Part shown: positions 1-64,000 of the stretch, one piece after another | How the letters are laid out: each line of letters begins with the position of its first letter | Numbering within the stretch: position 1 is the first letter of the stretch | IMG/VR virus record: IMGVR_UViG_2740891816_000001 | Coordinates: 1,621-65,620 of that record | Source: a virus | Taxonomy: Duplodnaviria; Caudoviricetes | Reading direction: 5' to 3' (one strand) | Length of the DNA: 64,000 nt | Notes under the pieces: generated by a model | Told to the model about the DNA's origin: nothing | The model's database searches: none | What the model saw: the letters and a program-made list of their open reading frames with translations, nothing else | Made by a program: the position numbers and the translations under genes

Positions 1-187
1 CACGCCGGCGGAGCGTGCTGACTACTTCGTCGTCGACCAGGCCCTGATCCTTCAAGACGACTTCTTCTTCTGGCTTGCCGGGGGTGTAGATGACCAGGGC
101 GATTTTCGCGCCAGGCCAAAGGGTTTCGCTGATTTTGACCAGCGCGTCGTTTGCTACTCGGTGGAAACGCTCAAGAATTGCAGACAT
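1..187 (-). CDS. Phage hypothetical protein, 3' end runs off the window (MSAILERFHRVANDALVKISETLWPGAK...)
   Basis: Read manually: ATG at 187, GAGG RBS upstream, open to position 1. Confidence 0.65.
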   Translation of the reverse strand, partial: MSAILERFHRVANDALVKISETLWPGAKIALVIYTPGKPEEEVVLKDQGLVDDEVVSTLRRR

Positions 188-236
188 AGGGATACCTCGC
201 CCGCCGCTCACCGGCAGGCATGTAGGGGGATTGGGG

Positions 237-1001
237 TTAGGGTGTGCCGGCGAGGTCGGCCTCTGCCATCTCGCAGAAGAATGAGCAGGACGGGATTTTC
301 TCGTTACGACGCACCGGGCCTTCGCCCAGTTCGCGGAGGGAAAACCGCACGTTGGTGGTGCGATTGCGAAACAGGTATGAACCCTCGCCGAGGTCGTCCT
401 GCACCTGACACAGCGCTTCAAACTGATCCGGGAAGTCTTGGCGGATCGCCCGGAAATACCCCTCGCCACCCTTCACGCAGCCGATGCAGTTCGCGTTGTC
501 GTAGCCCAGCCGGTACATAAGCGGCAGCTCTATTCCTGCGCGCAGAACCATTGCCTTGCAGTCCTCTTTCCCTAACCCTGCATCAATCAACGGTGCAACG
601 ACCGGCCGATCTGGGTTTCGGTCACGAAAGTCCTCAAGGCGGTCAACCTCTTCGGCGGTGTAACCGAACACCATCACGTCTCCCGGCTGCTTCCAGGTGT
701 CGAGCAGGCGCCGTTTCAACAACTTGGTGCAGGGCGCGCCGTTTCGCCCCTTCATGAACCGCTCGCGGTGAAATACCTGGAGGATGTCGGCGCCGTACTT
801 GTCGTCTCGGAGCACCGTAATGGGCCGCCCGAACCATGCTTCGCAGTCTTGGGCAAATCGGCGGTTGTCGTCGTGCTCATTGGCCAGGTAGGCGTTGATT
901 ATTTGCACATCGTGGGTTGTGCCAAATTCGGCCAGAGCCAGCTTAGTGGCCACCGCTGAAGCCGCACCGCAACTAAACTGGCAAACGATTCTGTTATTCA
1001 T
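237..1001 (-). CDS. PAPS-reductase/PP-loop (adenine nucleotide alpha-hydrolase-like) phage protein, probable Fe-S
   Basis: N-terminal QFSCGAASAVA PP-loop-like motif, NANCIGCVKGG and CSFFC Cys motifs. Confidence 0.75.
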   Translation of the reverse strand: MNNRIVCQFSCGAASAVATKLALAEFGTTHDVQIINAYLANEHDDNRRFAQDCEAWFGRPITVLRDDKYGADILQVFHRERFMKGRNGAPCTKLLKRRLLDTWKQPGDVMVFGYTAEEVDRLEDFRDRNPDRPVVAPLIDAGLGKEDCKAMVLRAGIELPLMYRLGYDNANCIGCVKGGEGYFRAIRQDFPDQFEALCQVQDDLGEGSYLFRNRTTNVRFSLRELGEGPVRRNEKIPSCSFFCEMAEADLAGTP

Positions 1002-1050
1002 GGCATCGGCCCCTTGTAGATGAAGGCGTAGGCGAACCAGAGGGTGGCGA

Positions 1051-1653
1051 TCATGGCGTCACCTCGCGGCGCGCCCACCAGCAGACCGGGCCGTCGTCGG
1101 TGTCATGGATGGCCAAGCAGAACCAGCCTTGACCATCAGGGCGCTCAGGCTCCCAGTAGCTGCAATCAGGGTCGTGGGATTCGAAGTAGCGGGTGGCAAT
1201 CGCTTCATCTGCATATTCAAGGCTCACCATCTGAACTTTCAGACCCTGCTCAGCGATCCAGGCCTTGCACTTATCGCCATCACCCTCTTCAAAGTCCGGC
1301 ATGTCGGGGTGTTGGAACATTCCGTTTTCGTCCCGCCGCACCAGTCGGTGATTTATCAGGCCGATTCGATCCAAGCGCTCAATCTCTGCCAGGAGCAGGG
1401 CTGCTGCCTTGACCATGTCGCGACGCCGATCAGCGCTTGGCTTGCACGTCTCCTGCTTCCAGGGCCATGCCGTACTGCGCGTGGTCGGCTTTCCCGCAAG
1501 ACTTGCGTAGGTCGCGCCGGCTTCGGCGAGCTCGCCATTCACGTAAAGATCGTCGCGGTACAGCGAATAGCCTTCGGCTGAAACTTGGCGCTGACGTTCG
1601 GCGACCACGTCTCGCGCCGCGCGATTGAGGCGGATTGCAATTTCTTTAGGCAT
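1051..1653 (-). CDS. Conserved phage hypothetical protein (MPKEIAIRLNRAARDVVAERQRQ...)
   Basis: ORF track; start moved to the ATG after AAGGA; 'DVVAERQRQ..EG' and 'RRDMVKAAALLLAEIERLDR' motifs typical of phage accessory proteins. Confidence 0.75.
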   Translation of the reverse strand: MPKEIAIRLNRAARDVVAERQRQVSAEGYSLYRDDLYVNGELAEAGATYASLAGKPTTRSTAWPWKQETCKPSADRRRDMVKAAALLLAEIERLDRIGLINHRLVRRDENGMFQHPDMPDFEEGDGDKCKAWIAEQGLKVQMVSLEYADEAIATRYFESHDPDCSYWEPERPDGQGWFCLAIHDTDDGPVCWWARREVTP

Positions 1654-1835
1654 GACTTCGTCCTTGCCGCTATAGCGGCTGACTTTGAAGGGGGAGGGGG
1701 ATTGAAAACTATTAAGGGCAGCGGTGCGCCGATCCAAATGGTTCAGTAAATTGAATTAACGCTGTCAGCCTAGGTCATCTGCAGGACGGGAATAAAACAC
1801 GGAGTTTCCGGAGAGACCCGTCGCAAGGCTATTGC

Positions 1836-2048
1836 ATGAGCCATATTGATGATTTCCGGTTTGATTCTCAAAAGCTGCTTGTTGAGCTTGACGCTACGAC
1901 AACTAAGATGATGGTCTTGGTCGCTTCAAAAAAGGTGACCGGTCCAGAATGGGAAGATGCGGTGAAAGACCAAAAATCCGCTTTTGATGACTGGATTTCG
2001 TTCCTCAACTCCCCCGAACTCTCCATTGACAGATCAGACCTGATCTAA
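1836..2048 (+). CDS. Small hypothetical protein (moron, 70 aa)
   Basis: Opposite strand to neighbours, lower GC. Confidence 0.6.
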   Translation: MSHIDDFRFDSQKLLVELDATTTKMMVLVASKKVTGPEWEDAVKDQKSAFDDWISFLNSPELSIDRSDLI

Positions 2049-2726
2049 CTTCTTGTCCCTCGTTACTAGATCATGGGCATTCACAACCGCCATGCCGGCC
2101 TGCTGTTCCTGGCGCAGCGCCTGCTGCACTGCCTCCACAACCCGACGCAGGTACGTGAACTTGTGGTTTTCTTCGACAGCCTTGCCGTCGAGCGGGTAGT
2201 GCCATTCCTCACCGAACAGCTCGGTCAACAATCTGCTCTGGTGCCAGCATTCGTTAGGGCTCTCGATAGTGCGCAATGAGTCGATGTCGTGCCAAAGCTC
2301 GCGCGCCTCATCCTTGCTCAGTTCGCCCAGCTCCCAGTCATGTCGCCCGGTCTGTTGCCGGCGGCGCTGGACGATGCACTTCTTGGCCAGGGTGTGCAGC
2401 GCGTCTCCGCTGAACACGGTTGAGCTGATTCCACGATCCAGGCAATTCAGGACATAGTCCCAACCGCAGTTAGTGACGAACTCGGCAACGGTGCGCGGGC
2501 CCATGCCTCCCCAGTAAGCGTTCCAACTGTTGTCCCAGCAGTTGATGGTGATCTTGCCCTGGGCGGTCTGGTAGTTCGGATCGGATTCGGTCGGGCAGTC
2601 GCGCCGGCCGAAGTCCTCGAGGAACACGGTGATCGGGTCTAGCCGTGGCGCGCCGGTGATCACCAGCTTCGTTACAGTCGAGCGCTCAACCTTCAGCGGC
2701 TCGGCCGGTTTGTTTTCTGTGGGCAT
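2034..2726 (-). CDS. Conserved phage hypothetical protein (MPTENKPAEPLKVERSTVTKL...)
   Basis: ORF track; start at ATG 2726 after GAGG. Confidence 0.75.
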   Translation of the reverse strand: MPTENKPAEPLKVERSTVTKLVITGAPRLDPITVFLEDFGRRDCPTESDPNYQTAQGKITINCWDNSWNAYWGGMGPRTVAEFVTNCGWDYVLNCLDRGISSTVFSGDALHTLAKKCIVQRRRQQTGRHDWELGELSKDEARELWHDIDSLRTIESPNECWHQSRLLTELFGEEWHYPLDGKAVEENHKFTYLRRVVEAVQQALRQEQQAGMAVVNAHDLVTRDKKLDQV

Positions 2727-2772
2727 GGGGGTACCTCGCCGGTATATTGGTTGTCTTTTTGGGAGGAAAAGA

Positions 2773-3426
2773 ATGTCTTTTTGTTTGGCGCTGACAGATG
2801 TTGACTGGTCGTTGACCAAAGACGCGTTCTCTATCCTTGGTACGATCGCGAGCGCCTTAGGTGTTGGACTAGCTTTTTATGTTGGTATCGAAGGACTGGC
2901 AACATGGAAGAGACAGCTCAGAGGGACTACTCATCATGAGCTGGCGCGTAAGGCCTTAATTGAGCTCTACAAGTACAGAGAGTCAGTTGAGCGCGCCCGC
3001 TCGCCAGCGATGATGGGTTCTGAGCTGGAGCTAAAGCCTGAAGAGGAAGCAGATCTGACTTTTCGCGAAAAAAGCTACTTACGCAAATGCAGCGGCTACC
3101 AAAAAAGGTTCGACGCGATGTTCGCTGCGCGCGCCCCTATTCATGCGACTCTGCTTGAAAGTGAAGCGCTCTGGGGGAAGGAGTTGGGCGAGCTCTTCAA
3201 GCCGTTATTTAGTATGCAGCATGATTTCTTGCTATATGTTGAATATTGGCTAATGGCGTCGGATCCCCGGGAAGATGAGGATTATCGCAGAACTTATTGG
3301 GACGTTATAAAGGACAAGCCTAAGATCATCTTCGACAAGTTGGGCGATGATGGTGATGAGTTTCGGCAGAACTTCAATCGCTGCGTTGCAGGTATTGAGC
3401 AATATTTAAAGCCTAAACTCGCATAA
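2773..3426 (+). CDS. Moron: N-terminal transmembrane helix plus helical domain, unknown function
   Basis: GGGAGG RBS, hydrophobic FSILGTIASALGVGLAFYVGI, lower GC, opposite strand. Confidence 0.75.
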   Translation: MSFCLALTDVDWSLTKDAFSILGTIASALGVGLAFYVGIEGLATWKRQLRGTTHHELARKALIELYKYRESVERARSPAMMGSELELKPEEEADLTFREKSYLRKCSGYQKRFDAMFAARAPIHATLLESEALWGKELGELFKPLFSMQHDFLLYVEYWLMASDPREDEDYRRTYWDVIKDKPKIIFDKLGDDGDEFRQNFNRCVAGIEQYLKPKLA

Positions 3427-3467
3427 CCTTTATGGCCGTCCACTTCGGCGCAACAGGCGTGGGGGCA

Positions 3468-4391
3468 TCAAGCTGCTGATTTGAGCACTTCTATGATTCG
3501 TTGTCCGGCCAGCGGCGGCACCGCGTTGCCAGTCATGTGCATGGTCAGCTTGTGGTTGTCCGGGCGAAGAGTGTCTTTGGGAAAAGACTGAGCAGCCATG
3601 GCCTCGTCAGCGCTGATCATCCGCATCATGTCGCCGTCGACTACGGCCCAGCGGTCCAGCGTGGTGATGGTGCCGATCGGGCGGTCAAGACTTCGACCGG
3701 TGAGGCCAGAGCCTGACCCGTAGTAGGGCATCACGAAACGATCACCGAAACGCTCGCGACCATTCTTCACGCGGGTAAGTGTCGATGCGGCGCGGCCTGG
3801 CTTGTTGATCGGCGACCATTTGCCGGCGTCGAAGTCGATAATCTCGCGGGCCGGCACATGCTGGTAGCGGGGCAATTGCAAGTGCAGCGGGGCCTTGCTG
3901 CGCGAGCAGACCATGAATAAGCGCACGCGGTGCTGAGGCACGCCGAGATCTGCGCAGTCCACGATGTGTGGCGCCAGTGCGTAACCCAGTCGCTGCATCG
4001 CGTCAGCCCACGCCGGGTACAGAATCCAGTCCATGAATTCCGGCACGTTCTCGATCACTGCGAATTCCGGCCGGTTGACCTCGGCGTTCTGTACCGGTGC
4101 CCAGGCTGTCGATCGCGAGTTGTCGTGCTGAGGGTTTCCTGCAGCCTTGCCGCGAGCCTTCGTGTGGCCTTGGCAGCACGGCGAGGCGAGCATGACATCG
4201 TGCTTCGGCACGTCCGCCCAGTTCGCCTGATGCAGATCCTGACAGGCGTGGATGGTCTCCGGGTTGTTTCGTGTGTGTCACTCGACCGCCTCAGGCCAAT
4301 GGTTTGCAGCCCAGAGAACATTGAGCCCGGCATCCTTGCCGCCGCGCGTCCATCCACCGAAACCAGAAAATAAGTCAATTGCTGTGAGCAT
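3468..4391 (-). pseudogene. C5-cytosine DNA methyltransferase with in-frame TGA at codon 38 (4278-4280)
   Basis: Motifs DLFSGFGG (I), SPCCQ (IV), ENV (VI), QHRVRLF (VIII), GNAV (X) all in one frame; GAG-TGA-CAC interrupts at a position where Trp fits. Confidence 0.9.
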
Positions 4392-4459
4392 GCGGGACCC
4401 TCGCCGGCTGGCGTGATTCGTTGATATGGGGTATTACGGGTGACCGGAAGGGCGTTGGC

Positions 4460-4882
4460 TCAGGCGGCTACGGCGTCTTCGAACTTGATCAGCAGGCTGC
4501 GGGTGTCGTTGGTGCAGCCGTCTTCTTTGACGCAGTACACGGCCGGGGTGTGCTCATAGATTCGCGTGATCACGCCTTGCTTTACCCTTGTGCCAATAGG
4601 AAGTGGTGGCTCTGGCTTGAACTCTTCAGCCCATGCCTTCACTGCCATATCCTCGGCGCGATCTACGAGATAGTCGACCTCGTCCAGCGCCTCCATATCA
4701 TCCCGCGTGGTGTCCCATGACGCATACTTGTCGAGTTCCTTTGCTAGTTCAAAGCCGTCCATGTGGCGGCGGTAGTGCTGGGCAATAGTTTCGGCGTCTC
4801 CGTTGATCTTCTCGGCTACAACGGTACAGGCCGCGAGGATCATTGCTTTGTCAGCCTTAGGGCGCGGTGGAATGGTACTCAT
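4460..4882 (-). CDS. Phage hypothetical protein
   Basis: 140 aa ORF with GGAG RBS in the early-left operon. Confidence 0.7.
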   Translation of the reverse strand: MSTIPPRPKADKAMILAACTVVAEKINGDAETIAQHYRRHMDGFELAKELDKYASWDTTRDDMEALDEVDYLVDRAEDMAVKAWAEEFKPEPPLPIGTRVKQGVITRIYEHTPAVYCVKEDGCTNDTRSLLIKFEDAVAA

Positions 4883-4939
4883 GGATTATCTCCAGTCAGG
4901 CGCCGCCCTCCGGGTTCCGGATGCAGCGAGTAGGGTGGG

Positions 4940-5251
4940 TTATGCTTCTTCGGCGTCGAGCCGTGATGCTTGGCGTTGGCCAATGGCGTAGAGTTCTTCC
5001 GCCACGTTTTCGTTAACTTCGATTTTGTGGCGCGAACGAAGCGCCTCTCTTGCTCCGTCCGGGCCAAGCGAGTGAACGTAGCGCAGAGATCCGGCCATCA
5101 CGGACGCCTGCTCGGTGTCCTCAGTCCAGGCCATTAGATCGGCAAGCATCTGCTTTTCGCCCTGACGCACACGGTGCCGTAATTCTTCCTCGCCGCGCTC
5201 CTTGCGTTTCGCCGCGCTCTTTGCTGACCGCGTTTGTTGATCCATGGCCAT
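4940..5251 (-). CDS. Conserved Pseudomonas phage protein (homolog at 56786-57160)
   Basis: ORF; similar to the second copy in this window. Confidence 0.75.
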   Translation of the reverse strand: MAMDQQTRSAKSAAKRKERGEEELRHRVRQGEKQMLADLMAWTEDTEQASVMAGSLRYVHSLGPDGAREALRSRHKIEVNENVAEELYAIGQRQASRLDAEEA

Positions 5252-5320
5252 GGCCTACCTCTTCTATTCCGCTGGCCGGCAGTGCGAGCCAGGTTTGACG
5301 TTTGCGTTGCTGGATGCGGG

Positions 5321-5791
5321 CTATGCGGCGCATGAATCGACCTTCACCTGGTGCCAGGCGCCGACGGCTTCGAATATCCGCGCTGCGTGCGCCTCGTCCA
5401 GAGATATCGCTTCCGGGATGGCAATCCAGCCCGAAGCCACCATCTGGCTTTGATTGGCCTCGTCGCGCAGCTTCTTGTAGCAATGCTCGATCATGTCTTC
5501 CAGGTGGTCCGAGAGGTAAACGCCATCGGGCGCTACCTCCACCGACTTGCTGTACCGGTCGCCGCGGGCGTCGATGCAAAGCGCGCTGAGGTAGATCGTC
5601 CACCGGTGGGGAATGCCGCAGACGGCCTGGCCAATCTTCCCGGGCGCGATGTTCTTGAGCGACTTGTAATTGATCATGCCCTGGCGACCGCTGGGGCCGA
5701 TGTTCACCACGGCGACGTGATTGGAGGCCAGCAGTGAGCGGCACGACCGGGCGATGCGCGCCTGGAGGTTGTGTGCCTTGCGCTTGCTCAT
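5321..5791 (-). CDS. Conserved Pseudomonas phage protein (remnant homologs at ~57242-57607 and ~62700-62845)
   Basis: ORF; SGRQGMINYKS/IAPGKIGQAVCGIPHRWTIY repeated in other copies. Confidence 0.8.
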   Translation of the reverse strand: MSKRKAHNLQARIARSCRSLLASNHVAVVNIGPSGRQGMINYKSLKNIAPGKIGQAVCGIPHRWTIYLSALCIDARGDRYSKSVEVAPDGVYLSDHLEDMIEHCYKKLRDEANQSQMVASGWIAIPEAISLDEAHAARIFEAVGAWHQVKVDSCAA

Positions 5792-6030
5792 AATGCCTCC
5801 GCGAGTTTGCGCAGAGCATTACGCTCGGCCCTTGAAATAGGGGGCTTGCGGCGCTTCAGGATGGTTTCGGGGTCAATCTTTTCCGAACGCTTGGCGGGGT
5901 CTGGATTAATCACCGGGCTTTTACCGATGGTGTATTTCCCACCTGCTGCCAGGTGTTGCTGGACCTGAAAGGAAAGCTCCAGGGCTTTCGCACGCCGAAA
6001 TTCGATGTCTGATTTTAGGTTGCTGATCAT
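5788..6030 (-). CDS. Phage hypothetical protein
   Basis: 80 aa ORF coupled to neighbours. Confidence 0.7.
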   Translation of the reverse strand: MISNLKSDIEFRRAKALELSFQVQQHLAAGGKYTIGKSPVINPDPAKRSEKIDPETILKRRKPPISRAERNALRKLAEAL

Positions 6031-6032
6031 TA

Positions 6033-6695
6033 TCAGGCTCCTAAGCGATGGGCCTGCGCCCGAGCTTTGTCCGCTACCTCATCAACCATGCGATTCAGTT
6101 CCAAGTTGAACTGGACCAGCTCTTTGTGCAGGTTGGCGATGTAGTCCTCATCGCGGTAAATCGTCTCGATATAGAGCTGACACTCTTCATCTTGGCGAGA
6201 ATCAAAGGACAGGAAGTCCCACCATTTTCGGCCCGTAACGAACATGCAGCCTTGGACCTGCGGCATGTGTTCCTCGGGCATGCCTTCGAGCCAAGTTCTG
6301 ACGTGTATCGCTTCGTTGAAGGGGCACTTCGATTCGGTGCCCCCGTCATCGCTGATAAGGCCGTCTGGCGAACATCCAAGCCAGTCGTACTTTGGGTGGA
6401 CGATGAACTCTGACGGTATGACGATGTTGCCCGTCAGCATCTCGTAGGCGTCTTGTGCCTTTTGCTCTTCGGTGTGGCCCCACTTTAAAGAGGCGCTGCT
6501 GACGTTGTGCTTGGACTTCTTTGCCAGCCGCTCGAAGCACAGCTCACGCATGTATGACGTGCGTGCGCCCATAGGCTCGCGCTTACCATTTTTGTCAGGC
6601 TTCCCCCAGGCCATCACGTCTTTAAAGCGGCTGGCTGTCACGCGCCCAGATCGGTCCGCACGCCACTTTTCTGTGCCCTGAAGCTCCGCTCTCAC
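6033..6695 (-). CDS. YqaJ/lambda-exonuclease family recombination nuclease
   Basis: W..R.GRVTASRF, WG..EE, GCSPDGL...ESKCP, QVQG.M motifs. Confidence 0.92.
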   Translation of the reverse strand: MRAELQGTEKWRADRSGRVTASRFKDVMAWGKPDKNGKREPMGARTSYMRELCFERLAKKSKHNVSSASLKWGHTEEQKAQDAYEMLTGNIVIPSEFIVHPKYDWLGCSPDGLISDDGGTESKCPFNEAIHVRTWLEGMPEEHMPQVQGCMFVTGRKWWDFLSFDSRQDEECQLYIETIYRDEDYIANLHKELVQFNLELNRMVDEVADKARAQAHRLGA

Positions 6696-7684
6696 TACGC
6701 AGCCTCCTCTGAATGGGACTGGTCACCGCTGGGGCCCGTTATGTCGGTAAAGTCGGCATCGACGGTAGCCGCCAAGCTTTTTAGGGCTTCGTGGCATTCC
6801 AGGCCGATCGCTGCGCGCTGCTTCGGCTTGAGACCTGCCCAGGCGGCCGCGTAGGCGTCGATGTCCTGCTGCCTTGCAACGACCAGGAGGTCTGCGAATA
6901 CGCCGTCTATTTCAGGCGATGGGGATTTGGGGCCAAACGAAACGCCAGCGGCGGCAGCGCTGTTTGCGGCTTGTTTTGTTGGAGTGATATCAATCTCGCC
7001 GCCGTATGAATCCTCGAATTCATCGGGCGTATAAACGCCAAGGATCACGTCAGGACAGAAGAGGCGTGCCCACTTCTTGGTCACCAAGTAGGCGATCTGT
7101 TGTTTGGGGTCTTCCGCCCAAAGCGTAGAGTTGCGCGTGCGGACCTGGGTCAGCAGAAGCTCCAGAGTGCGTGGCTCGTCTTCGCCCCGAAAGGTCGCCC
7201 AAACCTTGATGCCGAGCCCTTTTTCATCGTCAAAGCTCCAGGCGGGAACGCGATATTTTTTAAACTCGCCAGTGTCCTCATCCTTCTTGGTCTTACTGGT
7301 AACTTCGCGCATCTTCCCGATGACGTTTTCCCAAGCGCCGAACCATTCAAAGTTCAATCGACCTTTGACTGGCGCCTTGGCGGTGATCACTGCGTTAACA
7401 AGCTGCGCCTCGTAGCTCAATGCGCCGCCGTTGACGATGAACGTTTTCTGCGCCACAGCGAAGGGGTTCATTTGCCACTGCATTGCTTGAAGCACCACCG
7501 CCATGCAGTCGGCTTGGTTCCCCTTAAGGTGTTTCGGGACGGTTGTCACTCCCTTCGACATCATCAGCGCGAGGTCGCTCATCGACCGCATGGTGCCTGG
7601 GTCGAGGATGAGCGCGGCCGCGTTGTGCGATGGATCGTGATAAGTGGCGAGGCCGGTTTGTGCTTGGGTGTCTGTATCGGTCAT
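6695..7684 (-). CDS. recT: RecT-family single-strand annealing protein
   Basis: ADCMAV..QA.QW.MNPFAVAQKT, YEAQLVNAVI, W..DPKQQIAY; adjacent to exonuclease. Confidence 0.88.
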   Translation of the reverse strand: MTDTDTQAQTGLATYHDPSHNAAALILDPGTMRSMSDLALMMSKGVTTVPKHLKGNQADCMAVVLQAMQWQMNPFAVAQKTFIVNGGALSYEAQLVNAVITAKAPVKGRLNFEWFGAWENVIGKMREVTSKTKKDEDTGEFKKYRVPAWSFDDEKGLGIKVWATFRGEDEPRTLELLLTQVRTRNSTLWAEDPKQQIAYLVTKKWARLFCPDVILGVYTPDEFEDSYGGEIDITPTKQAANSAAAAGVSFGPKSPSPEIDGVFADLLVVARQQDIDAYAAAWAGLKPKQRAAIGLECHEALKSLAATVDADFTDITGPSGDQSHSEEAA

Positions 7685-7737
7685 TGCGCTCTCCGTGGCC
7701 GACGTGGAGTGGGTCGGCCGGCAGATGGAAAGGATGG

Positions 7738-8886
7738 TTAGAAGCGGGTGGCCCGCAGCCAATCGCGAGCAGTGTCGATAGTCACGTCGAAGCCGAGCGC
7801 TACAACCTCGACAATGTCGTCAGCCGGGGGAGTGGTCGGGTCCACGTCGATGGATTCAACGGAGACGGCGACTACGGCAACAGGGGCGGTTTCAGCCGGA
7901 GTGGCAGTGACAGCGGCCACTGGCGCAGGCGCGGTAGCCTGGGCGCGCAGGCGGGCAAGTTCTTCCTGGTCTCGCTGATACTGGGCTTCGCGCTCGCGCT
8001 GCTGGCGTTGTTGCTCTTCCTGCTGTTCACGCTGCTGGCGTTGCTGTGCCTCCATATCGCGGCGCTGCTGGTCCAGTTCGTCCTGCTGCTGCTTCAACCG
8101 CTTGCGGTCTTCCTCAGCTCGCTGCTTACGTAGCTCCTCGGCTTCGGCGTCGGCGATGCGTTGTTTCTCGCGCAATTCATCTAGTTCTTTCTGCTGGGCC
8201 AGCAACTTAGCAGCAGCTTCTTCTCGCTCAGCGGCAGACTTGAACAGCGCTTCCAGTTGCTCAATGGCGTTGTCGCGAGCGATGGTGCCTTCGGCTTCAA
8301 ATTCGCCATATTCTTCGGGCAGGATCACCGACTCTTTGACACCCTGCAAAATGCTGGAGACGTCTGCGGCGCTGCGGCTTGCATAGGCGGCGGCGACAGA
8401 ACTGAAACGAGTAATTTTTGCCCGGATGGCTTCGACACGCTCAGCCTCGACACGCTCGCGCTCTGCCTTGGCATCAGCTATACGCTTTTCTTCGGCCTTG
8501 ATCGCTTCATCGACAGGCTCTTCAATTGTCAGCACACGAGTCCTGAGTGTTTCACCGAATTCCTTGACTTGATTGACGCGAGCCTGAGCTTCTTTGACCT
8601 TCTGCTGATATGGCACCAATGCGGTTTTGGTGGTCTTATCCAGGGCGTAGCGCACATCGCGGATATCGACGCGAACTTCCTTCGCATTCGCCAAGCCCTC
8701 ACTCGTCGAGCAGTCAACGACCAGCTTCGCGTAGGTGGTCTCCAGGCGAACGATCTGTTCTTCGTGCGGCCGATACTCGGCGATGTCGGTGACCGCTACC
8801 GTAGGGGATAGGTTTTTTTGCGCGCCTTCAGCTTCGTTCATTTCGAGCGGTTCTTGTGCGTGTGCTTGTTTGGTATTTTTGGACAT
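7738..8886 (-). CDS. Long coiled-coil phage protein linked to the recombination module
   Basis: E/Q/R/A-rich heptads; position upstream of recT. Confidence 0.75.
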   Translation of the reverse strand: MSKNTKQAHAQEPLEMNEAEGAQKNLSPTVAVTDIAEYRPHEEQIVRLETTYAKLVVDCSTSEGLANAKEVRVDIRDVRYALDKTTKTALVPYQQKVKEAQARVNQVKEFGETLRTRVLTIEEPVDEAIKAEEKRIADAKAERERVEAERVEAIRAKITRFSSVAAAYASRSAADVSSILQGVKESVILPEEYGEFEAEGTIARDNAIEQLEALFKSAAEREEAAAKLLAQQKELDELREKQRIADAEAEELRKQRAEEDRKRLKQQQDELDQQRRDMEAQQRQQREQQEEQQRQQREREAQYQRDQEELARLRAQATAPAPVAAVTATPAETAPVAVVAVSVESIDVDPTTPPADDIVEVVALGFDVTIDTARDWLRATRF

Positions 8887-8943
8887 GACTATCCCTCGCC
8901 GCGCCTGGCGCAGCATTGAAAGTAGTGGGGTTGGGTTGTGCCG

Positions 8944-9171
8944 TCAGGCGGCAGAAACGAGCGATGCGTTGTAGTCGGCGTAAATCTTGTCGATGAGTGC
9001 CCGGAAGTGCCGGTGTTCGTTTTCGTCGATAACCCGCAGCATGAAAGCGAGGGTGACGCATGATGTGGCCGCCGCACTGGCGTTTGGCTTGCCAAGTTCG
9101 AGAATCATGTTTTCGATCTCTCCCTCGATCCAGTTCACGGCGTTTAGGTGGTCCCGCTGAGTAGCGTTCAT
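8944..9171 (-). CDS. Phage hypothetical protein
   Basis: 75 aa ORF, GGAGG RBS, coupled. Confidence 0.65.
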   Translation of the reverse strand: MNATQRDHLNAVNWIEGEIENMILELGKPNASAAATSCVTLAFMLRVIDENEHRHFRALIDKIYADYNASLVSAA

Positions 9172-9398
9172 TGATCGCCTCCTGCCGGCAGACAGATCGC
9201 CTCCATCTGCGCCATCGCCAGCCCAATGCGCAGCTTGAGGCTGGCGCGCTCTTTGAGTCGGTGCTCCTCGCGTCCTGCCAAGTCCTCTGCTGTGTACTCA
9301 TGGAACAGGTCAGCGTGCTGCTGCTTCCCAAAGTTCGGCAAGTCCCAGCGCCTGTCGGATTCCCGGGCCTGAGCGCTATCCGCGTAACTGGTCGGCAT
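9168..9398 (-). CDS. Phage hypothetical protein (MPTSYADSAQARE...)
   Basis: ORF track, trimmed to the internal ATG. Confidence 0.6.
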   Translation of the reverse strand: MPTSYADSAQARESDRRWDLPNFGKQQHADLFHEYTAEDLAGREEHRLKERASLKLRIGLAMAQMEAICLPAGGDQ

Positions 9399-9642
9399 GT
9401 AGGCACTCCAGGCGCCGAGCGAGGGCGCAGGCTTCGTTGTGGTTGCGGCGGAACCCGATGACCTTGCCGGTACGGCTGTCCACCACATGGAAGAAGTCGC
9501 GGCCTGCAGGCTTCACCATCATCCGGAAGGTGACCGCCGGCTCAGGTCGCCCAATCAGCCGGTAGAACTCGGCAGTGGCGATACGGGAGCGCTGATGCAG
9601 GCCGTCGACGATGTCGCGGCGCGATTGGATGCTGTGGTGCAT
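9376..9642 (-). CDS. Phage hypothetical protein
   Basis: GGAGG RBS; 88 aa. Confidence 0.7.
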   Translation of the reverse strand: MHHSIQSRRDIVDGLHQRSRIATAEFYRLIGRPEPAVTFRMMVKPAGRDFFHVVDSRTGKVIGFRRNHNEACALARRLECLHADQLRG

Positions 9643-9661
9643 GGTCGCCTCCAGGATGGCG

Positions 9662-9847
9662 TTATTCAGTGGGAAGAGGTGGGAGCGGCATCCAGTGACT
9701 TGGATCGCCGTACCAGAAGCACCATCCGAGAGTTTTGTCGTACAGCCACTCAGTGACCTGCATCTGCCCGTACTCGAACAGGCACAGGTAATCGCGCTTC
9801 TCGCCTTCTGGCGGTAGCCGGTCGCTGCACTTGATCCAATTGCTCAT
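9662..9847 (-). CDS. DUF551-family phage protein
   Basis: WIKCSDRLP ... SHWMPLP.LP signature. Confidence 0.85.
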   Translation of the reverse strand: MSNWIKCSDRLPPEGEKRDYLCLFEYGQMQVTEWLYDKTLGWCFWYGDPSHWMPLPPLPTE

Positions 9848-9868
9848 GGAGACCTCCAGTATTTGGGG

Positions 9869-10060
9869 TTAGGCGGTGGCTGGCAGGGCTTCACGAAAGC
9901 GCGACGGGCTCCAGTCGCAAGCCTCATCAGCAGGGATGTGGCCGAACATCAGCGTGCAGCGGCGGCAATGCACGCAGTCGCCGCAGGTCTTGCCCTCGGG
10001 CAGATTCATTTGGTCAGCGTTGTCTGCCGACCGTGGATATGGCTTTCTTTGCTCGCTCAT
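9869..10060 (-). CDS. Small Cys-rich protein (CGDCVHC..C), first gene of the leftward early operon
   Basis: 63 aa ORF with GGAG RBS. Confidence 0.65.
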   Translation of the reverse strand: MSEQRKPYPRSADNADQMNLPEGKTCGDCVHCRRCTLMFGHIPADEACDWSPSRFREALPATA

Positions 10061-10282
10061 GAATGACTCCGTGGACTTGGTTCACCTGTATTCGTCAACA
10101 CTCATGCCTCCCGCTGGTTGCCGATGGGCGCGGGGGAGGAGTGCTGACGTAATAGAGGCGGGGGAAGGGCGGCTGCGGGAGTGTTGGCAGAAGAAGGTCA
10201 ACAGTCTGCTAGGATTCAAGCCGCTGTTCGGGAGAAAGGCTGATCCTTTTGCCCGCTATGAATGACTACTTAGGGAAAAGAT

Positions 10283-10801
10283 ATGTCGGTGTACTCAGTT
10301 ACCATCCCCTGTTTTGCGCAAATGCTGCGAGCGTTATCGGCTCTTTTGTCTAAGGGCGAGGCCGCCGCTTTGGAGCGCGGTTATGACCCGCAAATTCTGC
10401 TTGGCGCTCGACTAGCACCTGATATGCACGATCTGGCCCGGCAAATTCAGTACGCTTGCACTCAAGCCCAGGAGGCGGTGCAGCGACTTACACAGCGGCC
10501 GGTTGGCTCGCTCACTCCTCCGGAAAACTTGGCGGCAGCGAAGGAGCTAATCGAACGCACTTTGGCTGTTCTTGATTCAGCGGACCGCGCTCAAATAGAG
10601 GAAGGGGCTGAGCGTCAAATCGCTATTGAGTTACCAAATGGCATGGCCTTCGATATGACCGGCAGCGAATACGCTGTGAACTGGGCTACTCCACAGTTCT
10701 ACTTTCACCTGGTTACGGCTTACAACATCTTGCGCCATAACGGTGTACCTCTCGGGAAAGCCGATTATGTACAGCACATGTTTGCTTACCTGCGTCAGTA
10801 A
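10283..10801 (+). CDS. DUF1993-family protein (DinB-like helical bundle), moron
   Basis: LAPDM..L..Q, PQFYFHLVTAYNILRHNGVPLGKADY. Confidence 0.85.
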   Translation: MSVYSVTIPCFAQMLRALSALLSKGEAAALERGYDPQILLGARLAPDMHDLARQIQYACTQAQEAVQRLTQRPVGSLTPPENLAAAKELIERTLAVLDSADRAQIEEGAERQIAIELPNGMAFDMTGSEYAVNWATPQFYFHLVTAYNILRHNGVPLGKADYVQHMFAYLRQ

Positions 10802-11294
10802 CCTCGCTGTTTGAAGCCCGGTAAAACACCCAGGCCCGCTACTGGCGACGGCCTGGGTTCGTTGCGTCAGCGGTGTGGCCCGTTGCCCGCTGCTGATTGC
10901 AGGGCTGGCCGGGGTGGGCGGCGAGCTTCCTCCTCACGGCGTCAAACAGCATCTGTTCGCCGTGGATCACAGGTCCTTACAACATGCACGCTACAGCTCT
11001 GAATGCCCGATTGATTGGGGCAGGGTGCATGAGGTCCGGCGTTCCCAGCCGAGGCTATCGGGATCGCTAATTCAAATCTTTTGGAGCTGGCCGTGACCCG
11101 CTACTGGCGTCGGTCACCGGCTTGAATCAAATGTTCGTCCAGCCGCGGGCCTTTCGGCTTGTTCTCCCGCTGGATAACTGTTCTTGGCGCTTTACGCTGC
11201 ACGCCCGGGTCAGTTGCCAACCCTCTGAACCGTTTAGGCCGGTTCATCGCTGCCTTTGAATCTGGGCCGGTGGTGATCCGGCAAGGGGTGTCGC

Positions 11295-11303
11295 TAAAGA
11301 GCG
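11295..11303 (-). promoter_or_regulatory. boxA-like antitermination element CGCTCTTTA
   Basis: Matches the lambda/rrn boxA consensus, about 25 nt downstream of the predicted pL start. Confidence 0.55.
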
Positions 11304-11332
11304 GCGCAGCTTTCGCTGCTGGCTTGAGATGA

Positions 11333-11374
11333 AATATAAGTCAGCTTATTTGATGCGTCAATAAGTGTGCTTAT
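11333..11374 (-). promoter_or_regulatory. pL promoter (TTGACG-17-TATATT) overlapped by two operators ATAAG-N4-CTTAT (11336-11349, 11361-11374)
   Basis: Sigma70 spacing; the same palindrome recurs between cI and cro. Confidence 0.85.
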
Positions 11375-11393
11375 ATATTTTTCTGCAGGCGAT

Positions 11394-11417
11394 AAAAAGC
11401 CCGCTCAGTGGCGGGCT
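11394..11417 (-). terminator. Rho-independent terminator after the DUF1654-like gene
   Basis: AGCCCGC-loop-GCGGGCT-T5 on the minus strand. Confidence 0.75.
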
Positions 11418-11420
11418 CAT

Positions 11421-11672
11421 TTACACGTCGCAGTACTCGCGCCAGCCGATCCTGACTGCGCCACCTTCCAAGTGCTCAATCCGGACACCGGCGGTTTCAC
11501 TGATCTCATCAAGCAGTCGTTTCCAGTCCTCAGGGCTTTCGTGATCCAGCCTCGCCACCGTCACCGCCTGCACCTTTTGAACGCCTGGCGCGGCAATCAG
11601 CGCTTGCAGGCGCCGACCTGTGGCTTCGTAGGAAGAGGTCATTTGCGAGGTAGAAAAAGCAGGGCGAGACAT
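11421..11672 (-). CDS. DUF1654-like protein, SOS-box preceded
   Basis: SSYEATGRRLQALIAAPGVQK ... W..LLDEISE..GV.I ... VRIGW pattern; start at ATG 11672. Confidence 0.75.
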   Translation of the reverse strand: MSRPAFSTSQMTSSYEATGRRLQALIAAPGVQKVQAVTVARLDHESPEDWKRLLDEISETAGVRIEHLEGGAVRIGWREYCDV

Positions 11673-11691
11673 GTGGCATTCCTTACCATAA

Positions 11692-11707
11692 CTGTATGTA
11701 TATACAG
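11692..11707. promoter_or_regulatory. LexA (SOS) box CTGTATGTATATACAG
   Basis: Near-perfect CTGT-N8-ACAG 20 bp upstream of the start codon. Confidence 0.88.
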
Positions 11708-11797
11708 TATTTGTGCCGCCGCATAATGGCAAGGAGGAATTGAAATGCCATTTCGGGACGTGTAAATAATTCGCGCAGGTGCTTTGCAAGGGGCATG

Positions 11798-11820
11798 AAA
11801 AAGCCCGCTCTGGGCGGGCT
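11798..11820 (-). terminator. Terminator closing the cI cargo operon
   Basis: AGCCCGC-CCAGA-GCGGGCT-T5 on the minus strand. Confidence 0.75.
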
Positions 11821-11837
11821 CTGGCGACCTTGAGGTG

Positions 11838-12419
11838 TCAGTCTGTAATGGGGGCGTACTTGCCGCTGACCGAGTCCCTGTAGACGATCTCACTAAATAG
11901 GCGCGGACCATCTCGCAGGGCGGCCAGTGCCCGTTTCGCTTCATCCTTGGTCTCGTAGGGGCCGGCACCTACAGCAAGGCCGATCATCGACACAACAGGG
12001 AGTCCTGCCATCGCTATGGCGTCCATGGTGCGTTCCTGTTCTTCCTTGTCGTGGCAGGCGGTAAACGCTACCCAGCCTTGCTTCAGGCGGGGCGACTTAA
12101 CAGGCTCAACATCGGCACCGCAGTGCTTGCACTTGATGGCAGCATTCTTGATTGTCTCGGCGCAGTAAGGGCAGGCGCGATCATCTGATAGGGGCGGAGC
12201 AGGGGTGCTTTTTTCTGCTGACTTCTCCGTGTTTGCCGACGATGCCCACACTAAGGCGACCACCCAGCCCAGAAACGTCCAGCCTAGGAACAGATTCACC
12301 AGAAAGATGGAGGTTCCATTGACGTGCTTGCGGTAGGAGGCAATAAACGTTGGAAAAAAATAGATGACGAAGCTGATCGCCAAGAGCAGGAATGCAGCTG
12401 CTGGGTTTCCATTATCCAT
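11838..12419 (-). CDS. Superinfection immunity (T4 Imm-like) membrane domain + zinc ribbon + SPOR-like C-terminus
   Basis: YFFPT.IA..RKH.N...IFLVNLFLGWTFLGWVVALVWA; CPYCAETIK..A.KCKHCG; VGAGPY...EA. Confidence 0.8.
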   Translation of the reverse strand: MDNGNPAAAFLLLAISFVIYFFPTFIASYRKHVNGTSIFLVNLFLGWTFLGWVVALVWASSANTEKSAEKSTPAPPLSDDRACPYCAETIKNAAIKCKHCGADVEPVKSPRLKQGWVAFTACHDKEEQERTMDAIAMAGLPVVSMIGLAVGAGPYETKDEAKRALAALRDGPRLFSEIVYRDSVSGKYAPITD

Positions 12420-12540
12420 ATCAAAAACCTAATCCATTGAGCAGATCAGGCACTTTACCATTCGTGGCGTACAGCCACCATTGGTGGAGCAGGGAAGGGC
12501 AGATACAAGAAGCCCGGCCCGGCGCGGGGCCGGGCTGGCG

Positions 12541-13290
12541 TCAGTGAACAGCGGAACTATAATGCGCCTGGAAATCGCTGAACAATATCGTTGGGGAGAG
12601 TCCGCCGAGAACATTGATTTCATCCTCGGCTTTTTGTTTTTTATCCCGGTCATCAACGATGAACAATACGTCAACTGGCTCTTCGGATTTATTGATGATC
12701 ACGGCCTTCCTAAGCCGAGCATTGATTGACTGTTGCACCGGAGCGACAGCATCAACATATGTGTCTCCCCACAAGAAATCGAAGGTGACGTCAATCTTAC
12801 CGACCCGGAGAGCTGCATTCCTAAGCAGCTTCCGTTCCGGGTCTTTAGCCCGAAGCAGCATCTCAACCTCTTCAGTCAATGAGAAGTCGGCATCTCCCTC
12901 GGAGAACCTGTCTTCCTCCCAGGTAGCGATTGCCGCCATAAGCCGGAGAATCTTCGCTCCCCAAATATCGAGATCGCCCTCAGGGAAAACGCTTTCAAAA
13001 GCTCCCGCACTGGTCAGCACAAAACCGTGACGGACGCCGAGATTCTCAAGGCCTTTCCAGTTTCTCTTGTCGCCAAGAGCGTATCCAAGCGAGCGAAGCG
13101 CGAAGATCGTTATCCCGTCATCGGTAAACTCGATATGGTTTCCGCGCTTGATCAAGTAGAAATCGAGGGGTTTGCCTCCTGGCAATGTTATAGGCGTGCT
13201 GATGTAAGTAGCTGGACCGCTACCTACATTAACGGTTTGGCAATGCCACCCCGATTTTGAGAAGAAATCTCCGCATCCAATGCTGCACAT
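12541..13290 (-). CDS. DUF1828-like N-terminus with restriction-endonuclease-like (DUF1829-like) C-terminus
   Basis: ISTPITL...FTDDG..IF.L; TFDF...VDAV...LFIVDD; family assignment by eye. Confidence 0.65.
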   Translation of the reverse strand: MCSIGCGDFFSKSGWHCQTVNVGSGPATYISTPITLPGGKPLDFYLIKRGNHIEFTDDGITIFALRSLGYALGDKRNWKGLENLGVRHGFVLTSAGAFESVFPEGDLDIWGAKILRLMAAIATWEEDRFSEGDADFSLTEEVEMLLRAKDPERKLLRNAALRVGKIDVTFDFLWGDTYVDAVAPVQQSINARLRKAVIINKSEEPVDVLFIVDDRDKKQKAEDEINVLGGLSPTILFSDFQAHYSSAVH

Positions 13291-13294
13291 ACCC

Positions 13295-13783
13295 TCACCC
13301 AAATAGATCGTCATCGAAAGGAGTCGATATTGAACGACCACTGTTGCTCATGATTCTAGCGTGTCGCACAAATCGCTCAACCCACCTTCGTTCGGTGGCG
13401 CCACTGATCGACGATCGGACCTTTTTCGTCACCTGAGCCAAGCGCTCATCACCAAGATGAAGATGAGGTCCGAACATGTCCATTCCTTTTTCTCTATGGG
13501 ATCGCTCATGCTCTGGCCAGACCTCAAGCATGAAGACGCGGCGCTTTTCCTTGCCCTCCCGGTACATGAGCCCATAACTAACGCGCTCGCCCATTCTTCC
13601 AGGCTGGAATTCGCCTTTGAAGTACAGATGCGGAATGGTTACGCGACGATCATCCAGCAGCATGCTGGTAGCTTCAAGCCATCCGCTGTGAGAGGGTTTT
13701 TCTGACCACTCCACATCTTCAGATAGAAACTTTATCCGGCGGCACCACTGGCGACATTCGTCTAGCCAGGTGTCTTTGTGCAT
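13295..13783 (-). CDS. DUF6978-like protein with His motif (SH....GPHLH)
   Basis: AAGGAG RBS, 4 bp from the next gene; family assignment by eye. Confidence 0.6.
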   Translation of the reverse strand: MHKDTWLDECRQWCRRIKFLSEDVEWSEKPSHSGWLEATSMLLDDRRVTIPHLYFKGEFQPGRMGERVSYGLMYREGKEKRRVFMLEVWPEHERSHREKGMDMFGPHLHLGDERLAQVTKKVRSSISGATERRWVERFVRHARIMSNSGRSISTPFDDDLFG

Positions 13784-13841
13784 TGCTGCTCCTTGAAATT
13801 GTTGGCTTACTCGGGCTTGCCCCGCACAATCCTTCCCGCTC

Positions 13842-14084
13842 TCACCTCATCCGAACGCCATAGAAGTGGTTCAGCGCTATCAGCTCAAACGCAGCCACGA
13901 AAACGCAGAGCACAACGAAGCCAGGGCTGAAGACCCGCTTGCGGTTTGAACCCCAGCCAAGCCCGGCCGCGTCGGAGTAGCCGGGGATCATCATAAGCAC
14001 CGCCAGCCAAGCAATGACCCCGACCTTGCTCCAGAAGCTCTGCTCTCGCCATGAGGTCGACGGCTTTCCAAGGGCGGAGGGCAT
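13842..14084 (-). CDS. Small two-TM membrane protein translationally coupled to cI
   Basis: TGATG overlap with the cI stop; two hydrophobic segments. Confidence 0.65.
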   Translation of the reverse strand: MPSALGKPSTSWREQSFWSKVGVIAWLAVLMMIPGYSDAAGLGWGSNRKRVFSPGFVVLCVFVAAFELIALNHFYGVRMR

Positions 14085-14743
14085 CAGTAAAACTTCTGCA
14101 GTGCCTGCACGACGACCCCAACGATCCGACAGTTCTCGTCGACCGCTTCGATTGGGTAGCTTGGGTTCAGCGGCTTCAGGAACAGCCGGCCGCCGTCGCT
14201 CACGAGCTTCTTGAATGTCGCTTCGTTGCTGTCCCGCAGCTTGGCCACGACCAGCTTACCTGGCGCAACCTCGGCTTCGGTATCGACTAGGATCAGGGTG
14301 CCCTCGGTGACACTCTGGCCTGCAGGCGCCGTCATCGAGTCGCCTTTCACCTTTAGCCAAAACGCTGTGCCCTTGGAGTCGTACTCCGAAAACTCATAGC
14401 TGTCCGAGAATCCGGCTGGGTAGGGCTCAACAGCCTCCGCCCAGGCGCCGGCGGCTACCCAGCTGATTACTGGATAGCGGAATGATTTTGTGGGTTGGGC
14501 GGCGATGGAGATGTTTGACTCGGCAGCGCTCACACCTGTCATTGGCCCGGTATTTTCGGAGAGCCAAATAGCGTTCACACCACACACATGGGCGATCTTC
14601 GGTAGGTGAGCGCTTTGAAGGTTCTTTCCGGTCTCCAGCTGGGAGATTACCGGTTGCTCAACACCCACTTTTAAGGCGAGCGCCTTCTGCGTCAGCTTGG
14701 CGTGGTTGCGTGCGGTTTTGATTCGTTCGGCGAGTGTGCTCAT
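14084..14743 (-). CDS. cI: CI repressor (HTH + S24 autopeptidase)
   Basis: HTH TQKALA.KVGVEQPVISQLE; VAAG cleavage site; GDSM Ser and TFKKL Lys. Confidence 0.95.
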   Translation of the reverse strand: MSTLAERIKTARNHAKLTQKALALKVGVEQPVISQLETGKNLQSAHLPKIAHVCGVNAIWLSENTGPMTGVSAAESNISIAAQPTKSFRYPVISWVAAGAWAEAVEPYPAGFSDSYEFSEYDSKGTAFWLKVKGDSMTAPAGQSVTEGTLILVDTEAEVAPGKLVVAKLRDSNEATFKKLVSDGGRLFLKPLNPSYPIEAVDENCRIVGVVVQALQKFY

Positions 14744-14816
14744 CAGCTGAAATTTATAAGTTCCCTTATCGGCTTGCAAATAAGTTTCCTTCTACTTAGG
14801 ATATAAGCAGGCTTAT
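14744..14816. promoter_or_regulatory. oR switch: operators at 14756-14769, 14780-14793 (imperfect), 14803-14816; divergent pR and pRM
   Basis: ATAAG-N4-CTTAT palindromes at 23-24 bp spacing; TTGCAA-17-TAGGAT rightward, TTGCAA-17-TAAATT leftward. Confidence 0.8.
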
Positions 14817-14831
14817 CAGGAGGGCGCTCTT

Positions 14832-15044
14832 ATGACCCCTATCGAAAGGCTCGTCGACTTCTTCGGCGGGCAAACCAAAACCGCTTTAGCGCTCGACGTT
14901 TCTCAAGCCGCAGTTTCGTACTGGGTTGCCGGGATTCACCCGATGCGCGCCGAAAAGGCTTTCAAAGCAGAAGAGTTGACCGGCGGAAAAATCACTGCCC
15001 GCGAGCTATGCATGCGCCAGAAGGGGGCTCAATCCGCCGCCTAA
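14832..15044 (+). CDS. cro: Cro-like repressor
   Basis: GGQTKTALALDVSQAAVSYW HTH, divergent from cI. Confidence 0.9.
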   Translation: MTPIERLVDFFGGQTKTALALDVSQAAVSYWVAGIHPMRAEKAFKAEELTGGKITARELCMRQKGAQSAA

Positions 15045-15094
15045 CATCCCTGTCCGCCGTTCCATTGAAGCCAGATTAGAAGAGAGCAGTCCCC

Positions 15095-15715
15095 ATGCAA
15101 ACGTCCAGTTCCAGACACACCGTACAAACCCGTGATCAGGTGCTGGTCGCCCATGCTGCAAACCAGATCGCGCGCACCAGCCTGAGCCAAGACGATTTCG
15201 CCCAGGCACTGAGCCGTGAGATCTATCTAAGTGTACCTGCCAAGAAAATCCAAGATGCCAAAGTCCCGGACTTTGAAGAGCTGGCCCGCCTGAATGACGT
15301 AGGCGAATTCATCAAGGGCACCGGCCGCTGGCTCAAGCGCGTACAGCGCTGGCTGTCGGGCGATCAGGAAATGCCGTCCTGGCTGGAAGAGTCCTGGGTG
15401 AACGCCCTCGAGCCTGAATTCCGCGACCACTGTATCAACGAGCTGGCGAGCCGCCACGGCCTGACTGGCGCCCGCCAGATGACCAGCGATCAATGCGCGA
15501 ACAAAAGTTTCGGCGCGCTGATCCGCGCCCTGGGTGACGTGATCGACACCGGCAGCGAAGTGTTTGACGACCAAGTGATGTGCGAGCAGGACCTGCCGCA
15601 CCTGCCTGCGTTTGCCAAGCAGTGCCGTCAGGTTGAAGCGAAGGCGGGGGAACTGGGGCGCAAGGCTGAGCAGTTGCTCGCTTCGACCCAGCGGAACCTG
15701 AAATCTGTTTCCTGA
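15095..15715 (+). CDS. Conserved Pseudomonas phage regulator at the cII position
   Basis: 206 aa ORF after cro; role inferred from synteny. Confidence 0.65.
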   Translation: MQTSSSRHTVQTRDQVLVAHAANQIARTSLSQDDFAQALSREIYLSVPAKKIQDAKVPDFEELARLNDVGEFIKGTGRWLKRVQRWLSGDQEMPSWLEESWVNALEPEFRDHCINELASRHGLTGARQMTSDQCANKSFGALIRALGDVIDTGSEVFDDQVMCEQDLPHLPAFAKQCRQVEAKAGELGRKAEQLLASTQRNLKSVS

Positions 15716-15910
15716 ATTCCCGCGCATGCGCGGTTTTTTTAGCGTAACGCGAGGCCAGTTTTAAAACGATTTTCAGCTTGAGCCGAAAGCGACATTCAAA
15801 TCAGGGGTTTTACCGGACCACTAGTAAATGAGAGCCCCCGAAAACCCAAGCAAAAAAAAAGCCACCGGTCGAGGGTGGCTGATTCGATAACACTTTGTGA
15901 GGCCGATTAT

Positions 15911-16768
15911 ATGCAAACCCAGCCACATATCAATAGCGCTACAGATCTCGCGCCACGTTTTCCGCAATCTGAAAACGTGGCGCGGATTAAACCAGTGACA
16001 CCTTTCGACTTCCACGGCTTCCCCGTCCGCGTAATTGACGACGGTCACGGGGAGCCATGGTTCATCGCCAAGGACATCGCCGAAGCCCTGGGCTACTCCA
16101 ACACGTCGAAGGCGATCAATACTCACTGCAAAGCGGTCAATACCTGCCATACCGAAATGGGAGGTCAGGTCCGTGCTGTGCAAATCATCCCTGAGCGCGA
16201 TCTCTACCGTCTGGTGATGAAATCCAAGCTACCCGCTGCCGAGCAGTTTGAGGAATGGGTTGTGGGCCAGGTGCTGCCGACCATTCGAAAGACCGGCTCT
16301 TACACCGTCCTGGAGACGAACAACTCCAAGGTCATTGGCGAACTCGCCATTCTGGAATGCTTCGATCGCCTGCTGAAGCCGGCGCCCTCCAGCAAGATGA
16401 TGATGCTGGCCAAGATCGCCGCCAACAACGGCCTGGATGCCAAGTTCCTCCCAGGCTATGCCGTGGACGCCGCGCCAGATGCCGCTGGCGGGTCTTCGAT
16501 GCCGACCAAGGCAATCACCGTCCTTATCAAAGAACACGCCATCGCCAGCACCGCGCGCGCCTTCAACATTGCACTGGAGGCTCACGGCTTCCTCAAAGTC
16601 CTTCAGCGCAAAAACTCCAAGCAGGAAATGGTGGACTTCTGGTCTGTGACCGAGAAGGGCATGGCCTACGGCAAGAACCTCACCAGCCCTCAATGCCCCC
16701 GCGAGACGCAGCCTCACTGGTACGTGGATCGTTTCCTTGAATTGGCCGCAAAGGTCGGGAAGGCCTGA
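15911..16768 (+). CDS. BRO-N domain antirepressor
   Basis: FDFHGFPVRV...PWFIAKDIAEALGYSN; FEEWV..VLPTIRKTGSY. Confidence 0.88.
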   Translation: MQTQPHINSATDLAPRFPQSENVARIKPVTPFDFHGFPVRVIDDGHGEPWFIAKDIAEALGYSNTSKAINTHCKAVNTCHTEMGGQVRAVQIIPERDLYRLVMKSKLPAAEQFEEWVVGQVLPTIRKTGSYTVLETNNSKVIGELAILECFDRLLKPAPSSKMMMLAKIAANNGLDAKFLPGYAVDAAPDAAGGSSMPTKAITVLIKEHAIASTARAFNIALEAHGFLKVLQRKNSKQEMVDFWSVTEKGMAYGKNLTSPQCPRETQPHWYVDRFLELAAKVGKA

Positions 16769-16769
16769 C

Positions 16770-17759
16770 ATGCAATACACCGTCACGATTAACCAGGTGA
16801 AGGCGTTGGAGTGGGGGCTGAATTCTCAGCAGGCCCTGCTGTTCGCCTTCGTCTACGGCTGCCCGAGCTGGACCAAGCCAATCAAGACTGATGACGGGAT
16901 CTTCTTCGCGCTGAGCAAGGCCAAGATCATCGAGGAGCTACCGCTGCTCACTGACAAGCCGGACACCGCTTACCGCATGCTGAAGGCCCTGGAAGAGGCC
17001 GGTTTGATTGAGCTTTCCAGTACTTCGAACATCACGCTTTTTCGCCTTACCGAGAAGGCCATCGAGTGGAACCAGAAGCTTGATGGGTCGGAAAAATATC
17101 CGACCCCGCCAAAAAACAAAGGTCGGAAAAATATCCGATCTACCTCGGATAAATCTCCGATCAAGGTCGGAAAAAAATCCGAGCAAGGGTCGGATAAATC
17201 TCCGACAAATCAGGATACCAATCATCAGGGTACCAATCAGGGTACCAATCAGGACACCAGTCAGGACTTGCAGGACGCCACCGGCAAGCCGGCTCAGTCC
17301 CGCGGTTTGGTGCTGGTGGTTGATCGTACCGATGCTCCACGGGTTGAAATCCCCGCCGACATGCCTGGCCCCAAAGACCAGACCTGCAAAACCTTCAAGG
17401 TCTGGGCGAACTACGCCATGGCTTACCGCAAACGCTACAGCGCCTGGCCGGTGTGGAACGCCAAGGTCGGTGGTCAGCTCGGCCAACTGGTCGACCGCCT
17501 CGGCGCCGATGTCGCCCACCACGTGGCAGCCCACTTCCTGAAAACCAGTGATGCCACCGTCCTGCGCAAGTGCCACAGCCTCAACGAGCTGCTGGCCAAC
17601 GCCGAGAGTTACCACACTCAGTGGGTGACCGGGCAGCGCATCAACGGCACGACGGCCCGCCAGATGGAACGGACCGAGGCGAACCTCTCCGCAGCCGAGC
17701 AGGCCGCCCAGATGGTTCTGGCCAAGCGCCAAGCAGGTGACCGCAATGAATACCTCTGA
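16770..17759 (+). CDS. Replication initiator (O-like, N-terminal HTH)
   Basis: Position, HTH-like N-terminus, internal iterons. Confidence 0.85.
   Translation: MQYTVTINQVKALEWGLNSQQALLFAFVYGCPSWTKPIKTDDGIFFALSKAKIIEELPLLTDKPDTAYRMLKALEEAGLIELSSTSNITLFRLTEKAIEWNQKLDGSEKYPTPPKNKGRKNIRSTSDKSPIKVGKKSEQGSDKSPTNQDTNHQGTNQGTNQDTSQDLQDATGKPAQSRGLVLVVDRTDAPRVEIPADMPGPKDQTCKTFKVWANYAMAYRKRYSAWPVWNAKVGGQLGQLVDRLGADVAHHVAAHFLKTSDATVLRKCHSLNELLANAESYHTQWVTGQRINGTTARQMERTEANLSAAEQAAQMVLAKRQAGDRNEYL
17088..17205. repeat. Replication origin iterons: 5 x 16 bp TCGGA-N6-TCCGA
   Basis: Copies at 17088, 17123, 17145, 17167 and 17190 inside the initiator gene, as in lambda ori. Confidence 0.85.
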
Positions 17760-18534
17760 AATGAACGACCAGCAGGTCGCCGGGCTGGCCGCTGCCATCT
17801 GCGCGACGGCCGAGGCCATGGGCCAGGAAATGAACCCCGGTACCGCCGCGATGATGGCCGAAGACCTCTGCGCCTACCCGGTGCCTGTCGTCAAAGCTGC
17901 GCTCAAGGCCTGCCGCTTTGAGGTTAAGGGCAAGCTGGCGATGGCCGACATTCTGCAGCGCGTCCAGTCCTCCGATGGGCGCCCGGGCAAGGATGAGGCC
18001 TGGGCTATCGCCATGACCACCAACGACGAATTCGAAACGGTGGTGCTGACCGACGAGATCCAGTTGGCCCTGGCCGCTGCGAAACCCATATTGGACGGCG
18101 GCGACAAAGTCGGCGCGCGCATGGCGTTCATCGACGCCTATCAGCGGTTCGTGTGTCAGGCCCGCGAGGATGCGAAGCCGGTCAACTGGCACGTCTCTGT
18201 GGGCTTCGATGCCAGCCGCCGTATCCAGGCTGTTACCAGGGCCGTGGAGTTGAAGCGTATTCCCTGTGACCGCGGCCAGAAGTACCTGGCAGACCTTAGC
18301 GTTGAGCCGATCACCGAGGATGGTCGTGCCATTGCCGGTCTGCTCACCGGTGCCGTCACCCGGGCAGAGCCGGTACTTCGCCAAAAACTGGAGATCGTGA
18401 AGAGCTCGATGCTGGAAATGCGCAAAGCCAGTGAAGAACGGAAGCTCGAAGTGCGGATTAAAGCGGCCAATGAGTTGGCAGATCGCCGGGCGCTGCTGAT
18501 CCGTCAGGCCCAGGAACTGGAGTCACGACCATGA
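17746..18534 (+). CDS. Replication protein P-like / helicase loader
   Basis: Follows the initiator with overlap; role from synteny. Confidence 0.65.
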   Translation: MNTSEMNDQQVAGLAAAICATAEAMGQEMNPGTAAMMAEDLCAYPVPVVKAALKACRFEVKGKLAMADILQRVQSSDGRPGKDEAWAIAMTTNDEFETVVLTDEIQLALAAAKPILDGGDKVGARMAFIDAYQRFVCQAREDAKPVNWHVSVGFDASRRIQAVTRAVELKRIPCDRGQKYLADLSVEPITEDGRAIAGLLTGAVTRAEPVLRQKLEIVKSSMLEMRKASEERKLEVRIKAANELADRRALLIRQAQELESRP

Positions 18535-18719
18535 AACGAGCAAACCCAGCACAGCTACGCCAATCCCTTGAGGCGGCCAGCGCCCTGGTCAAGCACGGAA
18601 TCCGTTTCGTGTGCATGCCGGTGGTGGATGAGGCCGACGGCGTGAACCTTTCGAGCCAGGCCGCCGAGCGCCTGGAGCGCATGGCATTGATCGCGGAAGC
18701 AGGGGAGAAGCGGGCATGA
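18531..18719 (+). CDS. Phage hypothetical protein
   Basis: ATGA-coupled ORF. Confidence 0.7.
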   Translation: MKRANPAQLRQSLEAASALVKHGIRFVCMPVVDEADGVNLSSQAAERLERMALIAEAGEKRA

Positions 18720-19459
18720 GCGACTACACCGAACTCCAGAAGGTCGCCGCATACGCCGCCCAGGACACAATCAAGTTCGCCGACGAAGACGAGGAAATGC
18801 GCGCGCTCCAGCAGTTCCACGAAGAGGTCGACCCGGAAACGATCCTGGCCCTGATCGCCGAGAACGACTCGACTCGTAAGCACTGGCAGAACGAGTCGAA
18901 CAATGTTCAGGCGCTGATGGCTGAGGTTTTGCGGCTCAATGCCGAGTGCGAGCACGCCAAGCTAATTGGTCGTATCGCTTACAACTTCGACGGCTACAAG
19001 GCGGTACTGGATGAGCGCGACCAACTCCGCGCCGAAATAGCTGGCCTCAAGACCGGCTACGAAGCCTACGAGCCGGTGAATGCTGAGCTGAAGGCTGAGG
19101 TGGAGGCGCTGCGCGACGATCTTGAGCAGAAACACTACGACGCCAACGCTTGGCGAAATGGCGAAGAGTCGGCCTGGATCGAGGTCTTTCACAGCGAAGG
19201 CGATGATCCGTTCATAAGCGCTATCAGCGGTCAGATTACCGTTGAGCAGTTGGCCCTGATCCAGGCTGAGATCCTTGAATATCGGGATGACTATTTCGAG
19301 AAGGGCTCGGGGCTTTACGTTTTCAGGTGTGGCCACTGCCAGGCTCATTACGACAACGTGGGCATGACTGAGCCGGCGCACTGGGAGACTGACTTCGAGT
19401 CGTACAGCCCTTTCCCGTGGGAAGAAGAGGCCGCACTGGGCCAGGGAGAGCAGTCATGA
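18716..19459 (+). CDS. Ead/Ea22-like coiled-coil protein
   Basis: MSDYTELQKVA...DPETILALIAE N-terminus. Confidence 0.7.
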   Translation: MSDYTELQKVAAYAAQDTIKFADEDEEMRALQQFHEEVDPETILALIAENDSTRKHWQNESNNVQALMAEVLRLNAECEHAKLIGRIAYNFDGYKAVLDERDQLRAEIAGLKTGYEAYEPVNAELKAEVEALRDDLEQKHYDANAWRNGEESAWIEVFHSEGDDPFISAISGQITVEQLALIQAEILEYRDDYFEKGSGLYVFRCGHCQAHYDNVGMTEPAHWETDFESYSPFPWEEEAALGQGEQS

Positions 19460-19695
19460 GCTACGCCAAGCCAGAAAGCTACACCGAAGCCGATTGGGAG
19501 ATGGTCCAGGGCTACATGCGCGGCAAGGATGATCTGCCACCTCAACGCCGTAGTGCTGCCTACATGCACGGGTATCGCAATGGCGCATCCGATGCGACTG
19601 GCGTTCCGCACGAGCGCGCCAATGTCCTGATCCGTCGGGCCAACATGATTCCAGGCATCACACCAATGGAACCGATCGGTACGGGTGACCAGTAA
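19456..19695 (+). CDS. Phage hypothetical protein
   Basis: ATGA-coupled, 79 aa. Confidence 0.65.
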   Translation: MSYAKPESYTEADWEMVQGYMRGKDDLPPQRRSAAYMHGYRNGASDATGVPHERANVLIRRANMIPGITPMEPIGTGDQ

Positions 19696-20165
19696 TGACC
19701 GACAAGATCAGCGTCAACTGCCAGGCCAAGCTCTCCGAGGCCATCACTTGCCTAACCACCATGTACCGCGACAAGAAGTTCGTTGTGGTCTCGCTTCGAC
19801 CTGGCAAGGACCGCACGCTCGACCAGAACGCCCTGTGGTTCGCGATGTACAGGCGCATATCCGAGATGACCCAGATAGGCGACGCGGCCGACGCCCGTCG
19901 CTACTGCAAATTGCACTTCGGTGTGCAGATCCTGCTGAACGAGGACGCCGGGTTCCAAGCTGAGTGGTATCGGGTTATGCGCCATCTGCCCTACGAAACG
20001 AAGCTGGCCATGATGGGGGAGTGCCATTTGTTCGGCCCGGATGGCTTCCCGGTGACCAGCCTGTTCAATCGCGCCCAGGGCGTCCAGTACACCGATCGCA
20101 TGGCCAATTACTTCACCGGCCAGGGCGTTGTCTTTGCCGATCTGCTGAGCAAGGAGGCCGCATGA
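19695..20165 (+). CDS. ninB: NinB-like recombination protein
   Basis: RTLDQNALWFAMY motif; nin region. Confidence 0.7.
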   Translation: MTDKISVNCQAKLSEAITCLTTMYRDKKFVVVSLRPGKDRTLDQNALWFAMYRRISEMTQIGDAADARRYCKLHFGVQILLNEDAGFQAEWYRVMRHLPYETKLAMMGECHLFGPDGFPVTSLFNRAQGVQYTDRMANYFTGQGVVFADLLSKEAA

Positions 20166-20374
20166 GCCCATTCAAGGAAAGCCCAGAGTTCACGCGCCAA
20201 CGGGAAATCGATGAGGCTCGCTGCCGTGCGTATGAGGCTTACGTTTCGCCATGGATGAACCGAGCTGCGCGCCGAACTGCAAGGGGCCGCATGCTGGTAG
20301 CGCAGGGAGAGGCGGCAGCGATGAAGGCCGAGATTGAAGTGCTGCGTCGCCAGGTTGAGGAGATGAGCGCATGA
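20162..20374 (+). CDS. Phage hypothetical protein
   Basis: ATGA-coupled on both sides. Confidence 0.6.
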   Translation: MSPFKESPEFTRQREIDEARCRAYEAYVSPWMNRAARRTARGRMLVAQGEAAAMKAEIEVLRRQVEEMSA

Positions 20375-20952
20375 GCCTCTCCGTGAAACAACCCAAGCCC
20401 AAGACCTGCAAGAACCCAGCATGCAGGGCCTCATTCGTCCCGCAGCGCCTCGGGCAGAACGTCTGCAACTACACCTGCGGCCTGGTCATCAAGGACGTCC
20501 ACCAGGAGAAGGCGCGCAAGTCGCTGGCCCAGGTTGAGCGCCGCGAGATCAAGGTCCGCAAGGAGAAGCTGAAGAGTAGGGCGGATCATGCGCGCGACAC
20601 GCAGAAAGCATTCAACGAATGGGTGCGCCTACGAGACGCCGATCTGCCTTGCGTGAGCTGTGGTCGCCACCACGACGGCCAATATCACGCGGGGCATTAC
20701 AGGACAGTCGCAGCCAACCCGGAGATCCGATTCGAGCCTTTGAATGTCCACAAACAATGCGCCCCCTGCAATAACCACAAGTCGGGCGACATTGTGAATT
20801 ACCGCATTGAGTTGGTGAAGCGGATCGGCGCCGAGGCCGTGGAGTGGCTTGAAGGTCCTCATGAGGCCAAGAAGTACACCGTCGATGAGTTGAAGGCGAT
20901 CACCGCCGAATACCGGGCAAAAACCAGAGAGCTGAAGAGGGCTGCAGCATGA
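20371..20952 (+). CDS. ninG: NinG/Rap recombination endonuclease
   Basis: Q.AFNEWVRLRD, CVSCG, AGHYR, RF...N.HKQC..CN. Confidence 0.92.
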   Translation: MSLSVKQPKPKTCKNPACRASFVPQRLGQNVCNYTCGLVIKDVHQEKARKSLAQVERREIKVRKEKLKSRADHARDTQKAFNEWVRLRDADLPCVSCGRHHDGQYHAGHYRTVAANPEIRFEPLNVHKQCAPCNNHKSGDIVNYRIELVKRIGAEAVEWLEGPHEAKKYTVDELKAITAEYRAKTRELKRAAA

Positions 20953-21215
20953 CGCAGATTGCGCAAATCACTGGCGGCGCAAGTAGGCCATCAAAGGGCT
21001 GGCTGAAGCCTATGTTCCCGATCACGGGCAAGGCCCACTACTTCAATCAGGAAAAGGAATTCGCTGCGATCACAGCGCAAGGTAGGGCATATTTCTGGCG
21101 CTCGATCTGCGGAATCGACACGGTAAGCACGGACAAAATGCCGATGTTCGAGCCTGGCAACTGGGACCGCTGCAAAAAATGTGAACTGAAATTGGCTCGG
21201 AGGGCCGCAGCATGA
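20949..21215 (+). CDS. Phage hypothetical protein (Cys motifs)
   Basis: Coupled ORF, SICG..RCKKC. Confidence 0.65.
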   Translation: MTQIAQITGGASRPSKGWLKPMFPITGKAHYFNQEKEFAAITAQGRAYFWRSICGIDTVSTDKMPMFEPGNWDRCKKCELKLARRAAA

Positions 21216-21757
21216 CCTATCGAAATGTTGTTTCAGCAGTAGTTCGGGCGCTGGCCGCCGAGACCATCAACTCCGCCGGCGGCTGCGACTTCGAGCCCAA
21301 GGTGCAGTGCGCCAAGCAGAAGGGGGAGATCGTCGGCAAGGAGGCGGCGTTTCTCCAGGACTGCTGGGTGTTCGGTAGGTTGCACAAGTCGCTCACCCCA
21401 GCGCACTGGCGGGCGCTGGTGGCGAAGTACTCAACCCATACCGACCGCAAGCATGCAGCGATCGCGGAGCTGACTCGCGTGATGCGTTCGCCTGCGCCGG
21501 AGCGGTTCCTGCATTGCGCTGTGGTTACCTGGGCAATGCCTCGGTTGCCAGGCGTGGACGGGAAGCGCTCCACCAACGTCCTACCGGCCGGCTGGTACGA
21601 GATGGACAACTGGTCAAACGAACCGCATCCGATTAAGACCCAGGAGCGGTGGAGGCGTGACATTCGCAAGGCGCTGGAGCGGGAAGTGGATCAGGCTTTG
21701 GTGTCCGCTCAAGCCCTGCTGGATGCGGATGGACTCATTGATACACAAGCCGCTTGA
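21212..21757 (+). CDS. Late antiterminator Q-like protein
   Basis: Last nin-region gene, followed by a promoter and terminators. Confidence 0.65.
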   Translation: MTYRNVVSAVVRALAAETINSAGGCDFEPKVQCAKQKGEIVGKEAAFLQDCWVFGRLHKSLTPAHWRALVAKYSTHTDRKHAAIAELTRVMRSPAPERFLHCAVVTWAMPRLPGVDGKRSTNVLPAGWYEMDNWSNEPHPIKTQERWRRDIRKALEREVDQALVSAQALLDADGLIDTQAA

Positions 21758-21783
21758 CGACGAGTGAGCCAATGAGCCATTAT
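21754..21783 (+). promoter_or_regulatory. pR'-like late promoter TTGACG-18-CATTAT with a TGAGCCA direct repeat in the spacer (candidate Q-binding element)
   Basis: Position after Q; repeat lies between -35 and -10 as for lambdoid Q-binding elements. Confidence 0.55.
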
Positions 21784-21821
21784 CTGCCCATCCTGTCATT
21801 CCTGCGTGTGTAGGAGTTAGG

Positions 21822-21898
21822 AAAAAAGCCCGGCCACTGTGTCGGGCTTTTTTATGCCTGCCAGAAACGCAAAAGCCCCGACAAGTTCGGGGCTTTTT
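21822..21898 (+). terminator. Two tandem terminators (tR'-like; 21822-21853 and 21871-21898), both bidirectional-looking
   Basis: GC stems flanked by A and T tracts. Confidence 0.8.
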
Positions 21899-22047
21899 CG
21901 TTGGTGCGAGAAAAGAGAGGGCGACTCCAGGAAGTGTCTGACCACTTCCTGTAGTCACCAGATCGCAGAACCAGCCTGCAAGCCAGCCAAGGCCCCCTTG
22001 CTCTCGAGAGCGGGACGGAGCCTAGCAGAAATCAAAAGGCATTGCAG

Positions 22048-22206
22048 ATGTTGAAAGAATTCAGATGCGGTAACTGCAAAAGACTTCTCGCCCGAACGGG
22101 TGGGTTTACAGAGCTCCAGATCAAATGTTCCCGATGTGGGACGCTGAATCATGTGAAGGCCGCGAGCCTCGAGCAATCGCCCATGAGCGCCATACGCCCA
22201 ATATAG
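22048..22206 (+). CDS. com: Mu Com-like zinc-finger regulator (52 aa; missed by the ORF track)
   Basis: MLKEFRCGNCKRLLAR...LQIKCSRCGTLN read manually. Confidence 0.88.
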   Translation: MLKEFRCGNCKRLLARTGGFTELQIKCSRCGTLNHVKAASLEQSPMSAIRPI

Positions 22207-22244
22207 AGGCCTGAACTTAAATCAGCTCAGTAACGGAGTTTAAA

Positions 22245-23207
22245 ATGGAAAACGCAAACTCAGCGTCTCAAACCTTGCAAGATCTTTGGACTCAAGTGCA
22301 ACCGGTGGATAACACCGGCATGCTTAGGCGCGTAGTTTTTGCTCAAGGCAAGTTCTATGCGGCTGGTGGCAACGGTCTTCCCACAACCACTCAGCTTGTC
22401 AGCGGAAACGCAACTGGTACAGCGTGGACCAAGCTTAAGGGCGTCGTCACCTCTGATAGCGGAAAGGTCCTCAATGACCTGTACTGGAACGGTCTTGGGA
22501 CACAGCTTCAAGCCGTTTCTCAATCCGGCAATGTGGCCTACGGCAGCACAGCACGCCCTGAAAGGGATTGGACAAACATTACGGCAACTGTTCGCGCGTC
22601 CGGAGACTTGCAAGGCATTGTGTATTATCAGCCAATTTCTGGCATTGACACGACCTGGATACTGGTTGGGTCTAACGGTAAAGTCTTTTCCCGTTATGGC
22701 GATTGGTCAGGCCAGGTGGAGCGCACTACGACCTTCACTTCTAGCGAGACTGTGTACTGCGTCAACGTCATTGGCGTTTTTGTGTTGGTTGCGGGATCGA
22801 ATGGGAAGCTGCTTAGCGCTGTGAAGATGGCGACGGAGAATTCGCAATCATTCTCGACCGTAACCAGCACCTTCGGCACTAGCACCATCCTTTCCATGAA
22901 GCTTTGCAACGGGAAAATGTTTATCGTTGGTGCGGATGGCAAGATGGCATATTCATCCGATGGGCTTACCTGGACTGCTGTTGCAGATACCAGTTTCGGT
23001 GGAACCATCATCCGCGACATTGCTTACGGTAATGGCAAGTATGTAGCTGTCGGCGACGGCGGCAAGACAGCCGTTTCCGAGGATGGGATCGGCTGGGTTC
23101 AGCAAGCCAACACTTTCGCAGGAACCGATATCCGGAGCGTCGCCTACGGTAACGGCAATTTTGTAGCTGTTGGTGCAGGCGGCAAGATTGCTTACTGGAC
23201 TCCATGA
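22245..23207 (+). CDS. Seven-bladed beta-propeller protein, no signal peptide
   Basis: Seven ~40-49 aa repeats, e.g. IRDIAYGNGKYVAVGDGGKTAVSEDGIGW; GGAG RBS. Confidence 0.8.
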   Translation: MENANSASQTLQDLWTQVQPVDNTGMLRRVVFAQGKFYAAGGNGLPTTTQLVSGNATGTAWTKLKGVVTSDSGKVLNDLYWNGLGTQLQAVSQSGNVAYGSTARPERDWTNITATVRASGDLQGIVYYQPISGIDTTWILVGSNGKVFSRYGDWSGQVERTTTFTSSETVYCVNVIGVFVLVAGSNGKLLSAVKMATENSQSFSTVTSTFGTSTILSMKLCNGKMFIVGADGKMAYSSDGLTWTAVADTSFGGTIIRDIAYGNGKYVAVGDGGKTAVSEDGIGWVQQANTFAGTDIRSVAYGNGNFVAVGAGGKIAYWTP

Positions 23208-23230
23208 TCTTCTATCTCCTTGCGTAATAG

Positions 23231-23256
23231 AGCCCAGCCGTCGCGCTGGGCTTTTT
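23231..23256 (+). terminator. Terminator AGCCCAGC-loop-GCTGGGCT-T4
   Basis: Stem plus U tract; similar copies near 42238, 58798 and 59218. Confidence 0.8.
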
Positions 23257-23622
23257 CATTTCTGATTCAGGCTCGTCACAGCCAGGGTGGCCTTTCGGGG
23301 GATGCCTGGACGCTGATAAGCCGGTAGTGCAGCGCTACGGAAAAACACCGGCAGCCCGCGCGCTCTGTTCACACCTGACTTCCAGAGTGGCGCGATACCA
23401 GATCAGCGAGATCGATGCATTGGGGTGTCGACGCTGGGAAGGTCTTTGGCTGGCAGCGTGGGAAGACACGCGCACCTATTCAGGGCCTCGACATTGATCG
23501 GGGCCTTCTTGTTTTCGGCCCCGCCACACCCTTCGCTCTGAGCTGGGAGTGCCGCCGGGGCTGATCTATTCCGCAGGTCATGGCCTGTCATATTCATAAC
23601 TCCCTGACGGGGAGGAACCGAG

Positions 23623-23955
23623 ATGTCCAACATGCCAGACAAACCAGACACATGGGCGATTGCGCTTGCGTGGTTGAGCCAGCATTCGCCAATCCTCTAT
23701 GCGGCTGCGCTGTCCTGCGCCATGGCCGTCCTGCGCATCACCTACGGCGGCGGCACGCGGCGCCAGATGCTGGTGGAGGGCGCGATCTGTGGCGGCCTTA
23801 CCTTGACCATCATCAGCGGCCTGGACTTCTTCGGTCTGCCCCAGAGCATGGCCACCTTCGCAGGTGGCTGGGTAGGCTTTCTGGGTGTGGAGAAGATCCG
23901 GTCGATAGCTGACAGGGTGACTGACTTCAAACTGCCCAGTCGCAAGGTCGATTAA
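23623..23955 (+). CDS. Holin, lambda S family, possible dual start (M1-S-N-M4)
   Basis: Three hydrophobic segments, MPDKP start, G.VGFLGVEKIR. Confidence 0.88.
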   Translation: MSNMPDKPDTWAIALAWLSQHSPILYAAALSCAMAVLRITYGGGTRRQMLVEGAICGGLTLTIISGLDFFGLPQSMATFAGGWVGFLGVEKIRSIADRVTDFKLPSRKVD

Positions 23956-23995
23956 TCCGCGCCACGTTTTCGAATGCGCCAAATCGTGGTGCGAT

Positions 23996-24337
23996 CTAGT
24001 CGTGATCGCTATAGGCCGTCACCACCACCGGCTTCACGGGGAACCACAACCACTCGCCGTCTTGAAGCGGTTCATGGAAGCTGCGCGTTACCTCGAACAT
24101 ATGCTCACTTCGTAGATCATGCGAAGGCCTCAGCTCAATTAAGAAGCTCCCCGGCCAATTTGAGAACGGAGCGGTTCGAATCCCTAGCCAGCCCGACCTC
24201 TGGACAATTGCGCCAGTGTTGTCTGCGCCCGCATAGAGTGACCGCTCGCCAGGGGCGAAATGAAACTGGACGTCGGTTAGCTGCTCTGGCTCAACATTTT
24301 CGGTGTGAATGACAATCCCGGCCTTGTTGTGATCCAT
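23996..24337 (-). CDS. Hypothetical moron (113 aa)
   Basis: Opposite-strand ORF between holin and the next late gene. Confidence 0.5.
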   Translation of the reverse strand: MDHNKAGIVIHTENVEPEQLTDVQFHFAPGERSLYAGADNTGAIVQRSGWLGIRTAPFSNWPGSFLIELRPSHDLRSEHMFEVTRSFHEPLQDGEWLWFPVKPVVVTAYSDHD

Positions 24338-24430
24338 GCGATTGCACCTTGGTTATGTGTCGAGACGTATCAATACCGCCGTCGGGCGAGCCAATCAAGT
24401 TATGCGGCGCTTTCAAAAAAGGGGAAGCAG

Positions 24431-24874
24431 ATGACGACCATTGCCTACAAGGACGGCGTGATCGCCTATGACTCTCGCTGCACACGCGGAACGACCATCA
24501 CTGATGACGACTGCGAGAAGCTGCAGACGGTGAAGGGTGTCCATTTCCTTTGTACCGGTGCGACCTGCGACTTCGATGCATTGATCGCGGCCTATTTTGG
24601 CACTGCCGCGTCGGCACCCGTTGAGGCATCCGGCTACGCGATAGATGGCGGCACGCTCTGGCTGATCGGCCATGACGATAAGACTGGTTTCTGGAAGAAC
24701 AGAATCAGACTTGATCGTTCTGACGCTATTGGCAATGGATCGCCATTCGCCCTTACCGCAATGGACATGGGTGCAACTGCTGCCGAAGCCATTGAGATGG
24801 CCAAGAAGCGGGACACATGCACTGGCGGCACGATCCGAACATTAGTAGTCGGAGCACCGTCTGTGGTGAGTTGA
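24431..24874 (+). CDS. Proteasome-beta/HslV-like Ntn hydrolase
   Basis: M-TTIAYKDGVIAYDSR N-terminal Thr; IGNGSPFA..AMD.GA.A.EA...A...D..TGG. Confidence 0.8.
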   Translation: MTTIAYKDGVIAYDSRCTRGTTITDDDCEKLQTVKGVHFLCTGATCDFDALIAAYFGTAASAPVEASGYAIDGGTLWLIGHDDKTGFWKNRIRLDRSDAIGNGSPFALTAMDMGATAAEAIEMAKKRDTCTGGTIRTLVVGAPSVVS

Positions 24875-24917
24875 AGGGTGCTATCGTTACGCCACCTCTT
24901 CTCTCGGGTGACCGGCC

Positions 24918-25184
24918 ATGGCTACTGGCGTGCTGATAAGAAATTGCATTGATGTACAGTTCGACAACGTTTCAATGGATGGTATGGATACCGCATTTGA
25001 GATTTATGACTCTGACGACATCAGGATGAATGACATTCGACTTGAGTCGACTCGAACAGCGGTAGTTGGTGAGCGAGTCAGAGGTCTGACTGTGAATGGT
25101 ATGTCGCATAGCCAGGCGGGTTGGTATCCAAGGCCTACTCCTCTAGCGGTCGCCGTGAGGAGGATCGCTCATGGCTATGTTTGA
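24918..25184 (+). CDS. Mini right-handed beta-helix-like protein (3 x 22 aa coils)
   Basis: TGVLIRNCIDVQFDNVSMDGMD / TAFEIYDSDDIRMNDIRLESTR / TAVVGERVRGLTVNGMS. Confidence 0.65.
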   Translation: MATGVLIRNCIDVQFDNVSMDGMDTAFEIYDSDDIRMNDIRLESTRTAVVGERVRGLTVNGMSHSQAGWYPRPTPLAVAVRRIAHGYV

Positions 25185-25434
25185 TCTCAAGGACTCTGAA
25201 GATATAAAACTAACCGAGTGCCATACCGACTCATCAAAATTAGTTCAGGGTGAGGGGGTGAAACGGCTTGAGGTTACTGACTCTTCCGCGTTTGCAACGA
25301 GGCCAGATTCTCCATTGCCGCCCAAGCGCTCCATCCTTCGGTTCTTTGCCGAGAACCTTTTAACATCTCTTCTTGGTCTAGTCGTGGCTTTGATTGCCGG
25401 GTATCTCTTATGGAGGCTTGGCTGGACCGGGTAA
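25171..25434 (+). CDS. Paralogous beta-helix-like protein with a C-terminal TM anchor
   Basis: FDLKDSEDIKL aligns with FEIYDSDDIRM; LLTSLLGLVVALIAGYLLW TM. Confidence 0.65.
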   Translation: MAMFDLKDSEDIKLTECHTDSSKLVQGEGVKRLEVTDSSAFATRPDSPLPPKRSILRFFAENLLTSLLGLVVALIAGYLLWRLGWTG

Positions 25435-25461
25435 GCAACAACTAAAATGAAGGAGGGGGGG

Positions 25462-26085
25462 ATGAATAGGCCATACCCTCCATCGTTGCTGCTCGAGCTA
25501 TCCGAGCTATCCGAATTCGGTATCCGACTTACTCCAGCCCCCGAAGTGTGGGACTGGCTCCAGTGCGAGATCCTCGCCGACACCGGGAGCATCCACAACG
25601 AAGACCATGCCCACCTACTGGATGCAGACATTCGGATCATGTGGGCGTCGTCGAGCTTCGAGAAACAGGGGCGCACAGTCCTGGGCCAGGCCGAACAGGT
25701 AGCGTTCCGCGCCGGCGGCTGGCAGAAAGCACGGATGGAGCAGCAGATGCGTGATTGGTTCGGCGATGTGCCGGCCTTCATCATCACCTTGGCTGCTGAC
25801 TACTGCGCCCAGTGCAGCGACCTTGAGTTCTGCGCCCTGATCGAGCACGAGCTGTATCACCTGGCTCACGCGACCGACAAGTACGGTCAACCAGCATTCA
25901 CCCAAGACGGCGCACCGAAGATCAAGCTGCAGGGCCACGACGTGGAAGAGTTCGTCGGTGTGGTCCGCCGCTACGGTGCAAGCCCTGACGTTCAAGCGTT
26001 GGTGGATGCTGCAAACAGTCCTGCTGAGGTGGGGAAATTGAACATTGCGAGGGCCTGCGGAACCTGTCTGCTCAAGTTGGCCTGA
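25462..26085 (+). CDS. Putative phage metallopeptidase
   Basis: HELYH (HExxH), HDVEEF. Confidence 0.8.
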   Translation: MNRPYPPSLLLELSELSEFGIRLTPAPEVWDWLQCEILADTGSIHNEDHAHLLDADIRIMWASSSFEKQGRTVLGQAEQVAFRAGGWQKARMEQQMRDWFGDVPAFIITLAADYCAQCSDLEFCALIEHELYHLAHATDKYGQPAFTQDGAPKIKLQGHDVEEFVGVVRRYGASPDVQALVDAANSPAEVGKLNIARACGTCLLKLA

Positions 26086-26116
26086 TGTAAGACAGGCGTG
26101 AGACGGAATCTAACTT

Positions 26117-26578
26117 ATGGCAGCCCTGAAAAATGAGGTGAAGAGCTTCATCGTTCAGGCTTTGGCGTGTTTCGACACTCCGAGCCAGGTCTCACAAGCG
26201 GTGAAGCAAGAATTCGATGTGGACGTAACCCGGCAGCAGGTTGAGCAGCACGACCCAACAAAGCGCGCCGGCTCCCACCTGGCGCTCAAGTGGCAGACTC
26301 TGTTTCACGACACCCGCAAGCGATTCCGAGAAGAGACCGCCGAGATCCCGATCGCCAACCGCGCGTTCCGCCTGCGAGCCATGAACCGCTTCGTGGAGAA
26401 GGCCGAGACGATGAAGAACATCGGCCTGGCCATGCAGATCCTCGAGCAGGCAGCGAAAGAAACCGGCGACATCTACGTCAACCGGGCACGGAAGGAAGAG
26501 GCTGGTGACGAACCGGTGATCCCGACCCGTATCCAGGTCGACGTGGTAGATGCGAGGAAGCCGAATGCCGAGCCTTAA
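26117..26578 (+). CDS. terS: Terminase small subunit (DUF2280 family)
   Basis: FIVQALACFDTPSQV...EF; precedes terL. Confidence 0.85.
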   Translation: MAALKNEVKSFIVQALACFDTPSQVSQAVKQEFDVDVTRQQVEQHDPTKRAGSHLALKWQTLFHDTRKRFREETAEIPIANRAFRLRAMNRFVEKAETMKNIGLAMQILEQAAKETGDIYVNRARKEEAGDEPVIPTRIQVDVVDARKPNAEP

Positions 26579-27866
26579 CGTTCCGCAGGCTCAGTTCCTC
26601 ACGCTACCCCACAAGTTTCGTGCGTTCGTTGCTGGGTTCGGCTCAGGCAAGACCTGGGTAGGGTGCTCGGCGCTGAGCAAGCACTTTATGGAGTGGCCCG
26701 GCGTCAACGCTGGGTACTTCGCGCCGACCTACCCGCAGATACGGGACATCTTCTATCCGACCATGGATGAGGTGGCCTACGACTGGGGACTGAAGACCAA
26801 GATCAACCAGGCGAACCACGAGGTTCACATCTACAGCGGCCGGCAGTACCGCGGCACTGTGATTTGTCGGTCGATGGAGAAGCCGCAGACCATCGTTGGC
26901 TTCAAGATCGGCCAAGCGCTGGTGGATGAGCTGGACGTGCTGACCGCCGTCAAGGCGCAGCAGGCCTGGCGCAAGATCATTGCCCGAATGCGCTACAACC
27001 TGCCCGGGCTGAAGAACGGGGTGGACGTAACCACGACACCGGAAGGCTTCAAGTTCGTCTTCCTGCAGTTCGTGAAGCAGTTGCGGGACAAGCCTTCGCT
27101 CAAAGAGATGTACGGCCTGGTGCAGGCCAGCACTTTCGACAACGAGTTGAACCTGCCGGATGACTACATCGCATCCCTGATGGAGTCGTACCCGCCACAG
27201 CTGATCATGGCGTACCTCAAGGGGCAGTTCGTCAACCTGACCTCAGGCACGATCTACACGGCCTACGACCGCAAGTTGAACGGATGCCTCGACACCGTGC
27301 AGCCCGGCGAGCCTCTGTTCATTGGCATGGACTTCAACGTCGGCAAGATGGTGGCGATCACCCACGTCAAGCGCGATCAAGGCTTGCCCAGGGCCGTGGA
27401 TGAGCTGATCGACGGCTACGACACGCCCGACATGATCCGTCGCATCAAGGAACGCTACTGGCAGCACGATGGGAATGACTTCAAGAAGACCTGCGAGATC
27501 AGGATCTACCCGGATGCCTCGGGCGATTCACGCAAGTCTGTGAACGCCAGCATCACCGACCTTGCCATGCTCAAGCAGGCCGGGTTCGCGGTCATCGCTC
27601 CAGCGGCAAACCCGCCGGTGAAGGACCGAATCAACGCAATGAACGCCGTCTTCTGCAATGCGCAGGGCGAGCGCCGCTACCTGGTCAATCCGTTCACCTG
27701 CCCAACCTACGCCGATGGCCTGGAGCAGCAGGTGTGGGGCGCGAACGGTGAGCCAGACAAAACCGCCGGCATCGATCACGCGAACGACGCCGGCGGTTAC
27801 TTCATCCACCGCGAGTACCCGATCATCAAACCGGTCACCGCTATCAAAATGGGATACGCCCGATGA
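26565..27866 (+). CDS. terL: Terminase large subunit
   Basis: AGFGSGKT Walker A, LVDE Walker B, GMDFN nuclease, DHANDA. Confidence 0.95.
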   Translation: MPSLNVPQAQFLTLPHKFRAFVAGFGSGKTWVGCSALSKHFMEWPGVNAGYFAPTYPQIRDIFYPTMDEVAYDWGLKTKINQANHEVHIYSGRQYRGTVICRSMEKPQTIVGFKIGQALVDELDVLTAVKAQQAWRKIIARMRYNLPGLKNGVDVTTTPEGFKFVFLQFVKQLRDKPSLKEMYGLVQASTFDNELNLPDDYIASLMESYPPQLIMAYLKGQFVNLTSGTIYTAYDRKLNGCLDTVQPGEPLFIGMDFNVGKMVAITHVKRDQGLPRAVDELIDGYDTPDMIRRIKERYWQHDGNDFKKTCEIRIYPDASGDSRKSVNASITDLAMLKQAGFAVIAPAANPPVKDRINAMNAVFCNAQGERRYLVNPFTCPTYADGLEQQVWGANGEPDKTAGIDHANDAGGYFIHREYPIIKPVTAIKMGYAR

Positions 27867-29281
27867 GCAACGACGTCTCCTTCAAGCGGGCGGATTACAT
27901 CGAAGCGCTGGACCGCTGGGCGACCGTTCGCGACGTCTGCGCCGGGCAGCACCGGGTTGTCGATCGGCTCCCATACATCAACGCGCACGACAAGTCGCCG
28001 GAGAACGAAGACCGGAACCGGGCTTACCGCGAGCGGGCGGTGTTCAAGAACGCCACCGGGCACACCCGTAACGGGTTGCTTGGCCTGGCCTTCCATAAAG
28101 ACCCGACACTCACGGTGTCGAAGAAACTGGAATATCTGCAGGACAACGCCAACGGTTCCGGCGTCAGCGTCTACCAGCATTCCCAGGGCACGCTTGAAAA
28201 GGTGCTTGAGGCCGGTCGGCATGGGCTGTACGTCGACTATCACCAGGACGACAGCATCGGCGGGCACTCGGTGATCCTGTCCTACTGCGCTGAAGACATC
28301 ATCAACTGGCGCACCGGCATGGTTAACGGTCACAGCGTGCTGACACTGGTGGTGTTGCGTGAGTCGCCTGAGATTCCCGACGGCTTCGGTTTCAAGACGG
28401 TCGAGCAGTACCGGGAACTGGCGCTGGAGGACGACGGCTTTGTCTGCCGGGTCTGGCGCAGGTCCGGGCCGAAAGGTGGCGGGCCGCTGGCGGTCACCGA
28501 AGAATTCAGGCCTGAAGGTGTCACTGGGCGTTTCAAAGAGATCCCGTTCACCTTTGTCGGCGCGCAGAACAATGACCCCAGCATCGACGAATCACCCCTG
28601 TACGACATCGCCATGATCAACCTGGGCCATTACCGGAACAGCGCCGACTATGAGGACAGCGTTTTCTGGTGTGGACAGGCCCAGCCGTGGATCAGCGGCT
28701 TGGATGAGCAGTGGCGCGACTGGATGGAGAAGAACGGCGTCTATGTCGGCTCCAGGGCGCCAATGATGCTGCCGACCGGTGGCCAGTTCGGCTACGCGCA
28801 GCCATTGCCCAACACACTGGTCAAAGAGGCCATGGCCGACAAGAACCAGATGATGATCGAGCTGGGCGCGCGGATGGTGGTGGCGTCAATTGCCACCAAG
28901 ACCGCTACGGAGTCTCGTGGTGATCAGTCGGCCTCCACTTCGGTGCTGGCCGGCTGCGTGGCAAACGTAAGCGAGGCTTACACCCGGGCAATCATGTGGT
29001 GTTGCGCCTACATGGGCATCGCTGACAAGAAGGTTGCCTACCAGGTGAATCAGGAGTTTGTTGAACTGACGGCTGATCCGCAGATGATCACCGCCTTGGT
29101 CGGCTTGTGGCAGAACGGCGGATTCGCGAAGGCTGACCTTCGGGCCTACCTGCGTAAGTTGGGCCTGATCGCGCCAGAGCGCACTGACCTGCAGATCGAC
29201 GGCGAATTGCAGGAGCAGGGCGACGGCCTGGGCCTGGACAACGAGGACGCACCAAATGGCGGCAAACCAAGCAATCCATGA
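27863..29281 (+). CDS. Portal protein (DUF4055-like)
   Basis: Follows terL; Y.ERAVF.NAT..T; 472 aa. Confidence 0.88.
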   Translation: MSNDVSFKRADYIEALDRWATVRDVCAGQHRVVDRLPYINAHDKSPENEDRNRAYRERAVFKNATGHTRNGLLGLAFHKDPTLTVSKKLEYLQDNANGSGVSVYQHSQGTLEKVLEAGRHGLYVDYHQDDSIGGHSVILSYCAEDIINWRTGMVNGHSVLTLVVLRESPEIPDGFGFKTVEQYRELALEDDGFVCRVWRRSGPKGGGPLAVTEEFRPEGVTGRFKEIPFTFVGAQNNDPSIDESPLYDIAMINLGHYRNSADYEDSVFWCGQAQPWISGLDEQWRDWMEKNGVYVGSRAPMMLPTGGQFGYAQPLPNTLVKEAMADKNQMMIELGARMVVASIATKTATESRGDQSASTSVLAGCVANVSEAYTRAIMWCCAYMGIADKKVAYQVNQEFVELTADPQMITALVGLWQNGGFAKADLRAYLRKLGLIAPERTDLQIDGELQEQGDGLGLDNEDAPNGGKPSNP

Positions 29282-30341
29282 CGCCACCATCCGGCACGCC
29301 GTTTTCCTCGAAAAGCTGAAGGCGGGGGAGGTGGGCAAGTTCGCTCCCTTCCTCAAGGAGATCGATCGCTCGATCCGCGACCGGCTGACCCAGTCGGACC
29401 TGACCGAGTACAACGTCAAGCGCCTGGAAGCGCTGCTGAAGGAGGTCGACAGCCTGTTGCTGGGCATCTTCGACCGCTACAGCGCGCAACTGAACCTCGA
29501 CTTGGTGGATATCGCCAACTATGAGGCCGAGTTCGAGGCGACCAGTCTTGCCAGGTCAGCACCGGTCGGCGTATCGCTCGACGTGGTTGCGCCGACAGCC
29601 GCAGCAATCCGCACTGCAGTGCTGAAGAATCCGCTCAGCGTGCGCGGTACCGGCGGTGGGAAGTTGCTGAAGGCCTTCATCAAGGGTTGGACCGGCGCCG
29701 AGCGAGAGCGTGTCACCGGCACTATTCGGCAGGGCTACTTCGAAGGGCAGACGAACTTCCAGATCATCCGCAACATTCGCGGTACCAAGGCTGCCGGGTA
29801 CAAAGACGGCATCCTGGCGACCACCAACCGCAATGCCGCCACGGTCGTACATACCGCGATTCAGCATGTGTCGTCTCAGGCGCGTATGGAGGTGGCCAAG
29901 GCCAACACTGACATCGTGGAAGAAATCCAGATGGTGGCCACGCTGGACAGCAAAACCAGTCAGCTTTGCTGCTCTATGGACAAGCGCAAGTTTCCGGTGG
30001 ATTCCGGCCCAAGGCCGCCATTCCACCCGAACTGCCGCACTACCTTCATTCTCCTGACCAAGCTCAGCGCGATGTTTGCCAAAGGTGCTACCCGGGCTTC
30101 GGTGGGTGCCAATGGCGGACAGCAGGTCAGTGCCGACCTCGACTATTACCACTGGCTTCAGCAGCAGCCTGCGGCGTTTCAGGATGTGGCGATTGGTCCG
30201 GTGCGTGCCAAGCTGTTCCGGGAGGGGGGATTGACGGTGGAGCGATTCGCCGAGCTGCAGCTTGATCGAAACTTAGCGCCGCTGACCCTGGCGCAGATGA
30301 AAGGGCTTGAACCGCTGGCATTCGAGCGCGCCGGGATTTAA
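29256..30341 (+). CDS. Minor head protein (SPP1 gp7/Mu F-like)
   Basis: ATLDSKTS..C, PPFHPNCR. Confidence 0.88.
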   Translation: MAANQAIHDATIRHAVFLEKLKAGEVGKFAPFLKEIDRSIRDRLTQSDLTEYNVKRLEALLKEVDSLLLGIFDRYSAQLNLDLVDIANYEAEFEATSLARSAPVGVSLDVVAPTAAAIRTAVLKNPLSVRGTGGGKLLKAFIKGWTGAERERVTGTIRQGYFEGQTNFQIIRNIRGTKAAGYKDGILATTNRNAATVVHTAIQHVSSQARMEVAKANTDIVEEIQMVATLDSKTSQLCCSMDKRKFPVDSGPRPPFHPNCRTTFILLTKLSAMFAKGATRASVGANGGQQVSADLDYYHWLQQQPAAFQDVAIGPVRAKLFREGGLTVERFAELQLDRNLAPLTLAQMKGLEPLAFERAGI

Positions 30342-30423
30342 CCGAACACATTCAATCAGCCGCCTCTGGGCGGTTTTTTATTGCCTGCAAAGCGGGCGAA
30401 ACATACCCAAGGGGTGCATCAAC

Positions 30424-31152
30424 GTGGCAGAAGAAAACGAAATCGACCTGGAAAACCCGGCAATCAAGGCCGCTATCGCGACTGCCGTTGAAGCATCCGT
30501 TTCGGGTTTGAAAACCAAGAACTCGGAACTGCTGGGCAAGCTGAAGGAAACCTCCGGCAAGTTGACCCAGTTCGAAACCCAATTTGAAGGCATCGACATC
30601 GACGCCGTCAAAGGACTGCTCAGTCGAGCGGGCCAGGACGAAGAAACCAAGTTGCTAACTGAGGGCAAGGTTGACGAAGTGTTCAACAAGCGCACCGAGC
30701 GCCTGCGTGGCGAGCACGACAAGCAACTGAAGGCGCTCGCCGGCCGCGCCGAGAAGGCTGAAGCCTTCGCCGCCAAGTTCCAGGGCAAAGTCTTGGGCGA
30801 CTCGGTGCGCGGCGCTGCACTGAAAGCCGGCGCACTGCCGGAAGCAACCGACGACATCATCCTGCGCGCCAAAGGCGTGTTCTCTCTAAACGAAGAGGGC
30901 GAAGCGGTCGCTGTCGATGAGCATGGCCAGACCATCCTCGGCAAAGACGGCAAGACCCCTCTGACTCCGCTCGAATGGGCCGAGTCTCTGCGCGAAAGCG
31001 CGCCCCACCTGTGGCCAAGGGCCTCAGGGACACAAGCCCCGGGCGGGGGCGGCGGCCAGGCTGCATTCAAGCGCTCCGAAATGACCTCCGAGCAAAAGCG
31101 CGAATACCAGCGCAAGCACGGCCAAACCGCATATCTGCAATTGCCCAAGTAA
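30424..31152 (+). CDS. Capsid scaffolding protein
   Basis: GTG start; coiled coil just before the capsid gene. Confidence 0.8.
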   Translation: MAEENEIDLENPAIKAAIATAVEASVSGLKTKNSELLGKLKETSGKLTQFETQFEGIDIDAVKGLLSRAGQDEETKLLTEGKVDEVFNKRTERLRGEHDKQLKALAGRAEKAEAFAAKFQGKVLGDSVRGAALKAGALPEATDDIILRAKGVFSLNEEGEAVAVDEHGQTILGKDGKTPLTPLEWAESLRESAPHLWPRASGTQAPGGGGGQAAFKRSEMTSEQKREYQRKHGQTAYLQLPK

Positions 31153-31164
31153 GGGGAAATACTC

Positions 31165-32127
31165 ATGGCGACAACCGTCAATAGCGACCTGATCATCTAC
31201 AACGATGAGGCGCAAACTGCATACCTGGAGCGCGTTCAGGACAACCTGGACGTGTTCAACGCGTCTTCCAATGGCGCGATCGTCCTCGACAACGAGCTGA
31301 TCGAAGGCGACTTCCGCAAGCGCGCTTTCTACAAGATTGGCGGCTCGCTGGAACACCGCGACGTCAACTCCACCGGGAAGGTGACCGCCAAAAAGATCGG
31401 CGCCGGTGAGGCCGTCGGTGTCAAGGCGCCGTGGAAATACGGCCCGTACCAGACCACCGAAGAGGCGTTCAAGCGTCGCGGCCGCCCGGTTGATGAGTTC
31501 TCCCAGATCATCGGTGCCGACGTTGCCGACGCGACCTTGGAAGGCTTCATCCAGTACGCCACCGCCGCGTTGCGCGCCGCCATCGGCTCCAACGCCGGCA
31601 TGGTGGTCTCGGCGAACATCGAAACCGACGGCAAGAAGACGCTGACCCGCGGCATGCGCAAATTCGGCGACAAGTTCGGTCGCATTGTGTTGTGGGTTAT
31701 GCACTCCAGTGCCTACTTCGACATCGTCGACGAGGCCATCACCAACAAAATCTACGAAGAAGCCGGTGTCGTTATCTATGGTGGCCTGCCTGGCACCCTG
31801 GGCAAGCCCGTGCTGGTGACTGATACCGCGCCATCTGACGTGATCTTCGGCCTGCTGCCGAACGCCGTGGTGATCACCGAGTCCCAAGCCCCCGGCTTCC
31901 GTTCGTACAATGTGGACGACGAGGAAAACCTCGGCATCGGCTACCGCGCCGAGGGCACCGTCAACATTGACGTCCTGGGTTACAGCTGGAAGGAAACTGC
32001 CGGCGGCGCGAACCCAACCCTGGCGGCTGTCGGTTCGGCGGCCAACTGGGTCAAGCATGCCGACAGCAACAAGGTCACCGCCGGCGTGATGATCACCCTC
32101 ACCACTACGCCACCAGCCGGCGGCTGA
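31165..32127 (+). CDS. Major capsid protein
   Basis: 320 aa, position, strong codon bias. Confidence 0.9.
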   Translation: MATTVNSDLIIYNDEAQTAYLERVQDNLDVFNASSNGAIVLDNELIEGDFRKRAFYKIGGSLEHRDVNSTGKVTAKKIGAGEAVGVKAPWKYGPYQTTEEAFKRRGRPVDEFSQIIGADVADATLEGFIQYATAALRAAIGSNAGMVVSANIETDGKKTLTRGMRKFGDKFGRIVLWVMHSSAYFDIVDEAITNKIYEEAGVVIYGGLPGTLGKPVLVTDTAPSDVIFGLLPNAVVITESQAPGFRSYNVDDEENLGIGYRAEGTVNIDVLGYSWKETAGGANPTLAAVGSAANWVKHADSNKVTAGVMITLTTTPPAGG

Positions 32128-32173
32128 TATTCACCCCAGGAAACGGTCGGCAACGGCCGCTACGGAGATTCCC

Positions 32174-32764
32174 ATGGAACTGATTTACACGAACCAGCTT
32201 GAGGGCTTTGATCCGGAGAAGCACTACCGGACTGCGAGTCTATTTCGCGGCATTGAACGCGACGCGACGGCGGTGGTGGTCGTTGGCGAACATCCAGATA
32301 TCGTCGCTGCCTATGAGGCTGCAGGCGTTGACGTGTCGGTCGTCGAGACTCCAGCACCTTCCGCAGTCAGCGTGCCAGCGGGACTACCCGATGCGCTGGC
32401 TGAGGAAATTGCCAGGTTGCGGACTGAAAATGGCGCGCTCATTCTGCTGGTTGATGGCCTGGAAGCTGGCGAAATTCAGCGACCCGAAGTTGGTGAAATC
32501 GCGTTGCGATTGTTTGGCGTGCTGGGCACCATCCACACCTCGGTTGGAGAGCTGACTACTGAGCGTGACGGCCTGCTCGTGACCGTCGACACACTGCGCG
32601 GCGAGGTTGAAGCGCTGAAGAAGGCCGCCATCACGCCGCCGGCTGATGAGGCTGGAGAAATCGCGGCGCTGAAAGCAAAGCTCGATGACGCGAAGGTGCC
32701 GTACCGGGCCAACGCCTCGAAGGAATCCTTGGAAAAGCTCGTAGCTGATCTGCCCAAGGCCTGA
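32174..32764 (+). CDS. Head-associated protein with C-terminal HeH/LEM-like motif
   Basis: LKAKLDDAKVPYRANASKESLEKLV. Confidence 0.65.
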   Translation: MELIYTNQLEGFDPEKHYRTASLFRGIERDATAVVVVGEHPDIVAAYEAAGVDVSVVETPAPSAVSVPAGLPDALAEEIARLRTENGALILLVDGLEAGEIQRPEVGEIALRLFGVLGTIHTSVGELTTERDGLLVTVDTLRGEVEALKKAAITPPADEAGEIAALKAKLDDAKVPYRANASKESLEKLVADLPKA

Positions 32765-32823
32765 TAATGCTGGCTGCCGGCGACCCGGCGGCCAATCTTC
32801 AAACCATTTCAGCGAGTTGACGC

Positions 32824-33327
32824 ATGACACTCATCATCGAGGACGGCACCGGCAAGCCTGACGCCGAAAGCTACGCGAGCGCTGAGGACTTGGCCCTGTA
32901 TGCCGTGAAATTCGGCACAGTCATCCCCGCAGGCGTTCCCGAGCAGGAAGCATTGCTGCGCCGGGCCGCCTTGGCGATGGATGGCATGACCTGGAAAGGG
33001 CGCAAGACCAATAGCGAGCAGGCCCTGTCCTGGCCGCGCCGGGAAGTGCTGCTGGATCACGAGATCAAGCCGAACAACTACCTGCCGGCGCGTATCCAGT
33101 ATGGGCAGATGGCCCTGGCCGCCGAGATCCATCAGGACGACATCGATCCGGTGGAGAAGCGCAAGGGCGCGGTAACTCTGGAGCGTGTCGAGGGCGCGGT
33201 AACTCGCGAGTACGCGACTATTCCGAACACCAGCGGCCGACTGTTGCCGGCGGCGCCGGACCGGCCGAGTGCTACGCAGTTTGCGGACTACTTACAAAAG
33301 AGGGGATTGTTTGCGATCCGAGCCTAA
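32824..33327 (+). CDS. Head-tail adaptor (DnaT-like annotated family)
   Basis: LIIEDGTGKPDAESYAS; ALSWPR. Confidence 0.8.
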   Translation: MTLIIEDGTGKPDAESYASAEDLALYAVKFGTVIPAGVPEQEALLRRAALAMDGMTWKGRKTNSEQALSWPRREVLLDHEIKPNNYLPARIQYGQMALAAEIHQDDIDPVEKRKGAVTLERVEGAVTREYATIPNTSGRLLPAAPDRPSATQFADYLQKRGLFAIRA

Positions 33328-33614
33328 AGCCCCAAGTCGTCTTCAAGCTGATTGACCCAGTATTTCTCTGTGAGCGGCCGTCTTTTGGTCATTCCCCCTT
33401 CTGCCAACTCAGTTAGCAGTTCGATATTCGATGAGTCTCCGTAAGGAAAGCAGTCCTCATAAATATCCAGATAGCGCTCACTCAAGTGGGTTTCCCTTAT
33501 CTCCTCGGCAAGCCTGGTTTTTACGATGAGTTCCTTTGCTGGAATGTTCCCGTGCTTGTTTGCAATGGCGTCTTTCAAATCCAGCAACGCGTCCTTAAAG
33601 GTCGCCTTTTTCAT
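33324..33614 (-). CDS. Low-GC 96 aa moron inserted antisense in the head-tail operon
   Basis: ORF track; AT-rich; overlaps the stop of the upstream gene. Confidence 0.65.
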   Translation of the reverse strand: MKKATFKDALLDLKDAIANKHGNIPAKELIVKTRLAEEIRETHLSERYLDIYEDCFPYGDSSNIELLTELAEGGMTKRRPLTEKYWVNQLEDDLGL

Positions 33615-33633
33615 GAGTGCCCCGGAGGGTAAG

Positions 33634-34002
33634 TTGAATTTCTATGGCGAATTGGCCGTAACGGCGCTCGAGATGATTACAGAGTTTGGCCAGCCTGTAA
33701 CCATCAGCAAGACGGAATCGGGCGAGTACGACCCAGAGACGGGCGGCGAAGCGCCGGAGGCAACTGTTAAGCAAATCGCCCAGGGGATCCTTCTCGACTT
33801 CACCGGCCAAGAATTCCAAAACAACAGTCTCATCAAACAGGGCGACAAGAAGCTCAAGATCGCCGCGCAGGGGTTGGCCTGGGTGCCGGGGCTGCTCGAC
33901 AAAGTGGTCGCTCAGGGCCGCACCTGGTCCATCGTTCCGCCGCTGAAAGAGGTCAACCCGGCCGGCACGCCGATTCTGTATGAACTGCAGGTGCGGTCTT
34001 GA
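33634..34002 (+). CDS. Head closure/joining protein
   Basis: TTG start after GGAGG (ATG 33613 is an alternative); synteny. Confidence 0.7.
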   Translation: MNFYGELAVTALEMITEFGQPVTISKTESGEYDPETGGEAPEATVKQIAQGILLDFTGQEFQNNSLIKQGDKKLKIAAQGLAWVPGLLDKVVAQGRTWSIVPPLKEVNPAGTPILYELQVRS

Positions 34003-34655
34003 GCCGGGCAGGCGCCGGTCAATCCGGCAGTTTCGCCCTGAGCCTCGCCGAGTTCGCCGCCCAAACCAGCGAAGCCATCGACGCCAGCGTGCGCGAGATC
34101 ATCATCGAGGTCGGCAGCAGCCTGATTCGAATGTCTCCCGTGGGTAACCCGGAGATCTGGGCCGCAAACGTTGCTCACCGTGAGGCGAACACCCGGGCGG
34201 CCGACGACTATGACTTCAAGGTCGCGGTCCGCAATACGATCATCAACCTCAACGAGTCGAACTTCACCAAAGCCGGCAAATTGCGAAAGGGTGTGAAGTA
34301 CGCCAAGCCCCTGACAAAGACCGAGCGCGACCAGAATTTCAACGTTAACGGTTTGGTGGCTGGCAAGGACTACGTCGGCGGCCGGTTCCGGGCGAACTGG
34401 CACATATCGCTTGGCGTGATAGAGAGCGTCACCTTTGATGAGGTTGACCCGAGCGGCGCCGAAACCACCGCTGCAATGGTTGCCGCGATGAGTGATTTCA
34501 CCGCTGGCCAAATGGCCTACATCATCAACAACTTGCCCTACGCGATCCCGCTGGAGTTCGGCCACTCAACCCAGGCCCCCGGCGGCATGGTTCGGGTAAC
34601 TGTGGCTCGCTTTCAGCAGATCGTGCTGGAGGCCATCAGGAACAACCAAGTATGA
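33999..34655 (+). CDS. HK97 gp10-like tail completion protein
   Basis: SPVG...GRFRANW...NNLPYA..LEFGHSTQAP.GMV. Confidence 0.8.
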   Translation: MSRAGAGQSGSFALSLAEFAAQTSEAIDASVREIIIEVGSSLIRMSPVGNPEIWAANVAHREANTRAADDYDFKVAVRNTIINLNESNFTKAGKLRKGVKYAKPLTKTERDQNFNVNGLVAGKDYVGGRFRANWHISLGVIESVTFDEVDPSGAETTAAMVAAMSDFTAGQMAYIINNLPYAIPLEFGHSTQAPGGMVRVTVARFQQIVLEAIRNNQV

Positions 34656-35080
34656 GTCACGCACGCGCCCGTCAGGCCATCGAAACGAAGCTGGCCGCAT
34701 GGGCGGCTGCGCGCCCGATAAGGGTGGCCTACCCAAATCAACCGTTCACTCCGGGTTCTTCTGAAACCTACCTCCGAGCCTTTCAACTTCCAGCCAGCAC
34801 CACCTGCCGCTATCTCGGCGGGGAGGCCTACGAGTACGCCGGTGTTTACCAGGTCAGCATCGTTTGTCCGTCCGGCCAGGCTTTGGCCACCGCCGAGACG
34901 CTTATTGACGAATTGACCCGGCTGTTCCGCGTCGACACGCCTCTGACCCGTAACGGTTTCGAAGGCCTGATCACTGAGCCAGTAGATCAGGGACCAACTA
35001 TCACAGAGTCGGCGACCTACACGGTCCCGGCCAGCTTCACCTATCTGGGTGTCGCAGACCAACCGCCCGCCGGGGCATAA
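34652..35080 (+). CDS. Tail terminator protein
   Basis: VAYPNQPF, G.YQVSI; synteny. Confidence 0.78.
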   Translation: MSHARARQAIETKLAAWAAARPIRVAYPNQPFTPGSSETYLRAFQLPASTTCRYLGGEAYEYAGVYQVSIVCPSGQALATAETLIDELTRLFRVDTPLTRNGFEGLITEPVDQGPTITESATYTVPASFTYLGVADQPPAGA

Positions 35081-35119
35081 CCTACCGCCGTCAGGCGGGC
35101 ACTCAAGAGGAAATACACC

Positions 35120-35779
35120 ATGGCCGCACGCTTCCCGCTGCCGAACGGCGCTGTGCTGGAGATTGCCAGCGTTATGGGCTCCGCAGTCGCTTTCACCGCA
35201 TTGACCAATGCGAAATCGCCAGTCGCTGCTTCTGTAGGGCACAGCATTGAAAACGGCGACGTCCTGCTGATCAATTCTGGCTGGGCGCTGATCAACGACC
35301 GCGCCGTAAAAGCTTCCGGCATTACTGCTGATGCTTTCGCTCTGGCCGGTCTCAACACGACCAATACCGACAAATACACCATCGGTGCAGGCGCTGGTTC
35401 TGTGATTCCCGTGTCCGGATGGACGCAAATCTCCAAGGTGACTTCTTTCACGTCCTCCGGCGGTGAGCAGCAGTACCAAACCGTCGGCTACCTGGAAGAT
35501 GACGACGACAAACAGTTCCCGACAAACCGCAATCCGACCACGATCACCATCGTGGTGGAGGACCAGCCAACGGCTCAGTACGTCGAAACCGTCGAAGGAT
35601 ACGACGACACCAAGGAACTGGCGGTGGTCCGCATGAAGTTGCGTAACGGTGACCAGATTCTCTACCCGGGCTATGTGAGCATTACCCCTGACCCAACCAT
35701 GGAGCGCAACAACGTCATGACGCGCACCATCAGCATCGGGCTTTCCGCTCGTTCGCTCCGTTATTTGGCTGGCGCATAA
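35120..35779 (+). CDS. Major tail tube protein
   Basis: LPNGA...WTQI..V....SGGEQQY; synteny. Confidence 0.85.
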   Translation: MAARFPLPNGAVLEIASVMGSAVAFTALTNAKSPVAASVGHSIENGDVLLINSGWALINDRAVKASGITADAFALAGLNTTNTDKYTIGAGAGSVIPVSGWTQISKVTSFTSSGGEQQYQTVGYLEDDDDKQFPTNRNPTTITIVVEDQPTAQYVETVEGYDDTKELAVVRMKLRNGDQILYPGYVSITPDPTMERNNVMTRTISIGLSARSLRYLAGA

Positions 35780-35788
35780 GGATTTCCC

Positions 35789-36169
35789 ATGGCAAAGATC
35801 AGGATCGCCCAGAACCCTACATTCAAGGCATTCGTGCTGATCCCAATTGTTGGAGAGGAGCCCGAGAAAATCGAGTTCACCTTCAAGTATCGGGATCGCC
35901 CGGGGCTTGCTGCCTTGTTCGATGAGTGGAGCGCAAAGGGAAAGGAGATGCGTGAGAGCTTCGGCGAAGCCACCACTTTGTCCGATGTCGTTTCTGCCGA
36001 GACCGAGCTTCAGGTGCAGCAAATCAAGGATCTCGTCGTTGGGTGGGGGTTCGATGACAAGTTTGACGACAAGAGCATCCAGGCCCTTGTTAAGTCCTGT
36101 TACGGCACCGCCGAAGCGGTTGTCAGCGCCTATCAGAGCGCATTCAGCCAGGCTCGCCTGGGAAACTGA
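35789..36169 (+). CDS. Tail assembly chaperone (gpG-like)
   Basis: Between tail tube and tape measure genes. Confidence 0.85.
   Translation: MAKIRIAQNPTFKAFVLIPIVGEEPEKIEFTFKYRDRPGLAALFDEWSAKGKEMRESFGEATTLSDVVSAETELQVQQIKDLVVGWGFDDKFDDKSIQALVKSCYGTAEAVVSAYQSAFSQARLGN
36160..36166 (+). other. Programmed -1 frameshift slippery site G GGA AAC producing a gpGT-like fusion
   Basis: X XXY YYZ just before TGA; the -1 frame GGG AAA CTG ATA... is open into the ATG at 36187. Confidence 0.85.
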
Positions 36170-36186
36170 TAGCGGCAGCCAAAGCA

Positions 36187-36492
36187 ATGTACGAAAGCGG
36201 CCAATCTGCTGAGCAATTGGCTGCTCTCGGGCTGACGGCTGCCGACCTCGATGAGGACGATGTCGAGGTCTGGCCCTGCAACTGGCCGGCCTTCCTCCTG
36301 TTCAACCGGATGTCTACTCAGTGGCGTGCAGGTACGGGCGGGGCGATCGGTCTCGACTACAGCAGCATCCGCGACGTGGCCAGCTTCCTTGGCATCAAGA
36401 AAAAGAAACTCGCTGAAATCTTCCCTGACCTTCAAGTCTTGGAAGGCGAAGCCCTGCGCGTCATGGCGGAGGAAAGGGAAAACAGCCCCTAA
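36187..36492 (+). CDS. gpT-like chaperone extension (DUF1799-like)
   Basis: VWP.NW.A..LF..MSTQWR.G..G.IGLDY. Confidence 0.82.
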   Translation: MYESGQSAEQLAALGLTAADLDEDDVEVWPCNWPAFLLFNRMSTQWRAGTGGAIGLDYSSIRDVASFLGIKKKKLAEIFPDLQVLEGEALRVMAEERENSP

Positions 36493-36519
36493 CCACTGGC
36501 ACTTATTCAAGGTGAGTCG

Positions 36520-39500
36520 ATGAACATTGCAGAACTCGGCGTCAAGATCGACTCGGCCGATGCGATCCAGGCCAAGACAAGCCTGGATGAGATGGCCAAG
36601 GCCGGCGGCCGGGCCGAGCAGTCCGCTGCCTCGTTGATGAACGAAATTCAGGCCCTGGAGAAGTCGCTGTCCACCAGCGCCAAAACTACCCAGGATCTGG
36701 CCAAGCAGCGGGACACGCTCACCAAGCTGACCAAGGCCGGCGCCTATGGCGAGGCGGAAGCGGTGAAGATTTCCGCGCAGCTCGACAAGCAGCAGGTTGC
36801 TCTGGCCAAGTCCGCTCTGGATGAGCAAAAAGCTCTCAACAGCTTGTTGGGGGCAATTGACCCGGCCCGCGCGGCGCTGGCGAAACTCGACACTCAAGTC
36901 GAGCAACTGGGCAAGCACTTAGACGTGGGGCGTCTGAGTCAGGACGACTACAACAAAGCCCTGGGCAATATCGACAAGGACTACGCCAAGCTCGAAAAAA
37001 CCACCACCGGCTTCGACAAGCTGCGCCTCGGCACCCGCCAGGCGCAGGAAAACGTTACGCAGCTTGGCAACGCGCTGTCTTCTGGTGACTGGGGGAGCGG
37101 TGTTCGTGCTGTTCTTCAGCTTGGCGCAGGTGCTGGCGCATCGGCCGCCGGCCTATTGGCCATGCTGGCGCCTATTGCGCTTGCGACAGGCGCTGTCGCC
37201 GCTCTTGGGGTCGCCTACTACAAAGGCAGTGAAGAGCAGGACAAGTACAACAAATCACTAATCCTCACCGGCAACTACGCTGGAGTTAGCGCAGGGCAAC
37301 TGGGCGACATGGCGCGGCAGGTCAGCGCAACCATGGGCACCACCGGCCAGGCTGCTGCGGTTCTCGCGCTGCTGGCCGACAACGGCAAGATCGCTGGCGA
37401 GAGCTTCACTGGCATCACCCAGGCCGTTGTGTCGATGCAGGAAGCCACGGGCAAGGCGGTGAGTGAGACAGTCGCCGAGTTTTCCAAACTGGCCGACGAC
37501 CCGGTCAAGGCGTCCGCTGCGCTGAACGAGCAGTACCACTACCTGACAGCTTCGGTTTACTCGCAGATCACTGCGCTGGAAGAGCAGGGCGACCACGCTG
37601 GTGCGGTAAAGCTGGCGACAGAGTCTTACGCTGACGCGATCAACGAGCGCACCCCGAAGATTCTGGAAAACCTGAGTTTCTGGGAGAAAGGCTACAACGC
37701 CGTAGCGCGCGCCGCCGATAACCTCAAGAATTTCGGTCGGCCAGACATCGGCGCCGATATCGAACAGGCGCGCCGTGACCTGGCCGAAGCCCAGAAGGGC
37801 AACGTTGGTGTCTTCCAAAATAAACAGGTGATGGTCGATTACTACACCAACCAGTTGAACATGCTGGAGGACCAAAAGGCCGCGCAAGCCGATATCGCCA
37901 AGTGGGAGAGCGAGCAAGCGAAAGCGCAGGGCGATGCAGTGTCGTCCATGGCGAAAATCGACGCACTGACCAAATCGTCGTGGACGAATGAGCAGAAGCG
38001 CACCGAGGCAATCAAGGAGTACAAGCAGCAGCTCGAAGACATCCGCAAGGTCGACCCGAAGGATTCTCGCCTCGATCAGGCGGCGATCGACAAGAACATC
38101 TCCAACATCAACGACAAGTTCAAAGACCCGAAGGCCCCGAGTTCTCAGGTCGACCTGACCGGCTTCAACGACGCCAAGAACAGCCTGGCGGCCATCGCCG
38201 CGGACTACAAAAACTACCAGAAGGAACTGGACGCCGCGCAGAAGGCCGGCCTGATATCCGAGGCTGACTACCTGTTGCGCCGCCAGGCCCTAATCGGCAA
38301 CGAGCGCGATCAGGTGACGGCAGCCTACGAGGCGGAAATCACCGCGCTGGAAGCCGCCAAGGGCAAGAAGACCACGTCGGCCGCGCAAAGCATTCAGCTT
38401 GACCAGAAGATCGCCGACGCGCGCGCAGGGATGGTCAAAGCGCAGAAGGATGCCGATAGCCAGCTTGAGGTGCTGGCGACCAACGAGTCCGGGCGGCTAG
38501 CCAAGCAGGAGCGCGCGATCAGCACCTACATTCAGGCGCTGGGGCAGCAGCAGCGAGCCTTGGAACTGGCTGGCCAGCGCGCAGTCCTCGGCGTGGGCCA
38601 GGGTGATCGCCAAACCGCGCTCAGCGGCGAGCTGAACAGCCAGCAAGACCGGTTTGCTCAGCAGTCCCTGGAGTTGGCCAACCAGAAGTCCGACCCGTCG
38701 CGGAATATGTCGGAGGAGGAGTTCAAGCGTAAATCCCAGGCGCTCGCCGATGCGAATAAGGCGGCGACCGACCAAATCCGGCAGAACTATGCGGATGTGG
38801 AAGCTGCCCAGGGTGATTGGACGAAGGGCGCGACGGCTGCTTGGGATAACTACCTGGATTCGGCGCGAAACATTGCCGGCCAGACGAAAAGCCTGTTCGG
38901 CAACGCCTTCAGCTCCATGGAGGATTCGCTGGTCAACTTCGCCGTTACAGGCAAAGCGTCGTTCGCGGACTTCACCAAGTCGATTTTGGCGGACATGGCG
39001 CGCATTGCGACACGTCAGGCCAGTTCCGCTTTGCTGGGCAGCCTGGTAGGGGCGGCGGCGAGTTACTTCGGAGGCAGTGCCGCCGGCGGCAACGGGCTGG
39101 CAGCCGGATCTGCTGGCGCTGCATCTTCCAACCTTGGCGCTTCAGCGGGGGGCTACTCGGGCAGCTACTTCCCGCAAGCAATGGGCGGCGCCTGGTCGGG
39201 CGGCGTGCAGATGTTCGCCGACGGCGGTGCCTTCACCAACTCCATCGTCAGCAAGCCCACGGCATTCGGTATGGCCAACGGCAAAACCGGTGTCATGGGA
39301 GAGGCAGGGGAAGAAGCGATCATGCCTCTAACCCGGACGTCCAGCGGCAAGCTCGGCGTTATGGCCATGGGCGGCGGGTCCGGCGGAACACAGATCAATG
39401 TCGAGGTGCGTATCGACGGTGAAGGAAACGCATCGTCTACCTCTGATGCGCCTGGTTATGACCTGTTCGGCAAGGAGCTGGCGACGTTCGTTGAGCAGAA

Positions 39501-39570
39501 ATATCAGGAACTGCGCAGCAGGGATATGCGCCAGGGCGGCGTCATCAACAACGCAATTAAGGGGCGATGA
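36520..39570 (+). CDS. Tape measure protein, lambda family
   Basis: 1016 aa Ala-rich helical protein; C-terminal FADGG. Confidence 0.93.
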   Translation: MNIAELGVKIDSADAIQAKTSLDEMAKAGGRAEQSAASLMNEIQALEKSLSTSAKTTQDLAKQRDTLTKLTKAGAYGEAEAVKISAQLDKQQVALAKSALDEQKALNSLLGAIDPARAALAKLDTQVEQLGKHLDVGRLSQDDYNKALGNIDKDYAKLEKTTTGFDKLRLGTRQAQENVTQLGNALSSGDWGSGVRAVLQLGAGAGASAAGLLAMLAPIALATGAVAALGVAYYKGSEEQDKYNKSLILTGNYAGVSAGQLGDMARQVSATMGTTGQAAAVLALLADNGKIAGESFTGITQAVVSMQEATGKAVSETVAEFSKLADDPVKASAALNEQYHYLTASVYSQITALEEQGDHAGAVKLATESYADAINERTPKILENLSFWEKGYNAVARAADNLKNFGRPDIGADIEQARRDLAEAQKGNVGVFQNKQVMVDYYTNQLNMLEDQKAAQADIAKWESEQAKAQGDAVSSMAKIDALTKSSWTNEQKRTEAIKEYKQQLEDIRKVDPKDSRLDQAAIDKNISNINDKFKDPKAPSSQVDLTGFNDAKNSLAAIAADYKNYQKELDAAQKAGLISEADYLLRRQALIGNERDQVTAAYEAEITALEAAKGKKTTSAAQSIQLDQKIADARAGMVKAQKDADSQLEVLATNESGRLAKQERAISTYIQALGQQQRALELAGQRAVLGVGQGDRQTALSGELNSQQDRFAQQSLELANQKSDPSRNMSEEEFKRKSQALADANKAATDQIRQNYADVEAAQGDWTKGATAAWDNYLDSARNIAGQTKSLFGNAFSSMEDSLVNFAVTGKASFADFTKSILADMARIATRQASSALLGSLVGAAASYFGGSAAGGNGLAAGSAGAASSNLGASAGGYSGSYFPQAMGGAWSGGVQMFADGGAFTNSIVSKPTAFGMANGKTGVMGEAGEEAIMPLTRTSSGKLGVMAMGGGSGGTQINVEVRIDGEGNASSTSDAPGYDLFGKELATFVEQKYQELRSRDMRQGGVINNAIKGR

Positions 39571-39908
39571 TGGCTATCGAACGATTCACCTGGGCAACGG
39601 AAAAGGGCGCGGAGGGTGATGTGACCCAGCGCGTCCGGACCAAGCAGTTCGGCGATGGGTACGAGCAGTCGGTCGAAGATGGCCTCAATAACCAGTCCCA
39701 ATCCTGGCCGCTCACGTTCACCGGCGCCAAGGCTCGTGTTCTGGAAATCAAGGCGTTCCTCGATCGGCACAAGGGCGCTAAGGGCTTCCTATGGGAGCCG
39801 CCATTGGGCGAGCTTGGCCTCTACAAGTGCAACGGCTACAAGCCGGTTCACCGCGGTGGCCAGGTCTACGCCATCACCGCCACCTTCAAGCAAACCTTTC
39901 ATCCCTGA
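39567..39908 (+). CDS. Minor tail protein M-like
   Basis: QFGDGYEQ, FLDRHKG..F.W.PP. Confidence 0.88.
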   Translation: MMAIERFTWATEKGAEGDVTQRVRTKQFGDGYEQSVEDGLNNQSQSWPLTFTGAKARVLEIKAFLDRHKGAKGFLWEPPLGELGLYKCNGYKPVHRGGQVYAITATFKQTFHP

Positions 39909-39917
39909 GGCCAATCC

Positions 39918-40670
39918 ATGGCACTGATCACGGACATCCAGAAACTGGAGCCCGGCGGCGAGATTCGCCTGTTTGAAATTGACGGGACTGAGTACGGCGC
40001 GGATTACCTGCGCTTCCACGGGCACGCCATTCCGCACACACCTGAAGAGCTGCTGGCCTACGAGCATTCGGAAGAGGATCTGCCAGCGAAGTCGATCTGG
40101 TGGCAGGGCGAGGAGTACGCGGCCTGGCCGGTGCAAATTGAGGGAATTTCCTCAAGTAGCGACGGCACAGCCTCACGGCCGACATTCGCCGCCGGCAACG
40201 TCAACGGCAGAGTCACGGCGCTGTGCCTGGCCTTCGAGGACATGCTCAAGTTCAAGCTGACGGTTCGCGAGACCCTGGCCCAGTACCTGGACGCGGCCAA
40301 CTTTCCCGACGGCAACCCGACTGCAGACCCGACCCAGGAAGCGTTGGAGATCTGGTACATCGACCAGAAAACCAGCGAGGACAGCGAGGCGGTGGTCTGG
40401 GAGCTGTCTTCCCCGGGTGAGATCGACAACCACGGACTGCCCGGCCGGCAGATGACGACGTTCTGCCACTGGGCCATGACCAATGGCTACCGGGGAGCGG
40501 ACTGTGGCTACACCGGCGCGGCCATGTTCGATGACGAGGACAACCCCACGGATGACCCCGCCAAGGATCAGTGCAAAGGCTGCCTGTCGTCCTGCAAGTT
40601 GCGCTTTGGGGAGAACAACGAGCTGTCCTTCGGTGGCTTCCCCGCCGTTTCCCTGATAGCCAGGAGCTGA
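39918..40670 (+). CDS. Minor tail protein L-like
   Basis: C-terminal Cys cluster C..YRG..CGY..C....SCKLRF. Confidence 0.9.
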   Translation: MALITDIQKLEPGGEIRLFEIDGTEYGADYLRFHGHAIPHTPEELLAYEHSEEDLPAKSIWWQGEEYAAWPVQIEGISSSSDGTASRPTFAAGNVNGRVTALCLAFEDMLKFKLTVRETLAQYLDAANFPDGNPTADPTQEALEIWYIDQKTSEDSEAVVWELSSPGEIDNHGLPGRQMTTFCHWAMTNGYRGADCGYTGAAMFDDEDNPTDDPAKDQCKGCLSSCKLRFGENNELSFGGFPAVSLIARS

Positions 40671-40672
40671 CC

Positions 40673-41437
40673 ATGCGCAAACACATCATTGCGGCGATCC
40701 AGGCGCACGCCGCAGCCCAGTACCCGAAAGAGTGCTGCGGTCTGCTGCTGGTCGTTGGCCGCGCGCAGAAGTACTTCCCTTGCCGGAACATCGCCACGGA
40801 GCCGAACGAAGAGTTTCGGCTCGATCCCGAGGATTACGCCGCGGCGGAAGATTTGGGCGAGGTGATCGGCATCGTTCACTCGCACCCAAACGCAACCAGT
40901 CGGCCGTCACCGCATGATCTGGCGATGTGCGAGGCCATGGCCGTTCCCTGGCACATTTTGAGTTGGCCCGAGGGCGATCTGCGCACCATCACGCCAACCG
41001 GACGCACGCCGCTGCTCCAGCGTCCGTTCGTACACGGCGCCTGGGATTGCTGGCAGGTCTGCGCAGATTGGTACCAGCGCGAATGGGGTCTGGAATTCGA
41101 AGCCTTCCAGCGCGCCGATGGCTGGTGGGAGAGTACGGAGAACGCAAGCCTGTACGAGGCGAACTACGAGGCTGCCGGTTTTGTACGTGTCGACCGGCCG
41201 CAACGCGGTGACCTGATCGTTATGCAGGTCGGGCGCACTGTATACCCGAACCATGCCGGGATCTACCTAAGCACTGATCCGGTGCTACCTGGCGAAGAGT
41301 TGGGCGCGTTCGGCCCTGGTCCATTCCTGCTGCACCACCTTTACGGTAGGCCGTCCGAGATCATCGTCTACGGCGGACCCTGGCATGACCGGACACGCCT
41401 GATCCTCAGGCACAAAGACGCAAGACAACCAACTTGA
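40673..41437 (+). CDS. Tail assembly protein K-like (JAB + NlpC/P60)
   Basis: YPKECCG, HSHP, DCW, NHAGIY. Confidence 0.9.
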   Translation: MRKHIIAAIQAHAAAQYPKECCGLLLVVGRAQKYFPCRNIATEPNEEFRLDPEDYAAAEDLGEVIGIVHSHPNATSRPSPHDLAMCEAMAVPWHILSWPEGDLRTITPTGRTPLLQRPFVHGAWDCWQVCADWYQREWGLEFEAFQRADGWWESTENASLYEANYEAAGFVRVDRPQRGDLIVMQVGRTVYPNHAGIYLSTDPVLPGEELGAFGPGPFLLHHLYGRPSEIIVYGGPWHDRTRLILRHKDARQPT

Positions 41438-41462
41438 CGCGGCATGGCCGCAGGGGAAGATC

Positions 41463-41717
41463 ATGCGAGCCCCGCAGCGCTACACGTTGACCATTCACGA
41501 CCTCTTTACCGTCACCGAAGGCAGCATTTGCGGCGCTGAAGCGGTGGTTGCCATTTTGGATGATGGAGTCGAGATTGATCGTGTGAAATTTTCCGGCAAG
41601 TGCCAGAGCGAAGGTGGCTACAGCCGCAGCTACCATGGCAAGTCAGGGCTTCAGGCGGCGCTTGTATCTGGTCCAGGCAGAATTGATTTTGGCTTGGCGC
41701 AGGCGGTCGCTATTTAG
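41463..41717 (+). CDS. Hypothetical moron (84 aa)
   Basis: ORF with RBS between K and I. Confidence 0.6.
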   Translation: MRAPQRYTLTIHDLFTVTEGSICGAEAVVAILDDGVEIDRVKFSGKCQSEGGYSRSYHGKSGLQAALVSGPGRIDFGLAQAVAI

Positions 41718-41967
41718 GTTCTTCGCCGCCACCCATGAAGTCATCAGTCCCGAGCCTGTGCGAACCATACTTCACAGTGTGACCATCACCCAAGCGCTCA
41801 GCCTCGACCTCTGCGACATGTTTGTCGGCGTAGATGTCAATAAAGCTCCAGGGAGCATTACGACCCACGGCCCATCCAAGCACCCATCCAGGCATATCTG
41901 GATCTGCGGGTAGATTCTTCACGAGACTTCTGACTGACATGGCCATTCCTTGGTTTGTGGAAGCCAA
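41710..41967 (-). CDS. Hypothetical moron
   Basis: Convergent ORF between K and I. Confidence 0.55.
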   Translation of the reverse strand: MASTNQGMAMSVRSLVKNLPADPDMPGWVLGWAVGRNAPWSFIDIYADKHVAEVEAERLGDGHTVKYGSHRLGTDDFMGGGEEPK

Positions 41968-42076
41968 AAACTACTACCGATCAACGGATGCGCGCTACTG
42001 GAATTCCATCCACGCTGGATGCCCGGACAGGCAAAGTGCTATCGTCGGATTTCAATCAAGGCGAAGGAGTCGCAAC

Positions 42077-42232
42077 GTGGCAGCAGTGAAGACATTCGTG
42101 TTCAAGTTGAAAGCAAGCAATGGTTCTGGAATGAGCAATGTGCTTCAGAACGGAGTGGATCAGCGGGAGGCTGAGCGGAAAATTCTCGCCAAATATCCAG
42201 GCGCGACAATTCTGGATGTTCGTCTGCAGTGA
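42077..42232 (+). CDS. Small hypothetical protein (51 aa)
   Basis: AAGGAG RBS + GTG; followed by a terminator. Confidence 0.6.
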   Translation: MAAVKTFVFKLKASNGSGMSNVLQNGVDQREAERKILAKYPGATILDVRLQ

Positions 42233-42342
42233 GAAACAGCCCAGCCCCGTGCTGGGCTTTTTGCATCTGGCGGTAAATATCGGTACTACTGAAAACCCAA
42301 TCTAGCGTGATATCGTTTTGCCTCTAACAGCGGAGGTAGTAT

Positions 42343-42771
42343 ATGAAGGTCAAAAATTGGACGGGCTGGGAGCCGGAGTGGCTCAAACTGACCGAGCACT
42401 ATCTGGATGCCCCGGCCGTACCGGGTGCGTATCTAATCTGCGCCGATAGAGCTATCCACCGCGCCGTAGGCGTCGATGATAATGGCGTCCTGACTATTGG
42501 CGAGTCGGATAATTTGAGGCGCCGCCTCGCTGCGTTTGTTCGATGCGCCAAAAATCCTGGAGCCGCTGGGCATATGGCCGGCTGGCGCTTCAATTACGCG
42601 GCTTTCGAGAAGGTTTTTCCATTGGAAACTCTCTGGGTTAGCTGGCATCCGACTGTTGATAAAGCCACAGCTTACGCAAAGGAAGGAGAGATGCTTGCTC
42701 TCTACTTGGCCGAGCACTATGAGCTGCCTCCCCTGAACTACAAGTTCAACTGGCCCAAGCTTGAAGGCTAA
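42343..42771 (+). CDS. Stand-alone GIY-YIG-like nuclease domain protein
   Basis: PGAYLI...LTIGESDNLRRRL...E...LPPLN; GGAGG RBS. Confidence 0.7.
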   Translation: MKVKNWTGWEPEWLKLTEHYLDAPAVPGAYLICADRAIHRAVGVDDNGVLTIGESDNLRRRLAAFVRCAKNPGAAGHMAGWRFNYAAFEKVFPLETLWVSWHPTVDKATAYAKEGEMLALYLAEHYELPPLNYKFNWPKLEG

Positions 42772-42832
42772 CAGAACTGGTTGCCCGGGTGGCGCAGCGC
42801 TACAGTCGCTCCTTTCAGGACAAGGAAGAATC

Positions 42833-43177
42833 ATGCGGATTTTGATAGCGGCGGTAGCGGTGGCGATGCTGGCGGGTTGCACAACACCTGGCGACCTCAA
42901 AGGCGGAAAGGCAACCATTAGCGCCTCGTCGAGTAAGGCGCCGAAACAATATGCCCTCTGCGTCATGCCCAAATGGCAGGATGCTCGCTCAGGAGCCACG
43001 ATGGCCGAAACCTCGACTGGTTATAGGCTCATCGTTGCTACGGACTCGACGGCCGAGGAGCTTCTTGAGGTGAATCAATCCTCAAATGGCAGCAGCATCG
43101 CGCTTTATCAGCGATTGTCCTGGGCGCCCGGTTACGGTCGATCAGCCATTGAAAAGGCAGTTCGCGACTGCCTGTAA
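42833..43177 (+). CDS. Lipoprotein moron
   Basis: Signal peptide with lipobox LAGC. Confidence 0.8.
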   Translation: MRILIAAVAVAMLAGCTTPGDLKGGKATISASSSKAPKQYALCVMPKWQDARSGATMAETSTGYRLIVATDSTAEELLEVNQSSNGSSIALYQRLSWAPGYGRSAIEKAVRDCL

Positions 43178-43231
43178 CGAACAACTACATCAAGCCGCCT
43201 TCGGGCGGCTTTTTCACGTCCGGAGAAAACT

Positions 43232-43819
43232 ATGGCAGCGCTCGCAATCGAATACCAGCCACTCACCACCATCCTGCTTTTCGGTCAGCTACGCCAGTTC
43301 GGTCGCTCCTTCAAACTTTCGGTCAGAACGACCGCCGAGGCGATCAAGGCCCTCTGCGTGCAGGTTCCTGGCTTCGAGCGGTTCTTGTCGAATGCGAAGT
43401 CTCGAGGGATTGAGTTCGCGGTGTTCAGGGGGAAAAAGAATATTGGAGAGGGCGAGCTCGCTTTTGGCGGAGAAGGCGACATCCGCATTGCGCCGGTAAT
43501 TACTGGTAGCAAACGGGCTGGGATTCTCCAGACAATCGTTGGTGTAGTGCTACTCGCTATTTCTTATGTTTTCCCGGTTACCGCACCATATTTGGCTCCC
43601 GCCGGCATCGGTCTGGTCGCTGGCGGCGTGATCCAAATGCTCAGCCCCCAGGCCAGCGGCCTCAAGACCAGCGCCGCGCCAGAGAACACCCCCGGCTATG
43701 CCTTCGGCAGCGCCAAGAACACCACTGCATCCGGTAACCCGGTACCGCTTTGTATAGGCGAGCGCCGGTGGGGTGGCGCAATTATCAGCGCCGCCATCTA
43801 CGCCGAAGACCAGATGTAG
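43232..43819 (+). CDS. Tail assembly protein I-like
   Basis: T..EAIKALC.Q.PGF; GNPVPL..GE. Confidence 0.9.
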   Translation: MAALAIEYQPLTTILLFGQLRQFGRSFKLSVRTTAEAIKALCVQVPGFERFLSNAKSRGIEFAVFRGKKNIGEGELAFGGEGDIRIAPVITGSKRAGILQTIVGVVLLAISYVFPVTAPYLAPAGIGLVAGGVIQMLSPQASGLKTSAAPENTPGYAFGSAKNTTASGNPVPLCIGERRWGGAIISAAIYAEDQM

Positions 43820-43878
43820 CAGAAACCCGCAGCACCGCAGCCGCCCAAGAGGCGGTTTTTTATTGCCTGGAGGAAAGC

Positions 43879-46800
43879 ATGGGCGCAGCACGCAAGATTG
43901 ATATCCACGGCGCCAAGGGCGGCGAAGAGAAAGCAAAAACGCCAACGGAAGCCCCGGATAGCCTGCGCTCTGTTGCCATCGCCAAGATGCTGATTGCCAT
44001 CGGAGAGGGTGAGTTCGAAGGCACTCCCACAGCGCGCGACATCTATCTCGACAACACCCCGCTGCAAGATCCTCAGGGCAACATGAACTTCCCTAACGTG
44101 AAGTGGGAGTGGCGCACCGGGGCTGTGGACCAGACCTATATCCAGGGCATCCCCTCGATCGAGAACGAAACCACCATCAGTACCGAGCTGCGCAGCGGCA
44201 CACCATGGGTTCGGGCGATCAGTAATACCCAACTTTCCGCCGTGCGCGTCCGCTTCGCCTGGCCAGCACTTCAGTCCGTAGATGCCAGCAACAACATCAA
44301 CGGCTACCGGATTCAGTACAAAGTTGAGCTCGCCACCGACGGCGGCGCCTACCAGCAGGTGCTGAGTGAGGCGGTCGACGGCAAGACCACGAGCACTTAT
44401 GAGCGTACCCGCCGCATCGATTTGCCGAAGGCAACATCCGGCTGGCTTATGCGAATCACCCGACTGACCATCAACCAGAACAACAACAAAATCTCCGACA
44501 CCATGCAGATCGCCGGCTTCACTGAGGTGATCGACGCCAAGATCCGCTATCCGAACACCGCGCTGCTCTACATCGAATTTTCGGCCGAGCAGTTCCGCAG
44601 CATTCCGGCGGTAACCGTCGGCTGCAAGGCTCGCAAATGGCAGGTCCCAAGCAACTACGACCCCGTGTCGCGGACATACAGTGGTATCTGGGACGGAACG
44701 CTCAAAGAGGCCTACACCAACAATCCGACCTGGGCTACATACGGCATCACCACCAATGACCGCTTCGGCCTGGGCCGTCGCATCAAGCCGTGGATGGTGG
44801 ACAAGTGGGAGCTCTACCGCATCTCGCAGTACTGCGACCAACTGGTGCCGGACGGGAAGGGCGGCCAGGAGCCGCGCTTTATCTGCAACCTGAACCTGCA
44901 GAGCAAGGCTGACGCCTGGTCGCTGCTGCGCGACATATCGGCGATCTACCGGGGCATGACCTACTGGGCCCAGGGCCAGGTCTTCACCCTGTCGGATATG
45001 CCACGCGCCACTGACTTCGACTTCGCCTACACCCGGGCGAATGTGATCGACAGCAAGCTCACCTACTCGAGCTCGTCGGAGCGCACCCGGTACAGCCGCG
45101 CGCTGATCAGCTACGACAACCCGGCGAACAACTACGACACCGACGTCACTGCCGTTACGGATGCCAAGCTGCAGCGCCGCTACGGCGACAATCCGCTGGA
45201 GATCAGTGCCATCGGCTGCACCCGCGAGTCTGAGGCGCAGCGCCGCGGTAAGTGGGGGCTGCTCACCAACTCCAAGGATCGGGCCGTTACTTTCAAGGTC
45301 GGCCTCGACGGGCGCATACCGCTGCCTGGCTACGTGATCCCAATCGCCGACGAACTCCTGGCCGGTCGGCCGGTGGGCGGGCGAATCTCGGCGGTGAACG
45401 GCAAGGTCATCACACTGGACCGCGATACTCAGGCCAAGCCCGGTGACCGATTGATCCTCAACCTGCCAGACGGCAAGTGCGAGGGGCGCACCGTGCAACT
45501 GGTCAGCGGCCGGCAGGTCACCGTTACCGTGGCCTACTCTGTGGCGCCAGAACCCGAACTGGTATGGGCGCTCGATGCCGACGATCTCGCCATCCCGCTG
45601 TACCGGGTGGTGAGCGTGGCCCGGCCGGAGCCAGGCGTGTTCGAGATATCGGCCGTGCAGTACGACCCAAGCAAATTCGCGCACATCGACACCGGCGCGC
45701 GCCTGGAAGAACGCCCAATCAGCGTTGTGCCGATCACCGTCGTTCCGGCGCCGGCGAGCGTCACGCTGACGTCGAGCTACGCCGTGAACCAGGGCATCGC
45801 CATCAGCACCATGAACATTTCGTGGCCTGCAGTGAACGGCGCCGTCGCCTATGACGTGGAGTGGCGCAAGGACAGCGGCAACTGGATCAAGGTGCAGCGG
45901 ACTGGTTCGACCAGTGTCGACGTCACTGGCATTTACTCGGGCGCCTACGTGGCCCGGGTTCGGTCGGTGAGCGCCTTTGAGATCTCCTCGATCTGGAAGA
46001 CCTCCAATCTGACCAACCTGGAAGGGAAGGTTGGCCTGCCGCCGGCGGTGGCGTTCCTGACCACCACCAGCCTGGTCTATGGCATTGGCATCCAGTGGGG
46101 CTTCCCGCCGGGCGCTGAGGACACCCAGCGGACGGAGCTTTGGTACAGCCAGTCACCGGACCTAACCACTGCGGTGAAGCTGAGCGACTTCAGCTACCCG
46201 CAGGCCAAGCACGAGATGCAGAACATCCTGGCCGGGGCGAGCGTCTACTTCTGGGCTCGCCTGGTGGACCGTACCGGCAACGTCGGGCCGTTCTGGCCGA
46301 TCCCGGGCGCCGTGAATGGCCGGGCCAGTTCTGATCAGACGGAGTACGACAAGTACTTCGCCGAGAAGATCGGCAAGGGTGCGCTGTACCAGAGCCTGCG
46401 GGAAGAGATCGACCTGATTACTGGTGATGGGCCGGGCTCGGTCAACGATCGTTTGGAGAAGGCCAAGCAGGAGCTGGAGGATCTGATCTCGGAAGTGGTC
46501 GACGCTCTGGAGTACGTCTCCACAAAGACCTACGTCAAGGGCGACATGGTCCGGGTAGGCCAGCAGTTGTTCCAGGCCACCAAGGCGGTACCGGTCAACA
46601 CCACACCGCCGAACGCCAACTACTGGTTCAACCTGGGCACCATCGCCGAAACGAATGCGGCGATGGCGCTGGAAATCAGCCAGAACAAGGCGGCTATCGA
46701 AGAGGTGGACGGCAAGGTCATGGCCACCGCCGAGCGCTTAGAAGGCGTCTATGCACTGGTGAAGTCCGACTCTGCAGGCTCGGAGGAGGGTAGCGCGGGG

Positions 46801-55841: not shown

Positions 55842-56492
55842 ATGTTGAACGATTACGGTAAAAGTCTTTTCAAGCCTTTGTGCTCAGTCCAAAACGTTGT
55901 TTTAGCGGCAGCGGTGATTTTTATTTTGTCTCTTCTCAACCTCAGCAGCAGCGAGCTTGCAAGCTGGGCTCAAGCACTAGGTTCGATTGCAGCGATTTGG
56001 GGGGCATTCCAAATCAGTAATCGGCAGGTCGAACGCCAGCAGTCGGAGCGAGCAGAGGAGCGTAATAGGCAAGCATCTGCTTTTTTTGCTGTAGCGAAAA
56101 ATGCTGTGGATGCTGCAAACAATTTCGTGAGTTTTACGCAGCACAGTCACTCTTTTATGATTGTCAGAATGAACTGGAACTTGATGTACTCGCACTCGAT
56201 AGAGTCATCATTTGATTCATTGAAATTGCTACCGGCGCACGAGCTTGGTACTTACGATCTTGTGATTGCTCACAGTGGGTTGGTGGCAAGTGTCGCTAGC
56301 ATTCTAGTTCAGACGCGCAATAGCCTTGGCACTACGGCTTTACCTGAGCAGGAGTACATCTTTTTGCTGCAAGAGCTTTCAATGCGACTCAGTAATTTGA
56401 ATTTCTATTGGGTAAATTTTACGGATGCCTTTGCTGCAGCCTACCCCGAACCGATAATGTCAAATGCCTCGCCGGCTGGCACGGTTCGTTGA
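55842..56492 (+). CDS. Moron with two N-terminal TM helices, unknown function
   Basis: ASWAQALGSIAAIWGAF; AT-rich; flanked by CCTCGCCGG repeats. Confidence 0.72.
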   Translation: MLNDYGKSLFKPLCSVQNVVLAAAVIFILSLLNLSSSELASWAQALGSIAAIWGAFQISNRQVERQQSERAEERNRQASAFFAVAKNAVDAANNFVSFTQHSHSFMIVRMNWNLMYSHSIESSFDSLKLLPAHELGTYDLVIAHSGLVASVASILVQTRNSLGTTALPEQEYIFLLQELSMRLSNLNFYWVNFTDAFAAAYPEPIMSNASPAGTVR

Positions 56493-56541
56493 TATAGGGT
56501 ATCAAAGGGGACCGGCATGGAGCCGGATCAAGGAGAAATTC

Positions 56542-56841
56542 GTGGGGAAGTTAAAGATAGATCGTTTGTCAATTGGAACAGGATCTAGAGCGGCGCTCTA
56601 TGACCGAAAACAAAGTCCGGAAGAGCTTTTTTTAGAAGATACTGACAAAATCGATGTGTACAGGGTCACGCTCCGCGAAGGCACATACAGTCATGCTGGC
56701 GATCCGGCCCTAGAGGGTGAGTTTGATGTCACTCTTTCAGTGGGTGGCAGCTTCCAAGGCCACGTGATAACCCAGATCCCGGGTCTCACCAAAGAGGGTG
56801 AGCCGGGGTCGATAACTCTGACTCTGCAGGCTGAGCGATAG
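56542..56841 (+). CDS. Hypothetical protein (99 aa)
   Basis: AAGGAG RBS + GTG. Confidence 0.55.
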   Translation: MGKLKIDRLSIGTGSRAALYDRKQSPEELFLEDTDKIDVYRVTLREGTYSHAGDPALEGEFDVTLSVGGSFQGHVITQIPGLTKEGEPGSITLTLQAER

Positions 56842-57160
56842 GAGGCACAATTTCTTCGCCTGGGTCCCGACTAATCTCAGTCATACTTCGATTGTGAAAC
56901 GTTCGCGCCACGTTTTCGCTAATCACGATTTCGTGGCGTGGATAACTCAAGAACTCGATCAGCTCGTCGTCAGCCATCAAGTCCATCTTCATGATAGCGA
57001 TCTGCAATACCTCGCTGATGACCGGCACCTTGCCGGGCATCCGAATACGCTCCATGGCCCGCTCGATACCCGGCCTGACTTTGTGCCGCAATTCCTTCTC
57101 CGCGACCGCCAAGCGCTTCTGCGCAGCCTTGACTGATCGCTCCTGTACTGATTTGGCCAT
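56786..57160 (-). CDS. Homolog of 4940-5251
   Basis: EKELRHKVRPG ... RHEIVISENVAR; near-identical upstream intergenic sequence. Confidence 0.75.
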   Translation of the reverse strand: MAKSVQERSVKAAQKRLAVAEKELRHKVRPGIERAMERIRMPGKVPVISEVLQIAIMKMDLMADDELIEFLSYPRHEIVISENVARTFHNRSMTEISRDPGEEIVPPIAQPAESELSTPAHPLW

Positions 57161-57241
57161 GGCCTACCTCTTCTATTTCGCTGGCCGGCAGTGCGAGCCA
57201 GGTTAGTCGGTGTCTCGCGCTGACCTGTTTGTGGATTCGTT

Positions 57242-57802
57242 TCACGCAGCGACCTTCTGCTGATTCCAGGCGCCGACCGCTTCGAAGAACCGCGCGGCGT
57301 GAGCCTCGTCCAGCGACATCGCTTTGGGAATCGCGATCCATCCCGAGGTCACCATCTGACTTTGGTTTGCAGAATCGCGCAGTTCCTTGTAGCAATGCTC
57401 GATCACGTCTTCCAGGTGGTCGGAGAGGTAGAGCCCATCGGGCGCAATCTCCACTGACTTGCTGTACCGGTCGCCGTGGGCGTCGATGCAGAGCGCGCGG
57501 AGGTAGATAGTCCATCGATGCGGGATGCCGCAGACGGCCTGACCGATCTTCCCCGGTGCGATGTTCTTCCGCGATTTGTAGTTGATCATGCCCTGGCGGC
57601 CGCTGGCTGACGCCGCGCCACGCGAATCAGCAGTACCTTCCGGCATTTGGCTCAACTCCCACTGCATGAAAGCTGTAAGCGCTTTTGCGGCGAAGTAGTC
57701 GCGCATGCTCATGCCCAGCACCGCGCCGTATTCATTGCTGTCGCTCGGGAACGCCGGGGTGCTGTTGTCTTTGCCCATGACTCTCTCCATTCGTTGGTTC
57801 AC
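57242..57802 (-). pseudogene. In-frame deletion fusion: GMSMRDYFAAKA-type phage gene N-terminus + C-terminus of the 5321-5791 homolog
   Basis: Junction near 57607; exonuclease/recT module missing. Confidence 0.75.
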
Positions 57803-57953
57803 CTGTATTCGTCAACACTCATGCCTCCCTCTGGTTGCCGATTGGCGCGGGGGCAGTGCATGCGGATATTTTCGGGAAGGGGTAAAGCTGAATGGCCTTA
57901 GGCCGATATGGTCAAAGCCATACTCATTTATTTGAAAGTTTAGGGGCTGTTGA

Positions 57954-58292
57954 ATGTTTTCAGTAAGAAACGCAACGCTTTGCCTTACCCTGGTCAGCAC
58001 CGGCTTTGCCAGTAGCTGTTTTGCGAGTCAGCCTGTTGATGCTCATCAAGTTGCAGTAACCCTCATTGCAGTGGAGCAGCTCTGCAATAAGGCAAACCCG
58101 GCCTTAAATGGCTCTTTCGAAAACGTGCTGGCCAGCGATCCTGACACGGACGAAGCAACCAAGGCCGAGGCTCGCAAAGTTAGCTCAGACCCCGCTTACA
58201 AAGGTGAGATTGAATTTATGGTGCAATCTCTCAAAAGCTCGGGTCTGGTGGTTTTGACGCAGGATCTTTGCAAAAGCTACGCAGCAAAATAG
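57954..58292 (+). CDS. Secreted hypothetical protein (signal peptide, two Cys)
   Basis: Signal peptide ending SCFA; occupies the slot held by DUF1993 in prophage 1. Confidence 0.65.
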   Translation: MFSVRNATLCLTLVSTGFASSCFASQPVDAHQVAVTLIAVEQLCNKANPALNGSFENVLASDPDTDEATKAEARKVSSDPAYKGEIEFMVQSLKSSGLVVLTQDLCKSYAAK

Positions 58293-58369
58293 TTCGGTTC
58301 ATCTTGGTGGATAGCTACTGACAGTTCGCTTTGGTGTTGCCGGGAGAGGTTATAGGCCGAGCTATATAC

Positions 58370-58623
58370 GCCGCGATTTCGTCCGCATCGGATGTCGCTT
58401 GAATCCCTCCGAGTGTTGCCCGTCTACGCCGCGACAAAATCCGCTAAGGCTGGGGGCAAGGTGACTACCCTGCTGTCATCACAGAGGGCTGAGCGATATC
58501 CGATACACCGCGCTGGTTGATCAGCCTTCCTGGTTCGCCTCGATCATCTTTTCGATGTCGGTGGCGACCGGCTTCCTCCAGTTCTTGATCCGGCCCGGCT
58601 TCAGGTCGATGTTCAGGATCAGG
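58370..58623 (+). repeat. 254 bp direct repeat, copy 1 (copy 2 at 63196-63449)
   Basis: Near-identical sequence including the 3' part of a phage gene (ILNIDLKPGRIKNWRKP). Confidence 0.9.
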
Positions 58624-58773
58624 GTATTGATCAAGAAGTGGGCATCAAAAGAAGCGCTTGATGCACATGATCTCGCTCCGCATATGCTTGAGGCAGCCAA
58701 GCACAACCCGACGTTCCGTGCGGGGCCGGCTACAGTGCTGTTTTTGGAGTCGGCGGTGCTTTCATCGCACTGA
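58624..58773 (+). pseudogene. C-terminal fragment of an ABM/quinol monooxygenase-like gene
   Basis: KWASKEALDAHD.APHM; starts abruptly at the repeat edge. Confidence 0.5.
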
Positions 58774-58879
58774 AGAAGGGCTGAGCTCACAACAGAAGAG
58801 CCCAGCCCCACGCAGGGCTCTTTGCATCTGGCTTTCCCAGTGCTATTTTTTCCGAATTAACCCCCACACGGAGAGTGCA

Positions 58880-59194
58880 ATGACCCGATACTTCAAAAGT
58901 CTAGACAATGGCAAGGTTGAAGAAGTCGATGCGTTTCAGGTTCTGGCAATATTGTTCCTAGGCCCACTCTATCTTTGCTTCGCCGGCCTTTGGCGCCATT
59001 TATTGATCTGGGGTATTGCTATAGGGTTGGGGCTGTTTGCAGGCCCGCCATGGGCAGCTATACCTATTGCTGGACTGCCAATCATCTACTGTTTTTTGAT
59101 ACGTAAAATTGTGGCAGATGAGTATTTGAAGAAGGGCTGGGTAGAGGTGGCTGATCCAAAGCTTGCACTCGATAAAGAAGTTCCAGACGCTTAG
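58880..59194 (+). CDS. Small membrane protein (2-3 TM)
   Basis: GGAG RBS; LFLGPLYL...W; Y.KKGW end. Confidence 0.7.
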   Translation: MTRYFKSLDNGKVEEVDAFQVLAILFLGPLYLCFAGLWRHLLIWGIAIGLGLFAGPPWAAIPIAGLPIIYCFLIRKIVADEYLKKGWVEVADPKLALDKEVPDA

Positions 59195-59292
59195 TCTCTT
59201 GCAGATTAGTTGCTTTGAGCCCAGCCTCGCGCTGGGCTTTTTGCTTTCTGCGGCCAGGTGCTACAGTCCCGCCAAACCAAAGAGGGAACGAC

Positions 59293-59633
59293 ATGCGAAG
59301 TGTTGTAGCGGGACTGGCGGTTATTCTGCTGGCTGGGTGTTCGTGATCGGTGCGCTTCTGATCGTGACCGGTGTACTGGTACTAACGTTAATCGAGAGCA
59401 AAAAAGCGAGAGCAGAGGTCGCAGCGACCCTCGGTTCGAGCGTGGTTCGTCAGAACGCCCTAAGCCAGGAGCTCCGCGCCGAAATTGAGGAAATCAATAA
59501 ACAGAATCTGCTCGAAATGGCTGCGGTATCCAAGGATCATCATTACGAGATGGAGAATCTAAGGATCATTCTTTCCATCGCTGAGCAGGATCTCGACGCG
59601 GCTCTGAAGGTCGCTTCTAAGGCTACACAGTAA
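59293..59633 (+). pseudogene. Truncated lipoprotein leader (MRSVVAGLAVILLAGCS-stop, 59293-59346) joined to the tail of a TM-coiled-coil gene
   Basis: Read manually; frame change right after the lipobox. Confidence 0.55.
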
Positions 59634-59720
59634 GACATACAAATGCAGAGCCAGATCGACCATACCAATGCGTTGATGGCTTCTTGTGCCTGACCACCCC
59701 TCTTTTTTTAGCGCTATCGT

Positions 59721-61124
59721 TTAGCGAACGCTCAAAATATGAACTTCATCACCAGAGAGCGAATTGCTCTGCGTACCCCATGCGAAAAAATAGCCGTAGT
59801 CAGCCAAATAATAAAATTTTCTAACGATTGCGTGCTTGTCGCCTTGAGTCGTGCAGCCCATTTCCTTGGCTTTTCCAGTCAGTCCAGCACTGAGCTCATC
59901 GGCGTCAAGTTCGCGCTTTACAGTGCAGTCGACCGCGTAGCCTTTCCCGTCGCCCCAACGTTGCTCAGCGCCGTGCTGGCGCCCCTGAGCGGAGTAACTC
60001 AGGAGAGAGCCTATGGGCATGCGCTGCCAATCCCCGGAAAAACTCAAGCTTTTGAGTTCATAGGTGCCCACTTTCTGGTCAAACGTAGTGATGGTACTGG
60101 CGAGCACAATCAACCCCCGCCAAGTAACTCTACGTATCTCGTACGCCTCACTGCGTACATCGACAACTACTTGCCCGCTCGCTGAGTCCGTGGTGAGGAA
60201 ATTCTCTTCGTACACCAACGAAGCACCACCCTTGCGGGTGGGTGTCCGGCTCGTCGCAACATAGCTGAGTTTTTTGGCTGCCGGTTGCAGATTGAGGGCG
60301 TTGATTGCAGAAAGCATTGGCGTACCAACACTATATGGGCTTGGCACAGCACGCACTTTGTAGCGCGGTTTATACGTGGGCAGTTGCTTCAGTTGTTCAG
60401 CGCCGGCGCACAGCGTCTTGAACAACAGCTTGTAATCATCGCGGGCTTGCGCAACAGTCTTGACGACTGGATTCTGCGGGGTCTCACCGTCTATCACACT
60501 GTTAAATATATCAACGTCATAACTGGCCAGCCGACGAAACTTCTGCTCGGTGCAATCGACAGCATAGTGTTCACGCTTTTGGGCAGACGGCGTGCCTTGC
60601 GAGGCATCCGTCACTATTTTTTTATTGTCATACGCCCCCCAGAACAGCGTTTCCGAGCCTTGCTGTTTGATGCTATGCCTATCAAGCATCACCCATTGGT
60701 CATCCTCTTTTACGCTGACGACTCTCCAGTCGGGCTGCGGTGTCTCAGAACAGGCGTGAATGAAACTCGGGTTACTGGTGAGCCCTGAATAAAGGGATGA
60801 CGTCAGGGAGCGTGCGCCCACGTACACCCCGTTTTGCCGATTGATGTAAACCCGCGCAAAGGGAGAATCAATGTAAGCGGCACGCAGTTGTGCCACGCTG
60901 CAAGACGCCTCCAATTGCACAACGGTGCGTTCCGGTTTTGCATCTGTTTTCGGAGCGACGAGCTGGAAATTCAATCTGTCTCCGTCACGGAATACCGTAT
61001 CAGCTACCACAGGTTGACCCAGAAAAACGCCATATGCCTTTACCGCACTTTTGCTCAGCGACACTGGCTGACTAACACACCCCCCGACGGCTGCCATGGA
61101 AAGCAGTAACGCAATTCGTTGCAC
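59721..61124 (-). CDS. Lipoprotein with surface-adhesin-E-like domain(s)
   Basis: Lipobox VGGC; W..LDRHSI...LFW...YAVDC pattern. Confidence 0.65.
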   Translation of the reverse strand: MQRIALLLSMAAVGGCVSQPVSLSKSAVKAYGVFLGQPVVADTVFRDGDRLNFQLVAPKTDAKPERTVVQLEASCSVAQLRAAYIDSPFARVYINRQNGVYVGARSLTSSLYSGLTSNPSFIHACSETPQPDWRVVSVKEDDQWVMLDRHSIKQQGSETLFWGAYDNKKIVTDASQGTPSAQKREHYAVDCTEQKFRRLASYDVDIFNSVIDGETPQNPVVKTVAQARDDYKLLFKTLCAGAEQLKQLPTYKPRYKVRAVPSPYSVGTPMLSAINALNLQPAAKKLSYVATSRTPTRKGGASLVYEENFLTTDSASGQVVVDVRSEAYEIRRVTWRGLIVLASTITTFDQKVGTYELKSLSFSGDWQRMPIGSLLSYSAQGRQHGAEQRWGDGKGYAVDCTVKRELDADELSAGLTGKAKEMGCTTQGDKHAIVRKFYYLADYGYFFAWGTQSNSLSGDEVHILSVR

Positions 61125-61209
61125 AGGTATTCCTTAGAGAAGTTCTGGAGTAAGCGCCGTTTTTCAAGAGTCATCTCGGTGCGCGCCGTATTTTGCGCGT
61201 CGTGACCGG

Positions 61210-61773
61210 TCATTTCGCTACCGGTAAAACCAACTCCTTCTGCCCTTCCACCGTCACGTCATAAACCTTCTCGCTACACACCGAGAACCCCTGCAAATCA
61301 AACTCCACCAGATAGGTCTTGTTCGCTTTCGGCAGAAAGCTGCGCGACAACGGCCCGCACTTTTCCAGGCTGTACGAGGTCCCGCGATCATTGCGCCAGT
61401 TCGCAACGCCTTCCACCACCGTCAACTGATTCGCCGGCACCAACGTCTCCCGGAACGGCCGGGCACGATAGAGCCCATGGGCCAGGCCCTTGTATAACCC
61501 TCGGACAAACGCCGGCGCCTGTTGCTCCAGGGAATCGTTGTAAACAACCCCCACGCTGCTCAAATTCCCCTCGGGCCCAGCGCTGAAGCTCACCTGCGAT
61601 TCGGTGCTGAGCATTCTGAAAATAACCTTCGCATGGTGGTCGTCTGCCGTCAGTACGACCGGCTTGGGTTTGGCCGGCGGCAGGCCTTTATGAGAAGAAC
61701 AACCCGCACCAAAAACAGCCACCAGGCACAACGGAAAGACCCAAGCAAAGGAACGACCCATAGATAAATTCAA
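61210..61773 (-). CDS. Lipoprotein, unknown function
   Basis: Lipobox GAGC; F.P.ANKTYLVEF, two Cys. Confidence 0.7.
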   Translation of the reverse strand: MNLSMGRSFAWVFPLCLVAVFGAGCSSHKGLPPAKPKPVVLTADDHHAKVIFRMLSTESQVSFSAGPEGNLSSVGVVYNDSLEQQAPAFVRGLYKGLAHGLYRARPFRETLVPANQLTVVEGVANWRNDRGTSYSLEKCGPLSRSFLPKANKTYLVEFDLQGFSVCSEKVYDVTVEGQKELVLPVAK

Positions 61774-61828
61774 ACCCTGTTAAATGCCATGATGGTTAAG
61801 TGCGAGATAGCTTAATGCCATCACTTGA

Positions 61829-62269
<441 letters not shown>

Positions 62270-62313
62270 TCGTCAGGCCGTAACAGTGCCCCATTTACTG
62301 GGGCGCTGTTGCG

Positions 62314-62589
62314 TCAAACCCCTTGCCGCACAAAACACTGCTCCACCACCGACTTGCACCACTGCTGTCCTTCCTGCTCCGACTCCAGCACAAAGCCCAC
62401 GTTTTGATACAGCTTATGGGCGGCGACCACTGGTTCAGATATGACGATAAAGGTACCAGTAGTACTCGGTTCGCACATACGGCCCGCGAGGCTCTGCCTT
62501 ACCTGAGCGGTGAAGCATTGGCCCACTGGGCCAAAGGGCCTCTCCCGGACACCAAAAGCTCGTAAACGCTTCACCGCTACCGTCAACAA
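62314..62589 (-). pseudogene. Degenerate GNAT acetyltransferase C-terminus
   Basis: AAHKLYQNVGFVLESEQEGQQW motif; upstream part decayed. Confidence 0.5.
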
Positions 62590-62699
62590 GGGCGTCTTGC
62601 TCGCGCCATGGCCTAAGATGATTTCGTCAAGATGTGTCTACTGTACGGTTACTTTTAACGCACGGCTTAGCGGTGTTGGTGGATTTTAGTGCTCACCCT

Positions 62700-62845
62700 C
62701 TCCACGGAATTGCTGTAGCGGTCGCCCCGGGCGTCGATGCACATGGCGCTCAGGTAGATCGGCCTGGCCAATTTTCCCCGGCGCGACGCTCTTCAGCGAC
62801 GTGTAATTGATCATGCCCTGGCGGCCGCTCGGGCCGATGTTTATT
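62700..62845 (-). pseudogene. Third fragment of the 5321-5791 gene family
   Basis: GPSGRQGMINY, PGKIGQA, IYLSAMCIDARGDRYS segments with internal deletion. Confidence 0.7.
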
Positions 62846-62919
62846 CGCGGGCACGGCTGAATCATTGGGCTGATTTGCAGTCAAAAAATTAACCCTCTCA
62901 AGCAATTAGGACGTTCAAG

Positions 62920-63159
62920 ATGAAGCGCGCAGCAATAACCCTTTTGGCCATTTCTGGTCTTATTCTGCTTGGTGGTTGCGTGCCTATCTGGGACGACGGA
63001 GGACGGTATGGGCATGATCGTTACAGAGGGGATGATCATGGGCGCAGATACGACCAGGGCTACGATGACCAAGGTCGGGGCCGTGGGTATGATCGCCGAT
63101 ACGATGATCGCGGGTATGATCGTTATCACGGTCGAGATCGTGATGATCGGGATGACTGA
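62920..63159 (+). CDS. Small lipoprotein with low-complexity D/R/G/Y repeats
   Basis: Lipobox LGGC; RYDD/GYD repeats. Confidence 0.75.
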   Translation: MKRAAITLLAISGLILLGGCVPIWDDGGRYGHDRYRGDDHGRRYDQGYDDQGRGRGYDRRYDDRGYDRYHGRDRDDRDD

Positions 63160-63195
63160 TTCCTTGAGTATCAGTGGCGGCCTATAGCGTTATAG

Positions 63196-63449
63196 GCCGC
63201 GAATTCGTCCGCATCGGATGTCGCTTGAATCCCTTCGAGTGTTGCCCGTCTACGCCGCGACAAAATCCGCTAAGGCCAGGGGCAAGGCAACCACCCTGCT
63301 GTCATCACAGAGGGCTGAGCGATATCCGATACACCGCGCTGGTTGATCAGTTTTCCTGGTTCGCCTCGATCATCTTTTCGATGTCGGTGGCGACCGGCTT
63401 CCTCCAGTTCTTGATCCGGCCTGGCTTCAGGTCGATGTTCAGGATCAGG
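63196..63449 (+). repeat. 254 bp direct repeat, copy 2
   Basis: Matches 58370-58623; continues into a frameshifted phage gene remnant to ~63598. Confidence 0.9.
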
Positions 63450-63709
63450 TAGTCACCGTAATGCTGGGCGGGGAAGAGGTCCGGCACGTAGCCTTCATCG
63501 CACCCACGAACCTCGGCCACCTCGCAATAAGTCGCAGATAGCGAAACGCCCGCTCAGGGGTGGGATACGCATTCAGGTCGGGGAGGGCATCAATCGTCAT
63601 GCTTGCGGCTCCAGGGGAGGGAGAAGCCAGAAGCGCAGCACAAGCAAGGGCGCGCGATCAGCCTTCGAGTCCCGCAATCCTCGCGTGACCCGAAGGGTGT
63701 TAAGCGCGC

Positions 63710-63985
63710 TTAGATGCGGATGATCTGGGTGATGTGCGGCTTACCTTTGAGGGGGGCGTAGATTTCTACGATTGCTGCCCAGATTGCTGGCGAACCAGGC
63801 TGCTGTGCTTTGGCGTGATAGCGATAGTTTGTGCCGGCGACGACCTGGGTCGCAACCGTCTCAGGGGTGTATTGCACCCCCACAAAGCCTTCCAAGGCTT
63901 CTTTGAATACAGCGTGGTCCTTTGGAGTCAGTTCGTGGTAAGCAGTCCATCCGCCAACACCAACGTAGTTTTCTTGAGCTGACAT
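63710..63985 (-). CDS. Cystatin-like protein (91 aa)
   Basis: N-terminal GGW, QVVAGTNY (QxVxG), second-loop APL. Confidence 0.72.
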   Translation of the reverse strand: MSAQENYVGVGGWTAYHELTPKDHAVFKEALEGFVGVQYTPETVATQVVAGTNYRYHAKAQQPGSPAIWAAIVEIYAPLKGKPHITQIIRI

Positions 63986-64000
63986 ACTATAAATCTCCAT

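Follow-up and report, generated by a model that had tools for sequence, protein, structure and literature searches.

The window analysed here is a 64-kb stretch that forms part of a 65.6-kb virus record, and its coordinates are read on the minus strand. According to Pfam and PHROGs annotation, it has a lambdoid gene layout, with cI, a superinfection-immunity gene, pL and then RecT. Between cI and the leader lie four lysogeny-side genes, among them those for a superinfection-immunity/zinc-ribbon protein and a DUF1654 protein; directly after the DUF1654 gene, the cI-side operon of lysogeny genes ends in an intrinsic terminator, which lies within a weak Trp_leader-type terminator match. To the left of the leader are RecT and further early genes (PHROGs annotations for 9662-9847 and 9376-9642), and cro-like and CII-like genes extend rightward from 14832. 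Promoters and terminators were called by consensus scans.

14084-14779, minus strand: cI repressor with HTH and S24 peptidase domains (domain annotation)
11391..11417, minus strand: intrinsic terminator closing the cI-side lysogeny operon, AGCCCGC-CACUGA-GCGGGCU followed by UUUUAUC
11333..11374, minus strand: pL promoter region, with -35 TTGACG (11361-11356), -10 TATATT (11338-11333) and a 17-nt spacer
11361-11374 and 11336-11349: two copies of the pL operator palindrome ATAAG-N4-CTTAT, overlapping the -35 and -10 boxes

The promoter shows 10 out of 12 consensus matches in the promoter scan. The palindrome ATAAG-N4-CTTAT occurs five times in the 64 kb, compared to 0.4 expected, with two copies at the leader promoter and three regularly spaced copies in the cI/cro intergenic region (14756-14816). 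As it is confined to these two places, the palindromes are operators and the promoter is repressor-controlled. The leader promoter is thus the true pL, in agreement with the first-pass annotation of this sequence, which had assigned the leader to pL. Transcription of the leader is predicted to start near 11326. A simple consensus scan, which internal promoters may escape, yielded no sigma-70-like promoter in 5000-10900, that is, from the leader to the early-left genes.

The 5' part of the leader is formed by two short hairpins flanking a boxA.

11306..11319, minus strand: 5' hairpin GCAGC-GAAA-GCUGC at the predicted transcript start
11295..11303, minus strand: near-consensus boxA, CGCUCUUUA
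11266..11282, minus strand: hairpin GCCGG-AUCACCA-CCGGC between boxA and the core RNA

The boxA 8-mer GCTCTTTA occurs once within the 64-kb window. Of 213 distinct related loci listed, 149 have the motif GCTCTTT[AG] upstream of the core (median distance 28 nt), boxA being missing in about 30% of the core copies listed. A hairpin equivalent to the 5' one is also found upstream of boxA in relatives, and the GCCGG hairpin is kept in phage-type relatives (alignment A2) and absent from tailocin-type copies.

A conserved pseudoknotted core RNA

Comparison with phage records by blastn revealed patchy similarity in phages of Pseudomonas fluorescens, protegens, and syringae, as well as in the Q8r1-96 tailocin record. 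All these matches sit just 3' of the cI/prtR gene, and the best-conserved piece corresponds to window positions 11258-11137, which hold the following structure:

11137..11258, minus strand: core RNA, 122 nt, four helices and a pseudoknot (covariance model R1)
11246-11240/11232-11226, minus strand: core helix P1 (GAACCG/CGGUUC)
11223-11220/11210-11207, minus strand: core helix P2
11215-11211 with 11180-11176, minus strand: core pseudoknot AACUG/CAGUU, pairing the P2 loop with the P3-P4 linker
11205-11201/11190-11186, minus strand: core helix P3, with loop GCAGCGUAAA
11174-11166/11148-11138, minus strand: core helix P4 (CCAGC..GCC-GAAA-GGC..GCUGG)

Helices P1-P4 were derived from alignments A2 and A3 with RNAalifold, and the pseudoknot was added by us. 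According to the alignments of relatives, four unpaired segments of the core are invariant, namely, GGCAGCGAUGA, which is the single-stranded 5' segment, UGGCAACUGA, GCAGCGUAAA, and CAGUUAU. In the viral set A3 (54 distinct sequences), 99.1% of the cells are paired and compensatory changes occur in 15 out of 30 pairs; none of 500 shuffles reaches the observed value, and slid registers give 22-49%. In the bacterial set A5 (72 distinct sequences), the respective values are 99.8%, 12 out of 30, and 22-48%, with the reservation that this alignment was fitted to the model and hence is biased towards structure. The pseudoknot is supported by few independent compensatory events, found in three divergent sequences, two with CACUA/UAGUG and one with AACGG/CCGUU. 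G-U pairs are frequent, which identifies the pL-sense strand as the one that folds.

When applied to the 64-kb window, model R1 recovered the core at 11258-11137 with 125.6 bits (E 3e-28); with filters off, no second copy was found in the window, the pR operon included, all the rest being at the noise level. Single-sequence folding of the whole leader was uninformative (z -0.6). Taken together, these data demonstrate that the core is a real conserved pseudoknotted RNA and the main element of the leader. The first-pass annotation had placed boxA and the GCCGG, GAACCG, and CCAGC stems correctly, and it misjudged the rank of the latter two, which it listed as further stems accompanying a pair of hairpins: they are helices P1 and P4 of the universally conserved core.

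The same annotation had proposed an undescribed RNA element and suggested a search against Rfam, which indeed matches no family to the leader. At the gathering threshold, the only Rfam 15 match in the whole window was Proteo-phage-1 at 23276-23356, outside the leader; in the region 10600-11500, matches with E up to 10 were limited to terminator-type noise, and a tailocin-type copy of the leader (L005) also gave only noise. A full-text literature search for the leader motifs and for tailocin or phage leader RNAs returned nothing relevant. Hence the proposal stands as regards an undescribed, structured, non-coding leader in the position of N/nut/put, and has to be revised as regards its centre, which is the 122-nt pseudoknotted RNA and not the twin hairpins.

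The leader was further described as ORF-poor, and it contains a single, non-conserved ORF.

11101..11247, minus strand: 48-aa basic ORF, MNRPKRFRG..., overlapping the core, with its UAG stop in the loop of hairpin 1

The start codon of this ORF is the invariant AUG of the core, which has AGG 5 nt upstream; the ORF is the first one after pL and is rich in Arg and Lys, and a 41-aa CDS is annotated at its position in phage PseuP_224. One could suppose, then, that it encodes a short N-like arginine-rich antiterminator and that the RNA structure is secondary. We regard this as highly improbable. In relatives, the frame is disrupted by stops and frameshifts: 31% of 217 distinct copies listed have in-frame stops at codons 5-8, the ORF length measured from the conserved AUG spans from four to more than 99 codons among the distinct copies listed, and indels of 1, 2, 10, 11, and 12 nt in alignment A3 break the frame. 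In addition, substitutions in this region are compensatory within helices rather than synonymous. We therefore rejected the ORF as a conserved N-like peptide gene, and the peptide reading as a whole is close to refuted. The earlier statement that no N-like basic gene follows pL holds in the sense that there is no conserved one, although a basic ORF, broken in relatives, does follow. Several small "hypothetical protein" calls overlapping the leader RNA in deposited phage genomes are probably spurious.

In order to scan sequence collections, we used a pattern of two invariant motifs, GGCAGCGATGA ... GCAGSGTAAA, which was found in at least 120 stretches in IMG/VR and at least 120 in the species-representative genome set, all counts in these scans being lower bounds. 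The leader RNA is present on at least 120 viral contigs. According to model R1, it occurs as a single copy per locus in 98 out of 100 viral or phage loci listed, and the core is present in 92 out of 100 genome loci listed, the other eight being chance pattern matches in unrelated MAGs. The core was also identified in at least 89 out of 151 sampled Pseudomonas species genomes, with one to three copies each (at least 88 out of 150 without the unpublished genome G102); well more than half of the species sampled thus carry it, plant-associated and biocontrol groups among them. Its hosts are lambdoid prophages and R-tailocin clusters. Judged by sequence and model matches, the leader is thus a member of a large undescribed family from temperate phages and R-tailocin clusters of Pseudomonas.

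The members usually share the same order of elements: repressor gene, promoter, optional 5' hairpin, boxA, core (~110-122 nt), the hairpins P5 and P6, and a variable gene. In 143 out of 179 loci listed, the core is preceded on its own strand by a gene for an S24 repressor (cI/PrtR; median distance to the core 217 nt). The first gene behind the RNA encodes a holin in mutS-linked tailocins and Com-like zinc-finger, small LuxR-type HTH or other proteins elsewhere. The leader RNA sits at the single control point that commits Pseudomonas prophages and R-tailocins to lysis.

The CAGUA hairpins, P6, and the second module

Downstream of the core, the leader carries two hairpins with the same pentaloop.

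11093..11117, minus strand: hairpin 1, or P5, GUGACC-GA-CGC-CAGUA-GCG-GGUCAC (stem, 2-nt bulge, CGC-CAGUA-GCG)
10828-10858 (10822..10858 with the tail), minus strand: hairpin 2, a second P5 copy, ACCCAGGCC-GU-CGC-CAGUA-GCG-GGCCUGGGU followed by GUUUUA

These are the twin CAGUA hairpins to which the first-pass annotation had given most weight, and both fold as it described, with a 2-nt bulge and an identical apical 11-mer, CGCCAGTAGCG, which is found in the 64-kb window only at these two places. Hairpin 2 has a 9-bp outer stem, resembles a terminator on the minus strand, and is located 21 nt beyond the stop codon of the convergent DUF1993 gene; its minimum-energy fold has -21.9 kcal/mol (z -3.7). 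Hairpin 1, with -12.8 kcal/mol (z -1.5) for its minimum-energy fold, is unremarkable on its own, so the decisive evidence is comparative. A CAG(U/C)N pentaloop hairpin is present at the P5 position in 202 out of 218 distinct loci listed, and 201 of the 202 fold in this way. The loop is CAGUA in 157, CAGUC in 47, and CAGCA in 10 of the loci listed. The covariation that had been read from two hairpins of one genome is borne out across the family: apical stems covary over the 202 loci listed (GCGC/GCGC, CGC/GCG, CAC/GUG, GCAC/GUGC), and the outer stem of hairpin 2 covaries over 11 homologues (e.g., one pair is AU in six and GC in five).

Several potential partners of the loop were considered and rejected. 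A kissing or pseudoknot interaction of CAGUA with UACUG at the 5' base of P6 would comprise 5 bp in the tailocin type and 3-4 bp in other types, and the loop variants CAGCA and CAGUC are uncompensated. Mutual information between the loop and the core reflects a clade-level association with no Watson-Crick pattern, and the IRE-like appearance of the bulge and CAGU loop has no support from Rfam.

The absence of covariation between loop and core is consistent with a protein partner of the loop rather than an RNA one, and the C-CAGUA-G hairpins might accordingly act as boxB for a dedicated phage or host protein, which would form an N-type complex together with boxA and Nus factors; the two hairpins of this window would then bind two protein molecules. 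The combination of boxA and a hairpin whose pentaloop hardly varies conforms to such a nut-like site, as do the recurrent single-stranded CAG motifs (GCAGCG twice, CAGUU, and CAGUA). Still, we consider it unlikely: no conserved candidate gene is present, the first downstream gene being variable, no activator is known from tailocin clusters (PMC4684702), a third of the copies listed have the overlapping Arg-rich ORF disrupted, and the gap between boxA and the hairpin is ~170-200 nt versus ~8 nt in lambda nut.

P6, the next element of the family, is a long hairpin with a duplex of ~17-20 bp and a conserved base. The base helix covaries (GCAUU/AAUGC, UUUUC/GAAAA, GUUUC/GAAAC, AUUUC/GAAAU) and surrounds a bulged purine and a C(U/C)G/(U/C)GG step. 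In most copies, the top of P6 with a U tract forms an intrinsic terminator: a terminator-like hairpin with a U tract is found 3' of the core in 167 out of 208 loci listed (median +197), compared to 63 out of 208 for an equally sized control window farther 3'. About 20-30% of the copies listed have P6 without a U tract, and such P6 ends ~10 nt upstream of the ribosome-binding site of the first gene. A possible tRNA-like element 3' of the core in phage Orimi01 was dismissed, as ARAGORN found nothing either there or in the window.

A promoter followed by a structured RNA and a strong terminator (e.g., AAAAGCCCGGGCAACCGGGCUUUUU in the tailocin type), with P6 as a long ~17-20-bp duplex with a conserved base, would also suit a small RNA gene, the layout being similar to lambda pR'-6S RNA-tR'. 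The product would be an RNA of ~250-300 nt ending at P6 and acting in trans by base-pairing or as a protein sponge; otherwise, P5 and P6 might serve as RNase III/E sites or as 5' stabilisers of the operon mRNA. This seems quite improbable, given that the promoter is the sole one visible for the operon behind, so that readthrough is obligatory, and that P6 copies without a U tract cannot terminate transcription there. Moreover, no target complementarity was found, and the promoter is repressed in lysogens.

In the phage studied here, as in a subset of phages, a further module is located between P5 and P6, and P6 itself is incomplete.

10862..11073, minus strand: module 2, highly conserved structured segment of ~210 nt between P5 and P6
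10802..10827, minus strand: putative remnant of the 5' half of P6, UUUUACCGGGCUUC versus AUUUCACCGAUAGGCCUUC in relatives (by-eye comparison with loci L165, L003, and L070)
9876..10801, plus strand: two convergent inserted genes ("moron"; Pfam and ORF lists)
10283-10801, plus strand: DUF1993 gene (Pfam)
9876-10265, plus strand: inserted gene of unknown product (ORF list)

Module 2 contains long invariant blocks, a hairpin with a C(UUCG)G or C(CUCG)G tetraloop, and a stem CAUGCAC...GUGCAUG. Ten homologous loci were obtained among the fetched sequences (alignment A4), and their consensus fold has nine covarying pairs. Phages PseuP_222 and UFJF_PfDIW6 have the module as well; they contain the promoter, hairpin, and boxA, with another first module replacing the core. 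Since module 2 combines with different first modules, the pL leaders of these phages are modular. By sequence comparison, hairpin 2 is a duplicate of P5 that ends the inserted module 2, which explains the twin hairpins of this phage.

Relatives have an intact P6 and then a gene downstream of hairpin 2. Here, P6 was probably cut by the insertion of the two plus-strand genes. As a consequence, the pL transcript crosses ~1.45 kb of untranslated RNA before the first leftward ORF at 9847, namely, the leader of ~520 nt and ~950 nt antisense to the inserted genes, assuming no internal promoter between the leader and the early-left genes.

Possible functions of the leader RNA

In phage lambda, antitermination requires the N protein and nut sites, and HK022 uses the protein-free put RNA. 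Based on map position and anatomy, we tentatively propose that the leader is a cis-acting, Nus/boxA-assisted antitermination RNA that would play the part of N and nut or of put. The nascent leader RNA would remain bound to the RNA polymerase that has transcribed it, boxA would recruit host Nus factors joining the leader RNA, and the polymerase would become resistant to both intrinsic and Rho-dependent termination, with the long operon behind the leader being expressed once the repressor is gone. Less probably, the leader might represent a new class of factor-independent RNA, in which a pseudoknotted fold unrelated to put reprograms RNA polymerase.

Several observations make antitermination the preferred explanation. 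As the first gene varies, the function belongs to the transcript and not to one gene, and as some P6 copies lack a U tract, the conserved role is not local termination alone. Antitermination would account for the location of the leader on the map, for boxA, and for the lack of dependence on gene content, as well as for the non-terminator copies of P6 and for tailocins without an activator. It would further explain the long untranslated stretch in this window, since an untranslated RNA of ~1.45 kb offers Rho an ideal target and would otherwise invite termination.

On the other hand, each phage carries the RNA once, with no copy in the pR operon, unlike nutL/nutR and putL/putR; about 30% of the copies listed lack boxA; and the core resembles neither any Rfam family nor put, as the best match of R1 in the HK022 region 20000-36000, scanned with filters off, had 8.6 bits (E 0.7). 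The fixed spacing of core, P5, P6, and terminator would suit a sensor or attenuator, a nut-like protein-binding site, or a small RNA gene as well. As P6 is broken in this window, either it is dispensable or this copy is impaired.

Data on tailocins bear on this question. Tailocins of the putida and fluorescens groups have only the PrtR/PtbA repressor and no PrtN activator (PMC4684702). In P. protegens CHA0, the prtR1-hol intergenic region comprises 516 bp, and a reporter with the whole region is expressed and induced in the absence of the entire tailocin cluster (PMC12066065). The same reporter is inducible by mitomycin C by ~3 logs without PrtR1, and the authors refer to "other important mechanisms of regulation" (PMC12066065). 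Passing the leader RNA, should CHA0 have it, would thus require no cluster-encoded factor, and the published reporter plasmids with the whole prtR1-hol region would then contain it.

The latter induction (PMC12066065), again provided that CHA0 carries the RNA, could instead point to a sensor. The aptamer-like core would bind a metabolite or host factor and thereby set the frequency of stopping at the P6 terminator, so that a second checkpoint would be added beyond repressor cleavage before the lysis genes; this is rather unlikely, in our opinion. Such a role is consistent with the complex fold with invariant unpaired segments and with the terminator at a fixed distance downstream in most copies. 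At the same time, a non-systematic inspection showed no conserved alternative pairing between core and terminator, the terminator stems vary freely between subtypes, P6 has no U tract in about 20-30% of the copies listed, and it is interrupted in this window. Were the core, somewhat against expectation, a riboswitch-like or host-factor-gated sensor, expression of early, tailocin, and lysis genes would be tied to a DNA-damage or physiological signal independently of repressor cleavage, which would explain the PrtR1-independent ~1000-fold mitomycin C induction of the P. protegens tailocin promoter region. An RNA conferring resistance to termination, as in the antitermination model, or one responding to a second signal would, if confirmed, fill a gap in the tailocins of the putida and fluorescens groups, for which a repressor and no activator or antiterminator is known.

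Comparison with known systems

Returning to the antitermination model, the leader RNA shares with HK022 putL/putR its position a few hundred nucleotides at most from the start of an early transcript of lambdoid type, structured hairpins, a candidate cis-acting role, and the absence of an N-like protein gene downstream. However, put comprises ~70 nt with two stem-loops and no pseudoknot, whereas the leader RNA has a 110-122-nt core with a pseudoknot, followed by P5 and P6. In addition, put is independent of boxA and Nus factors and is present in both the pL and pR operons, and the leader RNA usually has boxA and occurs once per element.

Similarly to lambda nut, the leader RNA lies downstream of the pL operators and has a near-consensus boxA, a pentaloop hairpin 3' of it, and a RecT recombination operon behind. 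A lambda-type boxA is thus present, and a boxB next to boxA together with N is not: no N gene is conserved, the P5 loop is CAGUA compared to the GNRA-like GAAAA of lambda boxB, and boxA is separated from the pentaloop hairpin by ~170-200 nt of structured RNA in the leader family (~190 nt here), instead of ~8 nt. Lambda also has nutR, which has no counterpart in the window.

The rrn leader (boxB-boxA-boxC with NusA/B/E/G and SuhB) likewise combines a hairpin, boxA, and further conserved RNA and shields a long untranslated transcript, and host factors alone would suffice for the leader RNA as well; the likeness shown is nevertheless limited to boxA, and the leader RNA is carried by phages and tailocins. 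The EAR RNA of Bacillales eps operons is also a structured in-operon RNA of ~120 nt that promotes readthrough of distal terminators, but it comes from another phylum, has no boxA, and is unrelated in sequence and fold, given the lack of an Rfam match. Finally, the lambda pR'-6S RNA-tR' unit has the same succession, in which a promoter and a short non-coding RNA are followed by a strong terminator, directly ahead of a long lytic operon whose expression depends on readthrough. There, the DNA-binding protein Q modifies the polymerase at the promoter, whereas the leader promoter has no linked Q-like gene, and the conserved part of the leader family is the RNA itself. If confirmed, the leader RNA would form a third, structurally new class of phage antitermination RNAs besides nut and put.

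Operators and genes around the pL leader

The operators of the window phage conform to the motif ATAAG-N4-CTTAT and, together with the genes convergent with pL, are located as follows:

14756-14816, three operators spaced by about 24 bp, cI/cro intergenic region
11336-11374, two operators, at pL
9876-10801 (+), DUF1993 gene and a 129-aa ORF of no assigned family, both convergent with pL

The DUF1993 gene and the 129-aa ORF occupy the place held in the relatives by the 3' half of P6, the long hairpin following P5, and by the first early gene; judging from this arrangement, the pair looks like an insertion splitting the pL leader. Hairpin 2, the CAGUA hairpin that ends module 2, may double as the terminator of this gene pair.

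Variation and annotation of the leader in related loci

In the leaders of PseuP_222 (L001, site 3860-3900) and UFJF_PfDIW6 (L002, site 3840-3870), the pseudoknotted core is absent and the promoter, hairpin, and boxA are present; after boxA comes another structured module, about 200 nt long, ahead of module 2 and the CAGUA hairpin. Within this alternative module lies CACUACUGGCG (in L001) or CUACCGGCG (in L002), each nearly the reverse complement of CGCCAGUAG in the CAGUA hairpin; the two segments may thus pair with each other at long range or form a protein site in inverted orientation.

Two deposited coding sequences, both annotated as “hypothetical protein,” overlap the leader RNA and are probably spurious gene calls:

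L002 3804-4319 (-), UFJFPfDIW6_00038, 171 aa, on the strand opposite to module 2
L004 3041-3166 (+), WAK44840.1, 41 aa, the unconserved small ORF within the core

In Orimi01, the stretch 3' of the core (L007 3140-3280) contains a T-arm-like GGUUCGAAUCC; ARAGORN called no tRNA or tmRNA at this stretch.

Core copies were also seen on contigs bearing the names Gordonia sp. IEGM753 or Janthinobacterium sp. LPB2021202312-11-4 (L176, L186, L226), with scores (135-136 and 127.6 bits) similar to those of the Pseudomonas copies. Pseudomonas contamination or mis-binning seems more likely here than true presence beyond the genus.

Proteo-phage-1 RNA motif downstream of NinG

The sole Rfam match in the entire window at the gathering threshold is a Proteo-phage-1 RNA motif (86.9 bits), situated among the following features:

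20371-20952, NinG, upstream of the motif
21212-21757, phrog_3412 protein, upstream of the motif
22245-23207, 320-aa ORF, flanking the motif on one side
23276-23356 (+), Proteo-phage-1 RNA motif
from 23580, genes flanking the motif on the other side

Roughly the same map place is occupied in lambda by Q, pR', and 6S RNA.

What the first reader, a model, noticed from the sequence alone, without database searches (positions are those of the whole stretch)
12541..13783. Two-gene DUF6978-like + DUF1828/REase-like cassette in the rexAB slot: candidate anti-phage system
Seen: two lower-GC genes 4 bp apart, codirectional with cI, with no obvious terminator from cI until 11798-11820. Gene 1 has SH....GPHLH His motifs; gene 2 has ISTP...TDDG and an acidic FDF..VD..IVDD nuclease-like C-terminus. 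Known: the slot downstream of cI holds lambda rexAB and is a hotspot for lysogen-expressed defence genes. Inference: a sensor/enzyme plus nuclease-fold effector defence system. I do not recognise it as a named system.
Basis: partly seen in the sequence, partly recalled or inferred. Interest (0 to 1): 0.78.

Follow-up and report, generated by a model that had tools for sequence, protein, structure and literature searches.

The report
Repressor-linked two-gene defence candidate (PDC-M24-like)
Just downstream of this Pseudomonas prophage's repressor gene sit two tightly coupled, horizontally acquired genes that are distant relatives of an untested catalogued anti-phage candidate (PADLOC PDC-M24); they occupy a slot that in sister phages holds other defence genes, so they probably protect the lysogen, but nobody has shown this.

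Summary
The two genes are real: g1 is 13295-13783 (162 aa) and g2 is 12541-13290 (249 aa), both on the minus strand. They lie 4 nt apart, run the same way as cI, have low GC and are under purifying selection.

PADLOC, Pfam and NCBIfam do not name the pair, but profile-profile comparison does:
- g1 is a remote DUF6978 relative (hhalign 95%).
- g2 is a full-length DUF1828-DUF1829 relative (96%).
- DUF6978 followed by DUF1828/1829 is PADLOC's candidate PDC-M24, one of 145 untested 'guilt-by-embedding' candidates.

The g2 model has a restriction-endonuclease-like C-terminal domain. g1 has no recognisable fold and carries a conserved His cluster.

The g1-then-g2 order held in every locus examined: Pseudomonas, Burkholderia and Helicobacter phages, plus integrase or defence islands. 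The pair often sits directly behind non-orthologous repressors and usually ends with a terminator.

In 67 phages with the same cI family the slot varies from 96 to 4254 bp. It carries RmrA, a Septu/PARIS-like ATPase, PDC-S42 and a second-lineage PDC-M24 pair.

Verdict: a plausible lysogen-expressed defence cassette and a divergent branch of a known, untested candidate. The mechanism is unknown. This scan reached the same reading earlier on other DNA (e1-1963008).

The parts
14084..14779 (-). cI-type repressor (HTH_3 + Peptidase_S24). First gene of the presumed leftward immunity operon.
   Evidence: Pfam Peptidase_S24 1e-26, HTH_3 1e-9. 80 IMG/VR phages carry the same family at 69-100% identity.
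13842..14084 (-). orf80, a small two-helix membrane protein (phrog_29612). Its ATG overlaps the cI stop (TGATG). It belongs to the backbone, not the cassette.
   Evidence: PHROG 1e-40. Overlap seen. KD19 maximum 2.32. Present behind cI in many relatives.
13789..13794 (-). AAGGAG ribosome-binding site, 5 nt before the g1 ATG.
   Evidence: Sequence read directly.
13295..13783 (-). g1: 162 aa, soluble, basic (pI 9.0). Remote DUF6978 / PDC-M24A relative (phrog_2017). Conserved His cluster H96, G105-P106-H107-x-H109-x-x-D112. Fold unrecognised.
   Evidence: phrog_2017 7e-37. No Pfam, PADLOC or NCBIfam hit. Alignments A1 and A3. hhalign to DUF6978 95.3%. AF2 pLDDT 64 with best fold match only Z 5.0. 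pI and hydropathy.
12541..13290 (-). g2: 249 aa, soluble, acidic (pI 5.1), phrog_1960. N-terminal DUF1828 domain (about 6-135) with D57 conserved across the whole superfamily. C-terminal DUF1829-type restriction-endonuclease-like domain (about 132-249) with E141/E143, D171, D180, R194-K195, D213-D214.
   Evidence: phrog_1960 1e-61. Pfam DUF1828 5.6e-5. PADLOC PDC-M24B 5.8e-5, N-terminal part only. AF2 pLDDT 87. VIA and Foldseek matches. hhalign to DUF1828-1829 96.4% over 217 columns. Conservation map.
12501..12536 (-). Intrinsic-terminator-like hairpin (10-pair stem, 9 G-C, loop 6) followed by TCTTGTATCT. It closes the cI-orf80-g1-g2 unit and contains the left boundary of the swappable cassette (12518).
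   Evidence: Equivalent hairpin plus U-run after g2 in at least 15 of 23 homologous loci. Swap joint at 12518.
12519..13857 (-). The exchangeable cargo segment (1339 bp). In related prophages the same flanks enclose 1197 bp of unrelated sequence.
   Evidence: read laying joint 12518/13858 'skips 1339, 1197 letters between', seen in contigs of three runs from two studies.
11838..12419 (-). Downstream neighbour, not part of the cassette: an Imm_superinfect + zinc-ribbon membrane protein, i.e. a second exclusion-type moron.
   Evidence: Pfam Imm_superinfect 1.3e-15. It moves independently of g1-g2 in relatives.

Best explanation
g1-g2 is a horizontally acquired accessory cassette carried in the variable slot behind the prophage repressor. 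It is most likely expressed in the lysogen from the cI promoter and ends at its own terminator. It is a divergent branch of the two-gene superfamily DUF6978 followed by DUF1828-DUF1829, which PADLOC lists as phage-defence candidate PDC-M24.

Most likely function (inferred, not shown): protection of the lysogen against other phages.

Proposed mechanism (inferred):
- The acidic g2 protein and the basic g1 protein form a complex.
- g2's N-terminal DUF1828 domain, with its universally conserved TP..DG..Y..(T/S)D-G motif, or g1's His-cluster site, senses an infection cue.
- g2's restriction-endonuclease-like DUF1829 domain then binds or cuts DNA. This either destroys the invader or aborts the infection.

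Shown here: gene reality and purifying selection, strict gene pairing and order, remote homology to PDC-M24, the fold of g2, the terminator, and the hotspot nature of the slot.

Inferred only: transcription from pRM, complex formation, nuclease activity, and the anti-phage phenotype.
For: 1. Pairing. g1 lies immediately upstream of g2 in every locus examined:
- three annotated phages (P. aeruginosa P7869, Burkholderia phi644-2 gp48/gp47, a Helicobacter pametensis prophage);
- 7 of 7 species genomes;
- 14 of 14 IMG/VR contigs where the upstream DNA exists;
- 2 further genomes in a sample of 400.
No fused form appeared among 103 representative clusters.

2. Homology to PDC-M24.
- A3 against DUF6978: hhalign 95.3%, E 2e-8. 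GPHxHxGD aligns with cHxHxxTE.
- A2 against DUF1828-1829: 96.4%, E 1e-9, full length.
- DUF6978 genes score 1e-52 to 1e-71 on PDC-M24A, and their downstream partners score about 1e-104 to 1e-108 on PDC-M24B.
- All 10 DUF6978 loci examined are followed by a DUF1828 gene.
- Locus L120 bridges both clades.
- PDC-M24 was assigned by embedding in BREX, DISARM and type I RM systems.

3. Context.
- Co-directional cI-type repressors of several non-orthologous kinds lie upstream in at least 11 of 15 viral contigs.
- Elsewhere the pair sits beside integrases, a TacA/GNAT toxin-antitoxin pair, a DNA methylase, and DUF4238 + ThsA_Macro genes.

4. Hotspot.
- In 67 phages with the same cI family, the cI-to-Imm/DUF1654 distance ranges from 96 to 4254 bp, with 125 cargo clusters.
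- The cargo includes RmrA (4e-134), a PtuA/AriA/GajA-like ATPase, PDC-S42 (3e-98) and an independent PDC-M24 pair (local HMMs).
- A precise cassette swap occurs at 12518/13858.

5. g2 fold. The C-terminal domain is restriction-endonuclease-like (Z 9.2, 9.0, 8.3, 8.0 and others). Foldseek gives probabilities of 0.9-1.0 to the same set.

6. Foreign origin and selection. Low GC; synonymous changes far exceed non-synonymous ones.

7. A DUF1829 domain occurs in the experimentally validated system DS-6/HipAD.
Against: - No experiment exists for this pair or for PDC-M24, which is one of '145 untested' candidates. No paper in the library names PDC-M24, and DUF1828 and DUF6978 appear only in unrelated papers.
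- PADLOC's own models do not call this pair.
- The canonical (D/E)xK lysine is missing from strand 3 (D180-A-V). K195 sits on the following helix. D180 and K195 are not conserved in canonical DUF1829, so catalysis is uncertain.
- In HipAD the DUF1829 protein is thought to be a DNA-binding partner or antitoxin, not the effector.
- g1 has no recognisable fold (pLDDT 64, best Z 5.0), so its role is a guess.
- Expression evidence is weak. Contigs 99-100% identical to g1 and g2 occur in one peat metatranscriptome library, but DNA carry-over is not excluded, and no contig bridges cI to g1.
- Guilt by association in a prophage moron slot also fits non-defence morons.
Confidence: 0.55

Rival explanations
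1. Same defence role, opposite wiring. g1 (the His-cluster protein) is the toxic or enzymatic effector. g2 is its DNA-binding regulator or antitoxin, and its endonuclease-like fold is non-catalytic, as proposed for the DUF1829 protein of HipAD.
For: - The most strongly conserved residues of g1 across the whole superfamily are G105, H107 and H96, which looks like an active or metal site.
- The canonical DUF1829 clade lacks the strand-3 acid and the lysine.
- In DS-6/HipAD the DUF3037-DUF1829 protein is predicted to bind the kinase toxin and DNA.
- The two proteins carry opposite charge: pI 9.0 against 5.1.
Against: - g1 resembles no known toxin or enzyme fold.
- In the window's clade g2 keeps E141/E143, D171, D180, K195 and D213/D214, a plausible metal-dependent nuclease site.
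- The gene order (small protein first) fits either wiring.
Confidence: 0.2
2. A toxin-antitoxin or addiction module whose selected role is to stabilise the prophage or island, with no meaningful anti-phage activity.
For: - Two small, translationally coupled genes of opposite charge.
- Always together.
- Carried on prophages and integrase islands, once beside a TacA/GNAT toxin-antitoxin pair.
Against: - Neither protein matches any known toxin or antitoxin family in Pfam, NCBIfam or PADLOC.
- g1 has no DNA-binding antitoxin domain.
- The canonical relatives were picked up because they sit inside BREX, DISARM and type I RM loci.
- The slot's other cargo is defence-type.
- Addiction and abortive-infection roles are not mutually exclusive.
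Confidence: 0.12
3. A phage life-cycle accessory. Examples would be a nuclease and partner used in the phage's own recombination or replication, or a modulator of the lysis-lysogeny decision, placed beside cI for regulation.
For: - Position in the immunity region, co-directional with cI.
- Endonuclease-like fold.
Against: - The pair is absent from all 80 closest cI-family relatives, which carry unrelated cargo or almost none (a 96-bp slot), so it is dispensable for this phage type.
- It pairs with non-orthologous repressors and occurs outside prophages.
- Low GC marks it as foreign.
Confidence: 0.08
4. A selfish homing-type nuclease cassette that spreads by cutting empty slots in related prophages.
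For: - Endonuclease-like fold with weaker matches to homing endonucleases (I-Bth0305I Z 7.0; phage homing endonucleases at E 6e-4 to 3e-2).
- Patchy distribution and a precise cassette replacement between fixed flanks.
Against: - Obligate conservation of a second gene, g1.
- The same slot exchanges many unrelated cargos that have no nuclease, so the swap is more simply explained by recombination in the conserved flanks.
- The pair has its own terminator and sits in many different genomic contexts.
Confidence: 0.05

Closest known systems
PADLOC phage defence candidate PDC-M24 (A = DUF6978, B = DUF1828-DUF1829; Payne et al., bioRxiv 10.1101/2024.01.29.577857)
   Same: - Two adjacent co-directional genes in the same order and of the same sizes (about 150-170 aa, then about 250-280 aa).
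- Both proteins are remote homologues over nearly full length (hhalign 95.3% and 96.4%).
- The His cluster in A and the TP..DG..(T/S)D-G and DF/DD motifs in B are shared.
- A bridging lineage exists (L120).
   Different: - PADLOC's models do not detect g1 at all and detect only residues 28-79 of g2. Pfam DUF6978 and DUF1829 models also miss them.
- The window's clade has an extra invariant D180 and R194-K195, giving a more nuclease-like site.
- Its typical home is the operon behind a prophage repressor rather than inside RM or BREX loci.
- PDC-M24 itself is an untested prediction.
Lambda rexA-rexB (own knowledge: exclusion genes co-transcribed with cI from pRM)
   Same: - Two accessory genes immediately downstream of, and co-directional with, the repressor gene of a temperate phage.
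- Presumed to be expressed in the lysogen.
- The slot is a hotspot for exclusion and defence genes.
   Different: - No sequence or family relation: no Rex family appeared in the Pfam or PHROG hits.
- RexB is a multi-pass membrane channel, whereas g1 and g2 are soluble.
- A small membrane ORF separates cI from the pair.
- Co-transcription is not shown here.
DS-6 / HipAD (DefensePredictor, PMC13092281): HipA-like kinase plus a DUF3037-DUF1829 protein
   Same: It contains a DUF1829 domain and is an experimentally validated two-gene anti-phage system. The DUF1829 protein is predicted to bind its partner and DNA.
   Different: The partner is a HipA kinase, not DUF6978. The N-terminal domain is DUF3037, not DUF1828. 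There is no kinase in the window's cassette.
PD-(D/E)xK (restriction-endonuclease-like) nucleases, e.g. AF1548 (1y88), BstEII, Bax1, PspGI, Cdn1/Card1
   Same: The fold of g2 residues about 132-249: VIA Z 9.2, 9.0, 8.3, 8.0, 7.9 and 7.3, with rmsd 2.8-4.3 A over 98-141 residues. Acidic residues sit on helix 1, strand 2 and strand 3.
   Different: There is no sequence-level match. The strand-3 lysine is absent and may be supplied from the next helix (K195). The domain is fused to a DUF1828 domain not seen in those enzymes.

Membership tests
PADLOC PDC-M24 | Two adjacent co-directional genes, A then B | tested here: met
   g1 then g2 with a 4-nt gap. Same order in all homologous loci.
PADLOC PDC-M24 | Gene A matches a PDC-M24A model / Pfam DUF6978 | tested here: not met
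   No PADLOC or Pfam hit for g1 at E up to 1 or 0.1. Only 1 of 69 family members touches DUF6978, at E 0.008. Homology is visible only profile-to-profile (95.3%, E 2e-8).
PADLOC PDC-M24 | Gene B matches a PDC-M24B model / Pfam DUF1828 + DUF1829 | tested here: inconclusive
   PDC-M24B E 5.8e-5 over residues 28-79 only. Pfam DUF1828 scores 23.8 bits against a cut-off of 22, and DUF1829 is not detected. The Burkholderia and Helicobacter homologues do pass DUF1829. hhalign gives 96.4% over 217 columns.
PADLOC PDC-M24 | Anti-phage activity | not testable with these tools
   PDCs are described as untested. No paper in the library names PDC-M24.
PD-(D/E)xK nuclease superfamily | Alpha-beta-beta-beta-alpha-beta core fold | tested here: met
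   AF2 model pLDDT 87. Four matches at Z 8 or more, and most of the top 25 matches are PD-(D/E)xK proteins covering residues 132-249. Foldseek gives probabilities of 0.9-1.0.
PD-(D/E)xK nuclease superfamily | Catalytic D ... (D/E)xK constellation | tested here: inconclusive
   E141/E143 on helix 1, D171 on strand 2 and D180 on strand 3 are present. The strand-3 lysine is replaced (D-A-V). K195 on the next helix is invariant in this clade but not across the superfamily.
Lambda RexAB-type exclusion operon | Location downstream of cI in the same orientation | tested here: met
   The same arrangement occurs in P7869, the Helicobacter prophage and at least 11 of 15 viral contigs.
Lambda RexAB-type exclusion operon | Homology to RexA/RexB | tested here: not met
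   No Rex family among the Pfam or PHROG hits for g1 or g2. Neither protein has a membrane segment.
Lambda RexAB-type exclusion operon | Co-transcription with cI in the lysogen | tested here: inconclusive
   No sigma-70-like promoter was found between orf80 and g1, and a terminator lies only after g2. RNA-library contigs cover cI and, separately, g1 and g2, but none bridges them.
HipAD / DS-6 | HipA-family kinase partner and DUF3037 domain | tested here: not met
   No kinase or DUF3037 hit in g1 or g2. Only the DUF1829-type domain is shared.

The most novel reading that the evidence does not exclude
The DUF6978/DUF1828-1829 superfamily, including this repressor-linked branch, is a true anti-phage system with a mechanism not yet described. 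A small His-cluster metalloprotein would work with a sensor-nuclease whose universally conserved DUF1828 motif (TP..DG..(T/S)D-G) recognises a phage cue. Prophages would deploy it from the cI operon, so that immunity and defence are expressed together.
Probability: 0.3. Interest if true: 0.7.

Novelty: new variant of a known kind. Interest (0 to 1): 0.5.

Why it matters
If the cassette protects lysogens, that would give the first function to three domains of unknown function: DUF6978, DUF1828 and DUF1829. It would also validate a PADLOC candidate and show that current defence finders miss a whole branch of it. A further gain would be a Pseudomonas-phage counterpart of the lambda rexAB slot, exchangeable between fixed flanks, that could be mined for further systems. 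The conserved residues listed here give direct mutational targets. If it does not protect, the strict pairing and purifying selection still call for an explanation.

Tried and rejected
Searches that found nothing useful:
- Direct family searches gave no name for g1 (Pfam, NCBIfam, PADLOC).
- Profile searches against PDB sequences found nothing for either family.
- The g1 model (pLDDT 64) matched nothing in Foldseek (best E 0.24). VIA-wide gave only Z 5.0 to p32/Mam33-like proteins and Z 4.5 to TipC2, which I treat as noise.

Ideas considered and left open or dropped:
- I considered reading g1's G..HxH..D as a cupin motif or a His-Me finger. No fold evidence supports either, so neither is claimed.
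- The N-terminal domain of g2 resembles YbjN / type III secretion chaperone folds only at Z 6-7.3. That is within the range of a common arrangement, so it is not used as evidence.

Other negative or partial results:
- The DUF6978 model found nothing in five genomes that carry g1 homologues.
- Raw RNA reads of run X21 placed only one read on the stretch, which says nothing about expression.
- None of the 80 closest cI-family phages carries this g1-g2 pair, so the slot analysis speaks to the slot, not to the pair.
- No g1-g2 fusion protein was seen among 103 representative clusters.
- Locus L017 from genome G044 (unpublished) was not analysed and supports no claim. The tally of 9 of 401 genomes with DUF6978 includes it; without it the tally is 8 of 400.
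Full report
**What is there**

The window is an IMG/VR provirus of 65.6 kb with Pseudomonas-type relatives. On the minus strand, in order, lie:
- cI (14084-14779; HTH_3 + Peptidase_S24);
- an 80-aa two-helix membrane ORF whose ATG overlaps the cI stop (13842-14084; phrog_29612);
- a 58-nt spacer ending in AAGGAG;
- g1 (13295-13783, 162 aa);
- a 4-nt gap;
- g2 (12541-13290, 249 aa);
- 5 nt later, a 10-pair G+C-rich hairpin followed by TCTTGT (12536-12501).

Its statement that no terminator occurs before 11798 is not. The cassette has 51.3% GC against 57.6% for the window, which puts it in the lowest 2% of windows of that size. Its GC3 is 55% against 69-76% for cI and orf80. Against two 97-98% identical relatives, synonymous codon changes outnumber non-synonymous ones 56/4 and 66/8 in g2 and 42/6 and 48/8 in g1. 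Both are therefore real, selected, foreign genes. Neither has a membrane segment. g1 is basic (pI 9.0) and g2 is acidic (pI 5.1).

**What the proteins are**

Direct searches give little:
- g1 matches only phrog_2017.
- g2 matches phrog_1960, Pfam DUF1828 just above its cut-off, and a weak partial hit to PADLOC PDC-M24B.

A sensitive profile search found only about 100 clusters of g1 relatives, all 45-254 aa long and none fused to g2. Across them G105 and H107 are invariant and H96 nearly so, within ...SH...G....GPHxHxGD.

Pfam DUF6978 genes were found in 9 of 401 class-level genomes (one of the nine is unpublished and was not used). In all 10 loci examined, each is followed at once by a DUF1828 gene, some also with DUF1829. 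The first gene of each pair scores 1e-52 to 1e-71 on PDC-M24A, and the second about 1e-104 to 1e-108 on PDC-M24B.

Profile-profile comparison ties the window's pair to that system:
- g1 family against DUF6978: probability 95.3%, E 2e-8, 133 columns, with the His clusters aligned.
- g2 family against DUF1828-1829: 96.4%, E 1e-9, 217 columns.
- One lineage (L120) scores on both sets of profiles.
- The ESM Atlas neighbours of g1 also partly carry DUF6978.

PDC-M24 is entry CAS_00098 in the supplement of Payne et al. 2024. It is one of 145 candidates inferred from genes embedded in BREX, DISARM and type I RM loci, and the authors explicitly call these untested. No paper in the library names PDC-M24, and DUF1828 and DUF6978 appear only in unrelated papers.

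The only experimental link is that a DUF1829 domain occurs in DS-6B of the validated DS-6/HipAD system. There it accompanies DUF3037 and a HipA-like kinase, and it is predicted to bind its partner and DNA.

**Structure**

The g2 model is confident (pLDDT 87). Residues about 132-249 match restriction-endonuclease-like proteins:
- AF1548, Z 9.2;
- BstEII, Z 9.0;
- Bax1, Z 8.3;
- PspGI, Z 8.0;
- Cdn1, Z 7.9;
- Card1, Z 7.3;
- further restriction enzymes.

Foldseek gives the same set at probabilities of 0.9-1.0. The viral library gives DUF1828 proteins at E 4.5e-15, and nucleases more weakly. The N-terminal domain resembles YbjN / type III secretion chaperone folds only at Z 6-7.3, which I regard as inconclusive.

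Conservation across the whole DUF1828-1829 superfamily is strongest in the N-terminal domain: C6, C17, TP, DG, Y45, D57 (present in all 25 sequences) and G59. In the C-terminal domain an acid on helix 1 (E141), D171-F172 on strand 2, D213/D214 and an acid at 224 are general. D180 on strand 3 and R194-K195 on the next helix are confined to the window's clade and its Burkholderia, Helicobacter and L119 relatives. A metal-dependent nuclease site is therefore plausible in this clade, but it is non-canonical because strand 3 has no lysine.

The g1 model is poor (pLDDT 64) and matches no known fold. No solved structure exists for either family.

**Context**

The order g1 then g2 held in every locus I could examine:
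- phage P7869, directly behind its cI;
- Burkholderia phi644-2 gp48/gp47;
- a Helicobacter pametensis prophage, directly behind an HTH/S24 repressor;
- seven species genomes;
- 14 of 14 viral contigs with upstream DNA present;
- two more genomes.

In at least 11 of 15 viral contigs a co-directional repressor lies upstream, and these repressors are of several non-orthologous types. Outside prophages the pair sits next to integrases, AlpA/DUF4224 genes, a TacA/GNAT toxin-antitoxin pair with an IS605 TnpB and a DNA methylase, or DUF4238 plus a ThsA-Macro protein. A hairpin plus U-run terminator follows g2 in at least 15 of 23 loci. The pair therefore travels as a self-terminated unit.

**The slot**

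Eighty IMG/VR phages share the window's cI family at 69-100% identity. In the 67 that have both anchors, the distance from cI to the next conserved gene (Imm or DUF1654) ranges from 96 to 4254 bp. The interval holds 125 clusters of cargo ORFs. Of ten cargo proteins scanned with PADLOC:
- one is RmrA (4e-134);
- one is a PtuA/AriA/GajA-like ATPase;
- one is PDC-S42 (3e-98);
- two form an independent, more canonical DUF6978 + DUF1828 pair (L061; local profiles 2e-33 and 4e-55).

None of the 80 carries the window's own pair.

Contigs from two transcriptome runs of one organism and from one peat metatranscriptome join the cI/orf80 flank (from 13858) to the hairpin (12518) through 1197 unrelated letters. 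This is a clean replacement of the 1339-bp cassette. The same peat library also holds short contigs 99-100% identical to g1 and g2. Since DNA carry-over cannot be excluded and no contig bridges cI to g1, this is only a hint of expression.

**Interpretation**

The best reading (confidence about 0.55) is a lysogen-expressed defence or exclusion cassette of the PDC-M24 superfamily. Which protein senses and which acts is open. I favour g2 as a sensor-nuclease with g1 as a metal-binding partner. The reversed wiring, with g1 as effector and g2 as DNA-binding regulator as proposed for HipAD's DUF1829 protein, has about 0.2. A pure addiction module, a phage life-cycle accessory and a homing cassette are less likely, for the reasons given under each rival.

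**Novelty**

The kind is already catalogued as a candidate, and this scan reached the same reading on a P. aeruginosa phage earlier (e1-1963008; I saw that note after my own). What is new here:
- This branch escapes PADLOC and Pfam models.
- It has a more nuclease-like site.
- It sits in a demonstrably exchangeable defence slot behind cI.
- The superfamily entered that slot at least twice.

**Limits**

Noticed in passing
window 12501-12536 (-): A strong hairpin (10 pairs, 9 G-C) with a weak U tract lies directly after the g2 stop. A second hairpin at 12427-12451 runs into the start of the Imm gene. The Imm gene therefore probably needs read-through or its own promoter.
   Followed up: partly
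window 11789-14084, compared with L038-L117: The interval between cI/orf80 and Imm/DUF1654 is a hypervariable cargo slot: 96-4254 bp in 67 related phages, with 125 ORF clusters. It includes RmrA, a Septu/PARIS/Gabija-like ABC ATPase, PDC-S42, Dam-like and DUF4411/ImmA-like genes (judged by eye) and an IS21 element.
   Followed up: partly
L061:6699-7971: A phage with the same cI family carries a different, more canonical DUF6978 + DUF1828 pair in the same slot. The superfamily therefore entered this slot at least twice.
   Followed up: yes
window 13842-14084 (-): orf80 is a small two-helix membrane protein whose start overlaps the cI stop (TGATG). It is conserved behind cI in roughly half of 80 relatives. 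Its function is unknown, and it may itself be an exclusion factor.
   Followed up: no
window 12518/13858; runs X6, X7, X3: Contigs from RNA libraries show the same flanks enclosing 1197 bp of different cargo. The sequence of that cargo could not be read with the tools at hand.
   Followed up: partly
L119 and L121 (genome G305): The g1 homologue appears split into two pieces about 1.4 kb apart, with a TAG inside one match, while the g2 homologue is intact. This may be an insertion or decay of gene A.
   Followed up: no
L120:1486-2747: This pair scores on both the window-type and the canonical PDC-M24-type profiles. It is a bridging lineage that would help build a unified model.
   Followed up: partly
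L009:6890-8913: In a Rhodanobacter genome the pair is followed directly by a DUF4238 protein and a ThsA-Macro-domain protein, which looks like a small defence island.
   Followed up: no
protein P0144 (297 aa): A metagenomic protein combines MarR-type HTH Pfam domains with the C-terminal half of a g2 homologue (62% identity over 53% of g2). It could be a fusion or an assembly chimera.
   Followed up: no
L053:6527-7363 and L115:5266-6039: Cargo ORFs in the same slot look, by eye, like a DUF3037 protein and a HipA-like kinase. They may be HipAD-type cargo.
   Followed up: no
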